Origin: Trypanosoma brucei
Lineage: Eukaryota
Assembly (NCBI GenBank): GCA_000002445.1
Contig: AE017150.2
Coordinates: 1,056,001-1,120,000 of the forward strand
DNA: 64,000 bases
Reading direction: 5' to 3'
In this document: positions 1 through 64,000 of the stretch, in pieces
How positions within the stretch are numbered: position 1 is the first letter of the stretch
Layout of the letters: each line of letters begins with the position of its first letter
Notes under the pieces: model-generated
Databases searched by the model: none
The model's input: only the letters and a program-made list of their open reading frames with translations
Told to the model about the DNA's origin: nothing
Translations under genes and position numbers: made by a program

Positions 1-4
1 CAAA

Positions 5-1090
5 GTGGTCGGTACGCCGTATGGTGATTGTTCAAGTGTGGTCGCCCGACTACTCCCTCTTCTCGTGCGTGTCGCAAGGTTCCTGCCAGCACTACAGCAA
101 TCACAACCGCTGGAGGGTGCATGTGATCTTGTAGAGGCTTTGGCCATTCTTCTGTCTATGCGCGGCGCTGAAGCGTCTGTAGACCTGCTTGTCAACGTCG
201 CCCTCTTCGCGTATGATAATGAGACAACCCTGATCAGCGTGTTTGATCTGTTTGTAAAGGTGGGGCTACGCGCCTCTCAGGAGTTGCAGCAACGGGCATT
301 GGCCTCGCTTTCGGTGCTGGAGGGGGCGGATCCAGCTGTCGTGGAGGGCGATATGCGGTGCGCAGAAGCACTAGGGGATTTTGAACGCGCCACGGCGGCC
401 TTGGGCGCACTGCTTGCCCGCTGCCGTGCTGGTGAAGGATCTGACCTAGACAATGAGGTAGTCGAGGAGGTTTCCGCACTCATTTTGGCTGCTCTTAAGG
501 CACCTTCTGACCATCCGCCGCTCCTATTTGCCTTACCGCCAACTGGGGCACCACCACTCCTGTCACGGCACAGGCGTATCCTTAGTTCCACCGTCGATTT
601 GCTGCGTTCTGGTCACCAAATATTTGACCACACCGCCCAGCAGTTGTGGTGTGAACATCAGGTTTTTCAACGGGTTTCGCGTTTTTTCGGGGCGATTCGT
701 GATAGCGAGGGTGCAGAGGAGCTGCTTGACGAAATTTGTGATCTGCTGTCAATTATGTACGGCCTTCACAACCCGTGGGCTTCCGCCGAAGACAGCGGAG
801 TTGAATCTAGCGATTACACCCCGTCTTGCGATGTGGGGGACCTTCTTGTGTTCGTTGTGGAATACATTTTGAATGAACGTCTTTCACGTTCCTCTTCGTG
901 CCGCTCGCTCTTTACTCGCCTCTGTGAGTGCGCCCCCTTCAGACACGGCATGCTTGCCGCGCATAGGGAGATCTACCACAGCTCACTGGAGGTGGTTTCT
1001 AATTGCTCTGGTGAAGCTGAGGAGAGAGAAGTTTTTGATCGATGGATCAATGAAAAGTTGGATGGTACGGTGCACGCGACAGTGGCTTAA
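5..1090 (+). CDS. Hypothetical protein, probably the C-terminal part of a gene that starts upstream of the window. Leucine-rich and helical, possibly HEAT/ARM-like.
   Basis: Long + strand ORF open from the window edge and co-directional with all other genes. I recognise no catalytic motif. Confidence 0.4.
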   Translation: MVGTPYGDCSSVVARLLPLLVRVARFLPALQQSQPLEGACDLVEALAILLSMRGAEASVDLLVNVALFAYDNETTLISVFDLFVKVGLRASQELQQRALASLSVLEGADPAVVEGDMRCAEALGDFERATAALGALLARCRAGEGSDLDNEVVEEVSALILAALKAPSDHPPLLFALPPTGAPPLLSRHRRILSSTVDLLRSGHQIFDHTAQQLWCEHQVFQRVSRFFGAIRDSEGAEELLDEICDLLSIMYGLHNPWASAEDSGVESSDYTPSCDVGDLLVFVVEYILNERLSRSSSCRSLFTRLCECAPFRHGMLAAHREIYHSSLEVVSNCSGEAEEREVFDRWINEKLDGTVHATVA

Positions 1091-1533
1091 TATAGGGAGG
1101 GCGATTGGTGTTGCCGTGTTATTATGCTGCCCTAAAACCGAGGGGAAGGGAGGTAGGGTGGGGCACTCAGTGGTGGTGATTTTTCCTAACTATTTCTGAG
1201 CGGTGAACATCTGGGTTGAGGTTTATTAATGCGGCTTCTGACACGGTTCTCGTATTATATACATCAACTTCGAACATTTACCCCGATAAATTTCCCTCTT
1301 TTTTACCCACCTCCTCGCAACCCACATCGCTCAACCGACTGCTGTTTAGACTGTCGCTCCCATTTTTTGTGTTTCCTTTTTTGTTTCCCACGTCGTTCCT
1401 TCCACGTCATTAACGACTTATGGACCTTTGTCGCTTGACACACTCATACAAAATTTCAGTAGGAGCGGACCGCTGGCCCAGCCACCTAGTGTCGGAGAGG
1501 GAGGGGGAGGGAAGGGGGAAGTGTATTGAGTAA

Positions 1534-2457
1534 ATGACGACCGCTTCTGTGAGTCAGAGTTGTTTCCCCATAATGAGTTTCTTACACGTGCCGGGAAAGA
1601 TGTCACAGCCTTTGTGGCTTATGATGGGAACCGCTTTCCTAGTGAATGTATCTCGTAGGACTGGGACGGCAGCGTGTCCTTTTGGTAGTGCAGATGCTTC
1701 CGATGGTGTTGACAGCTCTGCGCACAAGAGGAGGCGTTTCCTCCTCACAGCCAAACACACTTTTGTGCCGTGGCAGTTCACGGACCCGCAGAGGCTGAAG
1801 GTTCCTGAGGAGTATCGTCGAACGCGCTTCGTTATTGGTCGTCTTTATATCCCGGACAGTGAAGGGAAGGCTGTGGCCTCTCTGTCTGTTGACTTGAAGT
1901 TGGTGGCCATGCACCCTACTGCTGATGTTGCGGTACTAGTTGCGAAGGTTCCAACATCGGTAGCGTCGGATGCCGCGGGCACTGCTTCGAGGTCGGCCGT
2001 AAGTGAAAGGTTTGACGCACACGCCGAGCTGGAGAGGCGGGCGAATGCGGTTGGTGGTGGATTAACGTTGGCACCTGAGGACCCCCAGAAGGGCAGCGTG
2101 TGTTCCATTGCAGGATACCGTGGTACAGGCCTGCTGGGCAAATTGGACACCTTTGACCCTGATCTGTTAGATCGGTTATCGGAGACCGAGCGTGGGCAGC
2201 TTCTTTCTTCTTTACGGTGCGTGGAGGGACAGCAAGAAGCCGCAGTGGCTCGTGTTAAGATATTCCACTCAAAGGGTATGTGCCGTGCAGAGGAGGGAAG
2301 TTGTTTTCACGGCATGTCAGGGGCTCCAGTGTTGACAGATGAGAAAACATGTGGTGGTGTCTTGTACGGCAAACACCCGGATGATGCCAACAGCGTGGGG
2401 TACGTTCCCGTGCGAAGCTTTGATGGCTTCGTTTGGGACTCAGTGATTGGGAAGTGA
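1534..2457 (+). CDS. Hypothetical protein with trypsin-like serine peptidase motifs. The true start Met is uncertain.
   Basis: A candidate catalytic triad occurs in the canonical order: LLTAKHTF (His), HPTADVAVLVA (Asp) and CFHGMSGAPVL (a GxSGxP-like Ser). This is motif-level only. Confidence 0.35.
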   Translation: MTTASVSQSCFPIMSFLHVPGKMSQPLWLMMGTAFLVNVSRRTGTAACPFGSADASDGVDSSAHKRRRFLLTAKHTFVPWQFTDPQRLKVPEEYRRTRFVIGRLYIPDSEGKAVASLSVDLKLVAMHPTADVAVLVAKVPTSVASDAAGTASRSAVSERFDAHAELERRANAVGGGLTLAPEDPQKGSVCSIAGYRGTGLLGKLDTFDPDLLDRLSETERGQLLSSLRCVEGQQEAAVARVKIFHSKGMCRAEEGSCFHGMSGAPVLTDEKTCGGVLYGKHPDDANSVGYVPVRSFDGFVWDSVIGK

Positions 2458-2747
2458 TGGATTCATGGGGTTGTTTCACCCTTCATTTGTTCCCTCCTTT
2501 AACGCTCATCCTCGCAGAGCCGCCCGTCCGTTTGCGTGCGTACCTCGCCCTTACGGATGTACGTGAGGCGGCACCGTCGTCATATTGTTTTGTCTTCGTC
2601 TTGAGCGTGCCTCTTCCCCCGTTGTTCCCGCCTGCTTATCTTCAAATAACACCCTCAGCCATTCGTTAGAACCCCATTTTTTTCCTTTAGTCACCCTTGG
2701 GTTTTGGTTCAATTGTTCAAAAAAGGCACGGTAGGTACACTCAATAT

Positions 2748-3083
2748 ATGTCTGGTGAGGAACCCACTAAATTGCAGCGAACAGAGTCTGGTGCGAGGGT
2801 GATCAAAACCAAAGAATTTCTTCGTACCAGCGTCGCCGAGGGCCCTTTCTGTCTCCTCGACAGTGCTGTGAAGAATGGAACACGCGTGTTCATCCAGTCC
2901 CGCTACAACAAGTCCCTCGTCGCAACCGTCGTTGCCTTCGACAAACACTTTAACCTCGTGTTGCGGGATGCCGTGGAGTTAACAATGGTCAACAATGAGC
3001 AGAAAGAGCGCTCCATTCGGAACATGTTCTTGCGTGGCGCCTCTGTGGTGTTCATCGTGAGGTTGCCGCAGAGCACTGTATAG
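2748..3083 (+). CDS. Small nuclear ribonucleoprotein Sm-D2.
   Basis: The Sm fold aligns strongly to eukaryotic SmD2. [43 protein letters not shown] matches [59 protein letters not shown] matches RYISKMFLRGDSVIVV. The start is set at the internal ATG at 2748 (MSGEEPTK). The ORF-track start at 2697 lies in a pyrimidine tract. Confidence 0.75.
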   Translation: [111 protein letters not shown]

Positions 3084-3422
3084 TGGCACTGCGGCACTTG
3101 TGGGGGCGAAAATACAATACGCAGCAGCGCAGTTGCGGGAAAACGATTGTATTGAACATGGTTGTTTTTGAGTTTCTTGTTGTCGCTGCTTCGTTGTTCA
3201 TTTTTTCTTTTTCGGTGTGCTCGGCTATTCGCACCGCATTCCCCCCACAGTGTTAAGAAGCCGTGGGGGCCGTTTAGGATGCGGTGTCAAAATTTATTGT
3301 AAAAGCGGTGCGTACCTGTGTAAGAGAGAATCGTTCAACAGTTCTTCTTTTTCTTTGCGGGACGAGTTTCTCCTTCTTCACTCCGTACTCGTGGACATAA
3401 GCTAAATCCCACTTATACAGTT

Positions 3423-3477
3423 GCCTTTTCTTCTTACCGTTCTGCCACTACACATTTGTTTCTTACCGTAGGGAGGA
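3423..3477 (+). promoter_or_regulatory. Polypyrimidine tract with a downstream AG. Candidate SL trans-splicing acceptor region for the repeat-protein gene and polyadenylation guide for the upstream Sm-D2 mRNA.
   Basis: Pyrimidine-rich run cttttcttcttaccgttctgccactacacatttgtttcttacc followed by AG dinucleotides before the ATG at 3596. This is the kinetoplastid processing-signal architecture. Confidence 0.35.
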
Positions 3478-3595
3478 ATACCTTTTTGTTCTTGGCAGAC
3501 AAAAGGGACCAAACAAACAAGAGGTTAACTAGGGAACGGGTATATATATATACATATATTGATTTTTTTGCTCTACATAAATAAGAATTTATACA

Positions 3596-6500
3596 ATGGT
3601 TGCCACGGAACAATCAAGAAGAGGACAAGATCCGTGTGGAGATGTAACCGACATACGAAAACCCTCCTCAATAGAGGCAGCGGAGCCTTCAGACTATTCG
3701 TCAAGCTCAGGCAATAGAGGTGAGGGCGGACGCGAATCTCGGGGTATTTGGGCATTCAAACGTGCATCATTAGTTTCGGTACCACAAACTCCCAAAACAC
3801 ATCAAGCTAGCTGGTCAACGAGCAATAGAGAAGGAAGAGGAGGAGGAAACAGACATCGTGTGTCATGGCACCAACATCTCGATCCCCATCCTAACACAGG
3901 AGCTTCGGTAGATGATGGAGCAACTTTCTGGAAAGTTCCTCGTAAAGTTTCTGAGGATCCTGAAGATAATATGTCGACTACACACTCAATTTCCACGAGT
4001 GTATCGGATCCAGTCTCCCCATCAGCAGCAAATGTGGTAGTCAAGTCTGCGACCGCCGAAAATATTTGTGTTGGAGCTTCAACCGACGGGGAAATGAAAG
4101 CAATGCCTCACAGTATGCTGCTTGATGGGGAAGTGTGGGAGTACATATATCTTAGAAAATCGTCAGAACTGCGGGATGCCTTTGCTTCTGATATTGGCGA
4201 TGTGTTAGGTTTTCCTTTTTCGACACCCATTGAGTTTACACCCACAAGAACTGGAATATTAGCGCACTGCACATTACTGTATCCTGAGACCATGAAAACT
4301 GAAGAGCTATACGAGAGGTTATCGCGAGACAAATTTCCCGCGATGAGAAGACTATATCAAACAGCAAAACGAGAGCACATGATAACAAGTTGCTCGACGA
4401 TGTACACCACGAACATTTCTGACAGGCCCATAAGTCCATCGCCGGAAGATATGGACGGACGCCGAGGCAGCATGCAAATGATGTCTTCTGCAACTAGTAC
4501 AAACCATAAACCTGAAGAATATTGTCTGTCAAAAAGGGAAGAAAGTAGAGATGCAACAAAAGAAGATGCGACGGGAATGGACACCGAATCGCAAGAAATT
4601 CATTATAGTCGTTTCACCGAACGGTCTATGAGTCGCATATCCATGGTTCCTGCTGATATCCGTGAGGCTGGTATGTCTAAGAGCCATGTTGTGACATCGC
4701 GTGCAGCCAGTCCCAGATGTGCCAAATGTCTTGATCAGTCTATGAGTCACATATCCATGGTTCCTGCTGATGTCCGTGAGGCTGGTATGTCTAAGAGCCA
4801 TGTTGAGCCATCGCGTGCAGCCAGTCCCAGATGTGCCAAATGTCTTGATCAGTCTATGAGTCGTATATCCATGGTTCCTGCTGATATCCGTGAGGCTGGT
4901 ATGTCTAAGAGCCATGTTGTGACATCGCGTGCAGCCAGTCCCAGATGTGCCAAATGTCTTGATCAGTCTATGAGTCACATATCCATGGTTCCTGCTGATA
5001 TCCGTGAGGCTGGTATGTCTAAGAGTGAGGTTGAACCATCTTTAGCAGCCAGTCTGAAATGTGGCAAATGTCTTGATCAGTCTATGAGTCGCATATCCAC
5101 ATTGCCTGCTGATATCCGTGAGGCTGGTATGTCTAAGAGCCATGTTGTGACATCGCGTGCAGCCAGTCCCAGATGTGCCAAATGTCTTGATCAGTCTATG
5201 AGTCGCCCATCCACATTGCCTGCTGATATCCGTGAGGCTGGTATGTCTAAGAGCCATGTTGTGACATCGCGTGCAGCCAGTCCCAGATGTGCCAAATGTC
5301 TTGATCAGTCTATGAGTCGCCAATCGACATTGCCTGCTGATATCCGTGAGGCTGGTATGTCTAAGAGTGAGGTTGAGCCATCTTTAGCAGCCAGTCTGAA
5401 ATGTGGCAAATGTCTTGATCAGTCTATGAGTCGCATATCTATGATGCCTGCTGATGTCCGTGAGGCTGGTATGTCTAAGAGTGAGGTTGAGCCATCTTTA
5501 GCAGCCAGTCTGAAATGTGGCAAGTGTCTTGGTCAGTCTATGAGTCGCATATCTATGATGCCTGCTGATGTCCGTGAGGCTGGTATGTCTAAGAGCCATG
5601 TTGTGACATCGCGTGCAGCCAGTCCCAGATGTGCCAAATGTCTTGATCAGTCTATGAGTCGCATATCTATGATGCCTGCTGATGTCCGTGAGGCTGGTAT
5701 GTCTAAGAGCCATGTTGTGACATCGCGTGCAGCCAGTCCCAGATGTGCCAAATGTCTTGATCAGTCTATGAGTCGCATATCTATGATGCCTGCTGGTGTC
5801 CGTGAGGCTGGTATGTCTAAGAGCCATGTTGTGACATCGCGTGCAGCCAGTCCCAGATGTGCCAAATGTCTTGATCAGTCTATGAGTCGCATATCTATGA
5901 TGCCTGCTGATGTCCGTGAGGCTGGTATGTCTAAGAGCCATGTTGTGACATCGCGTGCAGCCAGTCCCAGATGTGCCAAATGTCTTGATCAGTCTATGAG
6001 TCGCATATCTATGATGCCTGCTGATGTCCGTGAGGCTGGTATGTCTAAGAGCCATGTTGTGACATCGCGTGCAGCCAGTCCCAGATGTGCCAAATGTCTT
6101 GATCAGTCTATGAGTCACATATCCATGGTTCCTGCTGATGTCCGTGAGGCTGGTATGTCTAAGAGCCATGTTGTGACATCGCGTGCAGCCAGTCCCAGAT
6201 GTGCCAAATGTCTTGATCAGTCTATGAGTCACATATCCATGGTTCCTGCTGATGTCCGTGAGGCTGGTATGTCTAAGAGCCATGTTGTGACATCGCGTGC
6301 AGCCAGTCCCAGATGTGCCAAATGTCTTGATCAGTCTATGAGTCGCATATCTATGATGCCTGCTGATGTCCGTGAGGCTGGTATGTCTAAGAGCCATGTT
6401 GTGACATCGCGTGCAGCCAGTCCCAGATGTGCCAAATGTCTTGATCAGTCTATGAGTCGCTCATCCACATTGCCTGCTGATGTCCGTGAGGCTGGTATGT

Positions 6501-7324
6501 CTAAGAGCCATGTAGTGACATCGCGTGCAGCCAGTCCCAGATGTGCCAAATGTCTTGATCAGTCTATGAGTCGCATATCTATGATGCCTGCTGATGTCCG
6601 TGAGGCTGGTATGTCTAAGAGCCATGTTGTGACATCGCGTGCAGCCAGTCCCAGATGTGCCAAATGTCTTGATCAGTCTATGAGTCGCATATCCACATTG
6701 CCTGCTGATATCCGTGAGGCTGGTATGTCTAAGAGCCATGTTGTGACATCGCGTGCAGCCAGTCCCAGATGTGCCAAATGTCTTGATCAGTCTATGAGTC
6801 ACATATCCATGGTTCCTGCTGATGTCCGTGAGGCTGGTATGTCTAAGAGTGAGGTTGAACCATCTTTAGCAGCCAGTCTGAGATGTGCCAAATGTCTTGA
6901 TCAGTCTATGAGTCGCATATCCACATTGCCTGCTGATATCCGTGAGGCTGGTATGTCTAAGAGCCATGTTGTGACATCGCGTGCAGCCAGTCCCAGATGT
7001 GCCAAATGTCTTGATCAGTCTATGAGTCGCATATCTATGATGCCTGCTGATGTCCGTGAGGCTGGTATGTCTAAGAGCCATGTTGTGACATCGCGTGCAG
7101 CCAGTCCCAGATGTGCCAAATGTCTTGATCAGTCTATGAGTCGCATATCCACATTGCCTGCTGATATCCGTGAGGCTGGTATGTCTAAGAGCCATGTTGT
7201 GACATCGCGTGCAGCCAGTCCCAGATGTGCCAAATGTCTTGATCAGTCTATGAGTCACATATCCATGGTTCCTGCTGATGTCCGTGAGGCTGGTATGTCT
7301 AAGAGTGAGGTTGAGCCATCGTGA
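3596..7324 (+). CDS. Giant tandem-repeat protein, part 1. A unique N-terminus is followed by a 255-aa conserved domain and then about 30 copies of a 38-aa repeat. The frame is terminated by an in-frame TGA inside a repeat.
   Basis: The 1242-aa ORF carries a 114-nt repeat (consensus SMSRISMMPADVREAGMSKSHVVTSRAASPRCAKCLDQ) from 4621 onward. The stop at 7322-7324 interrupts an otherwise perfect repeat. The same frame reopens at 7364. Confidence 0.6.
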   Translation: MVATEQSRRGQDPCGDVTDIRKPSSIEAAEPSDYSSSSGNRGEGGRESRGIWAFKRASLVSVPQTPKTHQASWSTSNREGRGGGNRHRVSWHQHLDPHPNTGASVDDGATFWKVPRKVSEDPEDNMSTTHSISTSVSDPVSPSAANVVVKSATAENICVGASTDGEMKAMPHSMLLDGEVWEYIYLRKSSELRDAFASDIGDVLGFPFSTPIEFTPTRTGILAHCTLLYPETMKTEELYERLSRDKFPAMRRLYQTAKREHMITSCSTMYTTNISDRPISPSPEDMDGRRGSMQMMSSATSTNHKPEEYCLSKREESRDATKEDATGMDTESQEIHYSRFTERSMSRISMVPADIREAGMSKSHVVTSRAASPRCAKCLDQSMSHISMVPADVREAGMSKSHVEPSRAASPRCAKCLDQSMSRISMVPADIREAGMSKSHVVTSRAASPRCAKCLDQSMSHISMVPADIREAGMSKSEVEPSLAASLKCGKCLDQSMSRISTLPADIREAGMSKSHVVTSRAASPRCAKCLDQSMSRPSTLPADIREAGMSKSHVVTSRAASPRCAKCLDQSMSRQSTLPADIREAGMSKSEVEPSLAASLKCGKCLDQSMSRISMMPADVREAGMSKSEVEPSLAASLKCGKCLGQSMSRISMMPADVREAGMSKSHVVTSRAASPRCAKCLDQSMSRISMMPADVREAGMSKSHVVTSRAASPRCAKCLDQSMSRISMMPAGVREAGMSKSHVVTSRAASPRCAKCLDQSMSRISMMPADVREAGMSKSHVVTSRAASPRCAKCLDQSMSRISMMPADVREAGMSKSHVVTSRAASPRCAKCLDQSMSHISMVPADVREAGMSKSHVVTSRAASPRCAKCLDQSMSHISMVPADVREAGMSKSHVVTSRAASPRCAKCLDQSMSRISMMPADVREAGMSKSHVVTSRAASPRCAKCLDQSMSRSSTLPADVREAGMSKSHVVTSRAASPRCAKCLDQSMSRISMMPADVREAGMSKSHVVTSRAASPRCAKCLDQSMSRISTLPADIREAGMSKSHVVTSRAASPRCAKCLDQSMSHISMVPADVREAGMSKSEVEPSLAASLRCAKCLDQSMSRISTLPADIREAGMSKSHVVTSRAASPRCAKCLDQSMSRISMMPADVREAGMSKSHVVTSRAASPRCAKCLDQSMSRISTLPADIREAGMSKSHVVTSRAASPRCAKCLDQSMSHISMVPADVREAGMSKSEVEPS
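3856..4620 (+). repeat. Copy 1 of a 765-nt (255-aa) non-repetitive domain, from (R)VSWHQHLD...DGATFWKVPRKVSEDPEDNMST to SRFTER. It precedes repeat array 1.
   Basis: Near-identical to 8141-8905, with only scattered substitutions (for example SATAEN versus YSGAEN). Confidence 0.85.
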
Positions 7325-8052
7325 GCAGCCAGTCTGAGATGTGCCAAATGTCTTGATCAGTCTATGAGTCGCATATCCACATTGCCTGCTGATATCCGTG
7401 AGGCTGGTATGTCTAAGAGCCATGTTGTGACATCGCGTGCAGCCAGTCCCAGATGTGCCAAATGTCTTGATCAGTCTATGAGTCGCATATCTATGATGCC
7501 TGCTGATGTCCGTGAGGCTGGTATGTCTAAGAGCCATGTTGTGACATCGCGTGCAGCCAGTCCCAGATGTGCCAAATGTCTTGATCAGTCTATGAGTCGC
7601 ATATCCACATTGCCTGCTGATATCCGTGAGGCTGGTATGTCTAAGAGCCATGTTGTGACATCGCGTGCAGCCAGTCCCAGATGTGCCAAATGTCTTGATC
7701 AGTCTATGAGTCACATATCCATGGTTCCTGCTGATGTCCGTGAGGCTGGTATGTCTAAGAGCCATGTTGTGACATCGCGTGCAGCCAGTCCCAGATGTGC
7801 CAAATGTCTTGATCAGTCTATGAGTCGCTCATCGACATTGCCTGCTGATGTCCGTGAGGCTGGTATGTCTAAGAGTGAGGTTGAACCATCTTTAGCAGCC
7901 AGTCTGAGATGTGCCAAATGTCTTGATCAGTCTATGAGTCGCTCATCGACATTGCCTGATGATGTCCGTGAGGCTGGTATGTCTAAGAGTGAGGTTGAAC
8001 CATCTTTAGCAGCCAGTTCCAGATGTGCCAAATGTCTTGATCAGTCTATGAG
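4621..8052 (+). repeat. Coding tandem array 1. It has about 30 units of 114 nt (38 aa). H-type units (SKSHVVTSRAASPRCAKC) predominate, with interspersed E-type units (SKSEVEPSLAASLKCGKC).
   Basis: The period was measured directly. tctatgagtcgc recurs at 4625 and 4739, 114 nt apart, and the register holds for about 3.4 kb. Confidence 0.9.
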
Positions 8053-11000
8053 TGTTGGGTCTGATTTTGTTTCTGTTTTGTTAGTTGGTGGTGTAAATGA
8101 AGTTGGCAACGACCGCTCTGGTTTCCAAAGGAAACGGTACCCCGTGTCGTGGCACAAACATTGTGATGGTCCTTCGCCGTTGCGATCTTTGTGTGATGAT
8201 GGGGCAACTTTCTGGAAAGTTCCTCGTAAAGTTTCTGAGGATCCTGAAGATAATATGTCGACTGCACACTCAATTTCCACGAGTGTATCGGATCCAGTCT
8301 CCCCATCAGCAGTAAATGTGGTGGTAAAGTACAGTGGAGCCGAAAATATTTGTGTTGGAGCTTCAACCGACGGGGAAATGAAAGCAATGCCTCACACCAT
8401 GCTGCTTGATGGGGAAGTGTGGGAGTACATATATCTTAGAAAATCGTCAGAACTGCGGGATGCCTTTGCTTCTGATATTGGCGATGTGTTAGGTTTTCCT
8501 TTTTCGACACCCATTGAGTTTACACCCACAAGAACTGGAATATTAGCGCACTGTACATTACTGTATCCTGAGACCATGAAAACTGAAGAGCTATACGAGA
8601 GGTTATCGCGAGACAAATTTCCCGCGATGAGAAGACTATATCAAACAGCAAAACGAGAGCAGATGATAACAAGTTGCTCGACGATGTACACCACGAACAT
8701 TTGTGACAGGCCCATAAGTCCACCGCCGGAAGATATGGACGGACGCCGAGGCAGCATGCAAATGATGTCTTCTGCAACTAGTACAAACCATAAACCTGAA
8801 GAATATTGTCTGTCAAAAAGGGAAGAAAGAAGAGATGCAACTAAAGAAGATGCGACGGGAATGGACACCGAATCGCAAGAAATTCATTATAGTCGTTTCA
8901 CCGAACGGTCTATGAGTCGCATATCCATGGTTCCTGCTGATGTCCGTGAGGCTGGTATGTCTAAGAGTGAGGTTGAACCATCTTTAGCAGCCAGTCTGAG
9001 ATGTGCCAAATGTCTTGATCAGTCTATGAGTCACATATCTATGATGCCTGCTGATGTCCGTGAGGCTGGTATGTCTAAGAGTGAGGTTGAGCCATCTTTA
9101 GCAGCCAGTCTGAGATGTGCCAAATGTCTTGATCAGTCTATGAGTCGCATATCTATGATGCCTGCTGATGTCCGTGAGGCTGGTATGTCTCAGAGCCAAA
9201 TTGGAACATTACCCGCAACTATTCCCGTTTATTGCCCACAATTGCTTGAGCGCTGTATGAGCTGTGCTTCTACTATACTTGCTGATGTCCGTGAGGCTGG
9301 TATGTCTCAGAGCCAGATTGGAACATTACCCGCAAGTATTCCCGTTTATTGCCCACAATTGCTTGAGCGCTGTATGAGCTGTGCTTCTACTATACTTGCT
9401 GATGTCCGTGAGGCTGGTATGTCTCAGAGCCAGATTGGAACATTACCCGCAACTATTCCCGTTTATTGCCCACAATTGCTTGAGCGCTGTATGAGCTGTG
9501 CTTCTACTATACTTGCTGATGTCCGTGAGGCTGGTATGTCTCAGAGCCAGATTGGAACATTACCCGCAACTATTCCCGTTTATTGCCCACAATTGCTTGA
9601 GCGCTGTATGAGCTGTGCTTCTACTATACTTGCTGATGTCCGTGAGGCTGGTATGTCTAAGAGTGAGGTTGAACCATCTTTAGCAGCCAGTCCCAGATGT
9701 GCCAAATGTCTTGATCAGTCTATGAGTCGCATATCTATGATGCCTGCTGATGTCCGTGAGGCTGGTATGTCTAAGAGTGAGGTTGAACCATCTTTAGCAG
9801 CCAGTCTGAGATGTGGCAAATGTCTTGATCAGTCTATGAGTCGCATATCTATGATGCCTGCTGATATCCGTGAGGCTGGTATGTCTAAGAGTGAGGTTGA
9901 ACCATCTTTAGCAGCCAGTCTGAAATATGGCAAATGTCTTGATCAGTCTATGAGTCGCATATCTATGATGCCTGCTGATGTCCGTGAGGCTGGTATGTCT
10001 AAGAGTGAGGTTGAACCATCTTTAGCAGCCAGTCTGAGATGTGGCAAATGTCTTGATCAGTCTATGAGTCGCATATCTATGATGCCTGCTGATATCCGTG
10101 AGGCTGGTATGTCTAAGAGTGAGGTTGAACCATCTTTAGCAGCCAGTCTGAGATGTGGCAAATGTCTTGATCAGTCTATGAGTCGCATATCTATGATGCC
10201 TGCTGATGTCCGTGAGGCTGGTATGTCTAAGAGTGAGGTTGAACCATCTTTAGCAGCCAGTCTGAGATGTGGCAAATGTCTTGATCAGTCTATGAGTCGC
10301 ATATCTATGATGCCTGCTGATGTCCGTGAGGCTGGTATGTCTAAGAGTGAGGTTGAACCATCTTTAGCAGCCAGTCTGAGATGTGCCAAATGTCTTGATC
10401 AGTCTATGAGTCGCATATCTATGATGCCTGCTGATATCCGTGAGGCTGGTATGTCTAAGAGTGAGGTTGAACCATCTTTAGCAGCCAGTCTGAAATATGG
10501 CAAATGTCTTGATCAGTCTATGAGTCGCATATCTATGATGCCTGCTGATGTCCGTGAGGCTGGTATGTCTAAGAGTGAGGTTGAACCATCTTTAGCAGCC
10601 AGTCTGAGATGTGCCAAATGTCTTGATCAGTCTATGAGTCGCATATCTATGATGCCTGCTGATATCCGTGAGGCTGGTATGTCTAAGAGTGAGGTTGAAC
10701 CATCTTTAGCAGCCAGTCTGAAATATGGCAAATGTCTTGATCAGTCTATGAGTCGCATATCTATGATGCCTGCTGATATCCGTGAGGCTGGTATGTCTAG
10801 GAGTGAGGTTGAACCATCTTTAGCAGCCAGTCTGAAATATGGCAAATGTCTTGATCAGTCTATGAGTCGCATATCTATGATGCCTGCTGATGTCCGTGAG
10901 GCTGGTATGTCTAAGAGTGAGGTTGAACCATCTTTAGCAGCCAGTCTGAAATATGGCAAATGTCTTGATCAGTCTATGAGTCGCATATCTATGATGCCTG

Positions 11001-13342
11001 CTGATATCCGTGAGGCTGGTATGTCTAGGAGTGAGGTTGAACCATCTTTAGCAGCCAGTCTGAAATGTGGCAAATGTCTTGATCAGTCTATGAGTCGCAT
11101 ATCTATGATGCCTGCTGATGTCCGTGAGGCTGGTATGTCTAAGAGTGAGGTTGAACCATCTTTAGCAGCCAGTCTGAAATATGGCAAATGTCTTGATCAG
11201 TCTATGAGTCGCATATCTATGATGCCTGCTGATATCCGTGAGGCTGGTATGTCTAGGAGTGAGGTTGAACCATCTTTAGCAGCCAGTCTGAAATGTGGCA
11301 AATGTCTTGATCAGTCTATGAGTCGCATATCTATGATGCCTGCTGATGTCCGTGAGGCTGGTATGTCTAAGAGTGAGGTTGAACCATCTTTAGCAGCCAG
11401 TCTGAAATATGGCAAATGTCTTGATCAGTCTATGAGTCGCATATCTATGATGCCTGCTGATGTCCGTGAGGCTGGTATGTCTAAGAGTGAGGTTGAACCA
11501 TCTTTAGCAGCCAGTCTGAAATGTGGCAAATGTCTTGATCAGTCTATGAGTCGCATATCCATGATGCCTGCTGATGTCCGTGAGGCTGGTATGTCTAAGA
11601 GTGAGGTTGAACCATCTTTAGCAGCCAGTCTGAAATATGGCAAATGTCTTGATCAGTCTATGAGTCGCATATCTATGATGCCTGCTGATGTCCGTGAGGC
11701 TGGTATGTGTAAAAGGGGTGAAGCGGAGTCACTTGTTGTTAGTTCAAATAGCCGTGAGGTTAATGGTGGTGTTAAGAATTTATCCAGTGGTAATTCTTCT
11801 GCATCGTTGGACGGTAGGAAGTTTGTTTGTTCGTCGGGCAAAAGTGGTGATTATTCCGCTTCTTTCGGTGACGGTGGTTGTTGTCAAATCGTCGGTGGTG
11901 CTGAAGCGGGTGGTGTTGTTGTCTTAGAGGAATTTCGAGACATACCGAGTGGTGCTGGTTCGAATTTACCGGTACCTGTTGATGAAGTTCCTGGCGGTGG
12001 TGTGAGAATGTCGTCCGATGTTGATAAAAGCGTTTCCGGTGGCTTGTTAGAAGTATTAAAGAATTGTTCGTCTTCCAGGGGAGGTGAAAGTTTTCCGTTA
12101 GTTGCAGTTCAAGCGCTGGCGAGTCGCCAGTCTGAAAATCGCCAACCGGTGCGATGCTCTTTCAATTCTGTTGCTGAAGGCAGGTACTACGACTCGGGTC
12201 TTTTGGATGAGCGTAACGATTGGTGCGTTCCTCCCCGTGGTGTGATGCAGGGTGCAGTTGGCAGCGCACTGTGTCTTGTAAGGGGCGTTGGCGCGGTTAA
12301 TTTTGATGGATCGCCGGACATAAGCGTCACTTCTGTGGCTTCTTCTGTTGGTGATAAAGTGCCTTCGATGATTAGAGGTGAACAACGCAGGGCGAGCACC
12401 AACAGTGCTTTGCCAGATGTCGTGCCGAAAGTTGCTGACCCACCTCTTGAAGCTCCGGTTTCTTTAATTGAGGGTGAAAAAGTGTCTGTGGCCTGGGAGT
12501 CACAATTTGGGGGTAGTGCAGATCCAAAGGAGCGTTTTCTGGATCTCTCTACAACACCTCAGCATGAAAATCCGTCTCGGTTTCTCTCAAGAATGGGTAG
12601 CCTCTGTCGTTGGGGCCTCGGGTCGCAGAAGGCAAAATGTGAGGACAGCGCGGAGACGCTGAAGCGATGGGCGCAGGATAGTACCAAATATCTTATAGGA
12701 GTTCAGGAACCGGACACCGTTGCGGAGGAGTTGCCGTCCCTATCAGATGCCCGCGGAATGCCACCAATGGTGAAAGCTAGTAGCTCGTCGGATAAAAATT
12801 TCTCGCAACTTGGTCCTTTTGACACAAGCAATGGGGACCATAAGGGAGAGGAACTGACCACTTTAAGGAGGTGGTCAAAGAGTAATCAAGGGAAGAGTAT
12901 TGCCGGCAGTGGTACGGAGGAACCACGTAGCATAGCAACAAGGAATTCAGATCCAAATCTGCCTCTGTTGCGGATTCGCAAAAGTGCCAGTGGTTCGCCA
13001 CTGCTTCCGCTGGCTACGGGTGACAAAGGCCTTGCAAAGTGGGAAGATGATGGCGTCACTTCGTTACCCCCCATTATATCTCAGAGCGCAAACACTCCGC
13101 TTGGGTGCGATGCCGCTTCAAAACGGAGAGTAGGTGACAGTTACGTTTGGGATATACGCGATGTGAGCATGTCGTCGGCTTCCCCTAACACCTCTTATCT
13201 GGACATTGAGGCTGAGGGTGAAGCGTTCGATATATTCAAACGCCTCTTGCACGATATTGATGTTGCAAGTCGAGCCATCTCTAAGCCTGTACAAGCGCTT
13301 AGAGAGCTGCGTGACGGGAGGAAGTATGAAAATTCCTCGTGA
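7364..13342 (+). CDS. Giant tandem-repeat protein, part 2, in the same frame as part 1. It holds the rest of repeat array 1, a second copy of the 255-aa domain, repeat array 2 (38-aa and 39-aa units), and a unique Ser/Gly/Val-rich 545-aa C-terminus.
   Basis: The 1992-aa ORF continues the repeat phase across the stop. Whether translation restarts at Met 7364 or the locus is a single disrupted or mis-assembled gene cannot be decided from sequence alone. Confidence 0.55.
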   Translation: MSRISTLPADIREAGMSKSHVVTSRAASPRCAKCLDQSMSRISMMPADVREAGMSKSHVVTSRAASPRCAKCLDQSMSRISTLPADIREAGMSKSHVVTSRAASPRCAKCLDQSMSHISMVPADVREAGMSKSHVVTSRAASPRCAKCLDQSMSRSSTLPADVREAGMSKSEVEPSLAASLRCAKCLDQSMSRSSTLPDDVREAGMSKSEVEPSLAASSRCAKCLDQSMSVGSDFVSVLLVGGVNEVGNDRSGFQRKRYPVSWHKHCDGPSPLRSLCDDGATFWKVPRKVSEDPEDNMSTAHSISTSVSDPVSPSAVNVVVKYSGAENICVGASTDGEMKAMPHTMLLDGEVWEYIYLRKSSELRDAFASDIGDVLGFPFSTPIEFTPTRTGILAHCTLLYPETMKTEELYERLSRDKFPAMRRLYQTAKREQMITSCSTMYTTNICDRPISPPPEDMDGRRGSMQMMSSATSTNHKPEEYCLSKREERRDATKEDATGMDTESQEIHYSRFTERSMSRISMVPADVREAGMSKSEVEPSLAASLRCAKCLDQSMSHISMMPADVREAGMSKSEVEPSLAASLRCAKCLDQSMSRISMMPADVREAGMSQSQIGTLPATIPVYCPQLLERCMSCASTILADVREAGMSQSQIGTLPASIPVYCPQLLERCMSCASTILADVREAGMSQSQIGTLPATIPVYCPQLLERCMSCASTILADVREAGMSQSQIGTLPATIPVYCPQLLERCMSCASTILADVREAGMSKSEVEPSLAASPRCAKCLDQSMSRISMMPADVREAGMSKSEVEPSLAASLRCGKCLDQSMSRISMMPADIREAGMSKSEVEPSLAASLKYGKCLDQSMSRISMMPADVREAGMSKSEVEPSLAASLRCGKCLDQSMSRISMMPADIREAGMSKSEVEPSLAASLRCGKCLDQSMSRISMMPADVREAGMSKSEVEPSLAASLRCGKCLDQSMSRISMMPADVREAGMSKSEVEPSLAASLRCAKCLDQSMSRISMMPADIREAGMSKSEVEPSLAASLKYGKCLDQSMSRISMMPADVREAGMSKSEVEPSLAASLRCAKCLDQSMSRISMMPADIREAGMSKSEVEPSLAASLKYGKCLDQSMSRISMMPADIREAGMSRSEVEPSLAASLKYGKCLDQSMSRISMMPADVREAGMSKSEVEPSLAASLKYGKCLDQSMSRISMMPADIREAGMSRSEVEPSLAASLKCGKCLDQSMSRISMMPADVREAGMSKSEVEPSLAASLKYGKCLDQSMSRISMMPADIREAGMSRSEVEPSLAASLKCGKCLDQSMSRISMMPADVREAGMSKSEVEPSLAASLKYGKCLDQSMSRISMMPADVREAGMSKSEVEPSLAASLKCGKCLDQSMSRISMMPADVREAGMSKSEVEPSLAASLKYGKCLDQSMSRISMMPADVREAGMCKRGEAESLVVSSNSREVNGGVKNLSSGNSSASLDGRKFVCSSGKSGDYSASFGDGGCCQIVGGAEAGGVVVLEEFRDIPSGAGSNLPVPVDEVPGGGVRMSSDVDKSVSGGLLEVLKNCSSSRGGESFPLVAVQALASRQSENRQPVRCSFNSVAEGRYYDSGLLDERNDWCVPPRGVMQGAVGSALCLVRGVGAVNFDGSPDISVTSVASSVGDKVPSMIRGEQRRASTNSALPDVVPKVADPPLEAPVSLIEGEKVSVAWESQFGGSADPKERFLDLSTTPQHENPSRFLSRMGSLCRWGLGSQKAKCEDSAETLKRWAQDSTKYLIGVQEPDTVAEELPSLSDARGMPPMVKASSSSDKNFSQLGPFDTSNGDHKGEELTTLRRWSKSNQGKSIAGSGTEEPRSIATRNSDPNLPLLRIRKSASGSPLLPLATGDKGLAKWEDDGVTSLPPIISQSANTPLGCDAASKRRVGDSYVWDIRDVSMSSASPNTSYLDIEAEGEAFDIFKRLLHDIDVASRAISKPVQALRELRDGRKYENSS
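8141..8905 (+). repeat. Copy 2 of the 255-aa domain, embedded in-frame between repeat arrays 1 and 2.
   Basis: Aligns to 3856-4620. It is entered from array 1 through a short unique linker (SVGSDFVSVLLVGGVNEVGNDRSGFQRKRYP) with no intergenic sequence. Confidence 0.85.
8906..11705 (+). repeat. Coding tandem array 2. It has about 20 units of 114 nt (mostly E-type, with LKYGKC or LRCGKC variants) plus four units of 117 nt.
   Basis: The same repeat family as array 1. It is bounded by the second copy of the 255-aa domain upstream and the unique C-terminal domain downstream. Confidence 0.9.
9182..9650 (+). repeat. Sub-array of four near-identical 117-nt (39-aa) variant repeats, SQSQIGTLPATIPVYCPQLLERCMSCASTILADVREAGM.
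   Basis: ggtatgtctcag recurs at 9182 and 9299, 117 nt apart. The four copies are almost identical, which suggests recent amplification. Confidence 0.85.
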
Positions 13343-15703
13343 TGATTGTGTTGTTATTGTTGTGTTAAAGTTGTCTCTTTTTGTTCTTCTCTTTTTGTCT
13401 GTTTTACTAAACTGATTTCTGTTGTGTCGGTTGTTTTTGCCGACCAGGTTAGGTGACATATAGAAGTGCAAATATTCATCTGGTTGTGTGTCTTTTTCCT
13501 TGTTTTTCTCCTATATTCTGATACAAACAAGCATATGTACCCTCATTTCTCTTGTCTCCCCCTCGTTGTTTTACGTTTATTTGGTGTATATTTCTGTTTG
13601 TATATGCATGTACTCGGGGTGAGACATTGATGCTTCTTTAATTTGCGCTGGCTGTAGTTTCCTACTTTGTTTCCACTTTGCTGTGAGGTTTTTGTTTTGT
13701 TTTTTGTTTTATGTTTTTTCTGAATTATCTTGTCAGGTGTTTATTCACTCTGCCTCATTCCATTACGTTTCTGCGTTTTCCCTAGCCCCTGTTTTGCGGT
13801 TCCATTCCCCTTGTTCTTGTTCTTGTGATTTTGCTCTCGGTTTCTTTATTGAGTTGCAGCGTGTATTTGGATACATATGTATGTTCTCATATGTTTACGC
13901 CATAAGACCCCGCATGCACATATTTTTTTCTGTGAAAGTACACAAGTTAATGCATGCGTACCCGCGGAGGTGATGCATTATTATACCCACCTCAACTTTG
14001 TTTTACTTTTTTACTTTTTTTCTTTTGTCTTTTTGTTACGGTGTTCCCATAATTATGATCATATTTCCCATATTTCCTTTTGTTTTTTTTCAAATTCTTC
14101 CCACCACGATTTTACTGTTTTAGGCGACTTTTTTGTGTTTCGGTGGTTAAATGCCGTTTCATTTTCGCTTGACAGCTCTCTTCTTTTTCTTTTTTTTTTT
14201 AGTGAAAAAAAAATAATTCTTTAATTTGTTTAAAAAACAACACAACACAACACAGAATCACCAAATGAGATAAAACTATTAGATAATACGGGTGGCAGCG
14301 GCAAGTTGTGTCCGTGTGTGTCTGTTTGTGGTTGCGAAGGACTCACCGCAATTTTTTTTTTATTTTGATGAGATCAAAAGAAAAAAAAAGAAAAGAAAGG
14401 TACCATATATTTTTATTTCAAGAGATTTAACTTTTCCCAAACCAAGCTGGTTGCTTGTTGCTTTTCTTTTCTTTTCTTTTTTTTACCCCTTTGTTTTTGT
14501 TCCCTCTGACTCTCTCTCTCTCTTTCTCTCTCTCTGTTTATTTGCTTTTTATTTCGTTTGTTTCAACTGATTGGGTTAACAAAAAATGGGGTAGATAAAA
14601 GTATAAAAAGATTGAGCGGAATGATTTCATGTGAGTGAGTGTTATGAATGAACATATCGAGGTGAGGATGAACAACAGCAACAAAAAGAGAAAAAAAAAT
14701 GTACAAGAGAGAGAAGAAAGCAAACAAATATAAAAAAAAAGGGAATTTATGTACCATCCCATACGTAGAGGAGGAGGAGGAGGTTGTGTTAAATTGAAGT
14801 GAGATAGTATGAGTTTAAAGAAACAAAATCATAATCTTGATGATGGTAACAAAAATTGTACATGACCGTTGCGACGAAAGTACAGGTAAAAATGAAGTGA
14901 AGCGAGAGGGGTGGAAAGGAAGGGAAAAGAATCAAACAGCTCGTTCCTACACACATGTTAAATGTTTATATAAATTAATGTGTGTACATATGTGTATAAG
15001 TAGGATACGGATGTAGTTACGCCATAAATTCTGACGCGAGGGAAGGCGCAGAGGAGTGGCGTAATAGGAAAGTAAATTTAATCGGGGTAACAACTGCAGC
15101 CCCCCCCCCCCAAAAAAAAAGAAATATAATGATGCATACACAGGTGTCTGCATTTGTATGCAACTGAGGATGTGTATAACTTTTTTTCTTTTTTTTCTTT
15201 TTCTCTTGTGCGTGCTAGCTTTTTCACTTTTTATTTTGTCCTTGTCCTTCTTCTATTTTACGTTTTCTCTCGCAATTAATCTGCGCCACGACAGCAGAGT
15301 CTCCTTTTTTTTTGTTTTCGTCCACTCACTGTAGGAAACCATTTTGTCTCCCGACCCTCTCTACTCCTTTCCCGTGATACGAAATGGCTAAACATGCGCG
15401 TACATGAGAGCGCGGTAAATGAAGTGTAAAAAAAAAAAGGGAATCGGGAGAGGTACACGCCATGAGTTGTGTGTTAGCAATATGAGGAGCGTACGACTTA
15501 TTTCAGCGAGTGATTGTAGTTTGTGGAAGTGAAACTGACATTACTGTGGAGTGCAGTTACTCGGGATAATCCGTCACTCACCCACTCACTAAATTTATTA
15601 TTATTATTATTGTTATGATTAACGTGTTGTTTGGTACTTTTGTTTTTGTTCCTATTTCAGTCATCTGCATCTATTTCCCCTCTTTTTAAAAAAAAAATTT
15701 ATC

Positions 15704-17164
15704 TTGATTCCCTCTTTTGTTAGTGCCGTGTCCAGTACATCGTTGCAGAAGAACGTAAAAAGGGAGCGGCGCGACGGTGCTTTTGCATCAGTCGGTACGT
15801 TTTACATGTGGCGGATCACGCGGCTCTGCTGCAAACAACTCATACGGGATGAATCTTTAGTTTCCCTTCCACCCGCTGTGCACCGATTGGAAGTTTACCG
15901 AAACGCCGTAAGTGTTGACTGCGAGGAGCGCATCTGCGCGGAGTTGGGCCTTCTGCTGCAACGTGAGGGACACACCGCCTTTGCTGAGGGCTCCACTCCG
16001 CAGCAGAAGATTGTGAAGCACACATATTTGGAACTGCATGGTGCTCATAAGGACTTTACGGAGGTGAAGAGTTTCCAACGGAAGGAGACGCGGAGACTCC
16101 CTGGTTTATTATGGTCCCCCACTCTTGTGTCATGGATGAATGAAGTGGTGCCACGGGTACGTGTGTTTCCAGTGGGTGTAATGCCAGACACGGCAAGGGT
16201 TGTGGAACATAATATGACAGGATATGAAATGCATATGGAGCACCCCACCGTTGGTTGTTCTTTTCTTTACTTATCGTTGCTATCTGATACGGTCCTCACG
16301 TTCGACGATGAGGCTACGGGGCGCTATGGTGAAGTGTTTCTCCCCCAACGTGCGTTAATGTGCTGCTCCGGCGAGATTCGTTGGGGCTGGCGCTTCGGCG
16401 AGCAGTCTCGTGAGGTGCACACATTTGTTAATGCTTCTGGCGTTCGACGGGTTGTGGAGCCGGATCTGCGGCTGAGTGTGCAGTTGTGGAAGTTTACACC
16501 ACAATTGCTGGATGCGCGGCTGCTGCAGGATCGTGTTGAGGAGTCAATGAAGCAAAGGGAGGCTGAGGAGTCAAATGAAGTAGTCGAAACCATTGCTGTG
16601 GACCGTAAGAAGAATGAAGAGGAGCATAAGGGCTCTGCCTCCTCCCATGCATTGTTTAGCGCCCTAGCGGAAAAAGGTGCCTCCGGGACAGGGCCTCTCG
16701 GTGGTGAGTATGTGGAGGGGAGAACGCAGGCCTGCAAGGGTGTGGAAGGAAAGAGCATGACGATGGAAGATATTGGTCGGGACTACAACACCTACAAGCA
16801 ACAGTTTCAAAACGTTCACGGTGTGCTACAAGAGATGAAGGCACTGCAGGATGCGGGTCAACCCATCAATGACATGTGGCTGAGGAAGCGTATACTTGAT
16901 GGTCAGAAGGATGACAATCATGACGCGCAGGACGGTTTCGATCCAAACGATGTGGAGGGAACGTGGGATCGTGTGGATGCAAAGGCACGGTTCTACAAGG
17001 CACGCCTGAAGGGTATGGACTACGATGGCACCGCCAACAGCAACAGCTCGATGCCGGATGTGACAGAAGACGCTCCTCTTGATATGAAGAAGACAATTCA
17101 GAAGATCGCCCCACTCGTAAAGGACGGCGATAAGATCCTTGCGAGCCTGCCGTGTGGTCAATGA
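15704..17164 (+). CDS. Hypothetical protein. The true start is possibly the Met at 15806.
   Basis: 486-aa + strand ORF. Its first ATG sits inside a pyrimidine tract. I recognise no domain. Confidence 0.45.
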   Translation: MIPSFVSAVSSTSLQKNVKRERRDGAFASVGTFYMWRITRLCCKQLIRDESLVSLPPAVHRLEVYRNAVSVDCEERICAELGLLLQREGHTAFAEGSTPQQKIVKHTYLELHGAHKDFTEVKSFQRKETRRLPGLLWSPTLVSWMNEVVPRVRVFPVGVMPDTARVVEHNMTGYEMHMEHPTVGCSFLYLSLLSDTVLTFDDEATGRYGEVFLPQRALMCCSGEIRWGWRFGEQSREVHTFVNASGVRRVVEPDLRLSVQLWKFTPQLLDARLLQDRVEESMKQREAEESNEVVETIAVDRKKNEEEHKGSASSHALFSALAEKGASGTGPLGGEYVEGRTQACKGVEGKSMTMEDIGRDYNTYKQQFQNVHGVLQEMKALQDAGQPINDMWLRKRILDGQKDDNHDAQDGFDPNDVEGTWDRVDAKARFYKARLKGMDYDGTANSNSSMPDVTEDAPLDMKKTIQKIAPLVKDGDKILASLPCGQ

Positions 17165-17496
17165 TTTGGTCGTAAGGCTGGTGTTCGGTTTCCCTGTTGC
17201 TCCGGAAGGTAATTATCCGCGGAGGAACATGAAGAATGCAGAAAGCGATTCGTAAGTATTTATGTGTGTGCTGGTGCGCAAGAGAAGTACTCAACATGTT
17301 AGTGGAAGGCAAATGCCAAAGGAATAAACGACCACTACGGGGCGGGCGAAGTCACTGACCATCGTCATTGGAGGCACGTGTACATTTGTGGGGATGCTTT
17401 ACGGGGGGAAATATCTGCCGTTGAAGTTTCATATAGCTTTGGTATCCCTTACTGGGGTGAAGGTGAGTTCGTTGCAATCCGTGCTATCAAGAGTTT

Positions 17497-20400
17497 ATGT
17501 CCTTATCAACACTCCTCTACAAAGCAGAAGTTAGGCAAGGTTTAGTTAGTCGCAACGCTGGCGTCTGGCTGAATATGTGTTGGTGCACTACGCAAGAAGT
17601 GGCCGAGGTGCTAAGCATCAGTAGACTCCGCGGTGATGTGTCTGAGTCCGCGCGGAAAACAGCGGACGAACGGTTCATGCAGTTGCACAACGGTTCTATG
17701 AACATAGGCGATATTTTGACTGAGGTTGCCGTGAATCGGGGTGTGTGTGGCGGTGCCCCTTCCGACAGTCTGCAGCTTGCGGCTGCGCTTGCACTTGAGC
17801 CGCTAGTAACCAAAGGCCGATGGTGCGAGGGTAATGGTTTCAACGACAAGGTGCGTGTGCTGGATATGTTGTTGGGTTTTTTGAGTGATGAGGCAGTCAT
17901 GAGCAGTGGTAATGCTACACACACAGGTCGGGTGCGCGTTTCTCTTTGTCTTTGCCTGTGCCAAATCATTACGTTTGAGAGTCCTACACCGTACTGGAAC
18001 GGGGTTTTGTCTGATTGCCTTGCGTCCATCGTTTCAGATTGGTCCGGCAGTCAATATGAGATGATAGACAATGATAGCGAACACATTTTCAAGTCATTTC
18101 GTCATATTGTTGTACTCCAGCTATCGGAGTTGTGTGCATCCAATACTGCGCTGTGGTGGTATATGGTGTCTACACTGTCGCGTTGTCTTGTGGAGGGATC
18201 GTCCTCTTTTCCGGTTGGGGATGTGCGGAGGCACTTCAGCTTTTCTGTAGTCTTGCGACTCATGCGGCGGCGGCCGCGGGTGAGTGATACACACGAGGGG
18301 ATGAGACCGGCAGATTCTTTTATTTTTGGCCCTGCATTTCGGCAGCTCATTGATGGCAGTCTTCAGCAGGCTGTGGCGCTCGCAGGGAGCGACAGGTGGA
18401 GCCATGTAGCTGTGCAACAAGAGTGCCGATTACTGCTAGATATTTCATCCCATTTGATAAGCAACGCCGAGTTTGCAGCTCAACTGTTTCGGTGTAGTGT
18501 CGATCTGCTTGTACTTGCAGAACCTACAGCATATGACACTATTGCTGCAAGTACTTTGGTCGCAGCAGTGGCAGCTCGAGTGGATAGCGCCCTTGAGTGT
18601 ATGTCTGGGGTGTTGCAAGCATTTCCTGAGGTGTCGTTGCGGTTCGACGCAGGGGAGGTAACATCTAAACTCCTCAACTGTATGGCGGGCGCTGCTGCAG
18701 CGGCACGGGGTGATGAATGTGATGATGACGATGATAAGGAAGCAGAGTTGCTTGGAATGCTGCGTGAGGACTACGTTGTGCCGTTGGGTTGCGCGGGGGG
18801 CGATACGACGTCAACTGCCGGTGCCGTGCTTGAGTTGTTGGTAGAGGCAAATCCCCAGCAACTTTCTACTATCGTGGACGCGCTTTGTAATTGTTGTTCT
18901 TCCGCGGAGGGTTTGTTGTCGTTGTTAAGGTCCGCTCACTGGCGGGCCTGGGCTGCGGCCTTGCGGTGCTGTTGTCGTGTGTGTGAGGAAGGGGAAACAT
19001 CACTCATTGACCGGATGCCGCACGTTGAGGATAAACTAATGTTGCCACTTGCGCAGCTTTTGCACGAGAGCACAGAATCTATGGTGTCGGTGGAGCTTAT
19101 TGACTTGCTTTCTCTGTGTCTCGTACGGACGACTCAGGGAGCACTTGGATGTTCATTTCTGGCGCTCCTCGATGGTGTTTTCCATCATTGCAACAGCGTG
19201 TTTGGTTTAGCGACCGGTGGAACAGGTATTGCAGCGCGCGGAGGCGGGTCAAGTCAGGTTGCACTGCTTTCCGTATCTGTCTACGCTGTGCACCGGCTTT
19301 TATCGCGATGTGGTGAGTCTGTTACCTCAACACTTGTTGCGGCATGCGACGTGCAATTGTGGTTAGAGCGCTCACTTTCTGTACTTGCAAGTGGTGGGTT
19401 GCTTGCCGTTTACTGCGGGGCGTACGCTGTCAAAACGCTTCTGTCATTCGCCCCGCGAACGGCTTCCCACTACCCCGCGTTGGCCGCAGCGGCTGTTGAT
19501 AGCGCATGCAGACACTGTGGTATACCGGACGCATCGTCCCTTTTTGCCGGCTTGCTCACTTGTTTGTGTGATCACAAGGAAGGCGAATGCGCTCTCGCAG
19601 GCGAATTGCTGTCGGTTGTGGCTCACCATTGCCAACTCGCGACTCCTCACCGGTCCGTGCTTTTGCGAAGTACCTCCGATTATGTGCTTCGCGCCTCGAA
19701 GCTTTGCCTTGAGGAAAAGAGTCGATTGCAGGATGGAGTGGAAAGTAACACATGCCAGCAATGCAAGGTGCTCCAGCTTGTGCGGTGCTTTCCCTTAATA
19801 ACTCATTTTACCGTTAGTGACGCTCCTCACGATGAGGCAACGACGAGGCTTCTCTCAAGTTGTTTCGCCGCCTCATCTTCTGTTTTGTTTGTGCTTGATG
19901 CCATCGATGACGACGTGTTGGCGGACATGGGCTCTTCTCTTATTGCACTGTTTCATGCCTCCACTGGTGCAAACCGTAGTTGTACGACGTTGTCTACCGT
20001 ATGTACCGCCATGAGTGTGGTAGGACTCGTTAACCCATCATTTTTCAATGATGGCGCTGTGTTATCTGCTGTGTTGACTCTTTTTAAAAAGGAGGTTGAG
20101 GTTGCCCCAAGAAAAGGGATGGATTACATTGGCTGTTGCTTGCCGGTAGCCCTTTCTTGCGTGCGCCACCCCCAGCAACTCAGTGTTATTGCAGGAGGTG
20201 ACTTAACACCTGCAGCTGCCCGTGGTGTGCCTGTCGCTTCAGCTTGGTTAGTAATGTTTGGAGTGTGGAGTTCTATTTCCCCCTTCGCAGATCACTTCAC
20301 GTCGTTGTATTTTCTTGCGGCATGGCACCGACTTCTACTTTATGCCGTATCGGTTCGGGCAAGCGATGCCAATAGGCTTGATATGCTTGCTACCAGTGCG

Positions 20401-20748
20401 CCTTGTTGCTGTGTTTACGCACTGCCAAGTTTGCACGTGAAGTCGCTTCCGGCCAGAAGACTGGCGGGTTGCAGTATTGCGCAATGCATTGCTGCTGGTT
20501 TGTCGTTGGTAGTAGTTAGGGGCCAGCGAGCGGCGAAATCACAAATGCTAGACGCGGAAATACGGAAGCCACTGTACATTGCAAGAAGGTACAAAGCCTT
20601 GTCTGGTCTCACAATGCACGAGTCGGGGGCTGATATATTTTTATCAATGAGTGTACCTGAGGGTGCGAGTTGGTTGCTCCAACAAATGTGTGACGCTGGA
20701 TATGAAGCGGAGGTCAATATGGCTATGCTTTTTGCTGCAGACTGTTGA
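17497..20748 (+). CDS. Large hypothetical protein (1083 aa), Leu/Ala/Cys-rich and probably alpha-helical repeat.
   Basis: Long uninterrupted ORF in the shared gene orientation. Confidence 0.5.
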   Translation: MSLSTLLYKAEVRQGLVSRNAGVWLNMCWCTTQEVAEVLSISRLRGDVSESARKTADERFMQLHNGSMNIGDILTEVAVNRGVCGGAPSDSLQLAAALALEPLVTKGRWCEGNGFNDKVRVLDMLLGFLSDEAVMSSGNATHTGRVRVSLCLCLCQIITFESPTPYWNGVLSDCLASIVSDWSGSQYEMIDNDSEHIFKSFRHIVVLQLSELCASNTALWWYMVSTLSRCLVEGSSSFPVGDVRRHFSFSVVLRLMRRRPRVSDTHEGMRPADSFIFGPAFRQLIDGSLQQAVALAGSDRWSHVAVQQECRLLLDISSHLISNAEFAAQLFRCSVDLLVLAEPTAYDTIAASTLVAAVAARVDSALECMSGVLQAFPEVSLRFDAGEVTSKLLNCMAGAAAAARGDECDDDDDKEAELLGMLREDYVVPLGCAGGDTTSTAGAVLELLVEANPQQLSTIVDALCNCCSSAEGLLSLLRSAHWRAWAAALRCCCRVCEEGETSLIDRMPHVEDKLMLPLAQLLHESTESMVSVELIDLLSLCLVRTTQGALGCSFLALLDGVFHHCNSVFGLATGGTGIAARGGGSSQVALLSVSVYAVHRLLSRCGESVTSTLVAACDVQLWLERSLSVLASGGLLAVYCGAYAVKTLLSFAPRTASHYPALAAAAVDSACRHCGIPDASSLFAGLLTCLCDHKEGECALAGELLSVVAHHCQLATPHRSVLLRSTSDYVLRASKLCLEEKSRLQDGVESNTCQQCKVLQLVRCFPLITHFTVSDAPHDEATTRLLSSCFAASSSVLFVLDAIDDDVLADMGSSLIALFHASTGANRSCTTLSTVCTAMSVVGLVNPSFFNDGAVLSAVLTLFKKEVEVAPRKGMDYIGCCLPVALSCVRHPQQLSVIAGGDLTPAAARGVPVASAWLVMFGVWSSISPFADHFTSLYFLAAWHRLLLYAVSVRASDANRLDMLATSAPCCCVYALPSLHVKSLPARRLAGCSIAQCIAAGLSLVVVRGQRAAKSQMLDAEIRKPLYIARRYKALSGLTMHESGADIFLSMSVPEGASWLLQQMCDAGYEAEVNMAMLFAADC

Positions 20749-21045
20749 TGCAATTAATCCTCTGCTGTTTGTAACGTTATTATCCACTTACTTATCTCAT
20801 ATTCCATCGCAAGAACGATGACTGTTCCCTCATAATGTTTTTTTATAAATCGCTGTTGTCGTCTTATTGTTAAACACTACGCATATATACATATCTATAT
20901 GTATGTGTATATGTATGTATGTTTTTTTTTTTTTTGCAAGCTCTCTTTGTCTGCAGGTATCGAAACTTTTTTCTTTTTTTCTTTTTTGTCGTCAATCTTT
21001 TTTTGTTTTATTCTTTTCAATGGCCCAAGCGAATCAGACAAAGCG

Positions 21046-21501
21046 ATGGTGCGCATGCATGGTAATGGTCATGGCAAGGCTGCATCGGCCTTGCCGTACC
21101 GCCGGACACCACCGACGTGGTTGAAATCCTCCAGCCGGGATGTTATCGATGCCGTTTGCAAGTTGGCAAAAAAGGGGCTTTCACCAAGTCGTATTGGCAT
21201 GCAACTTCGTGACTCGATGGGTATCGCGCAAGTGAAAAATGTGACGGGCCGCAAAATTTTACGCATTTTAAAGCACAAGGGCATGGCGCCTGAGATCCCT
21301 GAGGATTTGTACTGCTTAATTAAGCGGGCAACTCAAATGCGTAAGCACCTTGAGCGCAACACGAAAGATAAGGATACGAAGTTCCGTCTTATTTTGGTTG
21401 AGTCCCGCATTCACCGCCTTGCACGGTATTACAGACGCGTGAAGCAACTTCCACCCACGTGGAAATATGAGTCCAGCACGGCTTCAGCCATGGTTGCATA
21501 A
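21046..21501 (+). CDS. RPS13: 40S ribosomal protein S13 (uS15).
   Basis: Near full-length identity to eukaryotic RPS13 ([68 protein letters not shown]). The start is set at the ATG at 21046 (MVRMHG). The ORF-track N-terminal extension translates a pyrimidine tract. Confidence 0.9.
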
Positions 21502-22177
21502 CTGTATGCCCAACGCTCTTGTTGTTTTTTTCAACACTCTTTTTATTGTTATAATTATAGTCATAATTGTTATTGTTGTTGTTTTTTCTGTTTTTGTTTA
21601 ATGAATGTAACGGCTGTTGCTGCCTTTTTTTTTTTTCGGGAGGGGTGGGGAGTTGGGGATGTTGTGCCCCCTCCACCTTTTCTCATTGGTCCAACCTGTT
21701 GTGATCTTTTTCTTTTTTGCAACCCAATAACCTCTCCATATTATTATTTTTTCATTTTCTTGCACGTGCCCCCACATCGACCCTCTTTTTTACATTTTGA
21801 AGTGTTACCGGGGGCCCTTGTGAGTTTTTTTTTTACTCGTTTCCCCCTCTTTCCACTTCAAGCAATATTTTGCTGTAGGGGGAAACAGGGGAAAGTGAGG
21901 GCACCAAATAAAAGGAACAACTCGGTACACCTCAGTCAGCGTTGAACAAGAACAAGAACAACAACAACAACAACAAGAACAAGAACATCAAAAACAAAAA
22001 AAAAAGAATTGTTAGGTCATACTCACAGAGGTGATTGGAAGGTCACTTAGTTTTACGATTATCATTGCTTACTCACACATTTGTATGGGTGATCACGAGT
22101 CCTAAAAAGAAACAAACAAGAAAAGAAAGAGAAGGTGTGACTCTTTGTGATCATACATAAATAGTTTTGAACCTATC

Positions 22178-23749
22178 ATGCGGCGCTTTACACTTATAAC
22201 GAGATATTTTCCTCTTTTTCATCCATCTGCAGGATGTTTCCAATCAACGGAGAAAAAGGAGCAGGGAAACGAGCGGCATCGCAAGTGGTCGTGTGATTCT
22301 CCACTTGACGAAACTTGTGCTGAAGAACTGGAGAAGGATGCATCACAGCGTGGTTTCATGCGGCGTGATTCGGCTAACTCAAAAGTGTATATGGAAGAAA
22401 CCCTACCGAAACCAGAGCGCATTAGTGGAGGTGTCGCTGTAATGAATTTACCTCCTATGGAAAAGGAACGGACAGAATTCGACGTGTATCAGCGGTCAAC
22501 GCGTGATTACACATCACAAGTTACGCCGTATGGCACGGTGGGTGTTGGTCTTGGCGCTGGTTTTGGTGCTCGTGAAGATAAACGACTTGGTTTCCTCCGA
22601 CCCCGTAAACTACAACCTTTCGGTGGGGAAAGTAGCATCGTGCCGAAGTATGATGAGAATGGCATGCCCATTGACGAGTCGCTCACGCGAGAACAGCTGA
22701 TTAAGAAGCGGCTTGCTTACATGAAGAGTTTTGAGGGCACGACGATGAGTCATCGGGAGCATTTTTTGTTAGTCGACTTAGATTTTGAGAAGGATGCGAT
22801 GATATTTGGTACGACGCGGGAGGAGTTTGAGAGGAACGTAACGAGGTTAAAACAAGTAATTAGCGAATACAGTAGGTGGGAGCGTACGGACAACTTTTAC
22901 CTTTACAGCACTATCGTACTTAAGATACTTACGGCTTGGGTGCTTTTGGAATGCATACAACAATACTACGAACTCCAGTTGTTTTCCATCCACTATGATG
23001 ATTTTGTCGAGGCGACGGAGGAGACACTTAACTCCCTAGCGTACGATCTTGAACGGGATATGAAGCGCGCACGGGAGGAGCTGATAGCCAATCCACCCGA
23101 TTTTCGACCCGTGGTGGAGGCCATCCGCCGGGAAAAGCGACGACTGCTTGATGAAGATGCGAAACGCGTAACGAAGGAAACACCAGTCGTCGACAGTAGT
23201 GGAAGTGAAGAAGCAAAGGAGAGGAATGCTACTGATGGAGTCTCCCTTGCATCACAGTTGGATGATATTATACCCGCATGTATTGGGGGTGATGGCTGTC
23301 CCAAACAACCTCTTGAGGGAACAGTGGTGCCGTTGGAAACCTCTGCATTAAACCGAGACTTCAGGGATGATGACGCTCTTCGGCCGCACCCAATGGATAC
23401 GACACAAGAAAAACTGTATTTGGATTCTCTCCGGAGACGTGAAGCACAGAAGGAAATGCGACGCCTCCAGGATCAAGCAGTTGATGCGGGCCCTTCGGTA
23501 GGTGTGTTCGGTTCCTTCTGGCAGTGGGTTCGTGGGGGCGGTAACGTCATAATAACGCCTCTGCTGCAGGAAGATTTTACTCGTCTCTCCTACGCTGCCA
23601 GTCCGACAAGTATTGAAACACTGCGTTCGATTCGCCGTATCCTTCTCCCACGGAGCGAAGATCACATTCAGGTTGTACGGGAGGAAATGCTGGAGTACAA
23701 ACGAGAGAAGGAGTTGAGATGCATCCATCACTCCTCGGATCAGGAATGA
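22178..23749 (+). CDS. Hypothetical protein (523 aa).
   Basis: Long + strand ORF with no recognisable domain. Confidence 0.45.
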   Translation: MRRFTLITRYFPLFHPSAGCFQSTEKKEQGNERHRKWSCDSPLDETCAEELEKDASQRGFMRRDSANSKVYMEETLPKPERISGGVAVMNLPPMEKERTEFDVYQRSTRDYTSQVTPYGTVGVGLGAGFGAREDKRLGFLRPRKLQPFGGESSIVPKYDENGMPIDESLTREQLIKKRLAYMKSFEGTTMSHREHFLLVDLDFEKDAMIFGTTREEFERNVTRLKQVISEYSRWERTDNFYLYSTIVLKILTAWVLLECIQQYYELQLFSIHYDDFVEATEETLNSLAYDLERDMKRAREELIANPPDFRPVVEAIRREKRRLLDEDAKRVTKETPVVDSSGSEEAKERNATDGVSLASQLDDIIPACIGGDGCPKQPLEGTVVPLETSALNRDFRDDDALRPHPMDTTQEKLYLDSLRRREAQKEMRRLQDQAVDAGPSVGVFGSFWQWVRGGGNVIITPLLQEDFTRLSYAASPTSIETLRSIRRILLPRSEDHIQVVREEMLEYKREKELRCIHHSSDQE

Positions 23750-24272
23750 GGGATGTGATTCATTCTGGAGGTGAATGCACATTACGCTGTTAGCGTATAT
23801 CTGTTTGTGTGATAAGGTGGCGAAGGCCCAAATAATATCGGTGGTGCTCCCTCCTCTCACACGCGTTTAAACTGATGAACGCGTGGACACTTATGAGGGT
23901 GAGATGTGGTTGGGGGAAGGTGGCATATTTGTGTATGATGAAAACGCACACTTACGTGTGCGTCTGTGTCTGTGTTTCTGTTTGTTTTTTAATTTTTTGA
24001 AGCTTTCCCACATGGGGGTTACCCTGTTTTAATAACTATAATTTTTCTTGTGCGTTCCCCCCCCCCCATCCCCATCCCCTTTGCCTCCCTCTTTCCTTAA
24101 GTTTCCTCTTCGCAACTACCGAAGCAGATAGGTCTTTGAAGTTAGAAAAGAGAAACAATAAGAGGTGTTTGCTTTGGTGAGAGAGTGGTCGTGCATGAGG
24201 GAGCCGAGTGGGGAGGCATTTAGGCAAATTTAGCACCTTAGTGTAGTAGAGCTTTTATCATTATCATTATTA

Positions 24273-25883
24273 TTGTTATTAAAGGTTGCAATGAATCGCG
24301 ACAAGGGTAAGTTCCCCCAATTACCCCCTGTTCTTGTGCAATGCAATGAACTTGAGTCATACTTGCGTACCCTTAATGATCAACTGGCTGAGCGTTTGGG
24401 ATGCCTGTGGAGAAATGTGGCGGAGATGCAGGGGGTAGTGAGGACTCTTGACATACATGTGAAGCTGATTCGTACTTTCTTGCGTGAGCATGCAGTTCTT
24501 ACTCTCAGTGATAAACTTTTTGAAGACGAACTTGTGTTCGATGGCGGTGACGCGGTTGATTCTTTTCTGCCAGAATTCTTACGAAAGAGGTTTAATGAGT
24601 CCGCCACCGAAACAGAACTGTCTCGGTCTTCCGTAACGGACGAGAGCGAACAAAGCAACGATATCAGAGAAAGATTCGGTCGCATCAACCGCATTTGCAA
24701 AGATCGCTTTATTCGCCAGAAGGAGAGGAACGAGGAGGAGCACCGTCTTCAAACGGAGAGGATGGATGCATGTAGGCGTGTTGAAGCAATGTGCCGCGCA
24801 CTTGAAGCATCCCAAACAACTCATATGGACAAGCTGGAGCGTGTCAGCTACTGGCTGTATCCAATTCCCGAATATGAGAATTTTTATTCTGAAAACGCGA
24901 GTGGTGAAGGTGGTGATGAATTACTTCGAGATGTTAGGGGGCAAACCAAGGGGGCAAGGGTGGTGCAGGAGCTACACGAAACAATACGGAATGCACCGAT
25001 TTTCCTTGAGTTCCGTAGGTTGTTGTTACGCGATGTCTCGGAGCGCTTGGCAGGAGCTCTTGACCAGCACTCCATGGATATTGCCAACTCCAACATTGCA
25101 AGTGTATGTGATTGTGAAGGCTTCCGCAAAGGGAAGAGAAAAAATGCTGGAGCGGTAGGTTCTGTGGATGACGGAAGTATCTCCAACCCTCCGGATTCCG
25201 CATCATTGGCGGAGCAACGACTAAGGGTGCGTAACAACGGTTATATTCACATTAGTGAGGTCGAGGCTTTACTGAATGCCAGAGTGGAGGCTACACCCGT
25301 GTTAAACAAGGGTAACGACACCAATGCGAAATTAATAGAAAGGCGTCTACTGGAACGCATCGAAAACCTCGAGGAAAGAATGGCAATGTATGAAGCGGAA
25401 CGTAAGGAATTCCGGAAGATTCTTTCCGCAGTCGTCGATGCGCATCGGAGCAGGCACGGAATCGGGATGTCTCTCCGTGAGGCTGTTCTTTCTTCACGTT
25501 CAACGAGGAAAGGAGAGCATCAGGATGGTCACAGTAACTTCACTCTGTATGAAATATCCGATCCCCGGCGGTTTGCAGCGAAAGGCACCCCACCGGGCTC
25601 AAAAACACAAGCTTCATCTTCTGGTCGAATAATTGGCTCGTCACCAAGTCCACGAGGAGACAAGAAAGCAATTGTAGAACCACTCAACCCGTTGGTGGTC
25701 TCGGGGGAAGCATCGTACCGTACGGTGGACACATCAACGGTTACGCGTGAGACATCAACGCAGGAGGACATCAACATGACAGCGAATCAAGCGGCGTACC
25801 TCTCTTATGTTATGGGTAAGAAAGGTTGCCGTGATGTCGAGAATCTCCCACCGTTACCTTACGACCGCAAAACGTTCAAATGA
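24273..25883 (+). CDS. Hypothetical protein (536 aa) with extended predicted coiled-coil segments.
   Basis: Long + strand ORF with heptad-like charged segments (LERRLLERIENLEERMAMYEAERKEFRK). Confidence 0.45.
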   Translation: MLLKVAMNRDKGKFPQLPPVLVQCNELESYLRTLNDQLAERLGCLWRNVAEMQGVVRTLDIHVKLIRTFLREHAVLTLSDKLFEDELVFDGGDAVDSFLPEFLRKRFNESATETELSRSSVTDESEQSNDIRERFGRINRICKDRFIRQKERNEEEHRLQTERMDACRRVEAMCRALEASQTTHMDKLERVSYWLYPIPEYENFYSENASGEGGDELLRDVRGQTKGARVVQELHETIRNAPIFLEFRRLLLRDVSERLAGALDQHSMDIANSNIASVCDCEGFRKGKRKNAGAVGSVDDGSISNPPDSASLAEQRLRVRNNGYIHISEVEALLNARVEATPVLNKGNDTNAKLIERRLLERIENLEERMAMYEAERKEFRKILSAVVDAHRSRHGIGMSLREAVLSSRSTRKGEHQDGHSNFTLYEISDPRRFAAKGTPPGSKTQASSSGRIIGSSPSPRGDKKAIVEPLNPLVVSGEASYRTVDTSTVTRETSTQEDINMTANQAAYLSYVMGKKGCRDVENLPPLPYDRKTFK

Positions 25884-26112
25884 GCATTGGCTTATGCCTT
25901 TGCATATGTATTCGCATATCGGAGACTCTCATTTCGATGGACAGGCCTTTTCTTTGTTCCTTTTCCCTGTTTTTTTCTTTCTTCCTCCCTTTTTACGAGA
26001 CATCGACCGCTGCGTGTAATGGTACTTCTTTTCCTGCATTCGCACGCGCACGTACGCAGGATTGATAGTGTACACGCTGGTGCGTGTAACTGTGTTGTGC
26101 GCATTCACGTGT

Positions 26113-26140
26113 AATATATATATATATATATATATATATA
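26113..26140 (+). repeat. (AT)14 microsatellite.
   Basis: Read directly. Confidence 0.9.
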
Positions 26141-26395
26141 TTACGGAGAGGACAAACGTGCATGTCCTCACTTCTTTTTGCATGTAAATTTATTATCCTT
26201 TTTTTTTCCATTCTGTTGCGTTTGTATGTTAGAGGTTATCTCTTGCTGCTTGGGTGTGCTCTACCGTGATATACCACCTAGTTCATGTGCTTCCCGATGG
26301 TGTTGTAACCCTCTTGACTTTCATTTTTCTTCTGAAGAGAATTTTAAAGGGTAATGTCGCTTTCATGTGGACCACGAACCCCCTATATGCCACGC

Positions 26396-27616
26396 ATGGA
26401 AAGATTTTTTTTACTGCTGTTGACAGGACAGGCGCTGTTATGCCATTTTCATCAACCGGCTGCAGCAGTTGTTGGGTTACAAGAAGCTAACATGACACTC
26501 GAAGCCAGGGACTGGTCACAAGACAGTGCTGTATTAGATACCTCCGTGAAGGTGGTAACGTCTACCGTATGTGGATTAATAAATAGCACCGAAGAAATTT
26601 CCATTCCCAATGGCTGGTGCGTAGCTTTCCTCACTCCTATGGCGCCTGGTAAGTTGACACTTAACATACATGCAGAGACATCAAATGTGCGAGATTTCGT
26701 CACGGTGAGTGATACGTTTCGCTATTGGGTGGGTGATGATTCCAAAGACCTAATGGACCGCATCACGGAAGCTGTCAACAGGGAATTGGGAGTGCAGTAT
26801 TCCACACTCAGTAAATTGAGCGGAGTTTACTCTTCTCCCTGTCGCAGTAGTAAGGTTAATGAGATGCTTCCTCTGTGCAACTCCACACGTAATTGTAAGA
26901 CTGTTCTGTCATTTGAAGGACTGAAGAGCAATGTGACGGAGTTTCTGTGTGCCCGTGTGCCTAAACCTTGTGAAAAACACGTACAAACAGAGGAGGTGTG
27001 GGGTGGAAATGTAGAGATTATCATTGAGGGAGTGAAGAATAGCATGGAGATCGCGATTGACCTTGTAGCTGAAGTAAGAGAAGGAAATTTCAGTGCCGAG
27101 CGGATCGAATTATTGCAGGATGAACGAGCCGCGCAACTTTTTGCATCGAACGAGTTAAAAATGTACGATTACCCTCTTATAGACGAAAAGAAATGCGCGA
27201 GCGGGAATGACTTGTGGTTGCTTCTCATCGCTGTGCCGCTTATCCTGTTGCTTTTTTCGTTTCGTTACATTTTCGGTATTGGACGACGGAGTGGCAAGCA
27301 TATAGAGCGGAACGCAATTATTGATGACGAGGTGCATGGACAACAAATGGGAACGGCGTGCCTTCCTGGACAGTTCCAAGAGTTTATGTACGTGGATCCA
27401 CAACAATTAAACGGTTGTGAGGGTAACGAATTCATTCAAGAGGCAGATCAAATATTAGAGAATCAGTATACACCACAGTTTACCCCTGCATGTGCTGAGG
27501 GGGATGGTGAAACCGCTTCATGCCCTGGTGAAGAACACACTGAAGACAATGCCATATATGAATACGGCACAGAGCAACAGTTTGGAGCTGGCGGTGACCG
27601 TGCAGATCATGTTTGA
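26396..27616 (+). CDS. Putative type-I membrane glycoprotein. It has a signal peptide, an ectodomain with five N-glycosylation sequons, one transmembrane helix and an acidic Tyr-containing cytoplasmic tail.
   Basis: The N-terminus MERFFLLLLTGQALLCHFHQPAAA is signal-peptide-like. Sequons NMT, NST (two), NVT and NFS are present. The hydrophobic segment LWLLLIAVPLILLLFSF is followed by RR. The start is chosen at Met 26396; the ORF-track start is 26354. Confidence 0.5.
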   Translation: MERFFLLLLTGQALLCHFHQPAAAVVGLQEANMTLEARDWSQDSAVLDTSVKVVTSTVCGLINSTEEISIPNGWCVAFLTPMAPGKLTLNIHAETSNVRDFVTVSDTFRYWVGDDSKDLMDRITEAVNRELGVQYSTLSKLSGVYSSPCRSSKVNEMLPLCNSTRNCKTVLSFEGLKSNVTEFLCARVPKPCEKHVQTEEVWGGNVEIIIEGVKNSMEIAIDLVAEVREGNFSAERIELLQDERAAQLFASNELKMYDYPLIDEKKCASGNDLWLLLIAVPLILLLFSFRYIFGIGRRSGKHIERNAIIDDEVHGQQMGTACLPGQFQEFMYVDPQQLNGCEGNEFIQEADQILENQYTPQFTPACAEGDGETASCPGEEHTEDNAIYEYGTEQQFGAGGDRADHV

Positions 27617-28229
27617 GCAGTCGGCAAGGAACCGAGTATTTAGCAGAGGGTGAGTGATGCATACATTTCTTTTTTTTGTTTTTGTTTTTGTAGTTGGTCG
27701 GAAGTTTGGACGTGCGGGATTCTGTGTTTTTTTTTCTTCTCATTATGTGGGAGAGCTGAGAAAGAATTTTTTTTTTCCCGCTTTTCTTTCGACGTACATA
27801 GAATGGATCTAGGGAGGAGAAACTATGCACCCATAGAAGTGGAGTGCATTTTTTTTTTTTTGACTCCTCCCTCTCTTTATTTGTCTCTTTATTTCCCCTC
27901 CTCCTTTCCTCTCAACTTCTTCGGCATATATGGAGGTGATTTGTGTGTGTGTGTGTGGGGGGGGATGGCATTCCGTTTACATGTGTGTATACGCCCATAC
28001 GTATGTATATATTTATTTTTGCCAGGTAAGAGAAGGCACGTACTAGTTGCGATGATGTTAGTGTTTTTTCTTTCCATCGCTTAATACCGGTATATTTGTT
28101 TTTGGTTATTTTTGTTGTTGCGTACGACTTATCATTTTATCAAACTGTTTGTCCCCCTTATTTAACCCGTTTTACGCCCCATCGCTTACCCTGCGGACTG
28201 CATCAGTTGATTGGAAATGCGGGTGCACT

Positions 28230-28362
28230 AACGGAGTTTGTTACCGTTGTGTTTCTCTTGCATTGAGGTTGAGTTTTATTTTTCTTCATTTCTCTCCTTC
28301 CTTCCTTCCTTCTTTATTTATTTTTTTGTTCCCACGTGCTTCGTGCGCTGCATCCGCTTGAA
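28230..28362 (+). promoter_or_regulatory. Pyrimidine-rich tract (CTTCC and CT repeats) ending in AG upstream of the HSP104 ATG. Candidate trans-splice acceptor and polyadenylation-guiding region.
   Basis: Composition, and its position about 100-230 nt upstream of the start codon. Confidence 0.35.
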
Positions 28363-28457
28363 GATATATCGCCATCATTATTTAAGCCAAACAGAAGTGA
28401 AAGTAGCAAAAGAGATCTATAAGGAAAGGTTGCAACAGTCATACCAGGTATTAAACA

Positions 28458-31070
28458 ATGGCACATTCAGATCGCCAATGTACAAACGCAGCGCAAACTG
28501 CATTGTCAGATGCTGTTGAGTCGGCACGGAAGCACAACAACGGTTTTGTCGATCCCGCGCATCTTGCGCTTGTATTGTTTAAGAATGAAGATGGACTTGC
28601 TTCACGTGTATTGCGTAAACTCAATGCGGGTACGGTGCTGGAGCCACTCGCCGCACGAGTTGGTGCACTTCCGGAGCAGAGGCCCGCGCCCGCGGTTCCA
28701 TCACCTTCTCCAGCGATGGTGGTTGTGCTCAACACCGCAGAGCAGAAGCGAATAGAGTGGGGTGACTCACTTATTGCTGTTGATCATCTTCTTATTGGGT
28801 TGTTTGAATGTAAGGAAGTTGAGGCCATCATGAAGGCCGCACACGCGTCGAAGAAAGCCGTTGAAGGTGCGCTTCTGGAGTTACGCAAAGGAAAGAAGGT
28901 TACATCCGAATTCCAGGAGGAAAACTACCAAGCTCTTGAAAAATACGCAACCGACTTGTGTAAACTGGCGGAGGAGGGGAAACTTGATCCAGTGATTGGG
29001 CGGACTGATGAGGTTCTGCGCACAATACGCGTTCTATCGAGACGAACAAAAAACAACCCAATTCTGATTGGTGAGCCCGGTGTCGGCAAGACTGCGATCG
29101 CGGAGGGAATTGCGCAGCGGATTGTACGTGGGGACGTGCCGGACACCTTGTTGAATACACGTTTGTTTTCCCTTGACCTCGGCGCCCTTATCGCTGGAAG
29201 CTCGCTTCGGGGCGAGTTTGAGGAGCGTCTCAAGAGTGTGCTAAACGAAGTGAAGGAGAGCTCCAATGGAGTTATTTTGTTTATTGATGAGATTCACCTC
29301 GTCCTCGGGGCAGGGAAGTCCGGTGGCTCGATGGATGCCGCAAATTTGCTGAAACCAATGCTCGCACGTGGAGAACTTCGTACTATTGGAGCGACTACAC
29401 TGGAGGAGTATCGCACATATGTCGAGAAGGATGCCGCATTTGAGAGGCGCTTCATGCCTGTGTATGTTACAGAGCCCAGTGTTGAAGAGTGCATCAGCAT
29501 CCTTCGTGGCCTAAAGGACCGGTATGAGGCACACCACGGTGTTCAAATTACTGACAATGCGGTTGTTGTTGCAGCACAGCTGGCGAACCGTTACATCACA
29601 AACCGCTTCATGCCTGACAAGGCCATCGACCTCATTGATGAAGCGTGTGCCAATGTGAGGGTGCAGCTTTCATCGCGGCCGGAGGCGATTGACATCCTTG
29701 AGCGCAAGAAACGCCAGCTGGAGATTGAGGCGAAGGCTCTCGAACGTGACAAGGAAGCTGCTTCACGGGAGCGACTAAAACTTGTGAAGGCGGATATACA
29801 GCGCGTTGAGGAGGAGTTGCAACCACTTGTCAGCAAGTATAATGATGAGCGTCAACGTATTGATGAGCTTCAGGAGATGCAGTCGCGTCTTGATGAGAAG
29901 AAGAACAAACTGGAGCGCGCTGTGCGTGATGGCAAAATGGACTTGGCTGCAGACCTCCAGTACAATGTCATCCCCCTGATTCAGGACCGCATTCGGTCGT
30001 TGAAGGAGGACATTGAAAGACAGAAGGCCACATTGGTGCAGGAAAAGGTTACTGAAGGTGACGTCGCCGCTGTGGTTGCCCGCTGGACCGGCATCCCTGT
30101 GGTTAAATTGAGTCAGACGGATCGGGAACGGCTATTGAACCTTTCCATGCATCTCCACCGACGCGTGAAGGGACAAGATGAGGCGGTTGAGCGGGTTGCC
30201 GATGCTATTATTCGTGCTCGTGCGGGCCTGTCGCGGCCCAACTCCCCAACTGCCTCGTTTCTATTCCTTGGACCCACGGGTGTTGGAAAGACAGAACTGG
30301 TTAAAGCCGTTGCTGCCGAGTTGTTTGACGACGAAAAGCATATGGTACGCATTGACATGAGCGAGTATATGGAGCAACATTCGGTGTCACGGTTGATTGG
30401 TGCACCACCTGGTTACATTGGCCATGACGAGGGCGGACAGTTGACGGAACCAGTGCGGCGGCGCCCTCACGCCGTTGTGTTGTTTGATGAGGTGGAAAAG
30501 GCACATCCAAATGTGTACAATGTGCTACTGCAAGTACTGGATGATGGCCGCTTGACTGACTCGCGTGGACGGACGGTGGACTTCAGCAACACCATCATCG
30601 TCATGACATCTAACCTCGGCTCTGAGCACCTCTTGAACCCTGAGGAGACGAATGAATCTTATGAGGTACTGCGTGAGAATGTGTTGGCTGCCGTGCGGTC
30701 TTACTTCCGACCTGAGCTCATCAATCGCTTGGATGATATTGTTGTGTTCCGAAGACTTCGTACAGAAGACCTGCGGGGTGTCGTTGACAATCTTATCGCT
30801 GGCGTTAACGAGCGTCTCAAATCCAGTGGGTTTTCTGTTTTGCTGGATGATGGTGTGAAGGATTTCATTTTGGAGCATGGCCACGATGCCAATATGGGCG
30901 CTCGCCCGCTACGCCGTTGGATCGAAAAGAACATCGTCACTGAAATCGGCCGCATGCTCATCGCGAAGGAGCTGCCACCAAACAGCACTTTACGAGTTTC
31001 ACTTCCTGAAGGTGGGAACAAACTGACGTTTGGTGTGAAACGGGGGCTTACCAGTGACGAATGGGAATAA
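28458..31070 (+). CDS. HSP104: HSP104 / ClpB-type AAA+ disaggregase chaperone.
   Basis: Two AAA+ modules are present. Walker A motifs are GEPGVGKT and GPTGVGKT. Walker B motifs are ILFIDEIH and [12 protein letters not shown] coiled-coil middle domain lies between them, and the ClpB N-domain and C-terminal domain are present. Confidence 0.92.
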
Positions 31071-31246
31071 AGGCGCTGGACAAACAGAAAGGATATATCT
31101 ATATCGATATATGTGTTTTCGTTTTTGTCCTGGTGATGAGCGGGTGTGTGGGACGCATCCTTCCTCCTGTAACTGTGCCCTACTACTGGGTTCATGTGTT
31201 GGTTGTGATCTCCTTTGCCGCACCTTATTACCTTCTTTCTTTTCAA

Positions 31247-31480
31247 AATAATAATAATAGTTATTATTACCGCTCTCACTATTATTATTATTATCATTAT
31301 TATTATTATTATCATTATTATTATTATTATTACCGCTCTCACTATTATTATTATTATTGTCACTATTATTGTCACTCTCATAATTATTATTATGAACGTT
31401 TTTTGTTATTATTATTTTTTTGCTTTATCATCATCATCATCACTGTGTCGATTATTATTATATTATTATTAGTATTGCTG
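31247..31480 (+). repeat. (ATT/TTA)n-rich microsatellite block with an internal duplication of about 63 bp (taccgctctcactattattatt...), lying in the HSP104 3' flank.
   Basis: Read directly. The spurious low-complexity ORFs on both strands (IIIIII, YYYY) arise from this block. Confidence 0.8.
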
Positions 31481-32275
31481 TTGTTATTTGCTCGAGTCAG
31501 TGCGTTCTAGTACTACTACTGTTTTTGCATGTTCCGTACTGGTGCGCTGTCCAAGATTCTTTGTCGTTTCTTATGGCGTCATGACTGAGCGGATAAATAA
31601 ATTGCAGCATTAATTGTCTGAGGAGCTTATCCCTGACATCTTTCAACTCGTTCTGCATGTGCGTGTTACTGTTATTATTGTTATTATTATTAAGTGATGT
31701 TTTCATTGTACCACTTTCTTTTCTTCTTCCCTTTGGTTCATTTATTTATTTATTTTGAATGGTTTCTCTTAAGTGTGTGGCCGCACTGCTGTACACCACC
31801 AATAATATAGAAGATAGGCATTCCAATAAGGGGATATTAATTGTGTATATATATATATATATATATTATTCTTAGGAATAGTCTCTATTATTGTGTGGCT
31901 CCCATCCGGGGAGGGGGAAAGAAAAAAAAAAAAGAGACACCAAACCGAACTGAATAATTTTCCGGAACCGAAGGAAGTGAAACCACTGTATCATCACCAT
32001 TATTAATATAATTATAATTATTATAATTATTAAGATTATTATTATTATTATCCAGTTCTCCCCGTGTTTTGTGCTTACGTTTCTTTCCTAATTTCTTTCT
32101 TTTTTAAAGTAGCGGCCAAGCCCCGTGGTGCTGGAATTTTCTTCATAAACGTGATTAGGTGTGACTAAAGCACCTTCTGGCTGTCGTCGTAGTTGTTGTT
32201 ATTGCTTCTTCTTCCTTTTTTTTCTTTTTATTTTGTTTGTTTGTCGTTTGTGTGTGGGTGCGTGTGGGTGTGTGA

Positions 32276-32278
32276 GAG

Positions 32279-32309
<31 letters not shown>

Positions 32310-32312
32310 AAA
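32276..32312 (+). repeat. (GAAA)n microsatellite, about 8 units, immediately upstream of the GPI-PLC start codon.
   Basis: Read directly as agaaagaaagaaagaaagaaagaaagaaagaaa. Confidence 0.9.
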
Positions 32313-32352
32313 AGAGGGGAAGGGGACTTTGAGACGGTTAAGAATCTTTGTA

Positions 32353-33429
32353 ATGTTTGGTGGTGTAAAGTGGTCACCGCAGTCATGGATGAGTGACACG
32401 CGGTCTTCCATTGAGAAGAAATGTATTGGTCAAGTATATATGGTAGGAGCACATAATGCAGGAACACACGGCATACAAATGTTTTCCCCGTTTGGATTAG
32501 ATGCCCCTGAAAAGTTACGAAGCCTCCCTCCATATGTGACCTTTCTTTTAAGATTTCTTACTGTTGGTGTGAGCAGCAGATGGGGACGTTGTCAAAATCT
32601 TTCTATTCGACAGCTTTTGGATCATGGGGTGCGTTATCTCGACTTACGCATGAACATAAGTCCGGATCAGGAAAATAAAATTTACACAACGCATTTCCAT
32701 ATTTCTGTTCCACTACAAGAGGTTCTGAAGGATGTCAAGGATTTCTTGACCACACCTGCAAGCGCCAACGAATTTGTCATCCTCGATTTCTTGCATTTCT
32801 ACGGATTTAATGAGAGCCATACGATGAAGCGCTTTGTTGAGGAGCTGCAAGCACTTGAGGAGTTTTACATTCCCACAACCGTCTCTTTAACCACACCACT
32901 TTGTAACCTCTGGCAGTCAACCAGACGTATTTTTCTTGTTGTGAGACCTTATGTAGAATACCCTTATGCACGACTCCGCAGTGTTGCGCTTAAATCCATT
33001 TGGGTTAATCAAATGGAGTTGAATGATCTTCTCGACCGGTTGGAGGAACTCATGACGCGTGATTTGGAAGATGTCAGTATTGGCGGGGTTCCATCTAAAA
33101 TGTACGTCACGCAAGCTATCGGTACGCCGCGAAATAACGACTTTGCGGTGGCAGCGTGTTGTGGCGCGTGTCCCGGTTCACATCCCGATTTGTATTCCGC
33201 TGCAAAGCATAAAAATCCACATCTTTTGCAGTGGTTTTATGATTTAAATGTTAATGGTGTTATGCGAGGGGAGCGTGTGACTATAAGACGGGGAAACAAT
33301 ACACATGGAAATATACTTTTGCTTGATTTCGTGCAAGAAGGCACTTGTACCGTTAAGGGAGTCGACAAACCGATGAATGCCGTTGCGTTATGCGTTCATT
33401 TAAACACCAACCAAACCGCAAGGTCATAA
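32353..33429 (+). CDS. GPI-PLC: Glycosylphosphatidylinositol-specific phospholipase C (GPI-PLC, the VSG lipase).
   Basis: 358-aa product beginning MFGGVKWSPQSWMSDTRSSIEKKCIGQVYMVGAHNAGTHG, with His at position 34 in a PI-PLC X-box-like motif. A C-terminal CCGAC cysteine cluster (AVAACCGACPGSHPD) is present. Both match what is known of T. brucei GPI-PLC. The start is set at the ATG at 32353. The upstream ORF extension translates pyrimidine and (GAAA)n tracts. Confidence 0.9.
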   Translation: MFGGVKWSPQSWMSDTRSSIEKKCIGQVYMVGAHNAGTHGIQMFSPFGLDAPEKLRSLPPYVTFLLRFLTVGVSSRWGRCQNLSIRQLLDHGVRYLDLRMNISPDQENKIYTTHFHISVPLQEVLKDVKDFLTTPASANEFVILDFLHFYGFNESHTMKRFVEELQALEEFYIPTTVSLTTPLCNLWQSTRRIFLVVRPYVEYPYARLRSVALKSIWVNQMELNDLLDRLEELMTRDLEDVSIGGVPSKMYVTQAIGTPRNNDFAVAACCGACPGSHPDLYSAAKHKNPHLLQWFYDLNVNGVMRGERVTIRRGNNTHGNILLLDFVQEGTCTVKGVDKPMNAVALCVHLNTNQTARS

Positions 33430-34849
33430 AAATGTGGGAAAAAAAACAAATCTCTGCTGCGTTTGTGACTGAAACAAGGGTTTAAAAGTAAAAAAAAAGT
33501 TAAGTGGACGACGAAATAACAACAAAGGGAAGGAAGGAAAATTAAAATTAAAAAAAAAATTAAAAAAAAAAGGGCGACAACGACGTTGGAAGAGTGTGAA
33601 CTATATACATATATATATATGTATTCCTCCTGTTTTTTTTTGATTTGTCTCTTGCTTAAAAAAGAAAGAAGAAGAAGAGGAGGAGGGGGAGAGAAAAGAA
33701 AAAAGAAAGCGATCAAATGAAAGGTCAGTGGATTATTGAGGGGGACGGTGTTTGAAAGAGAGAGTGAATGCGAATACATGTGCCAGTGGTACTGCTGCTA
33801 TATTAAAAAAAAAAATTATACGGGTATGGTGTGGAAGCAAATGTGGGGGTTTTTATTTTTAATCCTTAAAAAGCAAAAGCAAAAGCAAAAAACGGGAAAC
33901 TAATACGCTATGCGTTTTGTGCCTTAAATGTACGGGCCCTCACATGCTTTATTTTCCATTCTGGTTTTTACCCGTATTCAACTTTTATTCCATTTTTTCT
34001 TTATTTTTATATATGCATGCGTGCATATATATATATATATATATTTATATGTTGATTTATTTATTTATGCATTATTGTGTCCCTTATTATGCTTTCTTTT
34101 CTTCCCAAATTTCTTCCATTTTGCTTTGAAAATTTGTGGTCATACGGAATTGGTATGAAAGGAGGAGTTTTACAACAGCAACAAAAAAAAAAAGAAAAAG
34201 AAAAAAAAGAGAAAAGAAAAGAATAATTTAAAGAAAATAAAATAAAATAAAGAAAAGAAAAGAGAGATGATGTCGGTTAAAAAAAAAAGGGAAGGATGTT
34301 GAGTGGAGAAGTGGAGGAAATAAATAACAACAATGCACCAAACAGCAGTTTAGTTTTTTTTTTTTGCTACACATATTTCTACATGTATATTTACTTATGT
34401 TTCCGTACGAATACAAAATGAATACATTTCTATATTTTTGTATTTGTAATCGCCACTCTTTTGAATTTAAACAGAAAAGAAAAAAAAAATTAAAAAGAAG
34501 AGAAGGAGTGAAAAGTGCGAAGTGAAAGAGGGGGAAAAAAAAAAAGAAATCGGAAGGGAATTGCACGTGTCTCCCGTGAAGGAATGTTTTTTTTTTTTTA
34601 ACGTAAAAGTAAATAAATAATGCAAGGAAAAGAGTGAAAATCTAATAAAAATAAAATGAACTTTTAGATATTGATGAAACGGCTGCTGCAAAACAAATGA
34701 TATGTTTTTTTTTTTAAATGCACCACCTCATCAAAGTAGAGAATTAAAGTTTTTTTTTTTTAGAAAAAAAAGCGGAAAATATACGTATGGAATTGGGAAT
34801 GGAATAAGAGGAGGAGAAAGAAGAAGAGGAAGAAGAAAAGTGGTGCTTT

Positions 34850-34888
34850 TTTGTTTGTTTGTTTGTTTGTTTGTTTGTTTGTTTGTTA
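34850..34888 (+). repeat. (GTTT)n microsatellite, about 9 units.
   Basis: Read directly within the 3.5-kb intergenic region. Confidence 0.9.
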
Positions 34889-36933
34889 GGTTGCGTAAAA
34901 CATATACGCATCAATAGAAAACAAATAAAAAGTGAAGTGAAGTGAAGGGGAAGGGGAAGAAACAAAAAAAAAAAGAAAGAAAGAAACAAAGGAAAGAGCA
35001 CCTTTTTGGTTTTTTTGTTTAAATTTTATTTTTACTGAAAAGAAAAAAAGTGCAAGAACGAAGTTTGGTGTGCAGATCCTGTGAGGTTTATATTCCTTAT
35101 TTAACTTCCACCTAGTTTGGTGCATGTTTAATTTTTTTTTCTCTTTTTCTACTTGGTATTTAATTTGGTTTCTGTCTATTTTCGTTTTGATGCACTTATG
35201 CATTTGTTTGCTTACGCCTTTTGCCTTCCTTTGCTTTGTTTTGTCTCAACCTCTCTTCCATTCGGTTGCTATCATTGATTATTAAATAAATATCTAAATA
35301 TTTATATTTTTATGGTGATTTTGATTATCACGATTATCATCATCATTATTATTAGTATTAGTATTATTGGTGATTTGTTTATTTGTGGGTACAACCACCG
35401 TATGATTATTGCCGTTATTGTTGTACTTATTATCCTTTAAAAAAAATAATAATAATAATTGTGTAGGCTGTTTCTTCTCCTCTCTTCTCCCCTCTTCTTC
35501 TTCTTTTTTTTTAAACTTCGTCTTTTCAATTTTTTTCTTTTTGAGGAAGGGGGAGGAGAGGGGAGGGGCGTTGTCACTCGTACACACACACACACATACA
35601 CACATACATATGTATACGTATATTGTATATACATATGTATCTGTGTACGCTTATATATATATATATATATATATGTATATTTATTATATAGTTAAATAAT
35701 AGCTAATAAATGAATAATATAAATAATAATAATAATTGATTAATTAAATTATTAAAGCGTGAATTCCATTGTGTTACTTCTATATTTACCGTGTTTTCTT
35801 GTTTGACATGGTGTGGCGATTATAATTCGTCTTCTTCTTATCCCTTTTTCACTCGCTTTCTCATTTTCTCTGACTTCTCTTTCATATTTTTCTTTTGGTT
35901 ATTGAAATGTTATTGAAGTTTAAGTATCCGATAGTGTGTAACCCCCTTTTCCCTCTTTTTCATTCTCGTTGTTTTTGTTTATTTTAATATTTACATCCAA
36001 TTTCTCTTTTACGATTTTTCTTTTTTTTTTTTCCTTTTTTAATCACTTCATAATATTTCCCTCCTTTAAGGAATAATAGTAATGTGAATAATAAAAAGGA
36101 AAGGATTAAAGGATGGAAATACATACATATGTGTATACATACATAAATAAATATATATATCTACACATGCATATATTAAAATGTGCTTCAAATGTGTGAA
36201 GTGATGTGACATGCCGGTTTAATGTCAAATGAAATATTTATTCGTTTAATTGTGGTTGTTGCAGTCGTAACTTCAGGAGGAAATGAGAGAGGTATATTTA
36301 TACAGGTGACACAGATCCCTTTCAATGCTTCATGAAATTTAAAATAATTCGGGAAACTACACACGCACAGTAGATGATACGAGACAAAAATGTAATTTAA
36401 TACAATTTTAATATACATGTGCACATACACTTATTTATTTATTGAAGTGGGGCCTTTATTTTTCACCTAACTTCCTTAATTTATTTACTGTTTTGCAATT
36501 CGTGTGAGTGACCTTTTGTTAACTGTTAACTGCACCCTTTTCTTTTCTTGTTTTTTTATTTTTGTCTTTTATCATTATTATTATTTTCTTATTCATATTC
36601 TTTGAAGGGGGAAAAAAGAAAGAAAAGAAACCTAACGGTTGGAAGGTTAAATAGAGTGAAAGAGAAGCACGAAACTTTTCACCACCAAATTGGAGGGAAG
36701 GGAAGAAAGAAAAAGAAGAAAAAACAAATCAGAAAGAATATTAAGGAAAAAAAAAATACTGAAAAAAGAAAAAAAAAGAAGGAAGAGCAGAAGTTCTTGT
36801 AGGTGTTATTATTTGCTGTTTTTGTTGTTGTTTTGTTTGTAGAAAAGTAGAAGAAGAGCACAAAAGGAAGAGAAGCAACAGCAGATAAAAAAAGAAAAAT
36901 AAAGAAGAGAGAAAAGGAGAAGGAGAAGGAAAA

Positions 36934-39501
36934 ATGTCGTCAAAAATGATGTCACCGCCCGAAACATTAATGGTAGCAAATAGTGACCGTGTCAAGATGG
37001 TTGACATGCATCCGAAAGAACCACTTTTTCTTTGCTCGCTGTACTCCGGCATCATTAACTTGTGGAACTTTGAGACCCAAGCGCTGCTCAAATCATTTGA
37101 TACGGGCACGGGACTTCCCGTTCGTTGTGTTCGGTTTATACCCCGATTGCAATCGTTTGCCTGCGGTACGGATGATATGCAAGTCCGTGTATTTAACTAT
37201 AACACAATGGAGAGGACACGAACCTTTCAGGCTCATGACGATTACATTCGTGGAATTGTTGCACATGAGACTCTTCCGATTTTACTGACATGTTCGGATG
37301 ACATGACAATTAGACAATGGGATTGGAGTCGTGATTGGGCACTTGTAGAGACTTATGAGGGGCATCAACACTACGTTATGGGTATTGCAATGAACCCAAA
37401 GGACCCTTCCACATTTGCCACTGCTTCATTGGATTGCACAGTAAAGGTATGGAGTTTGAATAGTCCCGTGTCAAACTTCCAGCTCGAGGGACATGAAGAT
37501 GGTGTGAATTGTGTGGATTATTATCCGGGAGGTGACAAGCCATATTTATTGAGTGGAGCGGATGATCGTACTGTGCGACTCTGGGACTATCAAACCAAAG
37601 CTTGCCTGCAAGTTTTCTCGCATCATACGGCAAATGTCACCGCTGTTCTGTTTCACCCCAGCCAACCGCTATTGTTTACACTTGCAGAGGACATGGAAAT
37701 GAAGGTGATCACCACCGACACGCACCGTTTAGTACTTAATCTCGATCATTCTCGTATGAATCGTGGTTGGTCCATGACAACGAAGAAACACGCGAGTGCT
37801 CTGGTGGTTGGTTATGATGGTGGTACTGTTGTATACAAAGTGGGTGATGACAGGCCCGTTTTTACGATGGATTCCAATGGAAAGATCCTATTGGTGGTTG
37901 GTAATGATGTAAGACGTGTAGATGCAAAGGGCATTCCAGCGGATGTGACTGACGGTGACGTGTTGGCACTTCCTTCGAAGGAAATGGGAACGTTGGAGTC
38001 GCGTCCAACCGCTATTGTGTATGGACCCAGTGGGCAGTTCGTAGCAGCGCTTGGGGAAAGTGACTTCACTATACTTTCATCGCTTTCCATGCGGTCAAAA
38101 GCATTCGGTAAATGCATGTCGTTCGTTTGGGGTCCGGACAACGGTTCGTATGCTGTGATGTTGTCGCCTAGGGAGGTACGTATTTGCAAAAATTTCAAAG
38201 ATCGTGGGGCCATATCTCTTGTAGACAGTGCTGAGAGGTTGTTTGCTGGACCGCTGCTTGGTGTTTGCACGGCATCCAGCCTAGCGTTTTATGATTGGGC
38301 GACGTTAAGTTTTATACGGCAAATTGATGAGAGCCCCAAGGCGGTGCAGTGGACTGAAAACGGTGAGTTTGTTGCGATAGTCACCGACTCAGCCTTCTTT
38401 ACATTGCGGTTCAATAGTGACGATGTGGTGGATTATTTTGATGCGCATGACACCACACCGGAGGAGGGGCTTGATTTTGCTTTTGAAGTTGTGGAGGAGG
38501 TTATGGAGAGCGCGAAGGAAGTGTTATGGGTAAGTAACTGTGTTGTGTTCATCAACCAAGCGCATCGACTTTGTTATTACGTTGCGGGAGAAATCAACAG
38601 CATTGCGGTGGTGTCCCGTGATCAATACCTCCTTGGGTACTTGCCCAAGGAGAACAGGGTTCTTTGCATTGATAAGGACCTGAACATTACAAGTTACCTA
38701 ATTCCTCTCGGTATAATTGAATGCATGACTGCTGTGGCTCGGGGAGATTTGGTGGCCGTTCAAGCGCTGGTTCCTCCGCTTGGGGCACGTGAGAAATTAT
38801 TGGTCGCACGTTTCCTGCAGTCAAGGAAATACCTGGAGTTGGCGCTGGAGGTTACATCAGAAGATGACCATCGGTTCGAATTGGCACTGCAACTGGGTCG
38901 ACTGACGATGGCGGAGGAAATCGCTAAACAATCGGGTTCAGTTGGCCATTGGAAGCAGCTTGCGGACGTGGCACTTACGAAGGGCGCGTTTCAACTGGCG
39001 AAGGAGGCCTTATGTAAATGTGGGGATAGTAATGGTCTGCTTTTGCTTTACTCATGCGTGGGTGATATGGAAGCTATTTCAAAGTTGGGTGACACCTGCG
39101 TGGCGAATGGGAGGCTAAATATCGCTTTCACTTGTTTCCACCTAACAAGGCGTTACGCAGATAACGTGGATTTGCTTTGCCGCACAGGCAAACTTGCGGA
39201 AGCTGCCTTTTACGCTCGCACACACTGCCACGGAAAAGTTGACGAAGTTGTAGAAAAGTGGAAACTGGGGCTTGTCCGACTTCCGCGTGTATCGGAAGCT
39301 ATTGCGAATCCCACGGCATATCCCAATCTTTTCCCTAACATGCGGATGAACGCACCGGCGGCTGCGGTGGTGGAGGGCAGCACCATTAAATTCGAAAATG
39401 ATTTAGCGGCGACCAAAAACGGCAGTGCGGTGTTGTCAGCCAGTGGTGTTGGTGTTGGTGTTGGTGTTGGTGGTGACGACGACGAATGGGGTGAGCAGTA
39501 A
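36934..39501 (+). CDS. Coatomer (COPI) beta' subunit.
   Basis: The N-terminal WD40 propellers align closely to beta'-COP/Sec27 (RVFNYNT, HDDYIRGIVAH, GHQHYVMGIAMNPKDPSTFATASLDCTVKVWSL, GVNCVDYYPGGDKPYLLSGADDRTVRLWDYQTKAC). An alpha-solenoid C-terminal half follows. The C-terminus carries a (VG)n stretch encoded by (GGTGTT)n at about 39441-39475. Confidence 0.9.
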   Translation: MSSKMMSPPETLMVANSDRVKMVDMHPKEPLFLCSLYSGIINLWNFETQALLKSFDTGTGLPVRCVRFIPRLQSFACGTDDMQVRVFNYNTMERTRTFQAHDDYIRGIVAHETLPILLTCSDDMTIRQWDWSRDWALVETYEGHQHYVMGIAMNPKDPSTFATASLDCTVKVWSLNSPVSNFQLEGHEDGVNCVDYYPGGDKPYLLSGADDRTVRLWDYQTKACLQVFSHHTANVTAVLFHPSQPLLFTLAEDMEMKVITTDTHRLVLNLDHSRMNRGWSMTTKKHASALVVGYDGGTVVYKVGDDRPVFTMDSNGKILLVVGNDVRRVDAKGIPADVTDGDVLALPSKEMGTLESRPTAIVYGPSGQFVAALGESDFTILSSLSMRSKAFGKCMSFVWGPDNGSYAVMLSPREVRICKNFKDRGAISLVDSAERLFAGPLLGVCTASSLAFYDWATLSFIRQIDESPKAVQWTENGEFVAIVTDSAFFTLRFNSDDVVDYFDAHDTTPEEGLDFAFEVVEEVMESAKEVLWVSNCVVFINQAHRLCYYVAGEINSIAVVSRDQYLLGYLPKENRVLCIDKDLNITSYLIPLGIIECMTAVARGDLVAVQALVPPLGAREKLLVARFLQSRKYLELALEVTSEDDHRFELALQLGRLTMAEEIAKQSGSVGHWKQLADVALTKGAFQLAKEALCKCGDSNGLLLLYSCVGDMEAISKLGDTCVANGRLNIAFTCFHLTRRYADNVDLLCRTGKLAEAAFYARTHCHGKVDEVVEKWKLGLVRLPRVSEAIANPTAYPNLFPNMRMNAPAAAVVEGSTIKFENDLAATKNGSAVLSASGVGVGVGVGGDDDEWGEQ

Positions 39502-40359
39502 TTACGTAAATAATCGGCTTAAGATGGAGTGGTGGACCCGTTATTATTTTTTTTTCCCAATAGCGAGAGACGTCCCGTTTTTGTTTTTGTTTTTGCTTCT
39601 TCTTATACGGAAGGGAAGATTTTTCCTTTTTTTTTTTCAAAGAAGAAAGATGCAGGAAACCAGACAGTAAACACAAATACGGAGGAAAAAGAGCTGATAT
39701 TTACGCATTTTGTTTTCTTTTCCCCCTCCTTCTGAGATTTCCACTCCTTGGAGAGCAAGGCAGGGAATGGGAGGGGAAAAAAGAAAAAAAAAGTTGAAAG
39801 AGGCGGAAACGGACCTGCAGCGGGCGGGAATTGGTAAAGAACAACTTCCCAAACGATTTTATATAAACACACACACACATAAAAAAGAAAACGGTTGGTG
39901 TGATTTGGTTTAGTGCGTCCAGGGGGGGGGGTTGAAAGGATAGTTACTGAATAAGTTAGTAAAATACTAACCCTGTGTTGTATCGCGTTCGACTGTGTTT
40001 TTTTGGCGGTCACGAGGTGTTATAAATTCTGCGGACTAAAAGTGGGGCCCTCTGCTACGCTAATGTGTAAAACAGACGCATTATTTTTCTTTTTCAAACG
40101 AGTCACTGCCACACTTTCGTCATTTTGCCTTTATATGATTTGCTACCGTCACAAACTCTGTACCGTCAGAAGGCCTCTTTCTTTTTCTTTTTTTGTTTGT
40201 CTTGTTATGCATATATCCCTCCTCCTCCTCCTTCTCCCCAGGATTTGCATCTGTGCTATATACTTTCCTCTCTACGCCCTGTTTTTTTTCTTTTTTCCTC
40301 ATGATGTAAACCTAAAGTTGTGTGGCCCCTTGACTGTAGAGGGAAATTTGGGTCTTCAT

Positions 40360-41217
40360 ATGTTCAGCGGGCTTCAGCGTGCACTAACGGTTGTAGGATC
40401 GCCGTTAAGGTACTGCAGACGCTTCCACCATGTAACGGCAGTGCGTTTCTTCGCACGCGTGTCAGGCGACTGGAGCTGCCCGTGTGGTTTCTCAAATTTT
40501 GCGTCACGTTCCGTCTGTTTTCAGTGCCACAGGCAGAAACCTGTTTTTCTCCGTGCTGCTGGTGAGACGTATGAGACAGACATTGGTGTTGCACGTTTTG
40601 CCAACTACAAACGTGGTGATTGGGTGTGTACCTGCGGGTCCCACAACTTTGCTAGACGTGAGACTTGCATGTTGTGTTGCGCGCCGTGTCCCTCAGGTGG
40701 CGGAAAGGCTGAAGCGAAAAGGGCCCGACTGCTTCCAGGTGATTGGATTTGTCCCAAATGTACGACACACAACTTCAGAGGGCGCAAGGAATGCATGCTT
40801 TGTAGTGCAGGGGTTCCAGTAGGGGTGGAGAATGCTACAAATCTTAGCAACGAAACTACTAGTGATTTAAAGGGTAAAGAAAACAGTGAAGAATCACAGC
40901 AACCCCCATGGACATGTGTCGCGTGCCACACAGTTAATGTGAAGGCGGATAAACTTTGTGAAGTGTGCGGCGCTTCCCGGACCGAGTCATCGCGGAGCAC
41001 CTATTCGTCAGTAACGCGACCGGATGATTGGACATGCACGGGGTGTAGTTTCTTAAATTTCTCCTCTAGGGTTAAGTGTAAGAACTGCAAAGCACTCCGG
41101 TCGTCTGGTGAGGTTGAAACGAGTGAGGCCATGTGGATTTGTAACTGTGGGTATAAAAACTTTAAGGACCGTTCCTCCTGCCGTGAGTGTGGAGCCTCTA
41201 AAGAATCAGATTCTTAG
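40360..41217 (+). CDS. Protein with six RanBP2-type zinc fingers and an N-terminal mitochondrial-presequence-like segment. Candidate mitochondrial RNA-binding (MRB1-complex type) protein.
   Basis: Six repeats of W-x-C-x2-C-x3-N-x6-C-x2-C (DWSCPCGFSNF...CFQC, DWVCTCGSHNF...CMLC, DWICPKCTTHNF...CMLC, PWTCVACHTVNV...CEVC, DWTCTGCSFLNF...CKNC, MWICNCGYKNF...CREC). The N-terminus MFSGLQRALTVVGSPLRYCRRFHHVTAVRFFARV is Arg-rich and amphipathic. The start is set at Met 40360. The ORF-track start at 40003 translates a polypyrimidine tract. Confidence 0.6.
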   Translation: MFSGLQRALTVVGSPLRYCRRFHHVTAVRFFARVSGDWSCPCGFSNFASRSVCFQCHRQKPVFLRAAGETYETDIGVARFANYKRGDWVCTCGSHNFARRETCMLCCAPCPSGGGKAEAKRARLLPGDWICPKCTTHNFRGRKECMLCSAGVPVGVENATNLSNETTSDLKGKENSEESQQPPWTCVACHTVNVKADKLCEVCGASRTESSRSTYSSVTRPDDWTCTGCSFLNFSSRVKCKNCKALRSSGEVETSEAMWICNCGYKNFKDRSSCRECGASKESDS

Positions 41218-41551
41218 CATGCCGCGCGTCGAATACCGTGCACATCCCTCGAGGCGTCTATTTTTCTTTCTCTTTTTCTTCTTTACTTTACTTCTTCTTT
41301 AATTTTTGTCGTTTTGTTATTGTATGGGACTGAATATTGTTTTCCTCCTCCTCCTACTCCACTTTCTTGAGGAATTAACGAACCTGTGTATGTTGCTCCT
41401 CTAAGTTTTAAAACCACATTGTAGGGGTAAACTCTGTGTCTGTACCCGTCCATGCGCTTGTGCATTTGTTGGTTGGGTTAGAGGTATTCCTCTATTCCTT
41501 TCATGCATTTTCGTCCCTTTTCTCTTTTTTCTCTCTCTCTTTTTTTTTTCG

Positions 41552-43165
41552 TTGGTTCGCATTAGAAAGCACTTTGCCATGCTAACGTTTCCCGGATTTG
41601 TGCCGTTAGGTGAAAAACAGTCTGTTCAAGCGGCATGTGAGGCTCGGCGACGATATCTGGCTGCACATCTTGTGCCTCTGTACGCTAATACGAACCCAAC
41701 CGAACTCTGGAATAACATCGTTAAGTATAGGGAACATAGTGGTACAGATTCAAATGACTGTGTAGAAACATACGAAGAACTGAGGATATCATACAAGGGG
41801 TATAAGAGTATGGTATATAACCTTGTTTTCCACATGACCATTGAAGAAGATAAAGCGGCACCGGCATCCGAGCGCGAGTCCCGCAAGCGGCTGTACTTTA
41901 GTCACCCGTTTCTTTCCCCTGCCACTTTTTTATCCTTCCCGCGCGCAGAGGATGGAACGATATCTGCCGTTCCCATGTATGCTTTCGCAGCTAAGCGGCT
42001 ACTTCTCTATAGGTTGCGAATTAAACTTGAACTAACTGCGAGGGTTGTTCCTATGGTTCTGCAGGATCCCGTTTCTAAAGTAGCGGGGCAGCTGCGATGC
42101 CCACCGAGTGCATCATCTCCCCTTTCCAATGGTTTAACGCAGGATGATATTGAAAACTTTCTAGTGGAGTTGGTGCCGAATTTGCGCCTCGTGCGGGATA
42201 TACCGCCATGGATGCAACCGTATTATCTCTGTCATGCATCGAGAAAGTTTATGTTCATGTGTGATACGAGACGTACTGGGGCTATAGCCATCGACACCAT
42301 GATGAAGAGCGATGTCTTCTCAGAGCTGCTGCGCATGTATGAGAGTGACGCACAAGATGCCATCACAACTTTTCCAGAGGGTTGCACGGTGGATGTGGCT
42401 GCCTCACATTTAGTGGCAGATACTGGCGTTGATGACACGGTGGCAGCATTAGTTATTTCTTATGAGGGAGAAGGGAATCATCCAGACGACATGTACACTG
42501 TGAAGGCACTGGAGGAAGAAACTGTACTTCGCGTCCGCAGAAGTCAGTTATATTGGAACCCGGGCTCTACCGAGTTCCTCACACAAGATGTGTTGAGTAT
42601 GGACAACTGGTTTTCTCTTCCCCTCATGGGTCGAATTTATGAGCACTACACGAGTTTGGACCTTGATGGTGATGGCGTTCTTTCTATAGATGAACTTGCC
42701 CGCTACTGTGACAGTAGTTTTACCAGTTTAGTGGTTGAGCGGGTATTTGAGTGCCACGTCCCGCACAGCGGCAAGCATCATGTAATGGATTATAAGACAT
42801 ATTTGGATTTTGTCATTGCAACGGAACACGCGGCGACCCTTCCTGCTATGAAATACATTTGGAGCATTCTAGATTTAGAAGGAACAAAGTCGTATGTTAC
42901 TGTAGATACCCTGCGGGGTTTCTGCAAAGAGGTTGCAAGTGAACTCATTGCTAATGGTCTCATGACTGATATTTCAGCGCAATCAATTCTATCAGAAGTG
43001 ATTGATATGATCAATCCTAAGTGGCACGAATGGGTAGAATTTGATGACATTGTACGATCTGGTCACCAGGCAACTGTGTTGCCCATCTTGTTGAGTTACC
43101 GTAATTTCTACGCATATGATTGTCGCGAGCAAACGGCAGCTGAAGCCAATGATGAATATGCGTAG
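41552..43165 (+). CDS. EF-hand-containing protein, possibly a PP2A regulatory B'' (PR72-like) subunit.
   Basis: A canonical EF-hand loop, DLDGDGVLSIDEL, is embedded in YTSLDLDGDGVLSIDELARYCD. This resembles the B''-family motif WFRC(I/M)DLDGDG(A/V)LS..EL.YF. Confidence 0.4.
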   Translation: MVRIRKHFAMLTFPGFVPLGEKQSVQAACEARRRYLAAHLVPLYANTNPTELWNNIVKYREHSGTDSNDCVETYEELRISYKGYKSMVYNLVFHMTIEEDKAAPASERESRKRLYFSHPFLSPATFLSFPRAEDGTISAVPMYAFAAKRLLLYRLRIKLELTARVVPMVLQDPVSKVAGQLRCPPSASSPLSNGLTQDDIENFLVELVPNLRLVRDIPPWMQPYYLCHASRKFMFMCDTRRTGAIAIDTMMKSDVFSELLRMYESDAQDAITTFPEGCTVDVAASHLVADTGVDDTVAALVISYEGEGNHPDDMYTVKALEEETVLRVRRSQLYWNPGSTEFLTQDVLSMDNWFSLPLMGRIYEHYTSLDLDGDGVLSIDELARYCDSSFTSLVVERVFECHVPHSGKHHVMDYKTYLDFVIATEHAATLPAMKYIWSILDLEGTKSYVTVDTLRGFCKEVASELIANGLMTDISAQSILSEVIDMINPKWHEWVEFDDIVRSGHQATVLPILLSYRNFYAYDCREQTAAEANDEYA

Positions 43166-43468
43166 AGCGAATGATGATGAGAAGTATCAGAGTGCCGGTT
43201 GCATTTGTAGTGCTGAGGCGGTAAAACCCTCATGCACATTTTTTTTTTCCAAAACAAAAAAAGTAATAATAATTTATTTTGGAACCCTTACGAGCAAATA
43301 TTCAAGCACCCTATTTTTTTTTTCTGTTTCCGTTTCTGTTTTTTTTTTTTTCGTCCTCCTGTCTGCTCAAACGTAGGTGCATAATGTCTCCCTGAATTAT
43401 GTAACTCAACCCTCTTTTTCATTTTCTTTCCTTTTACATTCACATATAAAAAAAAAATGCGTATATAT

Positions 43469-43512
<44 letters not shown>

Positions 43513-43560
43513 TTATTTATTATTTCTTGTGTTATAAAGGGCAGAGGAGGAGGAAAGGAG

Positions 43561-43881
43561 ATGGTTAACTACCCCAAAAAGAAGAAAATGCATTGCCCTG
43601 ATGAAAGGTGCAATGCTCACAAGAGTTTTAAGGTAGTTCAGTATAAAGCTGGTAAGGCACGTTTGTATGCCAGAGGTAAGCGCCGTTACGACCGCAAACA
43701 GTCCGGTTATGGTGGTCAGACGAAACCTATTTTCCACAAGAAGGCGAAAACGACAAAAAAAATTGTTTTGAAGCTTCAGTGCTCCAACTGCAAGTCGATT
43801 ATTCAAAATGTCTTGAAGCGCACGAAGCACTTTGAGCTGAATGACAAAAAGAAGACTGGCAACAAGGATCCTACATGGTAA
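43561..43881 (+). CDS. RPL44: 60S ribosomal protein L44 (eL42 / L36a family).
   Basis: [40 protein letters not shown] and the HFEL motif are near-identical to eukaryotic L44/L36a. Confidence 0.9.
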
Positions 43882-44374
43882 ACGTAGGTTAAACCTTCGA
43901 TTCGCGATATCGTTGTGGGGTCCGATTATTTTCTATCTTGACTTCAGTCCTTCTTTTACCTTTCGTCTTATCTTATTCTGACCCTCTTGTTCATTTCCTT
44001 CTTTCTTTTTTTTTTTTAAAAAAGAGACTGACTCTTTCCGTATTTACTTTTACACCTGATGGTGTGGGAGTAATAATGCATGTGACAACATATGAGTAGG
44101 GCAGGCAGCGCTGTGCACTTTTTTTTTTTGGGGGGGGCACAAAACTATGGTTTCCCCATCCATTCCTTTACTTTTGTTAGGCAAGAGTGGATGCGTTATG
44201 GTTAAAGGGGGATGCACGTGTGCGTTTCTTTTATCTGTAGTAATTAAGGAGGTTCACTTTAACTTCCTTTTATTTTCTCTTCTTTTTTTTCTTTTTGACT
44301 GGAAATGAAGTCATATTGTAACATACAACAACAACAACAAAGGAAAAAAGAAATAGAGAGGAAATAGGAGGAGA

Positions 44375-44409
<35 letters not shown>

Positions 44410-44462
44410 GTGTGTGTATTTATTCACCTACTTCAGTCCTAAAAGGGAGTGAGTAGGCGAAG

Positions 44463-45926
44463 ATGCTGCGGTCCTTGTTGTTACGAGGAGCCGCGGTGCT
44501 TCGTGGTTTGCCATCCGTTAAAAAGAAGGAGTTGAAAGGGATGGTAAAAGCCAAAAAAGCAGCGAAGTTGAATGCAAAGGGATCATCAGAACCCGTAGTG
44601 AAAACAAAAGAGAAAACTAAACCAAAAGCGGAGCAGCGAGTAACAGCTGCGGACAAACAACGAAAGCAACGTGAAAGAGAAGCAGAGCGGTTGTTTCTGC
44701 AAATGGTGAGGGAAGAGCGGAAGCGGCGCCGGTTAGTCATTCGGGCTGCCATACGGAAAGCGGTATCGAAGGAGAAGGAGGAAGAATCCAAACTTGTTCG
44801 TCACTATGCCGCCAATAAACGAAAGGCCATTGCAGAGTTGCAGAGATTAAAGCAAGAAGATGTGGCAGCATCCGTTTCACCAGCTCCTCCACGGAAGACT
44901 ACTCGAGGGCGCCGCGCGGCGAAAGCAGCTGATGCCGAAGCGGAACGTGCATTCAAAAAGAAAATAGAATCTGAAGCAGAACAAAAGTTTTTACTTCTGA
45001 TTGAAGAATTGAGCAAGAAGAGACGCGAGGAACTACAGAATGCGGCTGCGCTTTTGAAGAAACAAAAGGAGGCCGAAAGCGCGCCACCGGTGATGGCTGT
45101 GGCAAATGAGGCTCCGTTAGCGGCACCTGAAGCAGCGGAAGCTGTTGAGGCTCTAGCAGCAGAGGAAATGGCAACAACAAAAACGAAACGTAGAAGACGA
45201 GTGAAGTCAGAGACACAACCTGAAGTAGTGGCGGCGGTTGTGGAAGAGGGGAATGAGGAAGAAATAATTCATGCTCCAGTTATCGAAGCGAAGGGAAGAA
45301 GAAACAGAAGTCCACGCAAGGAGGGACCAAAAACTGTTGTAGCACCCGCTGTAATAGCGCCTGTTGTTGAGGGGGAGGATCTGCTTCCAGTAGTTGTTGC
45401 AACTGCAGCCGAAGAGGAACCAGTCATAAAAGATGTGACTGTAGAAGCTGTGGATGATGTGCAGGAGGTGGCGCCAGTGGAGAAAAGTGAAGTGAAAAAA
45501 ACACCACGGCAGCGTCGCTCGTCGCCGAAGGCGGTGAAACTTCCGTCCGTAGCAGCCCCAGTTACTCCTGTTGTGGATCATACACCTCCATTAGTTGCAT
45601 ATGCCGAAGTTCCAGCAACCCAACAGCAACAACAGCAACAGCAACAACAGCAACTGAGTCATGCATTTTCTCTAGCAGGTTTTGCTGATGCACCGTTAGT
45701 TCCTCTCACGGGCCCCACTACTCCATTTGTGCAGCGGGGCCTTACCGGAGTTCCCTCCTTTGATATTCCCGTCGTTCCGTTACGTGCAAATCCCGTGGAA
45801 ACTTTGGTTCACAACACGAGGGGTGTTGTGCCCGCCCCACCAGCGCAATTTACTCTTAACATTCCCGCCGCTCAACCAGCGACAACACCTCAAAGAATAA
45901 CAAATACCGGACTTCTTCGACTTTAA
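44463..45926 (+). CDS. Hypothetical basic Lys/Ala/Glu-rich protein with an internal repeat of about 100 aa and a poly-Gln tract of 11 residues.
   Basis: 487-aa ORF. The two repeat halves each contain ...EAER(L/A)F...(R/K)(R/K)RR... The poly-Q run is encoded by (CAA/CAG)n at about 45619-45651. Confidence 0.45.
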   Translation: MLRSLLLRGAAVLRGLPSVKKKELKGMVKAKKAAKLNAKGSSEPVVKTKEKTKPKAEQRVTAADKQRKQREREAERLFLQMVREERKRRRLVIRAAIRKAVSKEKEEESKLVRHYAANKRKAIAELQRLKQEDVAASVSPAPPRKTTRGRRAAKAADAEAERAFKKKIESEAEQKFLLLIEELSKKRREELQNAAALLKKQKEAESAPPVMAVANEAPLAAPEAAEAVEALAAEEMATTKTKRRRRVKSETQPEVVAAVVEEGNEEEIIHAPVIEAKGRRNRSPRKEGPKTVVAPAVIAPVVEGEDLLPVVVATAAEEEPVIKDVTVEAVDDVQEVAPVEKSEVKKTPRQRRSSPKAVKLPSVAAPVTPVVDHTPPLVAYAEVPATQQQQQQQQQQQLSHAFSLAGFADAPLVPLTGPTTPFVQRGLTGVPSFDIPVVPLRANPVETLVHNTRGVVPAPPAQFTLNIPAAQPATTPQRITNTGLLRL

Positions 45927-46204
45927 CAATGTTGGAATTGCGAGTACGGAGACTTTCATGGTGAGAATGTTGGGTGGAGTGGCGTTGGTAAAAAGGCATG
46001 GGGAGAGGAAAGGAAAAACAAAACAAAACAAAAGCAAACAAAGAGAACCAGTAAAAAAACAACAACAACAACAAAAAAAAAAAGGAAGAAACGAAAGCAG
46101 CAAGAAGAACCTCACAAGGGAGAGGGGGGGGGGTGGAAATATAGATAGAAAAGAGGCATATGATATTGAAAACGAAAAAAAAAATAAATGAAAAGAAGTA
46201 AATA

Positions 46205-46217
46205 GGGGGGGGGGGGG
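46205..46217 (+). repeat. G13 homopolymer. A G10 run lies at 46124-46133 in the same intergenic region.
   Basis: Read directly. Confidence 0.9.
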
Positions 46218-46287
46218 AAATTTAGATAAGGGTGGGTCTCACACGCTGCTGTTGGTAGTTTCTGTGTGTTGCTTGTTCATAGATTTA

Positions 46288-46322
<35 letters not shown>

Positions 46323-46732
46323 GTGTGAACAAGGGGAAATGGAAGTGCTGTTAAACTTCTTTTTTTTCCCCTTTAACCGCTCCACACGTCATCGTGCACG
46401 CAAAAAACTTTTTGGCACAGGAAAAAATGACATCAGTAAGAGTACGCTGTTCGTCATTTTTCAGTTTATGTCGATTTTACTATTTTAATCACTCAATTTT
46501 TTATCTTTTGTTTATTTGGTGTAATGTGGCTGTTGTTTTATGTTTTGTTTACCGACTAAAGTTTATTTCAACTGTGCTGCTCTCGCTTCCACATTTTCAC
46601 ATTGAAAAGAAAAAAAAAAAAGAAACATCCCTCCCAAACTCGTTTCGTTCTTTTTTCCATTTCTGTTTTTTTTTTTTTACTTGGCTATTGTTTACCATTC
46701 TTATATTAGTAGCGTGCGTGCAGGTGTGTGTG

Positions 46733-49700
46733 ATGCACGCGAGAATAAATATACGTAACGCCGTGTTTGTACCACTTGGCATTTCCATATGCGCCGCTGC
46801 CGTTGTTATCGCAGCTCGAGCATTATTACGCGAAAGGGCGAGGCCTGCGGTTCTTTTGGATTGCGAGCGGAAGGCATATGAAATACTTGAGATGCTTACG
46901 AGGGCAACAATAAAAACAGATGGGCACGACAGTAAGCAGACGGAATGCAAAGATGACGCCTCCATCGCCATTTTTTTGAATTGCAACGGGGTGGAGTCCA
47001 TACACGTGAGGACTTTAGTGTTTAACCACAATATCATGCAACTTCCGTCCGTGTTTGCAGTTCACTGCGGCTTGATGAAGAATTCGCACCCGGACCATCT
47101 TCTTGTTTGCGACATTTGGAACTGTCTCATGGCGTTGATGAACTGCAGCATCCGTGACATTTTATTGGATGATGGCGTTGCATTGTGTATCCTCGACGAT
47201 GTAAAAGCTGAGGAAGTCTTGGCACTGTGCATGCTGCTGCGAGGTAAATACTCAATCGCGCGGTATCCGCCTGCTGCTCAAGCCGATGTTGTGGTACAGG
47301 AGTTTCCTGAAGAGCTGTATTTGGGTTTAATTACTGCCTATAACAGAAAACGCTCGCTTCAATCCGGAATAACTTCTTTTTGGAAGCTAATGTGCTCCTC
47401 GTGCTCCATTCCGCAACTTGTCACCTTGGCGGCTACCGTATTGTTCTCACCAGAGGTTATTCTGAAATGTATTCTGGGGATGCATGCTTTCGTCCACTGG
47501 CGACCTATCTACGCGGCGGAGATTGGAAAGAGTCTAAACGGCGATGTGTCACCCAAGCTGTCGCCATTCCGGTTTATCATAAAGCAACTTATGGGGCTTC
47601 CAGCGACTTTTGTGTCGATGGCGGTTGCGTCAACGTTTGCCTTTGAGTCGTTGTACTGCATCCGTGGATTTGTTATCCAATCCATCCTATCGGATATTAT
47701 TACTTCTATTCACATTGATGCCTATTTGGCGCTGGCTACGGCCGACTACGATCCTTCTGATGATTGGCTTCTCTCCCGTTGTGTATCGCAGGCTCTTTGG
47801 CAGGCCTCAGGTTCGGTGATGGATGAGCTGCAGAGTCGAGTGCCTGCACTACTTGAAGTGATGCACGGGTGTCGAGTCGTCTTCAGTTTTCCAGTGGTTT
47901 CTCTAGTCATGTGGTTAGGGACTCAATGGAGTAATTTCCTGTACTTTCTTAATGAAAGCCTTTACATGGAGTCGCAGTTTACAAAGAGCCAATTAGCTTC
48001 AGTCACTAATATCGCTACTTCCACTTATGCAGGAAATGGAGAGGAAAATCAGGTGTCTCCCACCTGCTCATTTCCCGTCCAAAATTCCTTGACCTCGTCG
48101 CCCCTAACCCTTCTACAGAAACAGAAGGATGACGGAATAAAGTGTATGTTATCATCTACGGACAACAAAATGTTGTTTCAACAGACTTTCTCCCACCCCT
48201 CCCGTCACGACAAGTCGTCAGTGCAGTACGGTTTGGTGCTCTTTTCAATGGTATTCGTGGAGTCCGGTAGACCACTTGGCTACATGTGGGACCTTCTCAC
48301 ACAACACGTGATATGGCCTTTAGTACCTTCCGTGTTCAGCGGATGCGTTGTGGACGCATTGAAGCGGAAATTACAAGCAGGCGGCCACACATGCGCTGTA
48401 AGTGTGCGACGGCTTGGATGGATAAAAGACGTCATTCAAAACTCACCGCGACCAGCGACTGCGAGTCCGTCCACTTGTGTTTGGCAGTGCCGTCAGGATT
48501 ATCTTCAGGGATTTGCAGCACTTCGTCTTTCCGGGTGGGAGTTGATGGCAGCCACGGCGGCTGCCGCCTTCGCAACAGCGTCGGAGCGGAATGATCGTTA
48601 TGAGCAGTGCGGGCGTGATGTTTTGCACGGGTTGTTTCAGATGGCTGACACGTTGCCACTTTTGCTTGTTTCAGCAGTGGCTCTACGTTTCTCACCTAAC
48701 TTTTTTACGCAATCGGTGTTGGATCAAACCGAGATAGTGAATCAGTTGCGTTCAATTCAACACTGGTGTCCATTGTATCACGCATTCCTCGGCTCTTTTT
48801 ACGACGAGTGCGGTATGAGTGAAGCGCAAGTCGATGAGGCTCACCTCCGGCGGCACCTCGCTTTTAGCGGAAGTTCACTGGGGTGTTATCAAGTTTTGGA
48901 GGGTTTGCAATCAGTTCAGCGGAAAATTGATCGACCCGTACGAGGCATTGTCCCTCCTTCACTGGATGGACCATGGAGTGTGGAGTTTCGTGAAGTTTCT
49001 TTTAGATACAGCGACAGACATCCTTATGTCCTCCGGCGAGTCTCATTTGTCGTAAACAAGGGAGAGTTCCTTGGCATTGCCGGCTACAGCGGGTCTGGGA
49101 AAACAACACTTCTCCGTCTGCTCAATCGAACATATGCTCCAACGGAAGGAGACATTTTTGTGAATGGAGTACATATAAGCCAATACCCTGCTCGCATGTT
49201 GAGGCGCCGAATAGCCAACGTGTGGCAAGAAGAGAACAACTTGAGATTCATTGAGGATCTTTCCATCGGGGGAAATATTGCGTTGGGTAATCTCTGGGAT
49301 TGCAGCGATGAAAACATTTGCGCGGCACTTTCCGCTTCACGTGCGCTCAGCTTCGTGCAGAAGCGTTCATCCGGAATTCATGCACCTTTAAATGTGCGTG
49401 AGTTTAGTGGCGGTGAAGTGGAACGTCTTTGCATCGCACGTGCTTTCGTAAAAGCCGGCTCAGCTGTTGGTCTCTGCATTTTCGATGAACCTACAAGTGC
49501 AATTGATACCATAACTGAAGGAGAAATCTTCGATACGCTGCGGCTCCGTGAGGGAAACAATTTACTACGGGATTCTACCATTATTATTGTGGCGCATCGT
49601 CTTGCAACATTAAAGCATGCGGATAAAATTGTCGTTCTTAATGAAGGAATGGTTGCTGAGGTGGGAAGTTGGGAGACACTTTCCAGAACAGGGCCTCACT

Positions 49701-49753
49701 CATGCTTTTCGAGGATGCGTCAGTCGCAGCAATTGCCCCACTTTGTGAAATAA
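46733..49753 (+). CDS. ABC half-transporter, with a long N-terminal membrane region and one C-terminal nucleotide-binding domain.
   Basis: The NBD motifs are Walker A GYSGSGKTT, Q-loop NVWQEEN, signature FSGGEVERL, Walker B CIFDEPTSAID and H-loop IIVAHRL. The start is chosen at Met 46733 (MHARINIRN). The ORF-track start at 46394 translates the upstream pyrimidine and poly-A tract. Confidence 0.7.
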   Translation: MHARINIRNAVFVPLGISICAAAVVIAARALLRERARPAVLLDCERKAYEILEMLTRATIKTDGHDSKQTECKDDASIAIFLNCNGVESIHVRTLVFNHNIMQLPSVFAVHCGLMKNSHPDHLLVCDIWNCLMALMNCSIRDILLDDGVALCILDDVKAEEVLALCMLLRGKYSIARYPPAAQADVVVQEFPEELYLGLITAYNRKRSLQSGITSFWKLMCSSCSIPQLVTLAATVLFSPEVILKCILGMHAFVHWRPIYAAEIGKSLNGDVSPKLSPFRFIIKQLMGLPATFVSMAVASTFAFESLYCIRGFVIQSILSDIITSIHIDAYLALATADYDPSDDWLLSRCVSQALWQASGSVMDELQSRVPALLEVMHGCRVVFSFPVVSLVMWLGTQWSNFLYFLNESLYMESQFTKSQLASVTNIATSTYAGNGEENQVSPTCSFPVQNSLTSSPLTLLQKQKDDGIKCMLSSTDNKMLFQQTFSHPSRHDKSSVQYGLVLFSMVFVESGRPLGYMWDLLTQHVIWPLVPSVFSGCVVDALKRKLQAGGHTCAVSVRRLGWIKDVIQNSPRPATASPSTCVWQCRQDYLQGFAALRLSGWELMAATAAAAFATASERNDRYEQCGRDVLHGLFQMADTLPLLLVSAVALRFSPNFFTQSVLDQTEIVNQLRSIQHWCPLYHAFLGSFYDECGMSEAQVDEAHLRRHLAFSGSSLGCYQVLEGLQSVQRKIDRPVRGIVPPSLDGPWSVEFREVSFRYSDRHPYVLRRVSFVVNKGEFLGIAGYSGSGKTTLLRLLNRTYAPTEGDIFVNGVHISQYPARMLRRRIANVWQEENNLRFIEDLSIGGNIALGNLWDCSDENICAALSASRALSFVQKRSSGIHAPLNVREFSGGEVERLCIARAFVKAGSAVGLCIFDEPTSAIDTITEGEIFDTLRLREGNNLLRDSTIIIVAHRLATLKHADKIVVLNEGMVAEVGSWETLSRTGPHSCFSRMRQSQQLPHFVK

Positions 49754-50239
49754 AAAAAAAATAAAAATAATGTCATAATGATACCTTCAGTGCATTTGCA
49801 GTACGCCGCGTCCATAAAGAAGAAATGGTGTTGATGAATTTATTATTAATTTTTTAAAAGGAAGGAAGGGTGGAAGAAAAGACAAGAAGAAGAACAAGAG
49901 CCGCTTTTGTTCTTTTTCTTTTTGTTTCGTCTGTTTGTTTCTCCATGGTACATAAAAACTGTGCAGTATTGTTTTCCACCCATTAAAAAAAAATGAGTGT
50001 TAACGCATGAAGTTCCATACAACTGTTTAATTTCATCCAGAAAGAATTCGCCCCAACGTGCCCTACTTCTCAAAATAAAACCCGTTAATTCTTTCGCTAT
50101 CATCCGTTTTGTGTTTTTTTTTCCTTTTCTCATTACTGAATCAGCACTCCTAAAAAAAAGTGCGCCATTCCCCAAAATAGCACGGTAAAGGGCGAATGTT
50201 TGTGTAATTTCGAAAAAAAAAATAAAGGAAGATGTTATA

Positions 50240-53200
50240 AATGCATGCAGCCCAATACTTGAGAAATGTGTATTTTCTACACCTTAACATCAATTTTTTT
50301 TTTGTAAAGGACAAACTCACTGAGTGTTTAGTGACTGCGCTTCTTCAAACTTTTCTCCCTCAAGGCGTATTATGCAGTTGCAGAGAGTCATCTGTTTTCT
50401 GCTCCTTCTCCGCTTGCTAATGATTTGTGTTTATGCGTGTTGCTTCCTTTTTTATATTGTAAGTAATAGAAGACAAAAAAGGGGATATTACATATTACAT
50501 ATTTTATTTCGTATGTTAGCATGGTTGCATAATTTATGCTGCTGTAGAGGCGTGTGTTATGGATTGTAGTATTTGGAGAAGTTGTTTGACTAAAAGTTAC
50601 AAAAGCTAACCCTGTGTGTGATGGATTGTTAATTTATATAAACTTGTTTAACTTTACATTAGAATATAAATTTATTTATTGTCATTTAAATAGTTCCCCC
50701 ATATGAGAAAACTAAATGAACACGTATATGCACGTACATGTATGTGTATATTTGCATATTTGTTGTTTATGTATATTATATTTGAGTAATGTTAGTAAGG
50801 TGAGAAAACGGCTGTGTAATAAATCATTTTTATTTGGTATGCTTTGAGTGCGCGCGCGTGGGTTCTTTATTTCTATTATTAGAAAAGGAAACTGCAATAA
50901 TTGTTTCATTATTAAAAGTTCTTCATGACTCTTGTTTTTAAGTTTAGCATTTTGCTATTACTCAAATCATGTGAATTAAGGGAGGACTCATATCAGTATC
51001 ATATGATGATATTTGAAACAATTTAGAGACGCCTGATATTACTCAATACTCTAACTCTTTTTTTTCCTTTCATATCCATTGCATTTATATTGTGATATGA
51101 TAAGTTGATTTGTGTTAGCATTCAAATGCAGCATTGTTATTATTAATATTAACTTCCTTAAGGGAAATTAATTCGAAAGGAATGTTATTGTAAAAGGATT
51201 CAAATTGCAAGTAGTTATTCAGATAATGTTAATAATTTATACACAATTTTATATTTATTGTAGTTGTAGTAGTGTGCGTATTTCAACAAAGGTACCACTA
51301 ATTTTGCAGTTACTAAAAAGTTATAATGACACAATTCTATTTCTTGATAATGTGAGTCCCTGAATTTGTTGTTCTCTTTATATTTTTCACTTTGCTTTTC
51401 TTTTCTTTCATTTCATATATGTTTTTCTTTTTGTTATATAGACAAACTTATTATATCACTATTTCAAGTAATTCAAAAAGATGGCAATGCTTGGTTTCGA
51501 GTCGACAGCTGAATTTTTCGTCTATCTCACCTTTATCTTTTTTGGGATGTCGGTGATGAATGTGACGAATGCCATTTACTCCAATTATGATTATTTCTCG
51601 GAATATTACAAGTTTGCGCAGCGTAATGCAGATGCGATATCCTCCAATCCATCATTCTGGAAGCACATGTTCACGTATTATAATGTTGTTGTGTTTACGA
51701 TGCAAGTGCTTTTGGAGGCTTTTATGCTCACACCATTGGGCCGACGCATTCCTATTAGTTGGCGTCTCATCTTTGGACTCACAATTCCTATGGTGGAGAT
51801 TATTGTGATTTTAGTGATCCCTGAAGTTGGAGGAAGCGAAGATGGTGCAATCGCAACTATGATGATAGTTGCTTTTGTTGGTGGTATTTCCAAAACACTT
51901 TGTGACTCCAGCAATGCTGCACTTGCGGGACCGTTTCCGACTAAATTCTATGGTGCCATCGTGTGGGGTCTTGCTGTCTCTGGCCTCATGACTTCATTTA
52001 TGTCTATTGTTATCAAAGCATCGATGGACAGCAGTTTTGAAAGCAAGAGAGTTCAGTCCCAAATATACTTTGGATTAGTCATGCTTCTTCAGGTGGTTGC
52101 ATGCGTGCTTCTTGTCCTTCTGAGGAAAAACCCATATGCCATTAAATATGCTGCAGAATTTAGGTATGCTGCGAGGAAGGATGGAGCAACAGGTGAAGAA
52201 GATGACACCGATTTTAAAGGAAGGGGCCCAGCAGATGAGAATAGATATCCCGATGAAAAGGATGACAAGAATGTGCTGAATGCTGATATTGATCCAGATA
52301 AGATGAAGGATACGGATCAGGTTGAAGGCACTACCAACGCTCAGCAGATGCTTGATGCGAGTGTTATGGTTGTGGTGAAACGCATTTGGCCCATGTTACT
52401 TTCATGCTTCTTTGTGTTCTTTGCGACACTTCTTGTATTCCCTGGTGTATTCTTTGCCGTTAAAGGCTCGATGGATCTTAATAACTTTTGGTACTTTCCC
52501 GTTGCCATTGCCATGTTCAACTTGGGTGATTTCTTGTCTCGTCTGGTGCTGCAGTTCAAGCAATTGCATGTGTCTCCGCGTATGGTTTTGATTGGTTCAT
52601 TTGCACGTGCACTTTTGATAATTCCTCTTTCTCTTTGTGTGTCCGGTGCAATTCCTGGTGTGGGGGTTCCTTTTACCGTTTCTCTCCTTTGGGGTCTCAC
52701 AAATGGTTACTTTGGTGGCCTTTCAATGATTTATGGACCACGTACGGGATCCCTCACCACAGCGGGTCAACGCTCTCTTGCTGCCATTTGCATTAATGTT
52801 GCCCTTCTTATGGGTCTTTTTGCTGGTGCTATGTTTGCCTTGGCTGTTAAGGAGGGACTTCCTAAATAAATTTCTCAAAACTTGTAAATACTTTAAGTAA
52901 TGACATATCATTAGTTTTTAATTTATTAATGAAAAAGAAGATAAATGATACTCGATGCTGGTATCAGCTAGGAGTGGTGTGAATGATGCAATAAAAAGAA
53001 GGGTAAGGATAGTAAAGAGATGAGCGAGAAATTGAAATATGAGGAATAAGAATAAATTCTAGTTAGAAAAGAATTATATGATATTTGAGAGTAATGAAGC
53101 ATATGCGTGCACACGTTATGTTGTTTTAAATGTGATAAATGGTATAAAAGAAGAAAGTACGTCTTTCCCTTTTCGTTTCTCTAAACTTGTGACTGAGTAT

Positions 53201-53600
53201 AAATAAACATATCTGCAATCATTTTAAAAGAGAGAGAAGTGGACGGAGGACCGCAGGTGCGCGTTCATATAATTGTCTTTTTCTTTTTTCCCGTTTTCAT
53301 TATGTTGTGATTGACTCCCTACAAATATCATAATTTCCTCCAATGTTTTGTGTAGCTTTCGTAATTTTTAACAGGAGAAATGATGGTGCAGATCCATTCT
53401 TTGGTGTATACTCAATTTTTGTCTTCTGTTGGATCAATTTCTTTTTGTTGAAACAAAAAAGCAAAAAGGAGGAAATAAAATATACGACTGTAGAAACATA
53501 AACGAACTATCAAAAAAAAAACACATATACATATTTATAATATGTGTTCTTTCTGCACAAAAAAAAAAAGAAAAAAATTGTATTAGTTACAATAATAAAA
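50240..53600 (+). repeat. Segmental duplication unit, copy A, covering the transporter 5' flank, CDS and 3' flank.
   Basis: 50240-53600 aligns with 60703-64000 at a constant offset of 10,463 bp. For example 50324 matches 60787, 51481 matches 61941, and 53381-53590 matches 63803-64000. Confidence 0.9.
51481..52869 (+). CDS. Equilibrative nucleoside transporter (ENT family, TbNT2-cluster type), copy 1.
   Basis: 462-aa polytopic protein with 11 hydrophobic segments and a large acidic central loop. It is 85-90% identical to the ORF at 61941-63335. Its position matches the tandem TbNT array next to GPI-PLC/HSP104. Confidence 0.85.
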   Translation: MAMLGFESTAEFFVYLTFIFFGMSVMNVTNAIYSNYDYFSEYYKFAQRNADAISSNPSFWKHMFTYYNVVVFTMQVLLEAFMLTPLGRRIPISWRLIFGLTIPMVEIIVILVIPEVGGSEDGAIATMMIVAFVGGISKTLCDSSNAALAGPFPTKFYGAIVWGLAVSGLMTSFMSIVIKASMDSSFESKRVQSQIYFGLVMLLQVVACVLLVLLRKNPYAIKYAAEFRYAARKDGATGEEDDTDFKGRGPADENRYPDEKDDKNVLNADIDPDKMKDTDQVEGTTNAQQMLDASVMVVVKRIWPMLLSCFFVFFATLLVFPGVFFAVKGSMDLNNFWYFPVAIAMFNLGDFLSRLVLQFKQLHVSPRMVLIGSFARALLIIPLSLCVSGAIPGVGVPFTVSLLWGLTNGYFGGLSMIYGPRTGSLTTAGQRSLAAICINVALLMGLFAGAMFALAVKEGLPK

Positions 53601-56600
53601 AATAGTGAAGCCAGCAGGAGGTGATAATTACAATTTGAACTCATCCCCTCTTGCCTATTTCACTATTCCCTTTGTTTCTTGAGAAAATAACTAAAACAGT
53701 AAAACAAGAGAGAGGATAGTAATAAATTGAATGAAATCAACAATACATTATTTTAAGAGGAAATTTGATTTTACTTTTTCTTTACTTTTCACTGTTTCTG
53801 TTTTTTGATTACTTTTACTTCCTTTCATTTCTTACTTTTTATTCCCATGACTGTGCTATGGTGTTACGGATATGTGTGTGTAAGTGAGGAATGTTGTGTG
53901 GATTTGCTTCTATTATTGTTTACTTGCCTTTGGTTGTATATCACACGCCTGCTTATGTTTTCCCATATGTGTACGCCTGCAGCAAACAGTGTGGGAATTT
54001 ACTCCGTGACTTTTTCTCATAAATGTCGGGAGGCAAATAATTAAATTAATTTTTTGTTTAATGTATCTGTATATGTTTGTCTGTTTATGTGTATGTGTTT
54101 GTGTGTACGTATTTGACATGTTCAGCAATATGTTTAGATTATCCAATAATAACTTCTCTTCCTTTCTATCTCTTATACAGTTATGTTGTTTACTTGTCAC
54201 TGTTTTACTTTCAGGAAAGTGTATAAATTAAGCTGAAGCAACGTTATGTTTATTTGTGTATTAGGCGCATGAATTCATTTTCTAGCAGTTAATGTACGTA
54301 TGCATACACGCATGTGTTTAACTTTATAATGTCTTATACTAAAAATGTATTCAAATATTGCCATGTGAATACCGTGTGAGGCTTATTGTATTTTTGTGTC
54401 GTGAAATAGTCAAGTAGTTGCTGTGTAACTTTTGTGTTTTTTCTTAAATAGATGACGTGTGTTTCCTTAGTTTAAAATATTTAATAAATGATTTGACAGC
54501 TGCTTGCATGTGAGAGTTTCATTCCTCTTCTTTGCTTAAAAATGTGCAGAGACTGGAATCCTTCATATAAATGATGTGAAATGCATAACTTATAAATTGC
54601 ATTTCCACTTTCACATATTGTAATATTATTGAGTATCAAAAGGGAAATGATGAATTACGTAATAGGAAGTTATTCACAACATGTTAATAGAGCAATTTAA
54701 CTTCGCAGCTATCACAGAACAGGCTTTTTATTGTAATGCTTATTTGTGGAATAGCTCATGCTTTATGAATTCTTGAGGATGGAGCGTTGTAATATTTTTA
54801 AAAGTAAACATAAGTAAACAAATAAATAAACAGTTTATCATTTTTGTATTTGCCTTCATAATCACTATAAGCTAAGCTATTAGTCTATTAACAATAATTA
54901 ATATGGCTACTAGTAAGGCAAAAGACGAGAAATAAGAAATTAATTTATAGGAATGATTTGATAGTTTGACGAATGTGTAATTATCATGTCTCTGATACTA
55001 GTGACGGATTATGATAGAGAGAATATGATTTGTGAGGTAGTTTTGATTCTCTGAAGTGATACAGCGGCGCATGGGAACTCGTCGTAAGAAAAAAAGAAAT
55101 AAATAATGTGCGGTATGTAATTTTTAAACCTCACATTGATGAGGTTGTGAGGCATAAAATAACTCTTGCCATTTTCCCAACGTGGCCAACAGTCGAAGAA
55201 CTGGTGCAACACTGCAGTAATGATACAGTGATGTTAAATTGAAAGCGAAAAATAAATATGAATGGCGTAAAAAGGGGGAAGGAAGTAGTGATGGTGGCGT
55301 AATCGATTTGGATTGTTTTTCGTGACAAATTCTCTACATTCAATGATTCTAGAGGAAACAAGTACGTACCATAGCAGTGGTTACTGTGTTTCCATAAGGA
55401 GTAAGTTATATTTACTGGAAAATGTGGTATTAAGAAATGTTATATGTGAGTAGTAATATACCTCAACACAGAGATGTACGCTCATGTAATCACTACACAA
55501 AAACCTTCCGAATGTTTTGAACGCACTGAGCGGATTGATGCGTCTCTCCAACCTTGAGTTGAAATGCACAACCCTTGAGTGTTGAGTTGGGATACATATT
55601 TTTAGATGTCACTAGAGCTTGATGTGTGGAATGAAACTCTAGAGCTCATGCATATGGCTAATGCTTATCATCGTCGTAACTTCCATGTTGGTACGATGAT
55701 GTGCAGTTTGCTGTTAGTGATAGCCTTCAGTGGATTGTATGGTAGGTGGTGTTTCTCTGTTTGTTTTCTGTCACAGATGGCAATGGAAGCGTCGACTATC
55801 TTTTGTATTACTCAGAAGGGAAAATTCTCTTTTTAAGTAATGGTAATGTTGAATCGTTGATAAAATCAACGGAATTATCCATAAGCTAGTTTTAATTGGA
55901 GGAAAGGAGAATAGGAGAACTGCCCACTTTGATGTGTTGCCAACAAACGAAAACAAGTGGTATGTATATTTTAGAACCCAGTATTTTTCTTTCTTATCCG
56001 ATGTACTTCCCTAATGTTTGGATCTGAGAAATACCTAATGATGATTAATACGGTTAGAGTTAGGGCATTCTTTTGTGATGCTGAATATCGCATCTATTGA
56101 TAACAGCAATCGATACGCCATACTCAAACATAAATGAATTCTCACACATTAACGCTGCTTCTGGTATCGCCAACCGTTATGTTCAATAGCTCGTTACGTG
56201 GGAGCATGAGTGGATGTAATGATGGATGCCGCTTCATCAAAGGCAGCTGCGTGATACTTATCTCAGAATATGTCAATGGTGTCGTATTATAGCCAAGTTT
56301 AAGTCTAATAATTAATCATAGTGATGTGTGTGGAAAAAGTGAGATTGTACCATTGCAGTGAGTGAACCGCTTTGCTTGGGACGTATTGCATTGTGCTGTG
56401 TGATTAAGCGCCGAGTTTGTTCACATCATACGTATGATATTTAGTTACTGTCAACCCACCGGATTGGTGTGGGAGGAGTGTAAGGCATCGTGCGAGCATG
56501 GGACATATGTTTCATCGCAGTGTCACGGAGGTTTTAAGGTATGGTGGAATATGGGAGGTGGATTAGCTATAGATCTCTTTGTGCCTCCATCCCTTCGTGC

Positions 56601-58586
56601 TATGCTTTTTCTTTTCCCCTGAAACTGATACAGTCTGGGGAGGCAGTGTGCTGAAGCTTCGCTAAGGTTTTGAAAGCAGGACTCACGACCCATCCCCCAC
56701 TGTGTAATGTATGATGACCAGATTTGTTCTGAGGGAGCATCAAACCAATCGTGTACGATGGAAGTGTAGAATAGGAAGTAAAGGAAAGTGTATTATTATG
56801 TGCAGATGCGTATGAGGCACTGCTCACAACACCTAAAGAAAGCAAAGTCACTCCTGACGGTTTTGATCATTTTATCAGTGTATCACAATCTAATCATTTC
56901 TGCTGTAGAAGGTTCGTTGCATAGTTGTGTGTATTCTGCTTTCAGAGTTGACATTCTGTCACTTACCACTGTGGAGAGTGATCACGATAATATCGTCGGC
57001 TTTCCGGTATGGAAGGAAGTATCACTTTACTCTTCTGCTCGTATAAGCGTGCTTTGTTCATCCGTGGAGCGGTGTTGTTATTGAAAAGGGGATGCTGAGT
57101 AGAGTGGTGACTCAACACTTTTTCTTGTACTGAAGACATACTAAGAGGTTCTGTCAGCAGGACAGACTTGCGGTGGCCAGGTGGTTTCGCGACCTCAGGG
57201 ACAACTTCCATATTGCACAAGGGGAACTTCTTCGTTTTGAGGTGACAGGGCGCATGCTAGTGTTGGGATATCTGTACATTGGAATGGCAAGGTCTTCCAG
57301 GGAAGGAAGGGAGGTGTATAAACCAGTGAAGGGCTGCACAGGTACTGTGTCAGGTATGAAAGTGATAGAGGTCTCTAAGGAAGTGTCAGATGTGATTATA
57401 CTCGGCAAGAGGTTGCTGCTCAAGGTTTTGATTATATACTTTCCGAAACAATCAAATGTTGCGAAAATTACGTTGAAAGAAAGTTTAGGGGGAGCAATGG
57501 GATAAGGGAAACCCTCACTGGATTGTTTTGTCGGGTATACAGCATGATAAGTGGAAGGTTTGGTGGAGAAGCACGCAGGTACACCACACCCAATTGGTGG
57601 GAGAGTAGTAATGGCCGGGAGCATTTACCGTGAGTGACAACTCCAACAATGGATGCTAAGTAGTTAATGTTGAAATGTTTTAAAACGTTAGAGAAAGGAA
57701 TGACTAAATGGTTGTAGGTACGTAAATTGTGGGAAGCACTGAGGGAAAATGATGTAATGATGCGACGGACCAAGGGACTCGAATACCCAATATATTACAA
57801 GAAACGCTACTATTGAGTTGGGTGCAGAAACAAGTGAGAGACAAGCTGTTTGGGTAGTTGAAGTATCGACCACTGGGAAGGGTGAAGCGTGGGCAGGAAG
57901 GATCATCAAATCTTATCCTCCTTTCAGTTAATATGACTGAAGAAGCGAGAAAAGAAAAAGAATGGTTGTGAAAAGAGAAATTAGCGAAAAAGAATTAGTA
58001 GAAGCAATTGTGGCGTCAAAAAAGACGTTAAGGGTAGCGTTAGTACAAATAGAAAAGCAGCCAACTCTAAAAAATTGGTTTCCGACGTAAAGGAAGCGGG
58101 GACAGGTGAATAAAACTATTTAATTTGTACCAGTTTACATGTATGAAAATGACCTCATATGTGTGTGATTTGCTCCTGTTAACTCGGTGAACATCGGAAC
58201 TGACACGTTGCTCTGTGCTATTGTAGCAATGCACTCCAGTGTGATATCACTGGAACTATGAAACCTTATATTTCTTATGGCGTTGTATCAGTGCTTCCAC
58301 TATGGTATCATTATGTTAACGTGAGCAGTATATTGTCACGTGGTGGACAACATGTCAACTAGTTTGTTTAAACTGTTGCTCTCTTGACAGCTTGTAATTC
58401 GTATCATTCTGTTGTGTTCTTTTCCTTTCTTGTTTATTCTTCCAAAATACTGTTATCGGAAGGACCCCCTTTATCCTTATTTTTGCATCTGCACTGGCTG
58501 TTTAAGCGGACCCTTTCCAATTGTTAGGCACAAAACGGTACATATATATATATTTCAAGAAAGCAACAGTGTGTAATTTAGAAACC

Positions 58587-59546
58587 ATGACACGCGCCTC
58601 GCTTCCTGTTATTGATGTTTCGCCCCTATTTGGTGGCGAATCCGCAGAAAAGGAAAGGGTCTCCAAGCAGATTGATAATGCATGCAGAACATGGGGCTTC
58701 TTCTACATTGTGGGGCATCCGATCCAGCAGGAGCAGATTGAGAGGGTGCTAGATGTAGCGAAGAATTATTTTTCACTCCCCATGGAAGAGAAGCTCAAAT
58801 TGGACATTCGTAAAAGTAAGCTGTATCGTGGTTATATTGCTTTTGGGGCCGAGGACCCCGATGATGCTAAGGTCTACGGCTACGAGGGGTTCAATATGGG
58901 GCACCATCTTCCGAAGCACCACCCAGAGGTTATGGCAGGAGTGCCGCTCCGAGGACCGAACATCCACCCCACTCAGGTAAAGGGCTGGGCGGAGGAAATG
59001 GAAAATCAATATGACGATATGTGGGCCCTTTCACTTGTTATCCTGCGCGCTATGGCACTGGGACTCGGCCTGCGGGAAGATTTCTTCGACTCCAAGTTTA
59101 TGGATCCGATGTGTGAATTGAATATAAAGCATTACCCTTCCCCAACCACTACAGGCAAAAAATCTCATTTGCTTATTGAGCACGCTGACTTTTGCGCTAT
59201 TACATTACTCTATCAAGACGGTGTGGGTGGCTTGCAAATTCGAGGACTTTCCGGAGAGCTGATGGATGTGCCACCTGTTGAAGGAAGTTTTGTTGTCAAC
59301 ATTGGAGACATGATGGAGATGTGGACCAATGGCCAATACCGTTCTACCATGCACCGTGTTGTTCCGAGAAGTGGCACACGGTACTCCATGCCTTTTTTCT
59401 GTGTCCCAAACCCGAATGTCATTATTAAGTGCCTCGACAACTGTCATTCGGAGGAGAATCCACCAAGGTACCCTCCAGTGCGGGCTGTTGACTGGATTTT
59501 GAAGCGATTCGCGGAAGTGTTTTCGCTTGCAAAACCTAAAATGTAG
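58587..59546 (+). CDS. 2-oxoglutarate/Fe(II)-dependent dioxygenase of the iron/ascorbate oxidoreductase, isopenicillin-N-synthase-like family.
   Basis: The HxD...H iron-binding facial triad is present (IEHADFCAITL and STMHRVVP), together with the 2OG-binding RxS motif (TRYSMPF). The N-terminal non-haem dioxygenase region VIDVSPL...WGFFYIVGHPI is typical. The start is at the ATG at 58587. Confidence 0.75.
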   Translation: MTRASLPVIDVSPLFGGESAEKERVSKQIDNACRTWGFFYIVGHPIQQEQIERVLDVAKNYFSLPMEEKLKLDIRKSKLYRGYIAFGAEDPDDAKVYGYEGFNMGHHLPKHHPEVMAGVPLRGPNIHPTQVKGWAEEMENQYDDMWALSLVILRAMALGLGLREDFFDSKFMDPMCELNIKHYPSPTTTGKKSHLLIEHADFCAITLLYQDGVGGLQIRGLSGELMDVPPVEGSFVVNIGDMMEMWTNGQYRSTMHRVVPRSGTRYSMPFFCVPNPNVIIKCLDNCHSEENPPRYPPVRAVDWILKRFAEVFSLAKPKM

Positions 59547-60702
59547 GAGTTCCTCTTAGTTTGCATTTCTTTTAGTATTTGCTTTATCAAGAATGGTATC
59601 AGGCCCTACGATTAGTAGTTGGTTTCAGATATGAATGATTTACATATGCGTAGTATCTGTCGTAATGCAAAAAGTTCTGTGATTTAAAATCTGTGTGAAG
59701 ACAGTACGGTAACGTATCTAGTCAGAATGAATATATTTCGCTCACTCTTTATTTTCAATGTAGGGAATTGTTAAAGGGGTAATAATATTTCTTTCACCTT
59801 TCCTCTTCTTTTTTCATTATCATCTTTGTAATGAATGCTGTAAGGCTATCTTTTATCCTACTTTGATATCTTCATCTATTTCCTTATTACATTGGATAAT
59901 GGATTGATATCTTCACTACGATGACAACTGAAGTATTCTGACAAACAATGGGTGCATGCTATTGTATGTTAGTTTGTGATGCAGTAGAGTCCTCCTTGGA
60001 AATATTTGTCTTTTTTTCCCTCTCTGAGGGGTTTCTACCTTTTTCTTTTCTCATTGCATTTTAAGGGTTAATTACGCATTAGAAATGCTACCCTTCACTT
60101 TGAAGTCATTCCTTCTTACACAGGTATTATTTTGATGCGATCTCATGCGAGGAGAATGGAGGTAGATGGAGAATGAAAAAAACTCACATTCTCCACCCAC
60201 CCAATGGAGAGCATACGTTTTACCATGGAAGTCGCGCTTGAAGTATCTCCCCAAGTAGAGCAAACTAATGAGGAATTAGCACCTAAGGGTTGCGTTGTTA
60301 AATATGTTGAAAGAGTGATGTGTATGTGGGGTTCGTACGTGAAGGATAAGGGATTTTGAGGGTGCTTACTCTTATTGTGTTTTTAATTTTTTTTCTTGAG
60401 AAAGGAGGGTGGCCAATTATATAATGTCACCTGACGAATGGGATTGCTGTGTATCACGCTGTTTGTAATTGTTACATATATTGGTAAGAAATAATTTTTT
60501 TTGTTATGTGAATTTCAATGCGTTTGATGTTTTTTGCCACCGCACTTATGTTGAGTCTGTTCTGTACCTCTTACTGTATGTTGAACATACCATTCTCTAT
60601 TATTTTCTCATTTTTTTGCCTCAGCTTTCCAGGGGAAACACATGTGGTACATATGAGATGGAATACACTAAACGACACCTAACACTGTGGGAGAATGTGA
60701 TA

Positions 60703-63700
60703 AATGCATGCAACTCAATAGTTGAGAAATGTGTATTTTCTACACCTTAACATCAATTTTTTTTTTGAAAAAGACAAACTCACTGAGTGTTTAGTGACTG
60801 CGCTTCTTCAAAAATTTTTCCCTCAAGGCGTATTATGCAATCGCGGAAAGTTATTTGTTTTCTGCTCCTTCTCCGCCTACTAATGATTTGTGTTTACACA
60901 TGTAGCTTCCTTTTTTATATTGTAAGTAATAGAAGACAAAAAAGGGGATATTATATATTACATATTTTATTTTGTATGTTAGCATGGTTGCATAATTTAT
61001 GCTGCTGTAGAGGCGTGTGTTATGGATTGTAGTATTTGGAGAAGTTGTTCGACTAAAAGCTATAAAAGCTTGCCCTGTGTGTGATGGATTTTTAATTTAT
61101 ATAAACTTGTTTAGCTTTATATTAGAATATAAATTTATTTATTGTCATTTAAATAGTTCCCCCATATGAGAAAACTAAATGAACACGTATATGTAAGTAT
61201 ATGTATATTTATATTCGCATATTTGTTGTTTATGTATATTATATCTGAGTAATGTTGGTAAGGTAAGAAAACGGCTGTGTAATAAATCATTTTTATTTGG
61301 TATGCTTTGAGTGCGCGCGCGTGGGTTCATTAGTTCTATTATCAGAAAAGGAAACTGCAATAATTGTTTCATTATTAAAAGTTCTTCATGACTCGTGTTT
61401 TTAAGTTTAGCATTTTGCTATTACTCAAATCATGTGAATTAAGGGAGGACTCATATCAGTATCATATGATGATATTTGAAACAATTTAGAGACGCCTGAT
61501 ATTACTCAATACTCTAACTCTTTTTTTTCCTTTCATATCCATTGCATTTATATTGTGATATGATAAGTTGATTTGTGTTAGCATTCAAATGCAGCATTGT
61601 TATTATTAATATTAACTTCCTTAAAGGAAATTAATTTGAAAGGAATGTTATTTTAAAAGGATTCAAATTGCAAGTAGTTATTCAGATAATGTTAATTGAT
61701 ACATAATTTTATATTTATTGTAGTTGTAGTAGTGTGCGTATTTCAACAAAGGTACCACTAATTTTGTAATTACTAAAAAGTTATAATGATACAATTCTAT
61801 TTCTTGATAATGTGAGTCCCTGAATTTGTTTTTCCCTTCATATTTTTCACTTTGCTTTTCTTTTCTTTCATTTCATATATGTTTTTCTTTTTGTTATATA
61901 GACAAACTTATTATATTATTATTTCAAGTAATTCAAAAAGATGGCAATGCTTGGTTTCGAGTCGACAGCTGAATTTTTTGTCTATCTCACCTTCATCTTT
62001 TTTGGGATGTCGGTGATGAATGTGACGAATGCCATTTACTCCAATTATTATTTTTTTTGGGAATACTACAAGTTTGCGCAGGGTAATGAACATGCTGTTT
62101 CTGCAAATCCATCATTCTGGAAGCACATGTTCACGTATTATAATGTTGTCGTGTTTACCATGCAAGTGCTTTTGGAGGCCTTTATGCTCACACCATTGGG
62201 CCGACGCATTCCTATTAGTTGGCGTCTCTTTTTTGGACTCTCACTTCCCATGGTTGAAATCATTGTAATTTTGGTTATTCCTGCTGTTGGAGGAACAAGT
62301 GAGGGCGGTGCGATGGCAACTATGATGATAGTTGCTTTTGTTTGTGGTATTTCCATGACACTCTGTGACTCCAGCAATGCTGCACTTGCGGGACCGTTTC
62401 CAACTAAATTCTATGGTGCCACCGTGTGGGGTCTTGCTGTCTCTGGCCTCATGACTTCATTTTTGGCTATTGTTATCCAAGCATCAATGAAGGATAACTT
62501 TGAAAGCAGACGAACTCAGTCCCAAATATACTTTGGATTAGTCATGTTTCTTCAGGTGGTTGCATGCGTCCTTCTTGTCCTTCTGAGGAAAAACCCATAT
62601 GCCATTAAATATGCTGCAGAATTTAGGTATGCTGCGAGGAAGGATGGAAAGACAGATGATGGCGAAGATGAAAACGATGCAAAGGGAACAGGACCAGCAG
62701 ACGAAGATGGGTATCCTGATGAAAAAGAGAATAAGAATGTATTGAATGCTGATATTGATCCAGATAAGATGAAGGATACGGATCAGGTTGAAGGCACTAC
62801 CAACGCTCAGCAAATGCTTGATGCGAGTGTTATGGTTGTGGTGAAACGCATTTGGCCCATGTTACTATCTTGCTTCTTTGTATTCTTTGCGACACTTCTT
62901 GTATTCCCTGATGTATTTGTTGCTGTTAAAGAAGGGTTCCCAACTCATGGGGGATGGTACTTTACAATTGTTGTTGCCATGTTCAACTTGGGTGATTTCT
63001 TGTCTCGTCTTGTGCTGCAGTTCAAGCGGTTGCATGTGTCTCCGCGTATGGTCATGATTGGTTCATTTGCACGTGCACTGCTGATAATTCCTCTTTCGCT
63101 TTGTGCTGCCGGAACCATTCCTGGTGTGTGGCTTCCCTACACCGTTTCTCTCCTTTGGGGTCTCACAAATGGTTACTTTGGTGGCCTTTCAATGATTTAT
63201 GGACCACGTACGGGATCCCTCACCACAGCGGGTCAACGCTCTCTTGCTGCCATTTGCATTAATGTGGCTCTTTTACTCGGTCTTTTTGCTGGTGCTATGT
63301 TTGCATTGGCTGTTAAAGAGGGACTTCCTGAATAAGTTTTGAAAATTTATGATACCTTCAAATAATGTGAAAAATTTTTTGTAACTAGTGAAATAAAAAA
63401 AAGCTCCGTGCTGGTATCAGCCAGGAGTGGTTTTAATAATTTAAGAAAAAAAAGTAAAAAGGAGGAAATGAAGAATGGGAAATAACAATAAATTGTACGA
63501 ATAAGGATAATAGGGGACCCGGAAGCGAGCAAGCATGGATTTTATCTGTTTTATTCATGTTTATGGGGAATTTCTTTAAACATTATCGTATGTGTTTATC
63601 AATTTTTTTGCGGTGTATATACGTGTTGTTGAAGATACATTTTACATGGTCTAAAGAATATTGTGAGGAACTGAAGTTGTTGTCATGTTGCACTTATGTT

Positions 63701-64000
63701 GTTACCTTCTTATTTGTTATTATGCTGTTGTACAATCGATTCTAATAACATAATTTCTTTGAGTATCTTTTGAAGGTTATGTAATGTTCATATGGGAAAA
63801 TGAAGGTGCAGAACCATTCTTTGGTGTATACTCAATTTTTGTCTTCTGTTGGATCAATTTCTTTTTGTTGAAACAAAAAAGCAAAAAGGAGGAAATAAAA
63901 TATACGACTGTAGAAACATAAACGAACTATCAAAAAAAAAACACATATACATATTTATAATATGTGTTCTTTCTGCACACACAAAAAAAAAAGAAAAAAA
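60703..64000 (+). repeat. Segmental duplication unit, copy B. It runs to the window edge and probably continues beyond it.
   Basis: See copy A. The small flanking ORFs at 50324-50569 and 60787-61032 are near-identical. Confidence 0.9.
61941..63335 (+). CDS. Equilibrative nucleoside transporter (ENT family), copy 2, a paralogue of copy 1.
   Basis: 464 aa. It is co-linear with copy 1 and lies inside a duplicated block of about 3.3 kb. Confidence 0.85.
   Translation: MAMLGFESTAEFFVYLTFIFFGMSVMNVTNAIYSNYYFFWEYYKFAQGNEHAVSANPSFWKHMFTYYNVVVFTMQVLLEAFMLTPLGRRIPISWRLFFGLSLPMVEIIVILVIPAVGGTSEGGAMATMMIVAFVCGISMTLCDSSNAALAGPFPTKFYGATVWGLAVSGLMTSFLAIVIQASMKDNFESRRTQSQIYFGLVMFLQVVACVLLVLLRKNPYAIKYAAEFRYAARKDGKTDDGEDENDAKGTGPADEDGYPDEKENKNVLNADIDPDKMKDTDQVEGTTNAQQMLDASVMVVVKRIWPMLLSCFFVFFATLLVFPDVFVAVKEGFPTHGGWYFTIVVAMFNLGDFLSRLVLQFKRLHVSPRMVMIGSFARALLIIPLSLCAAGTIPGVWLPYTVSLLWGLTNGYFGGLSMIYGPRTGSLTTAGQRSLAAICINVALLLGLFAGAMFALAVKEGLPE

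What the first reader, a model, noticed from the sequence alone, without database searches (positions are those of the whole stretch)
3596..13342. Giant protein gene of about 9.7 kb built from roughly 54 tandem 38/39-aa repeats in three subfamilies
A 114-nt unit (SMSRISMMPADVREAGMSKSHVVTSRAASPRCAKCLDQ) repeats with a conserved CxxC (C-A/G-K-C) at the end of each unit. A second subfamily replaces SHVVTSRAASPR with SEVEPSLAASLK/R. A third, 117-nt unit (SQSQIGTLPATIPVYCPQLLERCMSCASTILADVREAGM) is present as four near-identical copies.

The repeat length is a multiple of three, and identity at the nucleotide level is extremely high. That pattern points to ongoing concerted evolution. In kinetoplastids, high-copy repeat proteins of this kind are often cytoskeletal or flagellar, and some are immunodominant antigens.

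One CxxC per 38 aa in about 50 copies would give a very large array of possible metal- or redox-active cysteine pairs. I do not recognise this protein as a characterised one.
Basis: seen in the sequence. Interest (0 to 1): 0.7.

Follow-up and report, generated by a model that had tools for sequence, protein, structure and literature searches.

The report
Known trypanosome flagellar-tip giant repeat protein

Summary
The repeats exist as described: 50 units of 38 aa, four of 39 aa, and one reading frame from 3596 to 13342. Three corrections apply.

- The frame holds one internal TGA (7322-7324), so the reference annotates two genes.
- There are two arrays. A 97% identical second copy of the N-terminal domain separates them.
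- Eight units read YGKC instead of CGKC.

The window is T. brucei TREU927 chromosome 2, and the gene is Tb927.2.5860 + Tb927.2.5870. Published long-read data give one 2788-aa gene in Lister 427 (Tb427_020030800). TrypTag tagging and AC1-APEX2 proteomics place the protein at the distal flagellar tip, and it is used as a tip marker.

New here:
- The only folded module is a FAZ1_cons domain, present twice, with a SEA-like predicted fold. Proteins annotated FLAM8 and Gb4 also carry this domain.
- Orthologues occur across Trypanosoma with the same 38-aa period.
- CxxC is found only in T. brucei and T. congolense.
- AlphaFold gives no fold for the repeats.

The most likely role is a long, disordered, multivalent tether or scaffold in the tip signalling microdomain. 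A zinc or redox role for CxxC is unsupported but not excluded. I rate it already known and of modest interest.

The parts
3596..13342 (+). Whole gene: Tb927.2.5860 + Tb927.2.5870 read as one frame (3248 codons plus stop, about 349 kDa if TGA 7322 is read as a sense codon)
   Evidence: Tb927.2.5860 is 1242 aa, flanked by Tb927.2.5830 (307 aa) and Tb927.2.5890 (452 aa), in Cosentino 2021 supplement. Neighbours are exact TREU927 proteins.
3596..4624 (+). N-terminal non-repeat region (343 aa). Predicted disordered except for the FAZ1_cons domain.
   Evidence: The start is supported by alignment with T. congolense MVAL....
4109..4363 (+). FAZ1_cons domain, copy 1 (aa 172-256)
4625..8044 (+). Array 1: 30 units of 114 nt / 38 aa, mostly H-type (SMSRISMMPADVREAGMSKSHVVTSRAASPRCAKCLDQ)
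7322..7324 (+). In-frame TGA that splits the reference annotation. The codon pair TCG TGA alternates H-type (TCG CGT) and E-type (TCT TTA) bases.
   Evidence: The 456-nt block 6791-7246 differs from 7247-7702 at only 3 bases, all within 9 nt at this site.
8045..8908 (+). 288-aa spacer. Positions 8195-8908 are a 97% identical duplicate of 3911-4624.
8393..8647 (+). FAZ1_cons domain, copy 2
   Evidence: Pfam PF23398, E 2.4e-10, 40.7 bits
8909..9136 (+). Array 2, first two E-type units
9137..9718 (+). One 38-aa unit split by four 39-aa units (in-frame units 9188-9655: SQSQIGTLPATIPVYCPQLLERCMSCASTILADVREAGM). The four units are 98-100% identical to each other.
9719..11707 (+). Array 2, 17 E-type units plus a 17-aa partial unit. 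Eight units have YGKC instead of CGKC.
11708..13342 (+). C-terminal non-repeat region with no Pfam hit. It contains two stretches conserved with T. cruzi-clade orthologues: DWCxPPR...ERxLD, and the terminal FxRLLxxxxxAxRxIxKPVxxLRxL at about 13139-13318.
   Evidence: BLASTP against P0034 gives E 2e-7 and 2e-5.

Best explanation
Shown:
- The region is the T. brucei TREU927 chromosome 2 locus annotated as Tb927.2.5860 and Tb927.2.5870. These are two halves of one gene, which is Tb427_020030800 (2788 aa) in Lister 427.
- Architecture: a disordered N-terminus; a roughly 90-aa FAZ1_cons domain with a SEA-like alpha/beta prediction; 30 repeats of 38 aa; a duplicated second FAZ1_cons module; about 24 more repeats; and a C-terminal region with two conserved motifs.
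- The same plan (FAZ1_cons, then 38-aa repeats, then a conserved C-terminus) is found in T. congolense, T. cruzi, T. c. marinkellei, T. rangeli, T. grayi and T. theileri.

Inferred:
- The protein works as a long, largely unfolded, multivalent tether or scaffold of the flagellar-tip microdomain that also holds the receptor adenylate cyclases, CARP3, FLAM8 and calpain-like proteins.
- It is held in place through its two ends. Published tags that truncate either half mislocalise to the cytoplasm.
- The repeat array supplies length and many identical docking or modification sites. The motifs MSRxS, E-A/N-x-M and S-x-A-A-S are conserved. CxxC was added only in the T. brucei/T. congolense lineage.
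- The internal TGA is most likely a consensus error of the Sanger reference, or a variant of one allele, and not a true gene boundary.

I put the identity at about 0.97 and the scaffold mechanism at about 0.5.
For: Identity:
- Five neighbouring ORFs are exact matches to TREU927 proteins on a 1,193,948-bp contig.
- ORF 3596-7324 is 1242 aa, the length of Tb927.2.5860. The gene order 5830 (307 aa), 5850, 5860, 5890 (452 aa), 5900 matches the window.

One gene:
- Both ORFs are in the same frame.
- Cosentino 2021 (PMC8445201) reports a single 2788-aa gene in a PacBio assembly. It also reports that N-terminal tagging of 5860 and C-terminal tagging of 5870 label the tip, while the two gene-breaking tags give a cytoplasmic signal.
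- The stop codon is a base-by-base mosaic of the two unit types, inside a 456-nt block that is otherwise 99.3% duplicated.

Tip location:
- Tb927.2.5860 and 5870 are the two most enriched non-cyclase proteins in the detergent-soluble AC1-APEX2 proteome, with ratios 15.9 and 10.7.
- mSc::Tb427.02.5860 is used as a bloodstream-form tip marker and is weaker on the new flagellum.

Domain and disorder:
- Pfam FAZ1_cons hits twice.
- In the AF2 model of residues 1-381, only residues 165-270 are folded.
- Four repeats give pLDDT 33.7.

Family:
- A profile search of 1.84 billion representatives gives 22 hits, all through the domain.
- Orthologues share the domain position, the 38-aa period and the C-terminal motifs.
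- The same domain occurs 7 times in a Leishmania protein annotated Flagellar Member 8, and in proteins annotated Gb4.
Against: - No functional data exist: I found no knockout or RNAi phenotype.
- The scaffold role is inferred from size, disorder prediction, location and neighbours in a proximity proteome.
- The AF2 disorder calls rest on very shallow alignments (3 and 9 sequences), so a metal-dependent or partner-dependent fold could be missed.
- The mislocalisation of truncated tags could reflect misfolding or altered UTRs and not loss of targeting signals.
- The copy number in the TREU927 reference (54 units) is unverified and differs from Lister 427.
- Similarity at repeat level between T. 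brucei and the T. cruzi clade is weak on its own (hhalign E 0.009, probability 4%). It relies on shared context and phase.
Confidence: 0.6

Rival explanations
1. Zinc or redox array. Each CxxC pairs with a CxxC of a neighbouring unit or of another molecule to bind Zn2+ (a Rad50-hook-like or zinc-clasp-like Cys4 site), or to form reversible disulfides. This would make the array a metal- or redox-dependent cross-linked mesh or sensor at the flagellar tip.
For: - There are 46 CxxC motifs at a strict 38/39-aa spacing.
- The CxxC is also present in the otherwise different 39-aa unit, as CMSC.
- C375 and C378 of the first unit are invariant between T. brucei and T. congolense although the surrounding residues diverge. 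T. congolense has two further CxxC in degenerate units.
Against: - Eight of 17 units in the most homogeneous part of array 2 carry YGKC.
- There is no CxxC in the orthologous repeats of five other Trypanosoma species.
- AF2 shows no hairpin or knuckle geometry, only low-confidence helices, at pLDDT 33.7.
- No zinc-finger Pfam model passes as an individual domain.
- There is one CxxC per unit, not the two that a zinc ribbon needs.
Confidence: 0.13
2. S-acylated membrane tether. The repeated cysteines are palmitoylated, pinning a long disordered chain to the inner face of the flagellar-tip membrane beside the adenylate cyclases.
For: - The protein is recovered in the detergent-soluble fraction.
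- It is the protein most enriched near the cytoplasmic tag on the tip membrane protein AC1.
- It does not overlap with the detergent-insoluble axonemal-cap and flagella-connector proteomes, according to that paper.
- The many cysteines sit in a basic, disordered context.
Against: - There is no direct evidence of acylation.
- I could not retrieve a T. brucei palmitoyl-proteome to check.
- Orthologues lacking the cysteines presumably still function, though their location is untested.
- Proximity to AC1 does not require membrane attachment.
Confidence: 0.1
3. MARP-like microtubule binder. The 38-aa units bind the tubulin lattice as the 38-aa repeats of MARP-1/2 do, and the protein decorates or caps the plus ends of the axonemal microtubules.
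For: - The unit length of 38 aa equals that of the MARP microtubule-binding repeat (PMC2289396).
- That length is conserved in six Trypanosoma species although the sequence diverges.
- The FAZ1_cons domain is shared with proteins annotated FLAM8 and Gb4. FLAM8 is proposed to sit at axonemal plus ends (PMC9481589). From my own memory of the literature, not checked here, Gb4 is a posterior-end microtubule-cap protein.
Against: - The protein is detergent-soluble and absent from the axonemal-cap proteome.
- A search with five repeat units found no related protein at all.
- No MARP sequence was available for a direct comparison.
- MARPs decorate the subpellicular corset, not the tip.
Confidence: 0.1
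4. Two real genes, or a pseudogene. The TGA at 7322 is genuine, so Tb927.2.5860 (1242 aa) ends there, and Tb927.2.5870 is separately translated or untranslated.
For: The stop is in the deposited reference, and the reference annotation has two genes.
Against: - Both parts are in the same frame with no intergenic sequence. The next ATG is only 39 nt downstream, inside a repeat unit.
- It is a single ORF in the Lister 427 long-read assembly.
- Tagging in a TREU927-derived line behaves as for one protein.
- Peptides assigned to both halves are co-enriched.
- The stop codon is a mosaic of the two unit types.
Confidence: 0.04

Closest known systems
Tb927.2.5860 / Tb927.2.5870 (T. brucei TREU927), equal to Tb427_020030800 / Tb427.02.5860 (Lister 427); annotated 'hypothetical protein', used as a flagellum tip marker
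   Same: It is this locus: same chromosome, same neighbours, and the same 1242-aa first ORF. The published tip localisation and AC1 proximity apply to it.
   Different: Nothing differs. The papers found do not describe the repeat anatomy, the duplicated FAZ1_cons module, the nature of the stop codon or the orthologue family.
FAZ1 (flagellum attachment zone protein 1), the name-giver of Pfam PF23398 FAZ1_cons
   Same: It shares the FAZ1_cons domain. It also shares the plan of one globular domain plus a long tandem-repeat array in a kinetoplastid flagellum-associated giant protein.
   Different: It is a different locus. FAZ1 lies along the FAZ filament on the cell-body side (PMC4406125), whereas this protein is at the flagellar tip. 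The repeat unit here is 38 aa. From memory only, FAZ1's repeat is much shorter (14 aa).
FLAM8 (Tb927.2.5760, 3075 aa)
   Same: Both are giant proteins of the procyclic flagellar distal tip. Both are in the AC1 proximity proteome. Both genes are on chromosome 2, with gene numbers 5760 and 5860. A Leishmania protein annotated Flagellar Member 8 carries 7 FAZ1_cons domains.
   Different: It is a separate gene, listed separately in the same table, at Tb927_02_v5.1:1034074-1043301. FLAM8 is described as cytoskeletal and spreads along the flagellum in bloodstream forms, whereas Tb427.02.5860 stays at the tip there. I saw no 38-aa CxxC repeats in the FLAM8-annotated protein.
MARP-1/MARP-2 (microtubule-associated repetitive proteins of T. 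brucei)
   Same: Both are about 320-kDa proteins made largely of 50 or more near-identical tandem 38-aa units.
   Different: MARPs decorate subpellicular microtubules. No sequence relation was detected, and a direct comparison was not possible. This protein is detergent-soluble and tip-specific.
T. cruzi hypothetical proteins KAF5220061 (P0044, 1174 aa) and P0047 (1060 aa), and their relatives in T. c. marinkellei, T. rangeli, T. grayi and T. theileri
   Same: They are orthologous in architecture: FAZ1_cons at about residue 165, 38-aa repeats in the same phase (MSRxS ... E-x-E-M ... S), and conserved C-terminal motifs.
   Different: They have no CxxC in the repeats. Most have an N-terminal CxxC-x10-CxxC (T. 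cruzi keeps only the first CxxC, and the partial T. grayi entry has none); T. brucei and T. congolense lack it. They have fewer annotated units (2-12, probably collapsed in assemblies) and only one FAZ1_cons copy.

Membership tests
Tb927.2.5860/5870 locus (identity) | Lies on T. brucei TREU927 chromosome 2 between Tb927.2.5830/5850 and Tb927.2.5890/5900 | tested here: met
   The flanking ORFs of 307 aa, 452 aa and 1083/1057 aa are exact TREU927 proteins. The order and sizes match Cosentino 2021 supplement table.
Tb927.2.5860/5870 locus (identity) | First annotated product is 1242 aa, followed by a contiguous second ORF | tested here: met
   ORF 3596-7324 is 1242 aa. ORF 7364-13342 is in the same frame.
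FAZ1_cons (PF23398) domain proteins | Match to the Pfam model above its gathering score | tested here: met
   39.7 and 40.7 bits against a cutoff of 27.5, for two copies.
FAZ1_cons (PF23398) domain proteins | Compact alpha/beta domain of about 90 aa | tested here: inconclusive
FLAM8 | Is gene Tb927.2.5760 (3075 aa) | tested here: not met
   It has a different gene ID and is listed separately in the AC1 proteome.
MARP-1/2 | Tandem 38-aa repeat units | tested here: met
   Unit length is 114 nt / 38 aa. The MARP unit length is from PMC2289396.
MARP-1/2 | Sequence similarity to the MARP repeat | not testable with these tools
   No MARP sequence could be obtained. A database search with five units returned nothing at E <= 0.001, which argues weakly against similarity.
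MARP-1/2 | Stable association with subpellicular microtubules | tested here: not met
   From the literature only: flagellar tip localisation and detergent-soluble fraction.
Zinc ribbon / CxxC zinc-binding repeat | Two CxxC knuckles within one folded module | tested here: not met
   There is one CxxC per 38-aa unit. The 39-aa unit has C-x8-C-x2-C.
Zinc ribbon / CxxC zinc-binding repeat | Match to a zinc-finger profile, or a confident knuckle-like predicted fold | tested here: not met
   No zinc family passes as an individual stretch; all such hits show 0 stretches. AF2 mean pLDDT is 33.7 with weak helices only.
Zinc ribbon / CxxC zinc-binding repeat | Cysteines conserved among units and orthologues | tested here: inconclusive
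   CxxC is kept in 42 of 50 units of 38 aa and in T. congolense. It is absent from the repeats of five other Trypanosoma species.
Zinc ribbon / CxxC zinc-binding repeat | Metal actually bound | not testable with these tools
   This needs metal analysis of recombinant protein.

The most novel reading that the evidence does not exclude
The 46-fold CxxC array is a functional gain of the T. brucei/T. congolense lineage. It would replace the N-terminal CxxC-x10-CxxC found in most of the other Trypanosoma orthologues recovered. On this reading a disordered giant protein becomes a cysteine-dependent (Zn2+-bridged, redox-switched or S-acylated) multivalent anchor that organises the adenylate-cyclase/CARP3 signalling microdomain at the flagellar tip. 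That would be a kind of ciliary-tip tether not described so far.
Probability: 0.12. Interest if true: 0.65.

Novelty: already known. Interest (0 to 1): 0.3.

Why it matters
The flagellar tip of T. brucei is the site of the cAMP signalling that controls social motility and colonisation of the tsetse salivary gland (PMC9481589). This protein is the strongest non-cyclase hit next to adenylate cyclase AC1 and is a routine tip marker, yet the papers found describe no function, domain analysis or orthologue set for it.

The analysis here provides:
- a corrected gene model;
- the duplicated FAZ1_cons module;
- the genus-wide 38-aa repeat family;
- the lineage-restricted CxxC.

These give concrete handles for truncations, Cys mutants and orthologue tagging. 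As a genome-scan finding it is a rediscovery of an annotated gene.

Tried and rejected
- **FLAM8 identity (from memory: a giant tip protein on chromosome 2).** Rejected. FLAM8 is Tb927.2.5760, 3075 aa, and is listed separately.
- **MARP identity (38-aa repeats).** Rejected on location, and on the absence of any hit with the repeat query. A direct sequence comparison was not possible.
- **Protein database searches.** The search for homologous proteins with an N-terminus + 2 repeats + C-terminus chimera returned only T. congolense TCIL3000_2_1530. The T. brucei-group proteins for this locus are not in that collection, and the exact look-up was negative. Identity therefore had to be established through neighbours and the literature.
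- **T. congolense context.** The contig for P0001 is not on record.
- **Wider orthologue search.** A search with the orthologue alignment added only T. cruzi entries and no T. vivax orthologue.
- **Fold search.** The afdb50 library was unavailable.
- **Spurious matches.** Pfam hits on the repeats (AAA_lid_At3g28540, CMD, TPD1_C and others) have whole-sequence scores inflated by repetition and no individually significant stretch, so I dismissed them. The PDB hit to IcmE/DotG (E 1.7e-8) is a repeat-on-repeat compositional match, also dismissed.
- **Interaction data.** The CARP3 BioID and pull-down supplements of PMC9481589 and the FLAM8 paper supplement show no Tb927.2.5860/5870 in the stored text. 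One file was truncated, so this is uninformative.
- **Palmitoylation data.** A T. brucei palmitoyl-proteome could not be found in the library.
Full report
**Observation**

Tandem Repeats Finder reports three arrays:
- a 114-nt array at 4624-8053 (30.1 copies, 93% matches);
- a 114-nt array at 8908-11712 (24.5 copies, 95%);
- a 117-nt array at 9163-9663 (4.3 copies, 98%).

Translating 3596-13342 in one frame gives 3249 codons with only two stops, one internal and one terminal. The other two + frames have 205 and 366 stops.

Cutting the translation at SMS gives 49 complete 38-aa units, one further unit interrupted by four 39-aa units, and a 17-aa partial unit.

The three subfamilies are real:
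- 23 H-type units (…SKSHVVTSRAASPRCAKCLDQ);
- 26 E-type units (…SKSEVEPSLAASLK/RC[AG]KCLDQ);
- four 39-aa units (SQSQIGTLPATIPVYCPQLLERCMSCASTILADVREAGM).

Nucleotide identity is 96% within H, 95% within E, 85% between them and 90% over all pairs. There are 27 distinct unit sequences among the 49. The second half of array 2 is 98-99% self-identical at every multiple of 114 nt.

**Corrections to the observation**

First, the frame contains an in-frame TGA at 7322-7324. ORF finding therefore returns 3596-7324 (1242 aa) and 7364-13342 (1992 aa) in the same frame.

Second, there are two arrays. They are separated by a 288-aa spacer (8045-8908). Positions 8195-8908 of the spacer are 97% identical in DNA to 3911-4624 of the N-terminal region. 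The module 'domain plus array' has therefore been duplicated in tandem inside the gene.

Third, eight E-type units of array 2 read YGKC instead of CGKC (TGT to TAT). CxxC occurs 46 times, four of them as CMSC in the 39-aa units.

Two antisense ORFs of 299 aa are by-products of the repeat.

**What it is**

All large ORFs of the window are on the + strand. Five neighbouring products are exact matches to T. brucei brucei TREU927 proteins on a 1,193,948-bp contig. They include HSP100/ClpB, and one of them is unique to TREU927.

Full-text search for gene IDs in that neighbourhood led to Cosentino et al. 2021 (PMC8445201). The paper states that Tb927.2.5860 and Tb927.2.5870 are one gene 'wrongly split' in the TREU927 assembly, and that Tb427_020030800 is the single gene in the PacBio-based Lister 427 v10 assembly.

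Their supplementary table gives Tb927.2.5860 as 1242 aa, preceded by Tb927.2.5830 (307 aa) and Tb927.2.5850 and followed by Tb927.2.5890 (452 aa). These are exactly the sizes and order seen in the window. The table gives Tb427_020030800 as 2788 aa, 91.4% identical without gaps over the first 1239 residues. The identity of the locus is therefore settled.

**The stop codon**

The stop-bearing unit reads TCG TGA where H-type units read TCG CGT and E-type units read TCT TTA. At the four positions where the two types differ, it alternates H, E, H, E.

The unit lies in a 456-nt four-unit block (7247-7702). This block differs from the preceding block (6791-7246) at only three bases, all within 9 nt at this site.

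This pattern is what a mixed consensus of two unit types, or a patchy conversion tract, would give.

TrypTag, as reported in PMC8445201, finds that the N-terminal tag on 5860 and the C-terminal tag on 5870 both label the flagellar tip. The two tags that would cut the long protein give a cytoplasmic signal. I therefore conclude that the gene is continuous on at least one allele of the tagged cells.

**What is known about the protein**

In Vélez-Ramírez et al. 2021 (PMC8141408), Tb927.2.5860 and Tb927.2.5870 head the list of the proximity proteome of the tip-specific adenylate cyclase AC1, with AC1/FS179 ratios of 15.9 and 10.7. FLAM8, CALP1.3 and CARP3 rank below them. Both are scored 'Tip', and 5870 was also tagged by the authors.

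That proteome was taken from the detergent-soluble fraction. The authors note no overlap with the detergent-insoluble axonemal-cap and flagella-connector proteomes.

Smithson et al. 2022 (PMC9826329) use mScarlet::Tb427.02.5860 as the flagellum-tip marker in bloodstream forms. The signal is at the distal tip, appears on the new flagellum after kinetoplast S phase, and is weaker on the new flagellum than on the old one.

None of the four papers that name these gene IDs in the searchable library (two are versions of the same work) reports a function, knockout or domain analysis.

**Anatomy and relatives (new analysis)**

Pfam finds one family, PF23398 'FAZ1, conserved domain'. It hits at residues 172-256 (E 4.7e-10) and again in the spacer (E 2.4e-10). 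Both hits are above the gathering score.

A profile search of 1.84 billion representative proteins gives only 22 hits, all through this domain. By their source names they include:
- a Leishmania infantum 'Flagellar_Member_8', which has seven copies of the domain by Pfam;
- 'FAZ1 conserved domain-containing' proteins;
- 'microtubule-associated protein Gb4' entries from three Trypanosoma species;
- proteins made of up to 12 tandem copies of the domain.

A subset has the domain at the same place (about residue 165) and is orthologous in architecture: T. congolense TCIL3000_2_1530, T. cruzi (1174 and 1060 aa), T. c. marinkellei, T. rangeli, T. grayi and T. theileri.

In a joint alignment the first repeat unit of all seven species lines up without gaps, with (E)R/Q-x-M-S-R-x-S at the start and E-A/N-x-M in the middle. 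All five stercorarian orthologues have a best internal period of exactly 38 residues.

The C-terminal region of the T. brucei protein matches that of T. c. marinkellei in two collinear stretches, E 2e-7 and 2e-5. On their own the repeats are only weakly similar between clades (hhalign E 0.009, gapless and in phase).

**The CxxC question**

In favour of a role:
- The motif is kept in the divergent 39-aa unit.
- The two cysteines of the first unit are invariant between T. brucei and T. congolense while most neighbouring residues differ.

Against a general role:
- The stercorarian repeats contain no CxxC.
- Eight T. brucei units have lost one cysteine.
- AlphaFold2 on four units with nine window-derived rows gives mean pLDDT 33.7, with no residue above 50 and only weak helices.
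- No zinc-finger profile gives an individually significant match.

Most of the stercorarian orthologues carry an N-terminal CxxC-x10-CxxC that T. brucei and T. congolense lack. It is complete in T. c. marinkellei, T. rangeli and T. theileri. T. cruzi keeps only the first CxxC, and the partial T. grayi entry has none.

A lineage-specific role (metal bridge, redox switch or S-acylation) remains open.

**Most likely mechanism**

The following is inference from size (about 349 kDa in this frame), predicted disorder of more than 85% of the chain, conserved ends, the behaviour of truncating tags, tip restriction, detergent solubility and closeness to AC1.

The protein is best read as a long, flexible, multivalent tether or scaffold of the tip microdomain. 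It would be anchored through both ends. The FAZ1_cons domain would act as a docking module of a kind shared with other kinetoplastid flagellum and cytoskeleton giants. The array would supply reach and many identical binding or modification sites (Ser 18%, Met 9% and Cys 5% of repeat residues).

I put this at about 0.5. The rivals are a zinc/redox array, an acylated membrane tether and a MARP-like microtubule binder, at about 0.1 each.

**Array length**

The array is real, because a long-read assembly of another strain has a single 2788-aa ORF. The TREU927 numbers come from a Sanger assembly and are unverified.

If Lister 427 keeps the same 1192 non-repeat residues, then 2788 minus 1192 is 1596, which is exactly 42 x 38. 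That would mean no 39-aa units in that strain. This is arithmetic only and was not checked against sequence.

**Verdict**

I rate its novelty as 'already known' and its interest as modest (0.3). What remains of interest is the unknown function of a prominent flagellar-tip protein and the lineage-restricted cysteine array.

Noticed in passing
window 5498-6397 (-) and 6866-7765 (-): Two antisense ORFs of exactly 299 aa lie inside array 1. They exist because the repeat unit lacks stops in one antisense frame, and they are almost certainly not genes.
   Followed up: partly
window 28458-31070 (+), 32161-33429 (+), 36934-39501 (+): Downstream neighbours are HSP100/ClpB (an exact TREU927 protein), a PI-PLC-X domain protein (from memory, probably the GPI-specific phospholipase C of T. 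brucei) and a beta'-COP-like coatomer subunit. All are on the + strand of one polycistron.
   Followed up: partly
window 51481-52869 (+) and 61941-63335 (+): Two paralogous nucleoside-transporter ORFs (PF01733, E about 1e-31 each) sit in AT-rich surroundings (GC 0.32-0.37). This looks like part of a tandem transporter cluster.
   Followed up: no
window 34001-36000: This is the lowest-GC stretch of the window (GC 0.284). It has no ORF of 200 aa or more and holds a short AT-rich 26-nt tandem repeat at 35688-35749. It is probably a long intergenic or UTR region.
   Followed up: no
P0030, P0032, P0034, P0044 (orthologues), residues 1-22: The T. c. marinkellei, T. rangeli and T. theileri orthologues start with M-x-F-x-C-x-x-C-G-x10-C-x-x-C, a zinc-ribbon-like motif. 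T. cruzi keeps only the first CxxC. T. brucei and T. congolense lack the motif entirely and instead carry CxxC in the repeats.
   Followed up: partly
P0021 (Leishmania braziliensis, 1872 aa) and P0023/P0042 (T. melophagium): These proteins are built almost entirely of near-identical tandem copies (12 in P0021) of a roughly 160-aa unit containing the FAZ1_cons domain. The domain itself can therefore be the repeat unit in other kinetoplastid giants.
   Followed up: no
P0022 (XP_050340693, labelled Bactrocera neohumeralis, 1569 aa): A protein with 8 FAZ1_cons matches is deposited under a fruit-fly name. It is probably a trypanosomatid contaminant or symbiont sequence in an insect assembly.
   Followed up: no
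window 3596-7324 and 7364-13342 versus the protein collection: The exact TREU927 products of this locus, and any T. brucei-group relatives, are absent from the 15-billion-protein collection, although all neighbouring genes are present. The reason is unknown.
   Followed up: no

What the first reader, a model, noticed from the sequence alone, without database searches (positions are those of the whole stretch)
3856..8905. The 255-aa N-terminal domain is duplicated in-frame in the middle of the repeat protein, as if two tandem gene copies were fused without intergenic DNA
Segments 3856-4620 and 8141-8905 are near-identical (DGATFWKVPRKVSEDPEDNMST...LLDGEVWEYIYLRKSSELRDAFASDIGDVLGFPFSTPIEFTPTRTGILAHCTLLYPETMKTEELYERLSRDKFPAMRRLYQTAKRE...SRFTER). 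Each is followed directly by a repeat array.

The layout is domain, array 1, domain, array 2, then a unique C-terminus. Trypanosome tandem gene duplicates normally keep their intergenic processing signals, and here there are none: array 1 runs through a 30-aa linker straight into domain copy 2.

That suggests either a genuine two-module architecture or a recombination event that deleted the 3' end of copy 1 and the intergenic region. Together with the in-frame stop, it may mark a locus in the middle of rearrangement.
Basis: seen in the sequence. Interest (0 to 1): 0.6.

Follow-up and report, generated by a model that had tools for sequence, protein, structure and literature searches.

The report
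Internally duplicated flagellar-tip repeat protein gene
The duplicated domain is real: it is a fixed, in-frame internal duplication (domain plus 38-residue repeat array, twice) inside one already known Trypanosoma brucei flagellum-tip protein gene, not a locus caught in mid-rearrangement.

Summary
The window is T. brucei TREU927 chromosome 2. The region is Tb927.2.5860 plus Tb927.2.5870, which published work already treats as one gene (Tb427_020030800, 2788 aa, flagellum distal tip).

The duplication is real. Segments 3860-4624 and 8144-8908 (offset 4284 nt) match at 721/765 nt. From 3914 onward they match at 690/711 nt. Each copy holds a Pfam FAZ1_cons domain and is followed by a 114-nt (38-aa) array. 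A 90-nt in-frame linker, with no polypyrimidine tract, joins array 1 to copy 2.

The same layout, with the same linker, is seen complete in T. b. gambiense DAL972 and T. b. equiperdum IVM-t1 (long-read), and in part in T. equiperdum OVI. It is therefore neither an assembly artefact nor a recent event.

The 54-nt edge of the copies is heavily diverged (dS about 0.76) while the core is nearly identical (dS about 0.056). Three strain-specific changes are shared by both copies. Together these indicate an old duplication whose core is homogenised by gene conversion.

T. cruzi (long-read Brazil A4) has one domain, one array and one C-terminus at the syntenic locus, so the two-module state is derived.

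The TGA at 7322 is found only in TREU927 and conflicts with tagging data. Ordinary biology, modest interest.

The parts
3596..3859 (+). Single-copy N-terminal region (88 aa) of the gene. The start codon is that of Tb927.2.5860.
   Evidence: It occurs once in the window. The ORF 3596-7324 is 1242 aa, which matches the published length of Tb927.2.5860.
3860..4624 (+). Domain copy 1 (255 aa). It has a diverged edge at 3860-3913 and a near-identical core at 3914-4624.
   Evidence: Block-by-block identity at offset 4284. Edge dS is 0.76 against core dS of 0.056.
4109..4363 (+). Pfam FAZ1_cons (PF23398) match in copy 1 (aa 172-256). Predicted compact alpha/beta domain.
4625..8053 (+). Array 1: 30 units of 114 nt (38 aa), made of 23 type A (..SHVVTSRAASPRC..) and 7 type B (..SEVEPSLAASL..) units. 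It contains a 456-nt higher-order repeat.
   Evidence: TRF reports period 114, 30.1 copies and 93% matches. Unit table. Segments 6791-7246 and 7247-7702 differ at 3 nt.
7322..7324 (+). In-frame TGA that splits the TREU927 annotation into Tb927.2.5860 and Tb927.2.5870.
   Evidence: The 15-mer around it is absent from the DAL972, IVM-t1 and OVI loci. Published work calls the split wrong.
8054..8143 (+). 30-codon in-frame linker between array 1 and domain copy 2.
   Evidence: It is 97.8-98.9% identical and in the same position in DAL972, IVM-t1 and OVI. No pyrimidine run exceeds 6 nt. It has no significant similarity to the flanking intergenic DNA or to the N- or C-terminal regions.
8144..8908 (+). 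Domain copy 2 (255 aa).
8393..8647 (+). Pfam FAZ1_cons match in copy 2.
   Evidence: 40.7 bits against a cut-off of 27.5.
8909..11707 (+). Array 2: 24 full units and a 17-aa part unit. It has 20 type B units, four 39-aa type C units, and no type A units.
   Evidence: The same type bias is seen in DAL972 and IVM-t1.
9137..9604 (+). Four 117-nt (39-aa) variant units inside array 2.
   Evidence: TRF reports a period of 117. Unit table. These units are also present in IVM-t1 (4 copies) and DAL972 (2 copies).
11708..13342 (+). Single-copy C-terminal region (544 aa) and the stop codon.
   Evidence: It occurs once in the window. It is homologous to the C-termini of the T. congolense fragment P0020 and of T. 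cruzi P0042/P0032.

Best explanation
This is one gene, Tb927.2.5860 plus Tb927.2.5870, equivalent to Tb427_020030800. [quoted passage not shown]

An ancestral single-module gene had this order: N-terminus, one FAZ1_cons domain, a 38-aa repeat array, then the C-terminus. T. cruzi still has that form. In the T. brucei lineage the segment 'domain + array' was duplicated in tandem and in frame.

Both junctions of the duplication lie inside coding sequence, so no intergenic or RNA-processing signals were ever included. The event is old. The outer 54 nt of the copies have diverged to about 43% and the two arrays have become different unit types.

The roughly 710-nt domain core is kept about 97% identical by gene conversion between the two copies.

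The TGA at 7322 is specific to the TREU927 reference. It is most likely a consensus error, or at most one allele, in a near-perfect 456-nt higher-order repeat. It is not a sign of decay.

Shown here: the anatomy, the conservation across Trypanozoon, the single module in T. cruzi, and the discontinuity in divergence.

Inferred: the single-step mechanism, gene conversion as the homogenising force, and the nature of the stop.

Functionally, the two SEA-like domains probably act as two equivalent attachment points, separated by a repeat spacer whose length varies between strains. This last point is inference only.
For: Identity of the locus
- Neighbouring proteins match TREU927 chromosome 2 proteins exactly.
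- Gene order and lengths match the supplementary table of PMC8445201: 5830 is 307 aa, 5850 is 111 aa, 5860 is 1242 aa, 5890 is 452 aa.

One gene, and expressed
- Lister 427 v10 has a single 2788-aa CDS.
- In TrypTag, N-tagged 5860 and C-tagged 5870 go to the flagellar tip. Tags placed at the artificial boundary mislocalise.
- Both halves top an APEX2 tip proteome.
- The tagged protein is used as a tip marker.

Architecture is real and fixed
- dom1, linker and dom2 (and the C-terminal region, except in OVI, whose contig ends before it) are found in the same order in DAL972, in IVM-t1 (no Ns, long-read-type errors) and in OVI.
- Array lengths differ between strains: array 1 is about 30, about 47 and about 25.6 units. 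The junctions do not differ.
- Array 1 is mostly type A and array 2 is type B plus C in all three strains.

Old duplication with concerted evolution
- The edge differs at 23 of 54 positions (dN 0.59, dS 0.76). The core differs at 21/711 (dN 0.023, dS 0.056).
- The copies group by position, not by strain.
- Alignment columns 106, 306 and 714 carry strain-specific states shared by both copies. About 0.02 such sites are expected by independent mutation.

No intergenic remnant
- The linker has no pyrimidine run longer than 6 nt and no similarity to the flanking intergenic regions.

Derived state
- The syntenic T. cruzi Brazil A4 locus (no Ns) has one domain, one uninterrupted array of about 6.7 kb with 114-nt units, and one C-terminus.
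- The complete T. cruzi protein P0042 (1060 aa) and T. c. marinkellei P0032 (831 aa) each have one domain.

The stop codon
- Unit 24 differs from its higher-order twin, unit 20, at 3 nt.
- TCGTGA alternates base by base between the type A state (TCGCGT) and the type B state (TCTTTA).
- The 15-mer around the stop is absent from all other loci fetched.
Against: - I could not read the Lister 427 sequence itself. Its two-module layout is inferred from its length and from the published alignment to both TREU927 genes.
- The state in T. congolense and T. vivax is unknown, because the available contigs break in or before the arrays. The age of the duplication is therefore bounded only loosely.
- The conversion inference rests on three shared sites and on an 18-codon edge.
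- The IVM-t1 and OVI copies show mosaics that could be real conversion or could be assembly error.
- The origin of the linker is unresolved. The only hint is a weak similarity to the T. congolense post-array sequence (145 of 5000 shuffles).
- No read-level data were available to decide whether the TGA is an error or a real TREU927 allele.
Confidence: 0.85

Rival explanations
1. Two-step origin. A whole-gene tandem duplication of the usual trypanosome kind was followed by a deletion. The deletion removed the C-terminal end of copy 1, the intergenic region and the first ~80 codons of copy 2, and fused the two genes in frame.
For: The end product would be identical to what is seen. Copy 2 lacks the first 88 codons and module 1 lacks the C-terminal region. 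Tandem gene arrays are common in T. brucei, and the adenosine transporter genes in this same window are an example.
Against: It needs two events, the second landing in frame, where one in-frame intragenic duplication is enough. There is no trace of intergenic or UTR sequence in the linker. No assembly examined retains an unfused intermediate.
Confidence: 0.15
2. Recent rearrangement or decaying pseudogene. The duplication and the in-frame stop mark an unstable locus that is losing function.
For: There is a TGA at 7322 in the reference. Array lengths differ widely between strains. The domain cores are 97% identical, which looks young at first sight.
Against: The junction and linker are fixed in four Trypanozoon assemblies. 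The edges are about 43% diverged. The stop motif is unique to TREU927. Lister 427 has one ORF, and the full-length protein localises specifically to the flagellar tip.
Confidence: 0.04
3. Assembly artefact. The second domain copy was created by misjoining reads in a long, near-identical repeat.
Against: The unique linker-to-copy-2 junction, and the copy-specific edge and interior differences, recur in independent assemblies made with different technologies. One of these is a gap-free long-read assembly.
Confidence: 0.01

Closest known systems
Tb927.2.5860 / Tb927.2.5870 = Tb427_020030800 (T. brucei flagellum distal-tip protein; Cosentino et al. 2021, PMC8445201; Velez-Ramirez et al. 2021, PMC8141408; PMC9826329)
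   Same: It is this locus. Neighbours, gene order and the 1242-aa length of the first ORF all match. The split at the TGA has already been published as an annotation error.
   Different: The passages of those papers that mention the two gene IDs (I did not read the papers in full) do not describe the internal domain-plus-array duplication, its conservation, the concerted evolution of the copies, or the single-module state in T. cruzi.
Kinetoplastid proteins with tandem FAZ1_cons (PF23398) domains: FAZ1, Gb4-like proteins, Leishmania and T. vivax multi-domain proteins
   Same: Both copies pass the Pfam threshold. In relatives, the roughly 100-aa domain typically occurs 3-16 times per protein. 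Domain multiplication is therefore normal for this family.
   Different: In those proteins the domains sit head to tail. Here two copies are separated by a 1143-aa repeat array, and the duplicated unit is domain plus array. The direct orthologues have one copy in every sequence available. T. cruzi and T. c. marinkellei are complete; T. theileri, T. rangeli, T. grayi, T. vivax and T. congolense are partial.
MARP-1/MARP-2, the 38-aa-repeat microtubule-associated proteins of T. brucei (PMC2289396)
   Same: A very large protein dominated by tandem 38-aa units.
   Different: The location differs: flagellar tip against subpellicular microtubules. From memory the repeat sequences are unrelated, but I did not test this. 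MARPs are on another chromosome (from my own knowledge).
SEA domains in tandem, such as MUC16
   Different: The similarity is moderate and Foldseek found nothing significant. SEA domains are extracellular, whereas this protein is cytoskeletal/flagellar. No sequence relationship was detected.

Membership tests
Pfam PF23398 FAZ1_cons | HMM score above the curated gathering threshold (27.5 bits) | tested here: met
   Copy 1 scores 39.7 bits and copy 2 scores 40.7 bits, covering profile positions 6-92 of 93.
Tb927.2.5860/5870 (Tb427_020030800) flagellar tip protein gene | Same chromosomal position and the same first ORF | tested here: met
   Flanking proteins are exact TREU927 chromosome 2 proteins. 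The order 5830(307 aa)-5850(111 aa)-5860(1242 aa)-5890(452 aa) matches the window ORFs.
Tb927.2.5860/5870 (Tb427_020030800) flagellar tip protein gene | Single continuous ORF and flagellar tip localisation | not testable with these tools
   Taken from the literature only. The TREU927 sequence itself carries a TGA at 7322.
Fused tandem gene duplicates (chimeric gene retaining intergenic remnants) | Remnant of intergenic/UTR sequence or RNA-processing signals at the junction | tested here: not met
   The linker has no pyrimidine run longer than 6 nt, against 12-28 nt in real intergenic regions. It has no significant similarity to the upstream or downstream intergenic DNA.
Pseudogene | Disabling mutation shared by strains, or other signs of decay | tested here: not met
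   There is only one stop in 3248 codons. Its 15-mer is absent from the other assemblies. The FAZ1_cons core has dN 0.005 between the copies. Lister 427 has one ORF.
MARP family | Tandem 38-aa units making up most of the protein | tested here: met
   54 units of 38-39 aa make up about 64% of the protein.
MARP family | Sequence similarity of the repeat unit to MARP-1/2 units | not tested
From memory the units are unrelated.
SEA domain | SEA fold (beta-alpha-beta-beta-alpha-beta sandwich) | tested here: inconclusive

The most novel reading that the evidence does not exclude
The two-module form is an innovation of the T. brucei (or salivarian) lineage with a function of its own. Two SEA-like FAZ1_cons domains, kept nearly identical by gene conversion, serve as paired, equivalent docking sites. 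They are held apart by a repeat spacer of variable length, giving a bivalent tether or ruler at the flagellar tip. Both halves are needed for targeting, as the published mislocalisation of each half suggests. A weaker variant is that the TREU927 TGA is a real allele and the two halves can be made separately.
Probability: 0.15. Interest if true: 0.45.

Novelty: new member of a known kind. Interest (0 to 1): 0.28.

Why it matters
The main value is housekeeping.

- It confirms, from the sequence and from four other assemblies, that Tb927.2.5860 and Tb927.2.5870 should be one gene model.
- It documents an internal architecture that annotation and short-read assemblies hide.
- It gives a clean small example of concerted evolution inside a single trypanosome gene: a diverged edge next to a homogenised core.
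- It provides diagnostic junctions that can be used to check assemblies and to design tags, RNAi fragments or peptides for this widely used flagellar-tip marker. These junctions are the linker, the copy-specific edges, and the type A/B/C units.

It does not open a new kind of biology.

Tried and rejected
This was resolved by finding the true offset of 4284.
- Protein database search with the N-terminal 343 aa returned only the T. congolense fragment and no T. brucei entry. Exact look-ups of both window ORFs also failed. T. brucei relatives therefore had to be reached through neighbouring genes.
- The T. congolense locus could not be fetched. The only T. congolense contig obtained holds about 21 repeats plus the C-terminus and no junction.
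- The T. vivax contig ends about 360 nt after the single domain.
- T. theileri has a 1265-N gap after the first repeats.
- Origin of the linker: no significant similarity to the N-terminal region, the C-terminal region or either intergenic region. One of these scripts used a wrong frame for the C-terminus and was repeated correctly. Only a weak hint to the T. congolense post-array sequence emerged.
- The IVM-t1 reading frame is unusable for judging the stop, because the assembly is full of indels.
- The two-gene call in DAL972 is caused by a 100-N gap and not by a stop.
- Foldseek against the PDB gave nothing significant.
I did not pursue it.
- A zinc-binding role for the CxxC in the T. brucei unit was considered and dropped. 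In the T. congolense unit the cysteines sit at a different position in the alignment, and T. cruzi and T. theileri units have none.
Full report
**Where the window comes from**

Six of ten neighbouring ORFs are letter-for-letter identical to proteins of Trypanosoma brucei brucei TREU927 chromosome 2. Examples are XP_951728, XP_951733, HSP100/ClpB and adenosine transporter 2, all on a 1,193,948-bp record.

The supplementary table of Cosentino et al. 2021 lists the local gene order. It runs Tb927.2.5830 (307 aa), Tb927.2.5850 (111 aa, the LSM/Sm gene), Tb927.2.5860 (1242 aa), Tb927.2.5890 (452 aa) and Tb927.2.5900. This matches the window ORFs at 1534-2457, about 2750-3083 and 3596-7324 (1242 aa), and those that follow. 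The finding therefore lies in Tb927.2.5860 plus Tb927.2.5870.

**The observation**

At an offset of 4284 nt they align without gaps.

- The copies are 3860-4624 and 8144-8908.
- The first 54 nt encode VSWHxH plus a 12-residue spacer. They are recognisably homologous: 16 of the first 18 nt are identical in exact register, and T. congolense has VSWHQ at the same place. They nevertheless differ at 23 of 54 positions.
- From 3914/8198 to the end there are only 21 mismatches in 711 nt and 10 amino-acid replacements in 237.
- The first 88 codons (3596-3859) are single copy, and there is no third copy in the window.

Copy 1 runs straight into array 1 (4625-8053, 30 units of 114 nt). Copy 2 runs into array 2 (8909-11707, 24 full units and a 17-aa part unit). 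The first two and a half units after each copy are still in register. Between array 1 and copy 2 lie exactly 30 in-frame codons (8054-8143). After array 2 comes a 544-aa unique C-terminus (11708-13342).

The whole frame of 3248 codons has one internal stop, a TGA at 7322-7324.

**The duplicated piece**

Both copies pass the Pfam threshold for FAZ1_cons (PF23398), with 39.7 and 40.7 bits against a cut-off of 27.5.

A profile search of 1.84 billion representative proteins found 22 relatives, all of those identified being from kinetoplastids. They fall into two groups.

- Direct orthologues with one copy of the domain: T. congolense, T. theileri, T. cruzi marinkellei, T. rangeli and T. grayi.
- Paralogous giant proteins in which the roughly 100-aa domain is repeated 3-16 times head to tail: Leishmania braziliensis (12 copies), T. 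vivax (5 copies) and a T. theileri protein named Gb4 (3 copies).

Sunter et al. 2015 noted a Pfam-B domain shared by FAZ proteins, GB4, PFC20 and FLAM8. I suspect this is the same domain, but I did not verify it.

**The arrays**

- Array 1 has 23 type A units (..SHVVTSRAASPRCAKCLDQ) and 7 type B units (..SEVEPSLAASLxCxKCLDQ).
- Array 2 has no type A units. It has 20 type B units and four 39-aa type C units at 9137-9604.
- The same bias holds in DAL972 and IVM-t1.

The two modules are therefore distinguishable, and the distinction is older than the subspecies.

**Is the architecture real?**

I fetched the locus from other assemblies through the flanking genes. The order dom1, array, linker, dom2, array, C-terminus is found in two other assemblies, and the linker is 97.8-98.9% identical in each.

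- T. b. gambiense DAL972. Its two-gene call is caused by a 100-N gap that shifts the frame.
- T. b. equiperdum IVM-t1. This assembly has no Ns, and its many indels are typical of an uncorrected long-read assembly.
- T. equiperdum OVI carries the linker-dom2 junction as well, but it is broken by a 10-N gap.

Array 1 is 3429, 5362 (gap included) and 2916 nt in the three full loci. Array 2 is about 2800, 2228 and 2006 nt. The arrays breathe while the junctions stay put.

In Lister 427 v10 the gene is one 2788-aa CDS. That length fits two modules with about 42 units in all, but I could not read the sequence itself. An assembly artefact is excluded.

**Age and concerted evolution**

In an alignment of all the copies, the copies group by position (c1 against c2) and not by strain. 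Fixed c1/c2 differences are concentrated in columns 1-60 and 121-255, plus columns 519 and 560.

- The edge has dN 0.59 and dS 0.76. The core has dN 0.023 and dS 0.056. The Pfam-matched stretch has dN 0.005.
- Protein-level constraint cannot explain a more than ten-fold drop in synonymous divergence across a boundary.
- Orthologous copies differ by only about 1% between subspecies, so the roughly 43% divergence at the edge implies a duplication far older than the Trypanozoon radiation.
- At columns 106, 306 and 714, both copies share one state in 927/OVI and another state in DAL972/IVM-t1. About 0.02 such coincidences are expected from independent mutation.

I read this as gene conversion between the copies in short tracts. 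This is an inference. The IVM-t1 and OVI mosaics may be conversion or may be assembly error.

**Origin of the duplication**

- The linker has no pyrimidine run longer than 6 nt. The real intergenic regions on both sides have runs of 12-28 nt.
- The linker has no significant similarity to those intergenic regions, to the N-terminal 88 aa, or to the sequence after array 2.
- The one hint is a weak match to the sequence that follows the T. congolense array (145 of 5000 shuffles score as high). That junction also leaves the repeat in the same phase, just after '..MS'.

This would fit a single in-frame tandem duplication. Its right breakpoint would lie a few codons past the array and its left breakpoint a few codons before VSWH. 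A whole-gene duplication followed by an in-frame deletion would give the same product and cannot be excluded.

**Other species**

- T. cruzi Brazil A4 is a chromosome-scale assembly with no Ns at this locus, and the locus is syntenic (Spt6-like gene and LSM gene upstream). It has an N-terminus (10001-10444), one domain (10451-10810), one uninterrupted array of 114-nt units from about 11195 to 17921 (about 59 units) and one C-terminus (17916-18947).
- A complete T. cruzi protein of 1060 aa and the T. c. marinkellei protein of 831 aa show the same single-module order with collapsed arrays.
- T. theileri (syntenic) shows one domain before a 1265-N gap.
- The T. vivax contig ends 360 nt after its single domain.
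- T. congolense is known only as an N-terminal fragment and a C-terminal fragment.

The two-module state is thus derived relative to the T. cruzi clade. Whether it predates the split from T. congolense or T. vivax is open.

**The stop codon**

Unit 24 belongs to a 456-nt higher-order repeat. Segments 6791-7246 and 7247-7702 differ at only three bases: 7315 A>G, 7321 T>G and 7323 T>G. The resulting TCGTGA takes the type A base (TCGCGT) and the type B base (TCTTTA) alternately at four consecutive diagnostic positions. A conversion tract cannot produce that pattern, but a consensus built over mixed reads can.

The surrounding 15-mer occurs nowhere in the other loci.

Cosentino et al. state that the TREU927 split is wrong. 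They cite TrypTag: N-tagged 5860 and C-tagged 5870 localise to the flagellar tip, whereas C-tagged 5860 and N-tagged 5870 are cytoplasmic. The N-terminal half alone mislocalises, yet the N-tagged protein reaches the tip. The tagged allele must therefore read through position 7322. From my own knowledge, TrypTag used a TREU927-derived line.

Whether the TGA is an error or one allele needs read-level data.

**What the protein does**

Both halves are the top hits of an adenylate-cyclase-1 APEX2 proximity proteome of the flagellar tip. The tagged protein is used as a distal-tip marker in bloodstream forms. No function has been assigned in the passages of the three papers that I read.

My working model is a long, largely repetitive scaffold with two equivalent SEA-like domains as attachment points. 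This model is inference only.

**Verdict**

The 'recent fusion or locus in mid-rearrangement' reading is not supported.

The gene and the spurious split are already published. The internal duplication, its concerted evolution and its absence from T. cruzi add detail but are a familiar kind of event. Interest is modest.

Noticed in passing
L001:12327-13418 (T. equiperdum OVI): Across a 10-N gap, the partial 'copy 1' has the copy-1 edge but a copy-2 interior. The 'copy 2' after the linker has the copy-2 edge but a copy-1 interior. This could be a path swap by the short-read assembler in the identical 60-nt stretch, or it could be a real reciprocal exchange.
   Followed up: partly
L004:12330-13088 (T. 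b. equiperdum IVM-t1): Copy 1 is a mosaic of copy-1 and copy-2 diagnostic bases and lacks 6 nt. The whole gene is riddled with frameshifts. Real conversion cannot be told apart from long-read consensus error.
   Followed up: partly
window 9137-9604: Four 117-nt (39-aa) variant units (..QSQIGTLPATIPVYCPQLLERCMSCASTIL..) sit at units 3-6 of array 2. They are conserved in IVM-t1 (4 copies) and DAL972 (2 copies). The T. congolense repeat unit is also 39 aa.
   Followed up: partly
window 6791-7702: A 456-nt (four-unit, B-A-A-A) higher-order repeat is present twice, with only three differences. Two of those differences create the TGA.
   Followed up: yes
window 5498-6397 and 6866-7765, minus strand: Two 299-aa antisense ORFs lie inside array 1. 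They are a by-product of a repeat unit that lacks stops in an antisense frame and are not genes.
   Followed up: no
L008:11195-17921 (T. cruzi Brazil A4) versus P0042/P0032: The T. cruzi orthologue has about 59 repeat units in the long-read assembly but only 7-8 (P0042) or 2 (T. c. marinkellei) in older assemblies. Protein lengths in databases for this family are therefore unreliable.
   Followed up: partly
P0028, P0032, P0042 N-termini versus window 3596-3859: The T. cruzi and T. theileri orthologues start with a CxxC...CxxC motif (MIFVCPTCGS...C..C). The T. brucei and T. congolense N-termini lack it.
   Followed up: no
window 51481-52869, 58521-59546, 61941-63335: A tandem cluster of adenosine transporter 2 (NT2-type) genes with conventional intergenic regions. 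It is the ordinary kind of trypanosome gene duplication, for contrast. HSP100/ClpB is at 28458-31070.
   Followed up: no
protein databases: Neither Tb927.2.5860 nor Tb927.2.5870, nor any Trypanozoon homologue, could be retrieved from the 5.8-billion-protein collection, although their neighbours are present. Highly repetitive products appear to be missing from it.
   Followed up: no

What the first reader, a model, noticed from the sequence alone, without database searches (positions are those of the whole stretch)
7310..7370. A single in-frame TGA inside an otherwise perfect repeat splits the giant gene into two ORFs
At 7319-7324 the repeat codons read tcg tga. The E-type consensus at that position is tct tta (Ser-Leu). 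The H-type consensus is tcg cgt (Ser-Arg). The local sequence catcgtgagcagccagtctgagatgtgcc looks like a junction between an H-type left half and an E-type right half, with two T-to-G differences creating the stop.

The frame stays open across the stop. Both flanks are repeat sequence for kilobases.

There are three explanations. It could be a genuine pseudogenising mutation. It could be a truncated first product plus an internally initiated second product, although trypanosome mRNAs are monocistronic after trans-splicing, so the downstream part would need its own splice site. It could be a consensus or assembly error in a collapsed repeat.
Basis: seen in the sequence. Interest (0 to 1): 0.55.

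Follow-up and report, generated by a model that had tools for sequence, protein, structure and literature searches.

The report
Known false split of flagellar-tip gene
The lone TGA is really in the sequence, but it sits in the Trypanosoma brucei TREU927 reference where one large, repeat-rich flagellum-tip protein gene was annotated as two (Tb927.2.5860 and Tb927.2.5870), a split already reported in 2021 as wrong, so the finding is ordinary.

Summary
A 3249-codon frame (3596-13342, +) has one internal stop, TGA at 7322-7324, inside a 114-bp repeat unit.

The window is T. brucei brucei TREU927 chromosome 2. The two ORFs are Tb927.2.5860 (1242 aa, 3596-7324) and, presumably, Tb927.2.5870.

Cosentino et al. 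2021 (PMC8445201) reported that Lister 427 has one 2788-aa ORF here. They also noted that TrypTag tagging, done in TREU927 itself, gives flagellar-tip signal only for the N-terminus of 5860 and the C-terminus of 5870. They concluded the gene was "wrongly split".

My checks agree:
- T. b. gambiense DAL972 and T. b. equiperdum IVM-t1 have the same architecture and no TGA unit.
- The stop unit is E-type on both sides, not an H/E junction.
- It differs from a twin unit 456 bp upstream at three positions within 9 bp, in 791 bp otherwise identical. All three changes are to G and all match the H-type base.
- There is no polypyrimidine tract after the stop and no SECIS match.

Most likely this is a consensus error in a Sanger-era repeat assembly (about 0.6). 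A real stop on one haplotype is the main rival (about 0.3). Only TREU927 reads can separate them.

Already known; low interest.

The parts
3596..13342 (+). The whole reading frame: 3249 codons, one gene for a large repetitive flagellum-tip protein, orthologue of Lister 427 Tb427_020030800
   Evidence: Translation. Stop counts per frame. Same architecture, open in frame, in DAL972 and IVM-t1. Literature.
3596..7324 (+). ORF annotated as Tb927.2.5860 (1242 aa), ending at the TGA
   Evidence: the ORF listing gives 1242 aa. Supplementary Table S2 of PMC8445201 gives Tb927.2.5860 = 1242 aa, flanked by Tb927.2.5830 (307 aa).5850 (111 aa) and .5890 (452 aa), as in the window.
7322..7324 (+). The in-frame TGA. 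E-type units have TTA here and H-type units have CGT
7247..7360 (+). The stop-bearing 114-bp unit: an E-type unit (SMSHISMVPADVREAGMSKSEVEPS*AASLRCAKCLDQ) with H-type G at 7315, 7321 and 7323
6791..6904 (+). Twin unit 456 bp upstream. It is identical except GAA/GAG, TCT/TCG and TTA/TGA, and encodes Leu where the stop unit has TGA
6971..7761 (+). 791-bp copy of 6515-7305 (period 456 bp, four units), differing only at 7315, 7321 and 7323
   Evidence: Clustering probability 2.6e-4.
7364..13342 (+). Second ORF (1992 aa) from the first ATG after the stop. Presumed to be Tb927.2.5870; its annotated start was not verified
   Evidence: Literature names 5870 as the contiguous downstream fragment.
4625..8044 (+). 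Repeat array 1: 30 units of 114 bp (38 aa), mostly H-type with 8 E-type units
4109..4363 (+). FAZ1_cons domain (PF23398), first copy
   Evidence: Pfam 39.2 bits against a cutoff of 27.5, residues 172-256.
8045..8908 (+). In-frame duplicate of the N-terminal domain, with no start codon context or intergenic signals. Its FAZ1_cons copy lies at about 8393-8647
   Evidence: Present in frame in DAL972 and IVM-t1.
8909..11656 (+). Repeat array 2: E-type 114-bp units, interrupted by 4.3 variant units of 117 bp at 9163-9663
11657..13342 (+). Non-repeat C-terminal region (561 aa). Its extreme C-terminus is conserved in repeat proteins from the representative library that look like trypanosome orthologues (source organism not given)

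Best explanation
The window is T. brucei brucei TREU927 chromosome 2. The frame 3596-13342 is one gene for a roughly 3250-residue flagellum-tip protein. Its layout is: an N-terminal FAZ1_cons-containing domain, 30 repeats of 38 aa, a duplicate of that domain, a second repeat array, and a conserved C-terminal region.

The TGA at 7322-7324 is most likely not part of the functional gene. It is probably a wrong consensus call in the Sanger-era assembly of a near-identical tandem array, made where E-type (TCT TTA) and H-type (TCG CGT) units were confused. That call led annotators to split the gene into Tb927.2.5860 and Tb927.2.5870.

Shown: the single-gene architecture in three other assemblies or strains, and the complementary tagging result in TREU927.
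Inferred: that the TGA itself is an error rather than a variant on one haplotype.
For: 1. Identity. Neighbouring proteins match TREU927 entries XP_951728, XP_951732, XP_951733 and XP_951735 exactly. ORF1 is 1242 aa, the length of Tb927.2.5860, in the same gene order.

2. Lister 427 v10 has one 2788-aa ORF, Tb427_020030800, aligning to both 5860 and 5870. [quoted passage not shown]

3. TrypTag was done in TREU927 SmOxP9. N-tagged 5860 and C-tagged 5870 localise to the flagellar tip. C-tagged 5860 and N-tagged 5870, which would break a single gene, give cytoplasmic signal. Tip targeting therefore needs the 5860 N-terminus and the 5870 C-terminus on one polypeptide in this strain.

4. DAL972 and IVM-t1 have the same domain-array-domain-array-C-terminus layout in one frame and no TCGTGA unit. 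Units counted: DAL972 47 TCGCGT, 14 TCTTTA, 2 TCTCGT; IVM-t1 25, 11 and 1.

5. The stop is part of a cluster of three changes in 9 bp within 791 bp that otherwise matches a copy 456 bp upstream (P = 2.6e-4). Each changed base equals the H-type base, and they interleave with retained E-type bases. This is the pattern expected from column-wise consensus over mixed E and H reads, not from independent mutation.

6. After the stop, 2005 codons stay open, including 849 non-repeat codons.

7. This locus defeats assemblers in general. DAL972 has a 100-N gap. IVM-t1 has many 1-nt deletions. T. equiperdum OVI collapsed both arrays.
Against: No TREU927 reads could be examined, so the base calls at 7321 and 7323 are untested.

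A mixed read pile-up should also have disturbed the other diagnostic sites (7306-7309, 7335-7336), and these are cleanly E-type.

As far as I know (own knowledge, not checked here), TREU927 chromosome 2 was sequenced from BAC clones. Each clone represents one haplotype, so a real heterozygous stop could have been captured.

Allele-specific premature stops are documented in T. brucei: 123 genes in Lister 427 have CDS lengths that differ between alleles, and there is no nonsense-mediated decay.

The TrypTag pattern needs only one intact allele. The DAL972 gap lies in array 1, so a stop unit hidden in it cannot be excluded.
Confidence: 0.6

Rival explanations
1. The TGA is real but heterozygous. 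One TREU927 haplotype, the one in the sequenced clone, carries a premature stop produced by a short-patch conversion between an E-type and an H-type unit. The other haplotype encodes the full-length protein. The stop allele would be transcribed, since there is no NMD, and would yield a truncated N-domain plus 27-repeat product.
For: All three clustered changes are templated by H-type sequence, as a micro-conversion would be. Another short patch exists in the same array: unit 4739 is H-type with E-type bases at offsets 67 and 69, giving HVEPSR. Allele-specific PTCs without mRNA decay are documented in T. brucei. TrypTag results need only one intact allele.
Against: An interleaved E,H,E,H,E,H,E pattern over seven diagnostic sites within 11 bp (offsets 67-69 and 74-77) is unusual for a conversion tract. 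The stop is not seen in DAL972, IVM-t1 or Lister 427. Nothing downstream has decayed, so it would have to be recent.
Confidence: 0.3
2. The TGA is real and homozygous, and the locus makes two proteins. One is Tb927.2.5860, ending at the TGA. The other is Tb927.2.5870, expressed from its own trans-splice site or by reinitiation at ATG 7364.
For: An ATG lies 40 nt after the stop, in frame. C-terminally tagged 5870 is expressed. Both entries appear in the AC1 tip proximity proteome, though peptides cannot tell one protein from two.
Against: No pyrimidine run of 6 nt or more lies in 7250-7420, while real intergenic regions here carry 24-28-nt runs. The sequence after the stop is ordinary repeat, identical to other units. 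Ribosome occupancy drops after PTCs in T. brucei with no reinitiation. C-tagged 5860 and N-tagged 5870 both mislocalise, whereas the outer tags both go to the tip. Three other T. brucei-group assemblies (two subspecies and one other strain) have one ORF.
Confidence: 0.05
3. The TGA is decoded, either as selenocysteine or by programmed readthrough, so a full-length protein is made from the sequence as written.
For: The frame is open on both sides. By my own knowledge, not tested here, T. brucei has selenocysteine machinery.
Against: No SECIS or any other credible Rfam match in 2400-16000 at E <= 1. The aligned residue in 49 sister units is Leu or Arg, never Cys. No other strain has TGA here.
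Confidence: 0.02

Closest known systems
Tb927.2.5860 / Tb927.2.5870 = Tb427_020030800 (Cosentino, Brink & Siegel 2021, NAR Genom Bioinform, PMC8445201, Fig. 2F)
   Same: The same locus. ORF1 is 1242 aa, as listed for Tb927.2.5860. The flanking genes match Tb927.2.5830.5850 and .5890. The paper already concludes that the two TREU927 genes are one gene wrongly split, supported by TrypTag localisation.
   Different: The paper does not describe the nucleotide cause. New here: the split is a single TGA in an E-type unit. It belongs to a three-change, 9-bp, H-templated cluster inside a 791-bp duplicate. DAL972 and IVM-t1 lack it.
Flagellum-tip proteins of T. brucei (AC1 proximity proteome; the mSc::Tb427.02.5860 tip marker)
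   Same: Both annotated halves are the top-enriched non-cyclase entries in the AC1 tip proteome. The N-terminally tagged 427 orthologue is used as a distal-tip marker.
   Different: No function beyond localisation has been reported in the papers I found. How the repeats or the FAZ1_cons domain work is unknown.
FAZ1 (flagellum attachment zone protein 1) and the Pfam family FAZ1_cons, PF23398
   Same: Both copies of the N-terminal domain score above the Pfam gathering threshold: 39.2 and 40.6 bits against 27.5. So does the T. congolense homologue TCIL3000_2_1530. Like FAZ1, this is a large repetitive cytoskeleton-associated protein.
   Different: It localises to the flagellar tip rather than the FAZ filament. 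Its repeat unit is 38 aa. The domain occurs twice.
Allele-specific premature termination codons in T. brucei (same paper, Fig. 6)
   Same: A premature stop in an otherwise intact, conserved ORF. Such alleles are tolerated without mRNA decay.
   Different: Those cases were shown by phased reads in Lister 427. Here no read evidence exists, and the strain's own tagging data show at least one intact allele.

Membership tests
Tb927.2.5860/5870 locus of T. brucei TREU927 (single gene, orthologue of Tb427_020030800) | Located on TREU927 chromosome 2 between Tb927.2.5850 (LSM, 111 aa) and Tb927.2.5890 (452 aa) | tested here: met
   Exact protein matches to the TREU927 entries for the 307-, 452-, 1083- and 523-aa neighbours. 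LSM ORF at 2748-3083. Gene order as in Table S2.
Tb927.2.5860/5870 locus of T. brucei TREU927 (single gene, orthologue of Tb427_020030800) | First fragment is 1242 aa | tested here: met
   ORF 3596-7324 is 1242 aa. Table S2 lists the subject length of Tb927.2.5860 as 1242.
Tb927.2.5860/5870 locus of T. brucei TREU927 (single gene, orthologue of Tb427_020030800) | One uninterrupted ORF in other T. brucei strains or subspecies | tested here: met
   DAL972 is open apart from a 100-N gap. IVM-t1 has the same layout, with only 1-nt long-read deletions. Lister 427 has 2788 aa (literature).
Pfam FAZ1_cons (PF23398) | Score above the curated gathering threshold (27.5 bits) | tested here: met
   39.2 bits (residues 172-256) and 40.6 bits (second copy).
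Pseudogene (long-standing inactivation) | Further disabling mutations or relaxed constraint downstream of the first stop | tested here: not met
   No other stop or frameshift in the 2005 downstream codons. dN/dS against DAL972 and IVM-t1 rests on only 9-17 differences per region (ratios 0.36-1.01) and is inconclusive.
Independently expressed downstream gene in a trypanosome polycistron | Polypyrimidine tract and AG acceptor upstream of the start codon | tested here: not met
   No pyrimidine run of 6 nt or more in 7250-7420. Only two runs of 10 nt or more in the whole ORF (4210, 8494), against 24-28-nt runs in the downstream intergenic region. SL-RNA-seq data could not be examined.
Selenoprotein (UGA = Sec) | SECIS element in the mRNA, and Cys or Sec at the aligned position in homologues | tested here: not met
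   No SECIS match in 2400-16000 at E <= 1. Sister units have Leu or Arg.
Assembly or consensus error | Raw reads from the same strain do not support the called bases | not testable with these tools
   No TREU927 reads are available. The protein collections lack these repeat proteins altogether.

The most novel reading that the evidence does not exclude
The TGA is a genuine variant on one TREU927 haplotype, created by a G-favouring short-patch repair of an E/H heteroduplex during intra-array recombination. The genome strain would then naturally express both a full-length and a truncated (N-domain plus 27 repeats) flagellum-tip protein.
Probability: 0.3. Interest if true: 0.25.

Novelty: already known. 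Interest (0 to 1): 0.1.

Why it matters
The practical consequence is small. Anyone using the TREU927 annotation should treat Tb927.2.5860 and Tb927.2.5870 as one gene, a flagellum-tip protein of about 3250 aa in this assembly. Otherwise tagging, knockout or RNAi designs will break it, and proteomic or transcriptomic counts will be split between two identifiers. This has been in the literature since 2021.

What this analysis adds is the exact cause: one T>G at 7323, within a three-change, H-templated cluster. It also gives a simple k-mer test to settle error against heterozygous allele. The case shows once more how near-identical tandem arrays produce spurious stops in Sanger-era references.

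Tried and rejected
1. Exact look-ups of ORF1 and ORF2 in the contig and protein collections found nothing. The DAL972 fragments were also absent. These collections seem to lack the T. brucei repeat proteins, so other strains could not be surveyed that way.

2. Homology search with the N-terminal 457 aa found only T. congolense TCIL3000_2_1530.

3. Homology search with three repeat units across the stop found nothing, so no read-derived (Logan) fragments ending at the TGA could be found.

4. The exhaustive representative search with the last 1199 aa gave no T. brucei self-hit. It gave only weak repeat matches, plus likely orthologue fragments from other trypanosomes (P0015, P0018) that share the repeat style and C-terminus.

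5. dN/dS on the unique regions downstream of the stop had too few differences to be informative.

6. The Rfam scan for SECIS or any RNA element found two sub-threshold chance hits only.

7. T. equiperdum OVI contigs break or collapse at the arrays and say nothing about the stop.

8. I considered that the frame is really two tandem genes fused, because the N-domain is duplicated. I rejected this: the duplicate is in frame with array 1 in all three assemblies, has no intergenic signals, and Lister 427 has one ORF.

9. A link between these 38-aa repeats and the 38-aa MARP repeats is a recollection of mine only, and it was not tested.

10. A literature search for a long-read TREU927 assembly found none that addresses this locus.

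Full report
**1. What is in the sequence**

Bases 7319-7324 read TCG TGA. Translating from the ATG at 3596 gives 3249 codons ending at 13342, with a single internal stop at 7322-7324. That frame has 2 stops in total, against 205 and 366 in the other two forward frames. The ORF listing reports the two pieces as 3596-7324 (1242 aa) and 7364-13342 (1992 aa).

The protein layout is as follows:

| Region | Coordinates |
|---|---|
| N-terminal non-repeat domain | 3596-4624 |
| Array 1: 30 units of 114 bp (38 aa) | 4625-8044 |
| In-frame duplicate of most of the N-terminal domain | 8045-8908 |
| Array 2, with 4.3 variant 117-bp units at 9163-9663 | 8909-11656 |
| Non-repeat C-terminal region (561 aa) | 11657-13342 |

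Both copies of the N-terminal domain match Pfam FAZ1_cons (PF23398) above its gathering score.

**2. The stop unit in detail**

Among 49 full units, the two codons at this position are TCT TTA in 25, TCG CGT in 23, and TCG TGA once.

The unit 7247-7360 is not an H-left/E-right hybrid. At the sites that separate the two unit types it is E-type at 7306, 7307, 7309, 7314, 7316, 7322, 7324, 7335 and 7336. It carries the H-type base only at 7315, 7321 and 7323. Only 7323 (TTA>TGA) makes the stop; 7321 is synonymous.

The unit has a twin 456 bp upstream (6791-6904). More broadly, 6971-7761 equals 6515-7305 over 791 bp except at exactly those three positions: A>G, T>G, T>G. Three random differences would lie within 9 bp with probability 2.6e-4. 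All three also equal the base of the other unit type.

The stop therefore comes from a single templated event that mixed E and H sequence base by base. That event could be biological (short-patch repair of a heteroduplex) or artefactual (a column-wise consensus over mis-piled reads, or mixed traces). The sequence alone cannot say which.

**3. Where the window comes from**

The neighbouring proteins are identical to T. brucei brucei TREU927 entries XP_951728, XP_951732, XP_951733 and XP_951735, on a 1.19-Mb record.

The gene order matches Tb927.2.5830.5850.5860/.5870 and .5890 in Supplementary Table S2 of Cosentino et al. 2021: a 307-aa protein, a 111-aa LSM protein, the giant frame, then a 452-aa protein. 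That table lists Tb927.2.5860 as 1242 aa, exactly ORF1.

**4. What is already known**

Cosentino, Brink & Siegel (NAR Genom Bioinform 2021, PMC8445201) found that the long-read Lister 427 v10 assembly has one gene here: Tb427_020030800, 2788 aa, Chr2_core:777157-785524. [quoted passage not shown]

They cite TrypTag data. N-terminal tagging of 5860 and C-terminal tagging of 5870 give a specific flagellar-tip signal. C-terminal tagging of 5860 and N-terminal tagging of 5870 give cytoplasmic mislocalisation. TrypTag was carried out in TREU927 (line SmOxP9), the strain of this window. At least one allele in this very strain must therefore encode the N-terminus of 5860 and the C-terminus of 5870 on one polypeptide.

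Both halves top the AC1 flagellar-tip proximity proteome (PMC8141408). The N-terminally tagged 427 orthologue is used as a flagellum-tip marker (PMC9826329).

**5. Other strains, checked here**

I fetched the locus from two further assemblies: T. b. gambiense DAL972 (FN554965.1) and T. b. equiperdum IVM-t1 (CM010673.1).

- **Both assemblies:** the same domain-array-domain-array-C-terminus layout in one frame. Neither has a TCGTGA unit.
- **DAL972:** its two annotated 'genes' (1181 and 2415 aa) are separated by a 100-N assembly gap, not by a stop.
- **IVM-t1:** the frame is broken only by 1-nt deletions, giving units of 113 or 112 nt, typical of uncorrected long reads.
- **T. equiperdum OVI (short reads):** both arrays collapsed, and the two domain copies are joined through 10 N.

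Each of the four assemblies whose sequence I could examine (TREU927, DAL972, IVM-t1, OVI) has a defect at this locus. That raises the prior for an artefact in the 2003-era Sanger assembly.

**6. Tests of the alternatives**

*Separate downstream gene.* There is no pyrimidine run of 6 nt or more in 7250-7420, and only two runs of 10 nt or more in the whole frame. The downstream intergenic region has runs of 24-28 nt. In T. brucei, ribosome occupancy falls directly after premature stops with no reinitiation.

*Selenocysteine or readthrough.* No SECIS or other credible Rfam match was found, and sister units have Leu or Arg at this position.

*Old pseudogene.* There is no further stop or frameshift in the 2005 downstream codons. 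The C-terminal end is conserved in likely orthologues from other trypanosomes. dN/dS between strains is uninformative because there are too few differences.

*Real heterozygous stop.* This is not excluded. Allele-specific premature stops exist in T. brucei and are not removed by mRNA decay. The tagging data need only one intact allele. To my knowledge, a BAC-based assembly samples one haplotype.

**7. Verdict**

The description of the unit as an H/E junction is not.

The biology is ordinary and already published: one gene for a large repetitive flagellum-tip protein, annotated as two in the TREU927 reference because of one TGA.

| Reading | Probability |
|---|---|
| The TGA is a consensus error | about 0.6 |
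| A real variant on one haplotype | about 0.3 |
| A homozygous stop giving two products | about 0.05 |
| A decoded TGA | about 0.02 |

A k-mer count or long reads from TREU927 would settle it.

Noticed in passing
window 3860-4624 vs 8130-8908: The N-terminal domain, including the FAZ1_cons match, is duplicated in frame between the two repeat arrays. The last 700 nt of the two copies differ at only 20 positions. The duplication is shared by DAL972 and IVM-t1, so it predates the split of these subspecies.
   Followed up: partly
window 9163-9663: Four 117-bp (39-aa) variant units (SQSQIGTLPATIPVYCPQLLERCMSCASTILADVREAGM) are embedded in array 2. They are also present in DAL972, where the spacing suggests about two copies, and in IVM-t1.
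   Followed up: no
window 4739-4852: A second short-patch chimera. This H-type unit carries E-type bases at offsets 67 and 69, giving HVEPSR instead of HVVTSR. No such unit is seen in DAL972 or IVM-t1. It could be another micro-conversion or another consensus mosaic.
   Followed up: partly
window 4625-8044 (array 1): TREU927 array 1 holds 8 E-type units among 30. In DAL972 only two E-type units occur there (the first unit, and an identical unit just after the gap). In IVM-t1 only the first unit looks E-type, though an indel garbles it. This is either real strain-specific homogenisation between arrays or a sign that the TREU927 array was assembled as a mosaic.
   Followed up: no
window 13067 (L005, DAL972 equivalent): DAL972 lacks one base here relative to TREU927 and IVM-t1. 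This shifts the frame and shortens the annotated C-terminus. It may be a DAL972 sequencing error or a real gambiense variant.
   Followed up: partly
window 5498-6397 (-) and 6866-7765 (-): Two antisense ORFs of exactly 299 aa lie inside array 1. They are by-products of the repeat period, not genes.
   Followed up: no
L001 12554-12563 (T. equiperdum OVI CZPT02001887.1): The short-read assembly joins the first N-domain to the duplicate domain through 10 N and drops array 1 entirely. The result is a chimeric gene model.
   Followed up: yes
window 17497-20748: The ORF downstream of Tb927.2.5890 is 1083 aa from its first ATG in this window. The Lister 427 and IVM-t1 gene models are 1057 aa, which suggests a start-codon annotation difference.
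   Followed up: no

What the first reader, a model, noticed from the sequence alone, without database searches (positions are those of the whole stretch)
50240..64000. Tandem segmental duplication with a 10,463-bp period, carrying nucleoside-transporter paralogues with patchy mosaic divergence
The two transporter CDSs are identical over long stretches, and so are about 1.2 kb of 5' flank and about 0.7 kb of 3' flank. They differ sharply in two patches.

The first patch is the acidic central loop. Copy 1 has RKDGATGEEDDTDFKGRGPADENRYPDEKDDKN. Copy 2 has RKDGKTDDGEDENDAKGTGPADEDGYPDEKENKN.

The second patch is a segment near 52440-52500 in copy 1 and 62900-62960 in copy 2. Copy 1 has FPGVFFAVKGSMDLNNFWYFPVAIAM. 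Copy 2 has FPDVFVAVKEGFPTHGGWYFTIVVAM.

Block-wise divergence of this kind inside otherwise homogenised copies is a signature of gene conversion with selected patches. The patches may encode differences in substrate or drug (adenosine/inosine/melarsoprol-type) specificity.

Copy A begins abruptly at 50240, right after the ABC transporter gene, so the first unit is partial. The array presumably continues beyond the window end.
Basis: seen in the sequence. Interest (0 to 1): 0.5.

Follow-up and report, generated by a model that had tools for sequence, protein, structure and literature searches.

The report
Known trypanosome nucleoside-transporter gene array
This is the start of the well-known Trypanosoma brucei chromosome 2 array of purine nucleoside transporter genes (TbNT2 to TbNT7) alternating with oxidoreductase genes; its patchwork divergence is real, comes from gene conversion, and has already been published.

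Summary
The duplication is real. Window 50232-53001 matches 60695-63454 at a 10,463-bp offset with 90.5% identity, and homology resumes at 53374/63795.

The window is T. b. brucei TREU927 chromosome 2. Copy 1 is exactly XP_951746.1 and copy 2 exactly XP_951748.1. The gene between them is iron/ascorbate oxidoreductase XP_951747.1. This is the published NT2-NT7/oxidoreductase array: six transporter genes and five oxidoreductase genes. Recombination tests on this array were published in 2010.

The gene-conversion reading is supported. Discrete tracts switch between copy-1 and copy-2 type in T. b. gambiense and T. b. equiperdum. Synonymous divergence is also concentrated in the patches.

- There are at least six divergent patches, not two.
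- The roughly 500 nt after each stop codon are only 53% identical between copies, but 97-99% conserved between strains.
- By the array's own phase, the last unit is the partial one, not the first.
- 'Selected patches' is weakly supported. Only the TM7-TM8 patch has dN/dS near 1.
- The acidic loop is disordered, cytosolic and swapped between strains.
- The melarsoprol idea fails, because these are P1-type carriers, not P2.

Verdict: already known, low interest.

The parts
50232..60694 (+). Repeat unit 1 of the array (10,463 bp). It holds the 5' flank, the transporter gene, a position-specific 3' block, a spacer of about 5 kb, the oxidoreductase gene and its 3' region.
   Evidence: The blastn offset is 10,463. 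The sliding identity profile fixes the left edge. The unit is collinear at 96.4% with T. b. equiperdum chromosome 2.
60695..64000 (+). Repeat unit 2, cut off by the end of the window.
   Evidence: The spacer of unit 1 also aligns to the second spacer of the T. b. gambiense array at 94%, so whole units are repeated.
50232..51480 (+). Homogenised 5' flank of copy 1. Its partner in copy 2 is 60695-61940. A polypyrimidine-rich stretch lies upstream of the ATG.
   Evidence: The two flanks are 95.2% identical. Paralogous identity within T. b. equiperdum (98.5%) exceeds orthologous identity between strains (96.0%), which indicates concerted evolution. The sequence is shown.
51481..52869 (+). Copy 1 coding sequence, 462 aa. 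It is XP_951746.1, 'adenosine transporter 2', the first transporter gene of the array (Tb927.2.6150, TbNT2/927).
   Evidence: Exact match. Pfam PF01733, E = 3.6e-31. AF2 model with pLDDT 85; best PDB match is hENT1 6OB6 with TM-score 0.88.
61941..63335 (+). Copy 2 coding sequence, 464 aa. It is XP_951748.1, the second transporter gene of the array. By gene order it should be Tb927.2.6200 and TbNT3; that naming is from memory and was not checked here.
   Evidence: Exact match. Pfam PF01733. It is 87% identical to copy 1 at the protein level.
52183..52269 (+). Patch 1 of the finding, the acidic central loop (copy 1 aa 235-263; copy 2 counterpart about 62646-62735). It is a disordered part of the cytosolic TM6-TM7 loop.
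   Evidence: pLDDT is below 50 for aa 236-260. dS is 1.44 and dN/dS 0.15. The copy-2-type cassette is also present in XP_951752 and XP_951754, and in the first gene of T. b. gambiense.
52444..52509 (+). Patch 2 of the finding (copy 1 aa 322-343; copy 2 counterpart about 62910-62975). It covers the outer end of TM7, the extracellular TM7-TM8 loop and the outer end of TM8.
   Evidence: dS is 0.61, dN 0.63 and dN/dS 1.0. The HMMER alignment to hENT1 puts F320-P321 on F307-P308 and N347/D350/R354 on N338/D341/R345. G322D falls in a column where 32 of 33 other ENTs have G.
52870..53373 (+). Position-specific block just 3' of copy 1, presumably 3' UTR. The copy 2 counterpart is 63336-63794. It is not homogenised between units.
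   Evidence: It is 53% identical between copies but 97-99% identical between TREU927, T. b. equiperdum and T. b. gambiense at the same array position.
53374..58586 (+). Unit spacer with no recognisable gene. Its first 200 nt are seen again at 63795-64000.
   Evidence: 97% identity over 53374-53577. No + strand ORF longer than 110 aa and no Pfam hit at E <= 1. It aligns at about 91-96% to the spacers of T. b. gambiense and T. b. equiperdum units.
58587..59546 (+). Iron/ascorbate (2OG-Fe(II)) oxidoreductase gene, 319 aa. It is XP_951747.1 (Tb927.2.6180), interleaved with the transporter genes.
   Evidence: Exact match. Pfam DIOX_N plus 2OG-FeII_Oxy. The alternation with the transporter genes is described in PMC2771046.

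Best explanation
The region is the left end of the published Trypanosoma brucei chromosome 2 array. In that array, six P1-type purine nucleoside transporter genes of the ENT/SLC29 family (TbNT2 to TbNT7) alternate with five iron/ascorbate oxidoreductase genes, in head-to-tail units of about 10.5 kb. The window holds unit 1 (Tb927.2.6150 plus Tb927.2.6180) and the first third of unit 2 (the second transporter gene).

The patchy divergence results from repeated short-tract gene conversion between array members, with or without unequal crossing-over. Some blocks have been homogenised recently: the 5' flank, TM1, TM2, TM6, TM7 and TM10. Others retain or import older sequence 'cassettes', mostly in extracellular loops, the outer ends of helices and the disordered cytosolic loop. 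Purifying selection acts on the protein overall.

Shown here: the identity of the genes, the unit structure, the mosaic tracts and the pattern of synonymous divergence. Inferred: the molecular mechanism (conversion as opposed to double crossover) and any functional consequence of individual patches.
For: Identity:
- Copy 1, copy 2 and the oxidoreductase are exact matches to TREU927 proteins XP_951746.1, XP_951748.1 and XP_951747.1, on a contig of 1,193,948 bp.
- Four further paralogues carry alternating accessions XP_951750, 752, 754 and 756.
- PMC2854126 Table 2 lists the array as Tb927.2.6150, with 6 copies in T. b. brucei and 3 in T. b. gambiense. It reports PHI p < 0.001, 10 LRT breakpoints and at least 14 GARD breakpoints.

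Structure: the unit offset is 10,463. The same transporter-oxidoreductase-transporter order occurs in T. b. equiperdum and T. b. gambiense.

Mosaic:
- The T. b. equiperdum first gene matches copy 1 at 0-7 mismatches per 60-nt window (mostly 0-3), except columns 301-390. There it has 14-16 mismatches to copy 1 and 0 to copy 2.
- The T. b. gambiense first gene matches copy 1 except columns 691-810, where it has 13-18 mismatches to copy 1 and 0-1 to copy 2.
- The cassettes are shared combinatorially among the six paralogues.

Divergence: whole-gene dS is 0.27 and dN 0.076. Synonymous differences are 46 per 99 sites inside the amino-acid-defined patches and 26 per 219 outside (Fisher p = 7e-11). 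TM10-IL5 has no differences at all.
Against: With only two copies in the window, conversion tracts cannot be polarised without the other strains. The T. b. gambiense and T. b. equiperdum arrays may be collapsed assemblies, so copy numbers of 3 and 2 are uncertain (PMC2854126 itself warns of this). A test restricted to silent changes in codons with identical amino acids is not significant on its own (P = 0.09), because it excludes the patches.
Confidence: 0.93

Rival explanations
1. The divergent patches are kept different by selection because they set the substrate or drug specificity of each paralogue, while the rest of the gene is homogenised.
For: - The TM7-loop-TM8 patch has dN 0.63 against dS 0.61 (dN/dS about 1.0), while most of the gene has dN/dS <= 0.5.
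- That patch reaches the outer ends of TM7 and TM8, next to residues that align with hENT1 F307/P308 and lie about one helical turn from N338.
- Copy 1's version is conserved in three subspecies, with 0-3 mismatches per 60 nt.
- Copy 2 deviates at two conserved columns: G322D (32/33 G) and K138M (27/33 K).
- Published kinetics differ among NT2 and NT5-7, with hypoxanthine uptake by NT5 (table in PMC9960827).
Against: - Five of the six patches have dN/dS of 0.09-0.49 together with high dS, so they look like older sequence rather than adaptive change.
- The acidic loop is disordered and cytosolic. It is exchanged between strains in the first gene, including the functionally characterised clone AAF04490.1.
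- A dN/dS of 1.0 over 22 codons is equally compatible with relaxed constraint.
- P1 carriers do not take up melaminophenyl arsenicals.
Confidence: 0.2
2. Surface diversification. The cassettes are shuffled because the variable residues face the host, so the array provides antigenically distinct versions of an exposed bloodstream-form transporter.
For: - Of 61 substitutions between the copies, 42 lie in extracellular loops or outer helix halves and 8 on the cytosolic side (Fisher p = 5e-9).
- Among the six TREU927 paralogues, 63% of extracellular-loop columns vary against 9% of cytosolic-loop columns.
- Family-wide, the outer and inner helix halves are equally conserved (0.66 against 0.67).
- Five of the six genes are 8-21-fold higher in bloodstream forms.
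Against: Extracellular loops are also the least conserved ordered part across non-array trypanosomatid ENTs (0.56 against 0.71). Among the six paralogues the difference between outer and inner helix halves is small (30% against 25%). dN/dS does not exceed 1 anywhere. There is no evidence here of antibody exposure under the VSG coat.
Confidence: 0.08
3. No recombination. This would be an old duplication in which the conserved blocks are simply under very strong constraint and the patches drift.
For: The conserved blocks are mostly transmembrane helices, and the variable blocks are mostly loops.
Against: - Constraint on the protein cannot explain near-zero synonymous divergence in the conserved blocks (0 of 26 synonymous sites in TM10-IL5; dS 0.04-0.19 elsewhere) next to dS of 0.5-1.4 in the patches.
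- It cannot explain 95-100% identity of 1.25 kb of non-coding 5' flank.
- It cannot explain discrete tracts that switch parentage between strains.
- Published PHI, LRT and GARD tests reject it.
Confidence: 0.03
4. Assembly artefact. The mosaic copies would be chimeras created when near-identical repeats were assembled.
For: Tandem arrays are error-prone in assembly, and copy numbers differ between assemblies: 6, 3 and 2.
Against: The same cassette types recur in three independent assemblies. The independently cloned gene AAF04490.1 is identical to the T. b. gambiense first gene. The position-specific 3' blocks are 97-99% conserved across strains.
Confidence: 0.03

Closest known systems
T. brucei TbNT2-TbNT7 P1-type nucleoside transporter array on chromosome 2, interleaved with iron/ascorbate oxidoreductase genes (Tb927.2.6150-6320). 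Sources: Sanchez et al. 2002 J Biol Chem 277:21499 (cited in PMC2771046), Jensen et al. 2009 (PMC2771046) and Jackson et al. 2010 (PMC2854126).
   Same: It is this locus. The protein sequences match exactly, the transporter and oxidoreductase genes alternate in the same way, and the mosaic recombination signal is the same.
   Different: Nothing essential.
Human ENT1 (SLC29A1), PDB 6OB6/6OB7.
   Same: Same 11-helix ENT fold (TM-score 0.88 normalised to the target, rmsd 2.9 Å). The TM7 F-P motif and the TM8 N/D/R motif are conserved.
   Different: Sequence identity is only 17-18%. The trypanosome carriers are described as high-affinity P1-type purine nucleoside transporters.
TbAT1 (P2 aminopurine transporter, chromosome 5), the melarsoprol and pentamidine carrier.
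   Same: Same ENT family.
   Different: Only 57% identical (P0010). It is a single-copy gene elsewhere in the genome. It carries adenine, adenosine and the drugs, whereas P1 carriers do not transport those drugs.
Other variable tandem gene arrays of T. brucei that evolve by partial gene conversion, such as ISG65, hexose transporters, GRESAG4 and amino acid transporters (Jackson 2007, PMC1855330; Jackson 2010, PMC2854126).
   Same: They show the same behaviour: sequence mosaics, concerted evolution that includes the untranslated regions, and copy-number differences between subspecies.
   Different: Here the unit carries two unrelated genes. A 3' block of about 500 nt escapes homogenisation.

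Membership tests
Equilibrative nucleoside transporter family (ENT/SLC29, Pfam PF01733) | A significant match to the family profile, above the curated cut-off | tested here: met
   Both copies score 109 bits against a cut-off of 29.8, with E about 4e-31.
Equilibrative nucleoside transporter family (ENT/SLC29, Pfam PF01733) | An 11-transmembrane-helix fold with a large cytosolic TM6-TM7 loop | tested here: met
   The AF2 model (pLDDT 85, pTM 0.86) has 11 long helices and a 216-294 loop. The best solved match is hENT1, with TM-score 0.86-0.88.
TbNT2-7 / oxidoreductase array of T. brucei chromosome 2 | Sequence identity with the annotated array genes | tested here: met
   Exact matches to XP_951746.1, XP_951748.1 and XP_951747.1 of TREU927.
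TbNT2-7 / oxidoreductase array of T. brucei chromosome 2 | Transporter genes alternating head to tail with iron/ascorbate oxidoreductase genes | tested here: met
   Transporter gene at 51481, oxidoreductase at 58587, transporter at 61941, all on the + strand. The same order occurs in L001, L002 and L003. It is described in PMC2771046.
TbNT2-7 / oxidoreductase array of T. brucei chromosome 2 | Six transporter units in TREU927 | tested here: inconclusive
   The window ends inside unit 2, and the TREU927 downstream DNA was not retrievable. Six paralogous proteins with alternating accessions and the published copy numbers of 6 and 5 support the count.
TbNT2-7 / oxidoreductase array of T. brucei chromosome 2 | P1-type transport: high-affinity adenosine, inosine and guanosine uptake | not testable with these tools
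   Only literature is available. The activity of the second gene is not documented in any paper I could read.
Tandem array evolving by gene conversion | Segments of one gene that have different closest relatives among the other copies or strains | tested here: met
   Discrete tracts switch from 0 to 13-18 mismatches per 60 nt and back. The protein cassettes are shared combinatorially. Published PHI, LRT and GARD tests agree.
Tandem array evolving by gene conversion | Synonymous and non-coding divergence that is heterogeneous along the unit, with paralogues more alike than orthologues in some parts | tested here: met
   dS ranges from 0 to 1.44 by region. Fisher p = 7e-11 for patches against the rest. 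The 5' flanks within T. b. equiperdum are 98.5% identical, against 96.0% between strains.
P2 / TbAT1-type drug (melarsoprol) transporter | Orthology to TbAT1 | tested here: not met
   TbAT1-type proteins are 56-57% identical to copy 1, whereas array members are 81-97% identical. The literature assigns NT2-7 to P1, which does not carry these drugs.

The most novel reading that the evidence does not exclude
Two features described here may not have been reported for this array.

(a) A block of about 500 nt immediately 3' of each transporter stop codon is excluded from homogenisation. It is 53% identical between units but 97-99% conserved between subspecies. It could be the element that gives each paralogue its own stage-specific expression. 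For example, the first gene is reported as expressed in procyclic forms and is absent from the list of bloodstream-enriched genes, while the second is 19.5-fold enriched in bloodstream forms.

(b) Amino-acid differences are concentrated on the extracellular face. This could reflect host-driven diversification through cassette shuffling rather than mere relaxed constraint.
Probability: 0.15. Interest if true: 0.4.

Novelty: already known. Interest (0 to 1): 0.12.

Why it matters
The P1 carriers are the route by which purines, and several experimental nucleoside drugs, enter African trypanosomes. Their multiplicity is considered the reason why resistance through transporter loss is unlikely. The array, its copy-number variation and its recombinant mosaics are already in the literature, so this finding adds no new biology.

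The useful residue is practical. It gives a corrected map of which blocks are homogenised and which are specific to an array position. It also gives two testable leads: the 3' block as a regulatory element, and the G322D/TM7-TM8 cassette as a possible determinant of activity.

Tried and rejected
- Retrieving TREU927 DNA downstream of the window, to count units directly, failed. The exact-protein look-ups for XP_951748.1 and XP_951752.1 found nothing on record. I used T. b. equiperdum and T. b. gambiense loci instead.
- The Sanchez 2002 paper is not held. Its contents are cited only through other papers or marked as memory.
- Jackson 2007 (PMC1855330) does not mention this array by name. The 2010 paper does.
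- A search for papers linking Tb927.2.6200 to 'NT3' found nothing. The NT3 label for copy 2 therefore rests on gene order and memory.
- I looked for a hidden gene or pseudogene in the 53.6-58.5 kb spacer. There is no Pfam hit at E <= 1 for eight ORFs and there are no notable tandem repeats. I rejected a coding interpretation for lack of evidence.
- A silent-site-only dispersion test was not significant (P = 0.09). It excludes the codons in the patches, so I replaced it with Nei-Gojobori counts per region.
- A 100%-identity ungapped megablast to list exact tracts returned nothing usable.
Full report

Yes, with corrections. A self-comparison gives one long match, 50232-53001 against 60695-63454. 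The offset is 10,463 and identity is 90.5% over 2,780 columns. A second match, 53324-53577 against 63744-64000, has a core of 97% over 53374-53577.

A sliding identity profile and the raw sequence place the left edge of homology at about 50226-50232. That is 479 nt after the stop of the ABC-transporter ORF, which ends at 49753.

Both ORFs are nucleoside transporters, at 51481-52869 (462 aa) and 61941-63335 (464 aa). Each matches Pfam PF01733 with E about 4e-31.

The 5' flank (1,249 nt) is 95.2% identical and contains stretches of 100%. The coding sequence is 89.2% identical. Differences are strongly clustered. The variance/mean per 60-nt block is 5.2, against 0.86 in permutations, P about 2e-4.

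- The 3' flank is not identical for 0.7 kb. The first 500 nt or so after the stop codon are the most divergent part of the unit, at 53% identity with indels. Identity then returns to 97-100% up to the end of the window.
- There are at least six divergent patches, not two.

**2. What is it?**

The two transporter proteins and the intervening 2OG-Fe(II) oxygenase (58587-59546) match three T. b. brucei TREU927 proteins exactly. These are XP_951746.1, XP_951748.1 and XP_951747.1, on a contig of 1,193,948 bp. Four more TREU927 paralogues carry accessions XP_951750, 752, 754 and 756, and a second oxidoreductase is XP_951749. That numbering fits strict alternation.

The literature describes exactly this arrangement. 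[quoted passage not shown] Jackson et al. 2010 list the arrays as 'Adenosine transporter, Tb927.2.6150' and 'Iron-ascorbate oxidoreductase, Tb927.2.6180'. They give 6 transporter and 5 oxidoreductase copies in T. b. brucei, and 3 and 2 in T. b. gambiense (PMC2854126).

I could not fetch TREU927 DNA downstream of the window. The T. b. equiperdum chromosome 2 is collinear with window 44001-62890 at 96.4%. The T. b. gambiense locus shows transporter-oxidoreductase-transporter-oxidoreductase-transporter. The window's spacer aligns to both of its spacers, so whole units are repeated, not just the genes.

In the T. b. equiperdum assembly the array has only two transporter genes. Unit homology after the last one runs on through the spacer and stops at the equivalent of window position 57650 or so, before an oxidoreductase gene. 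By the array's own phase, unit 1 starts complete at 50232 and the last unit is the truncated one.

**3. How did the mosaic arise?**

I aligned the two window genes with the available T. b. equiperdum and T. b. gambiense genes at the nucleotide level.
- The T. b. equiperdum first gene matches copy 1 closely (0-7 mismatches per 60-nt window, mostly 0-3), except in columns 301-390. There it has 14-16 mismatches to copy 1 and none to copy 2.
- The T. b. gambiense first gene is nearly identical to copy 1 except in columns 691-810, which encode the acidic loop. There it has 13-18 mismatches to copy 1 and 0-1 to copy 2.
- The T. b. gambiense second gene follows copy 2 over columns 61-510. It then switches to copy-1 type (columns 511-570) and to other paralogue types in the loop and in the TM7-TM8 patch.

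At the protein level the same cassettes are combined in different ways among the six TREU927 paralogues. For example, the copy-2 loop is identical in XP_951752 and XP_951754.

These discrete parentage switches are direct evidence for short-tract gene conversion between array members. They agree with the published tests for this array: PHI p < 0.001, 10 LRT breakpoints and at least 14 GARD breakpoints.

Concerted evolution extends into the 5' flank. Paralogous flanks within T. b. equiperdum are 98.5% identical, against 96.0% for the orthologous comparison with TREU927.

By contrast, the 500 nt or so after each stop codon are specific to the array position. They are 53% identical between copies but 97-99% identical between the three subspecies at the same position.

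**4. Are the patches 'selected'?**

Nei-Gojobori estimates for the whole gene are dS 0.27 and dN 0.076, which indicates purifying selection. Estimates by region are as follows.

| Region (copy 1 aa) | dS | dN/dS |
|---|---|---|
| Conserved blocks | 0-0.26 | dN 0-0.05 |
| EL1, 35-62 | 0.59 | 0.21 |
| TM3-EL2, 92-129 | 0.86 | 0.09 |
| EL3 region, 171-193 | 0.48 | 0.49 |
| Disordered loop, 235-263 | 1.44 | 0.15 |
| TM7-EL4-TM8, 322-343 | 0.61 | 1.02 |
| EL5 region, 385-398 | 0.62 | 0.37 |

Synonymous differences number 46 per 99 sites inside the patches and 26 per 219 outside (Fisher p = 7e-11). The patches were defined by amino-acid change and by structure, so this enrichment is largely independent evidence.

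The patches are therefore mainly older or imported sequence, not bursts of adaptive substitution. Over 22 codons that cannot separate positive selection from relaxed constraint.

**5. Where are the patches in the protein?**

An AlphaFold model of copy 1 (pLDDT 85, pTM 0.86) has 11 long helices. The 216-294 loop is disordered between 236 and 260. The best solved match is human ENT1, with TM-score 0.86-0.88. I took the orientation from established ENT topology: N-terminus cytosolic, TM1-TM2 loop outside, TM6-TM7 loop cytosolic.

It also varies between isolates. The T. b. gambiense first gene, identical to the independently cloned TbNT2 (AAF04490.1), carries the copy-2-type loop.

The second patch spans the outer end of TM7, the extracellular TM7-TM8 loop and the first turn of TM8. 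In the HMMER alignment to hENT1, F320-P321 align with F307-P308, and N347/D350/R354 align with N338/D341/R345. The patch therefore abuts residues that line the hENT1 ligand site; that role of those hENT1 residues is from my own knowledge and was not tested here.

Copy 1's version of this patch is conserved in three subspecies. Copy 2 carries G322D in a column where 32 of 33 other trypanosomatid ENTs have glycine. It also carries K138M, where 27 of 33 have lysine. A functional effect of this cassette cannot be excluded. From memory, the second and third genes of the array gave no detectable transport in oocytes in Sanchez et al. 2002. I could not read that paper.

Overall, 42 of the 61 substitutions between the copies lie on the extracellular half, 8 on the cytosolic half and 11 in the disordered loop (Fisher p = 5e-9). 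Across non-array ENTs the outer and inner helix halves are equally conserved (0.66 against 0.67). Extracellular loops are somewhat less conserved than cytosolic loops (0.56 against 0.71). The bias is thus partly ordinary constraint and perhaps partly something more.

**6. Drug specificity**

The suggestion of 'melarsoprol-type' specificity is not supported. NT2-7 are P1 carriers for adenosine, inosine and guanosine. The melaminophenyl arsenical and diamidine carrier is P2/TbAT1, and P1 carriers do not transport those drugs. TbAT1-type proteins are only 56-57% identical to copy 1.

**7. Comparison with what is known, and verdict**

This is not a relative of a known system. It is the known system, in the reference strain. 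The array structure, the copy-number differences between subspecies and the recombinant mosaics have all been published.

The session adds the following details:
- a corrected patch map;
- the non-homogenised, position-specific 3' block. It may relate to reported expression differences: the first gene is active in procyclic forms and is absent from the bloodstream-enriched list, which includes the other five;
- the phase of the unit;
- the extracellular bias of the substitutions;
- the unusual G322D in copy 2.

Novelty: already known. Interest: low.

Noticed in passing
window 3596-13342 (+): This is a very long gene made of more than 50 tandem 114-nt (38-aa) repeats with consensus MSKSHVVTSRAASPRCAKCLDQSMSRISTLPADIREAG. 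It reads as two ORFs, 3596-7324 and 7364-13342, split by a TGA near 7322. The two repeat blocks, 3911-7416 and 8195-11712, are 87% identical.
   Followed up: partly
window 52870-53373 and 63336-63794: The 500 nt or so just after each transporter stop codon are only 53% identical between the two units. They are 97-99% conserved between TREU927, T. b. equiperdum and T. b. gambiense at the same array position. This block escapes homogenisation and is a candidate regulatory 3' UTR element.
   Followed up: partly
window 53600-58500: Each unit carries a spacer of about 5 kb with no + strand ORF above 110 aa and no Pfam hit. It is still 91-96% conserved between strains. T. b. gambiense unit 1 lacks the equivalent of 54291-55449.
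   Followed up: partly
L003 11761-16575 (T. b. equiperdum CM010673.1): In this assembly the array has only two transporter genes and one oxidoreductase. After the last transporter gene, unit homology continues through the spacer and ends at the equivalent of window position 57650 or so. The right-hand unit is therefore the truncated one. Copy numbers across assemblies are 6, 3 and 2.
   Followed up: partly
window 62352-62354 and 62910-62912 (copy 2 codons M140 and D324, aligned to copy 1 K138 and G322): Copy 2 deviates from otherwise conserved ENT columns. G322D falls where 32 of 33 other ENTs have glycine, next to the TM7 F-P motif. K138M falls where 27 of 33 have lysine. Both may reduce or alter transport.
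   Followed up: no
window 51481-52869 against 61941-63335: Amino-acid differences between the copies are strongly biased to the extracellular half of the protein: 42 outside, 8 inside and 11 in the disordered loop. Family-wide, the outer and inner helix halves are equally conserved.
   Followed up: partly
window 34001-36000: There is a pronounced AT-rich trough (GC 0.28, against 0.38-0.53 over the preceding 34 kb) between the ORFs 32161-33429 and 36934-39501.
   Followed up: no
window 46394-49753: The mechanically listed ABC-transporter ORF starts at a GTG and has a low-complexity, phenylalanine-rich N-terminus. The real start is probably further downstream. Only the C-terminal ABC_tran domain (aa 880-1035) is recognised.
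   Followed up: no
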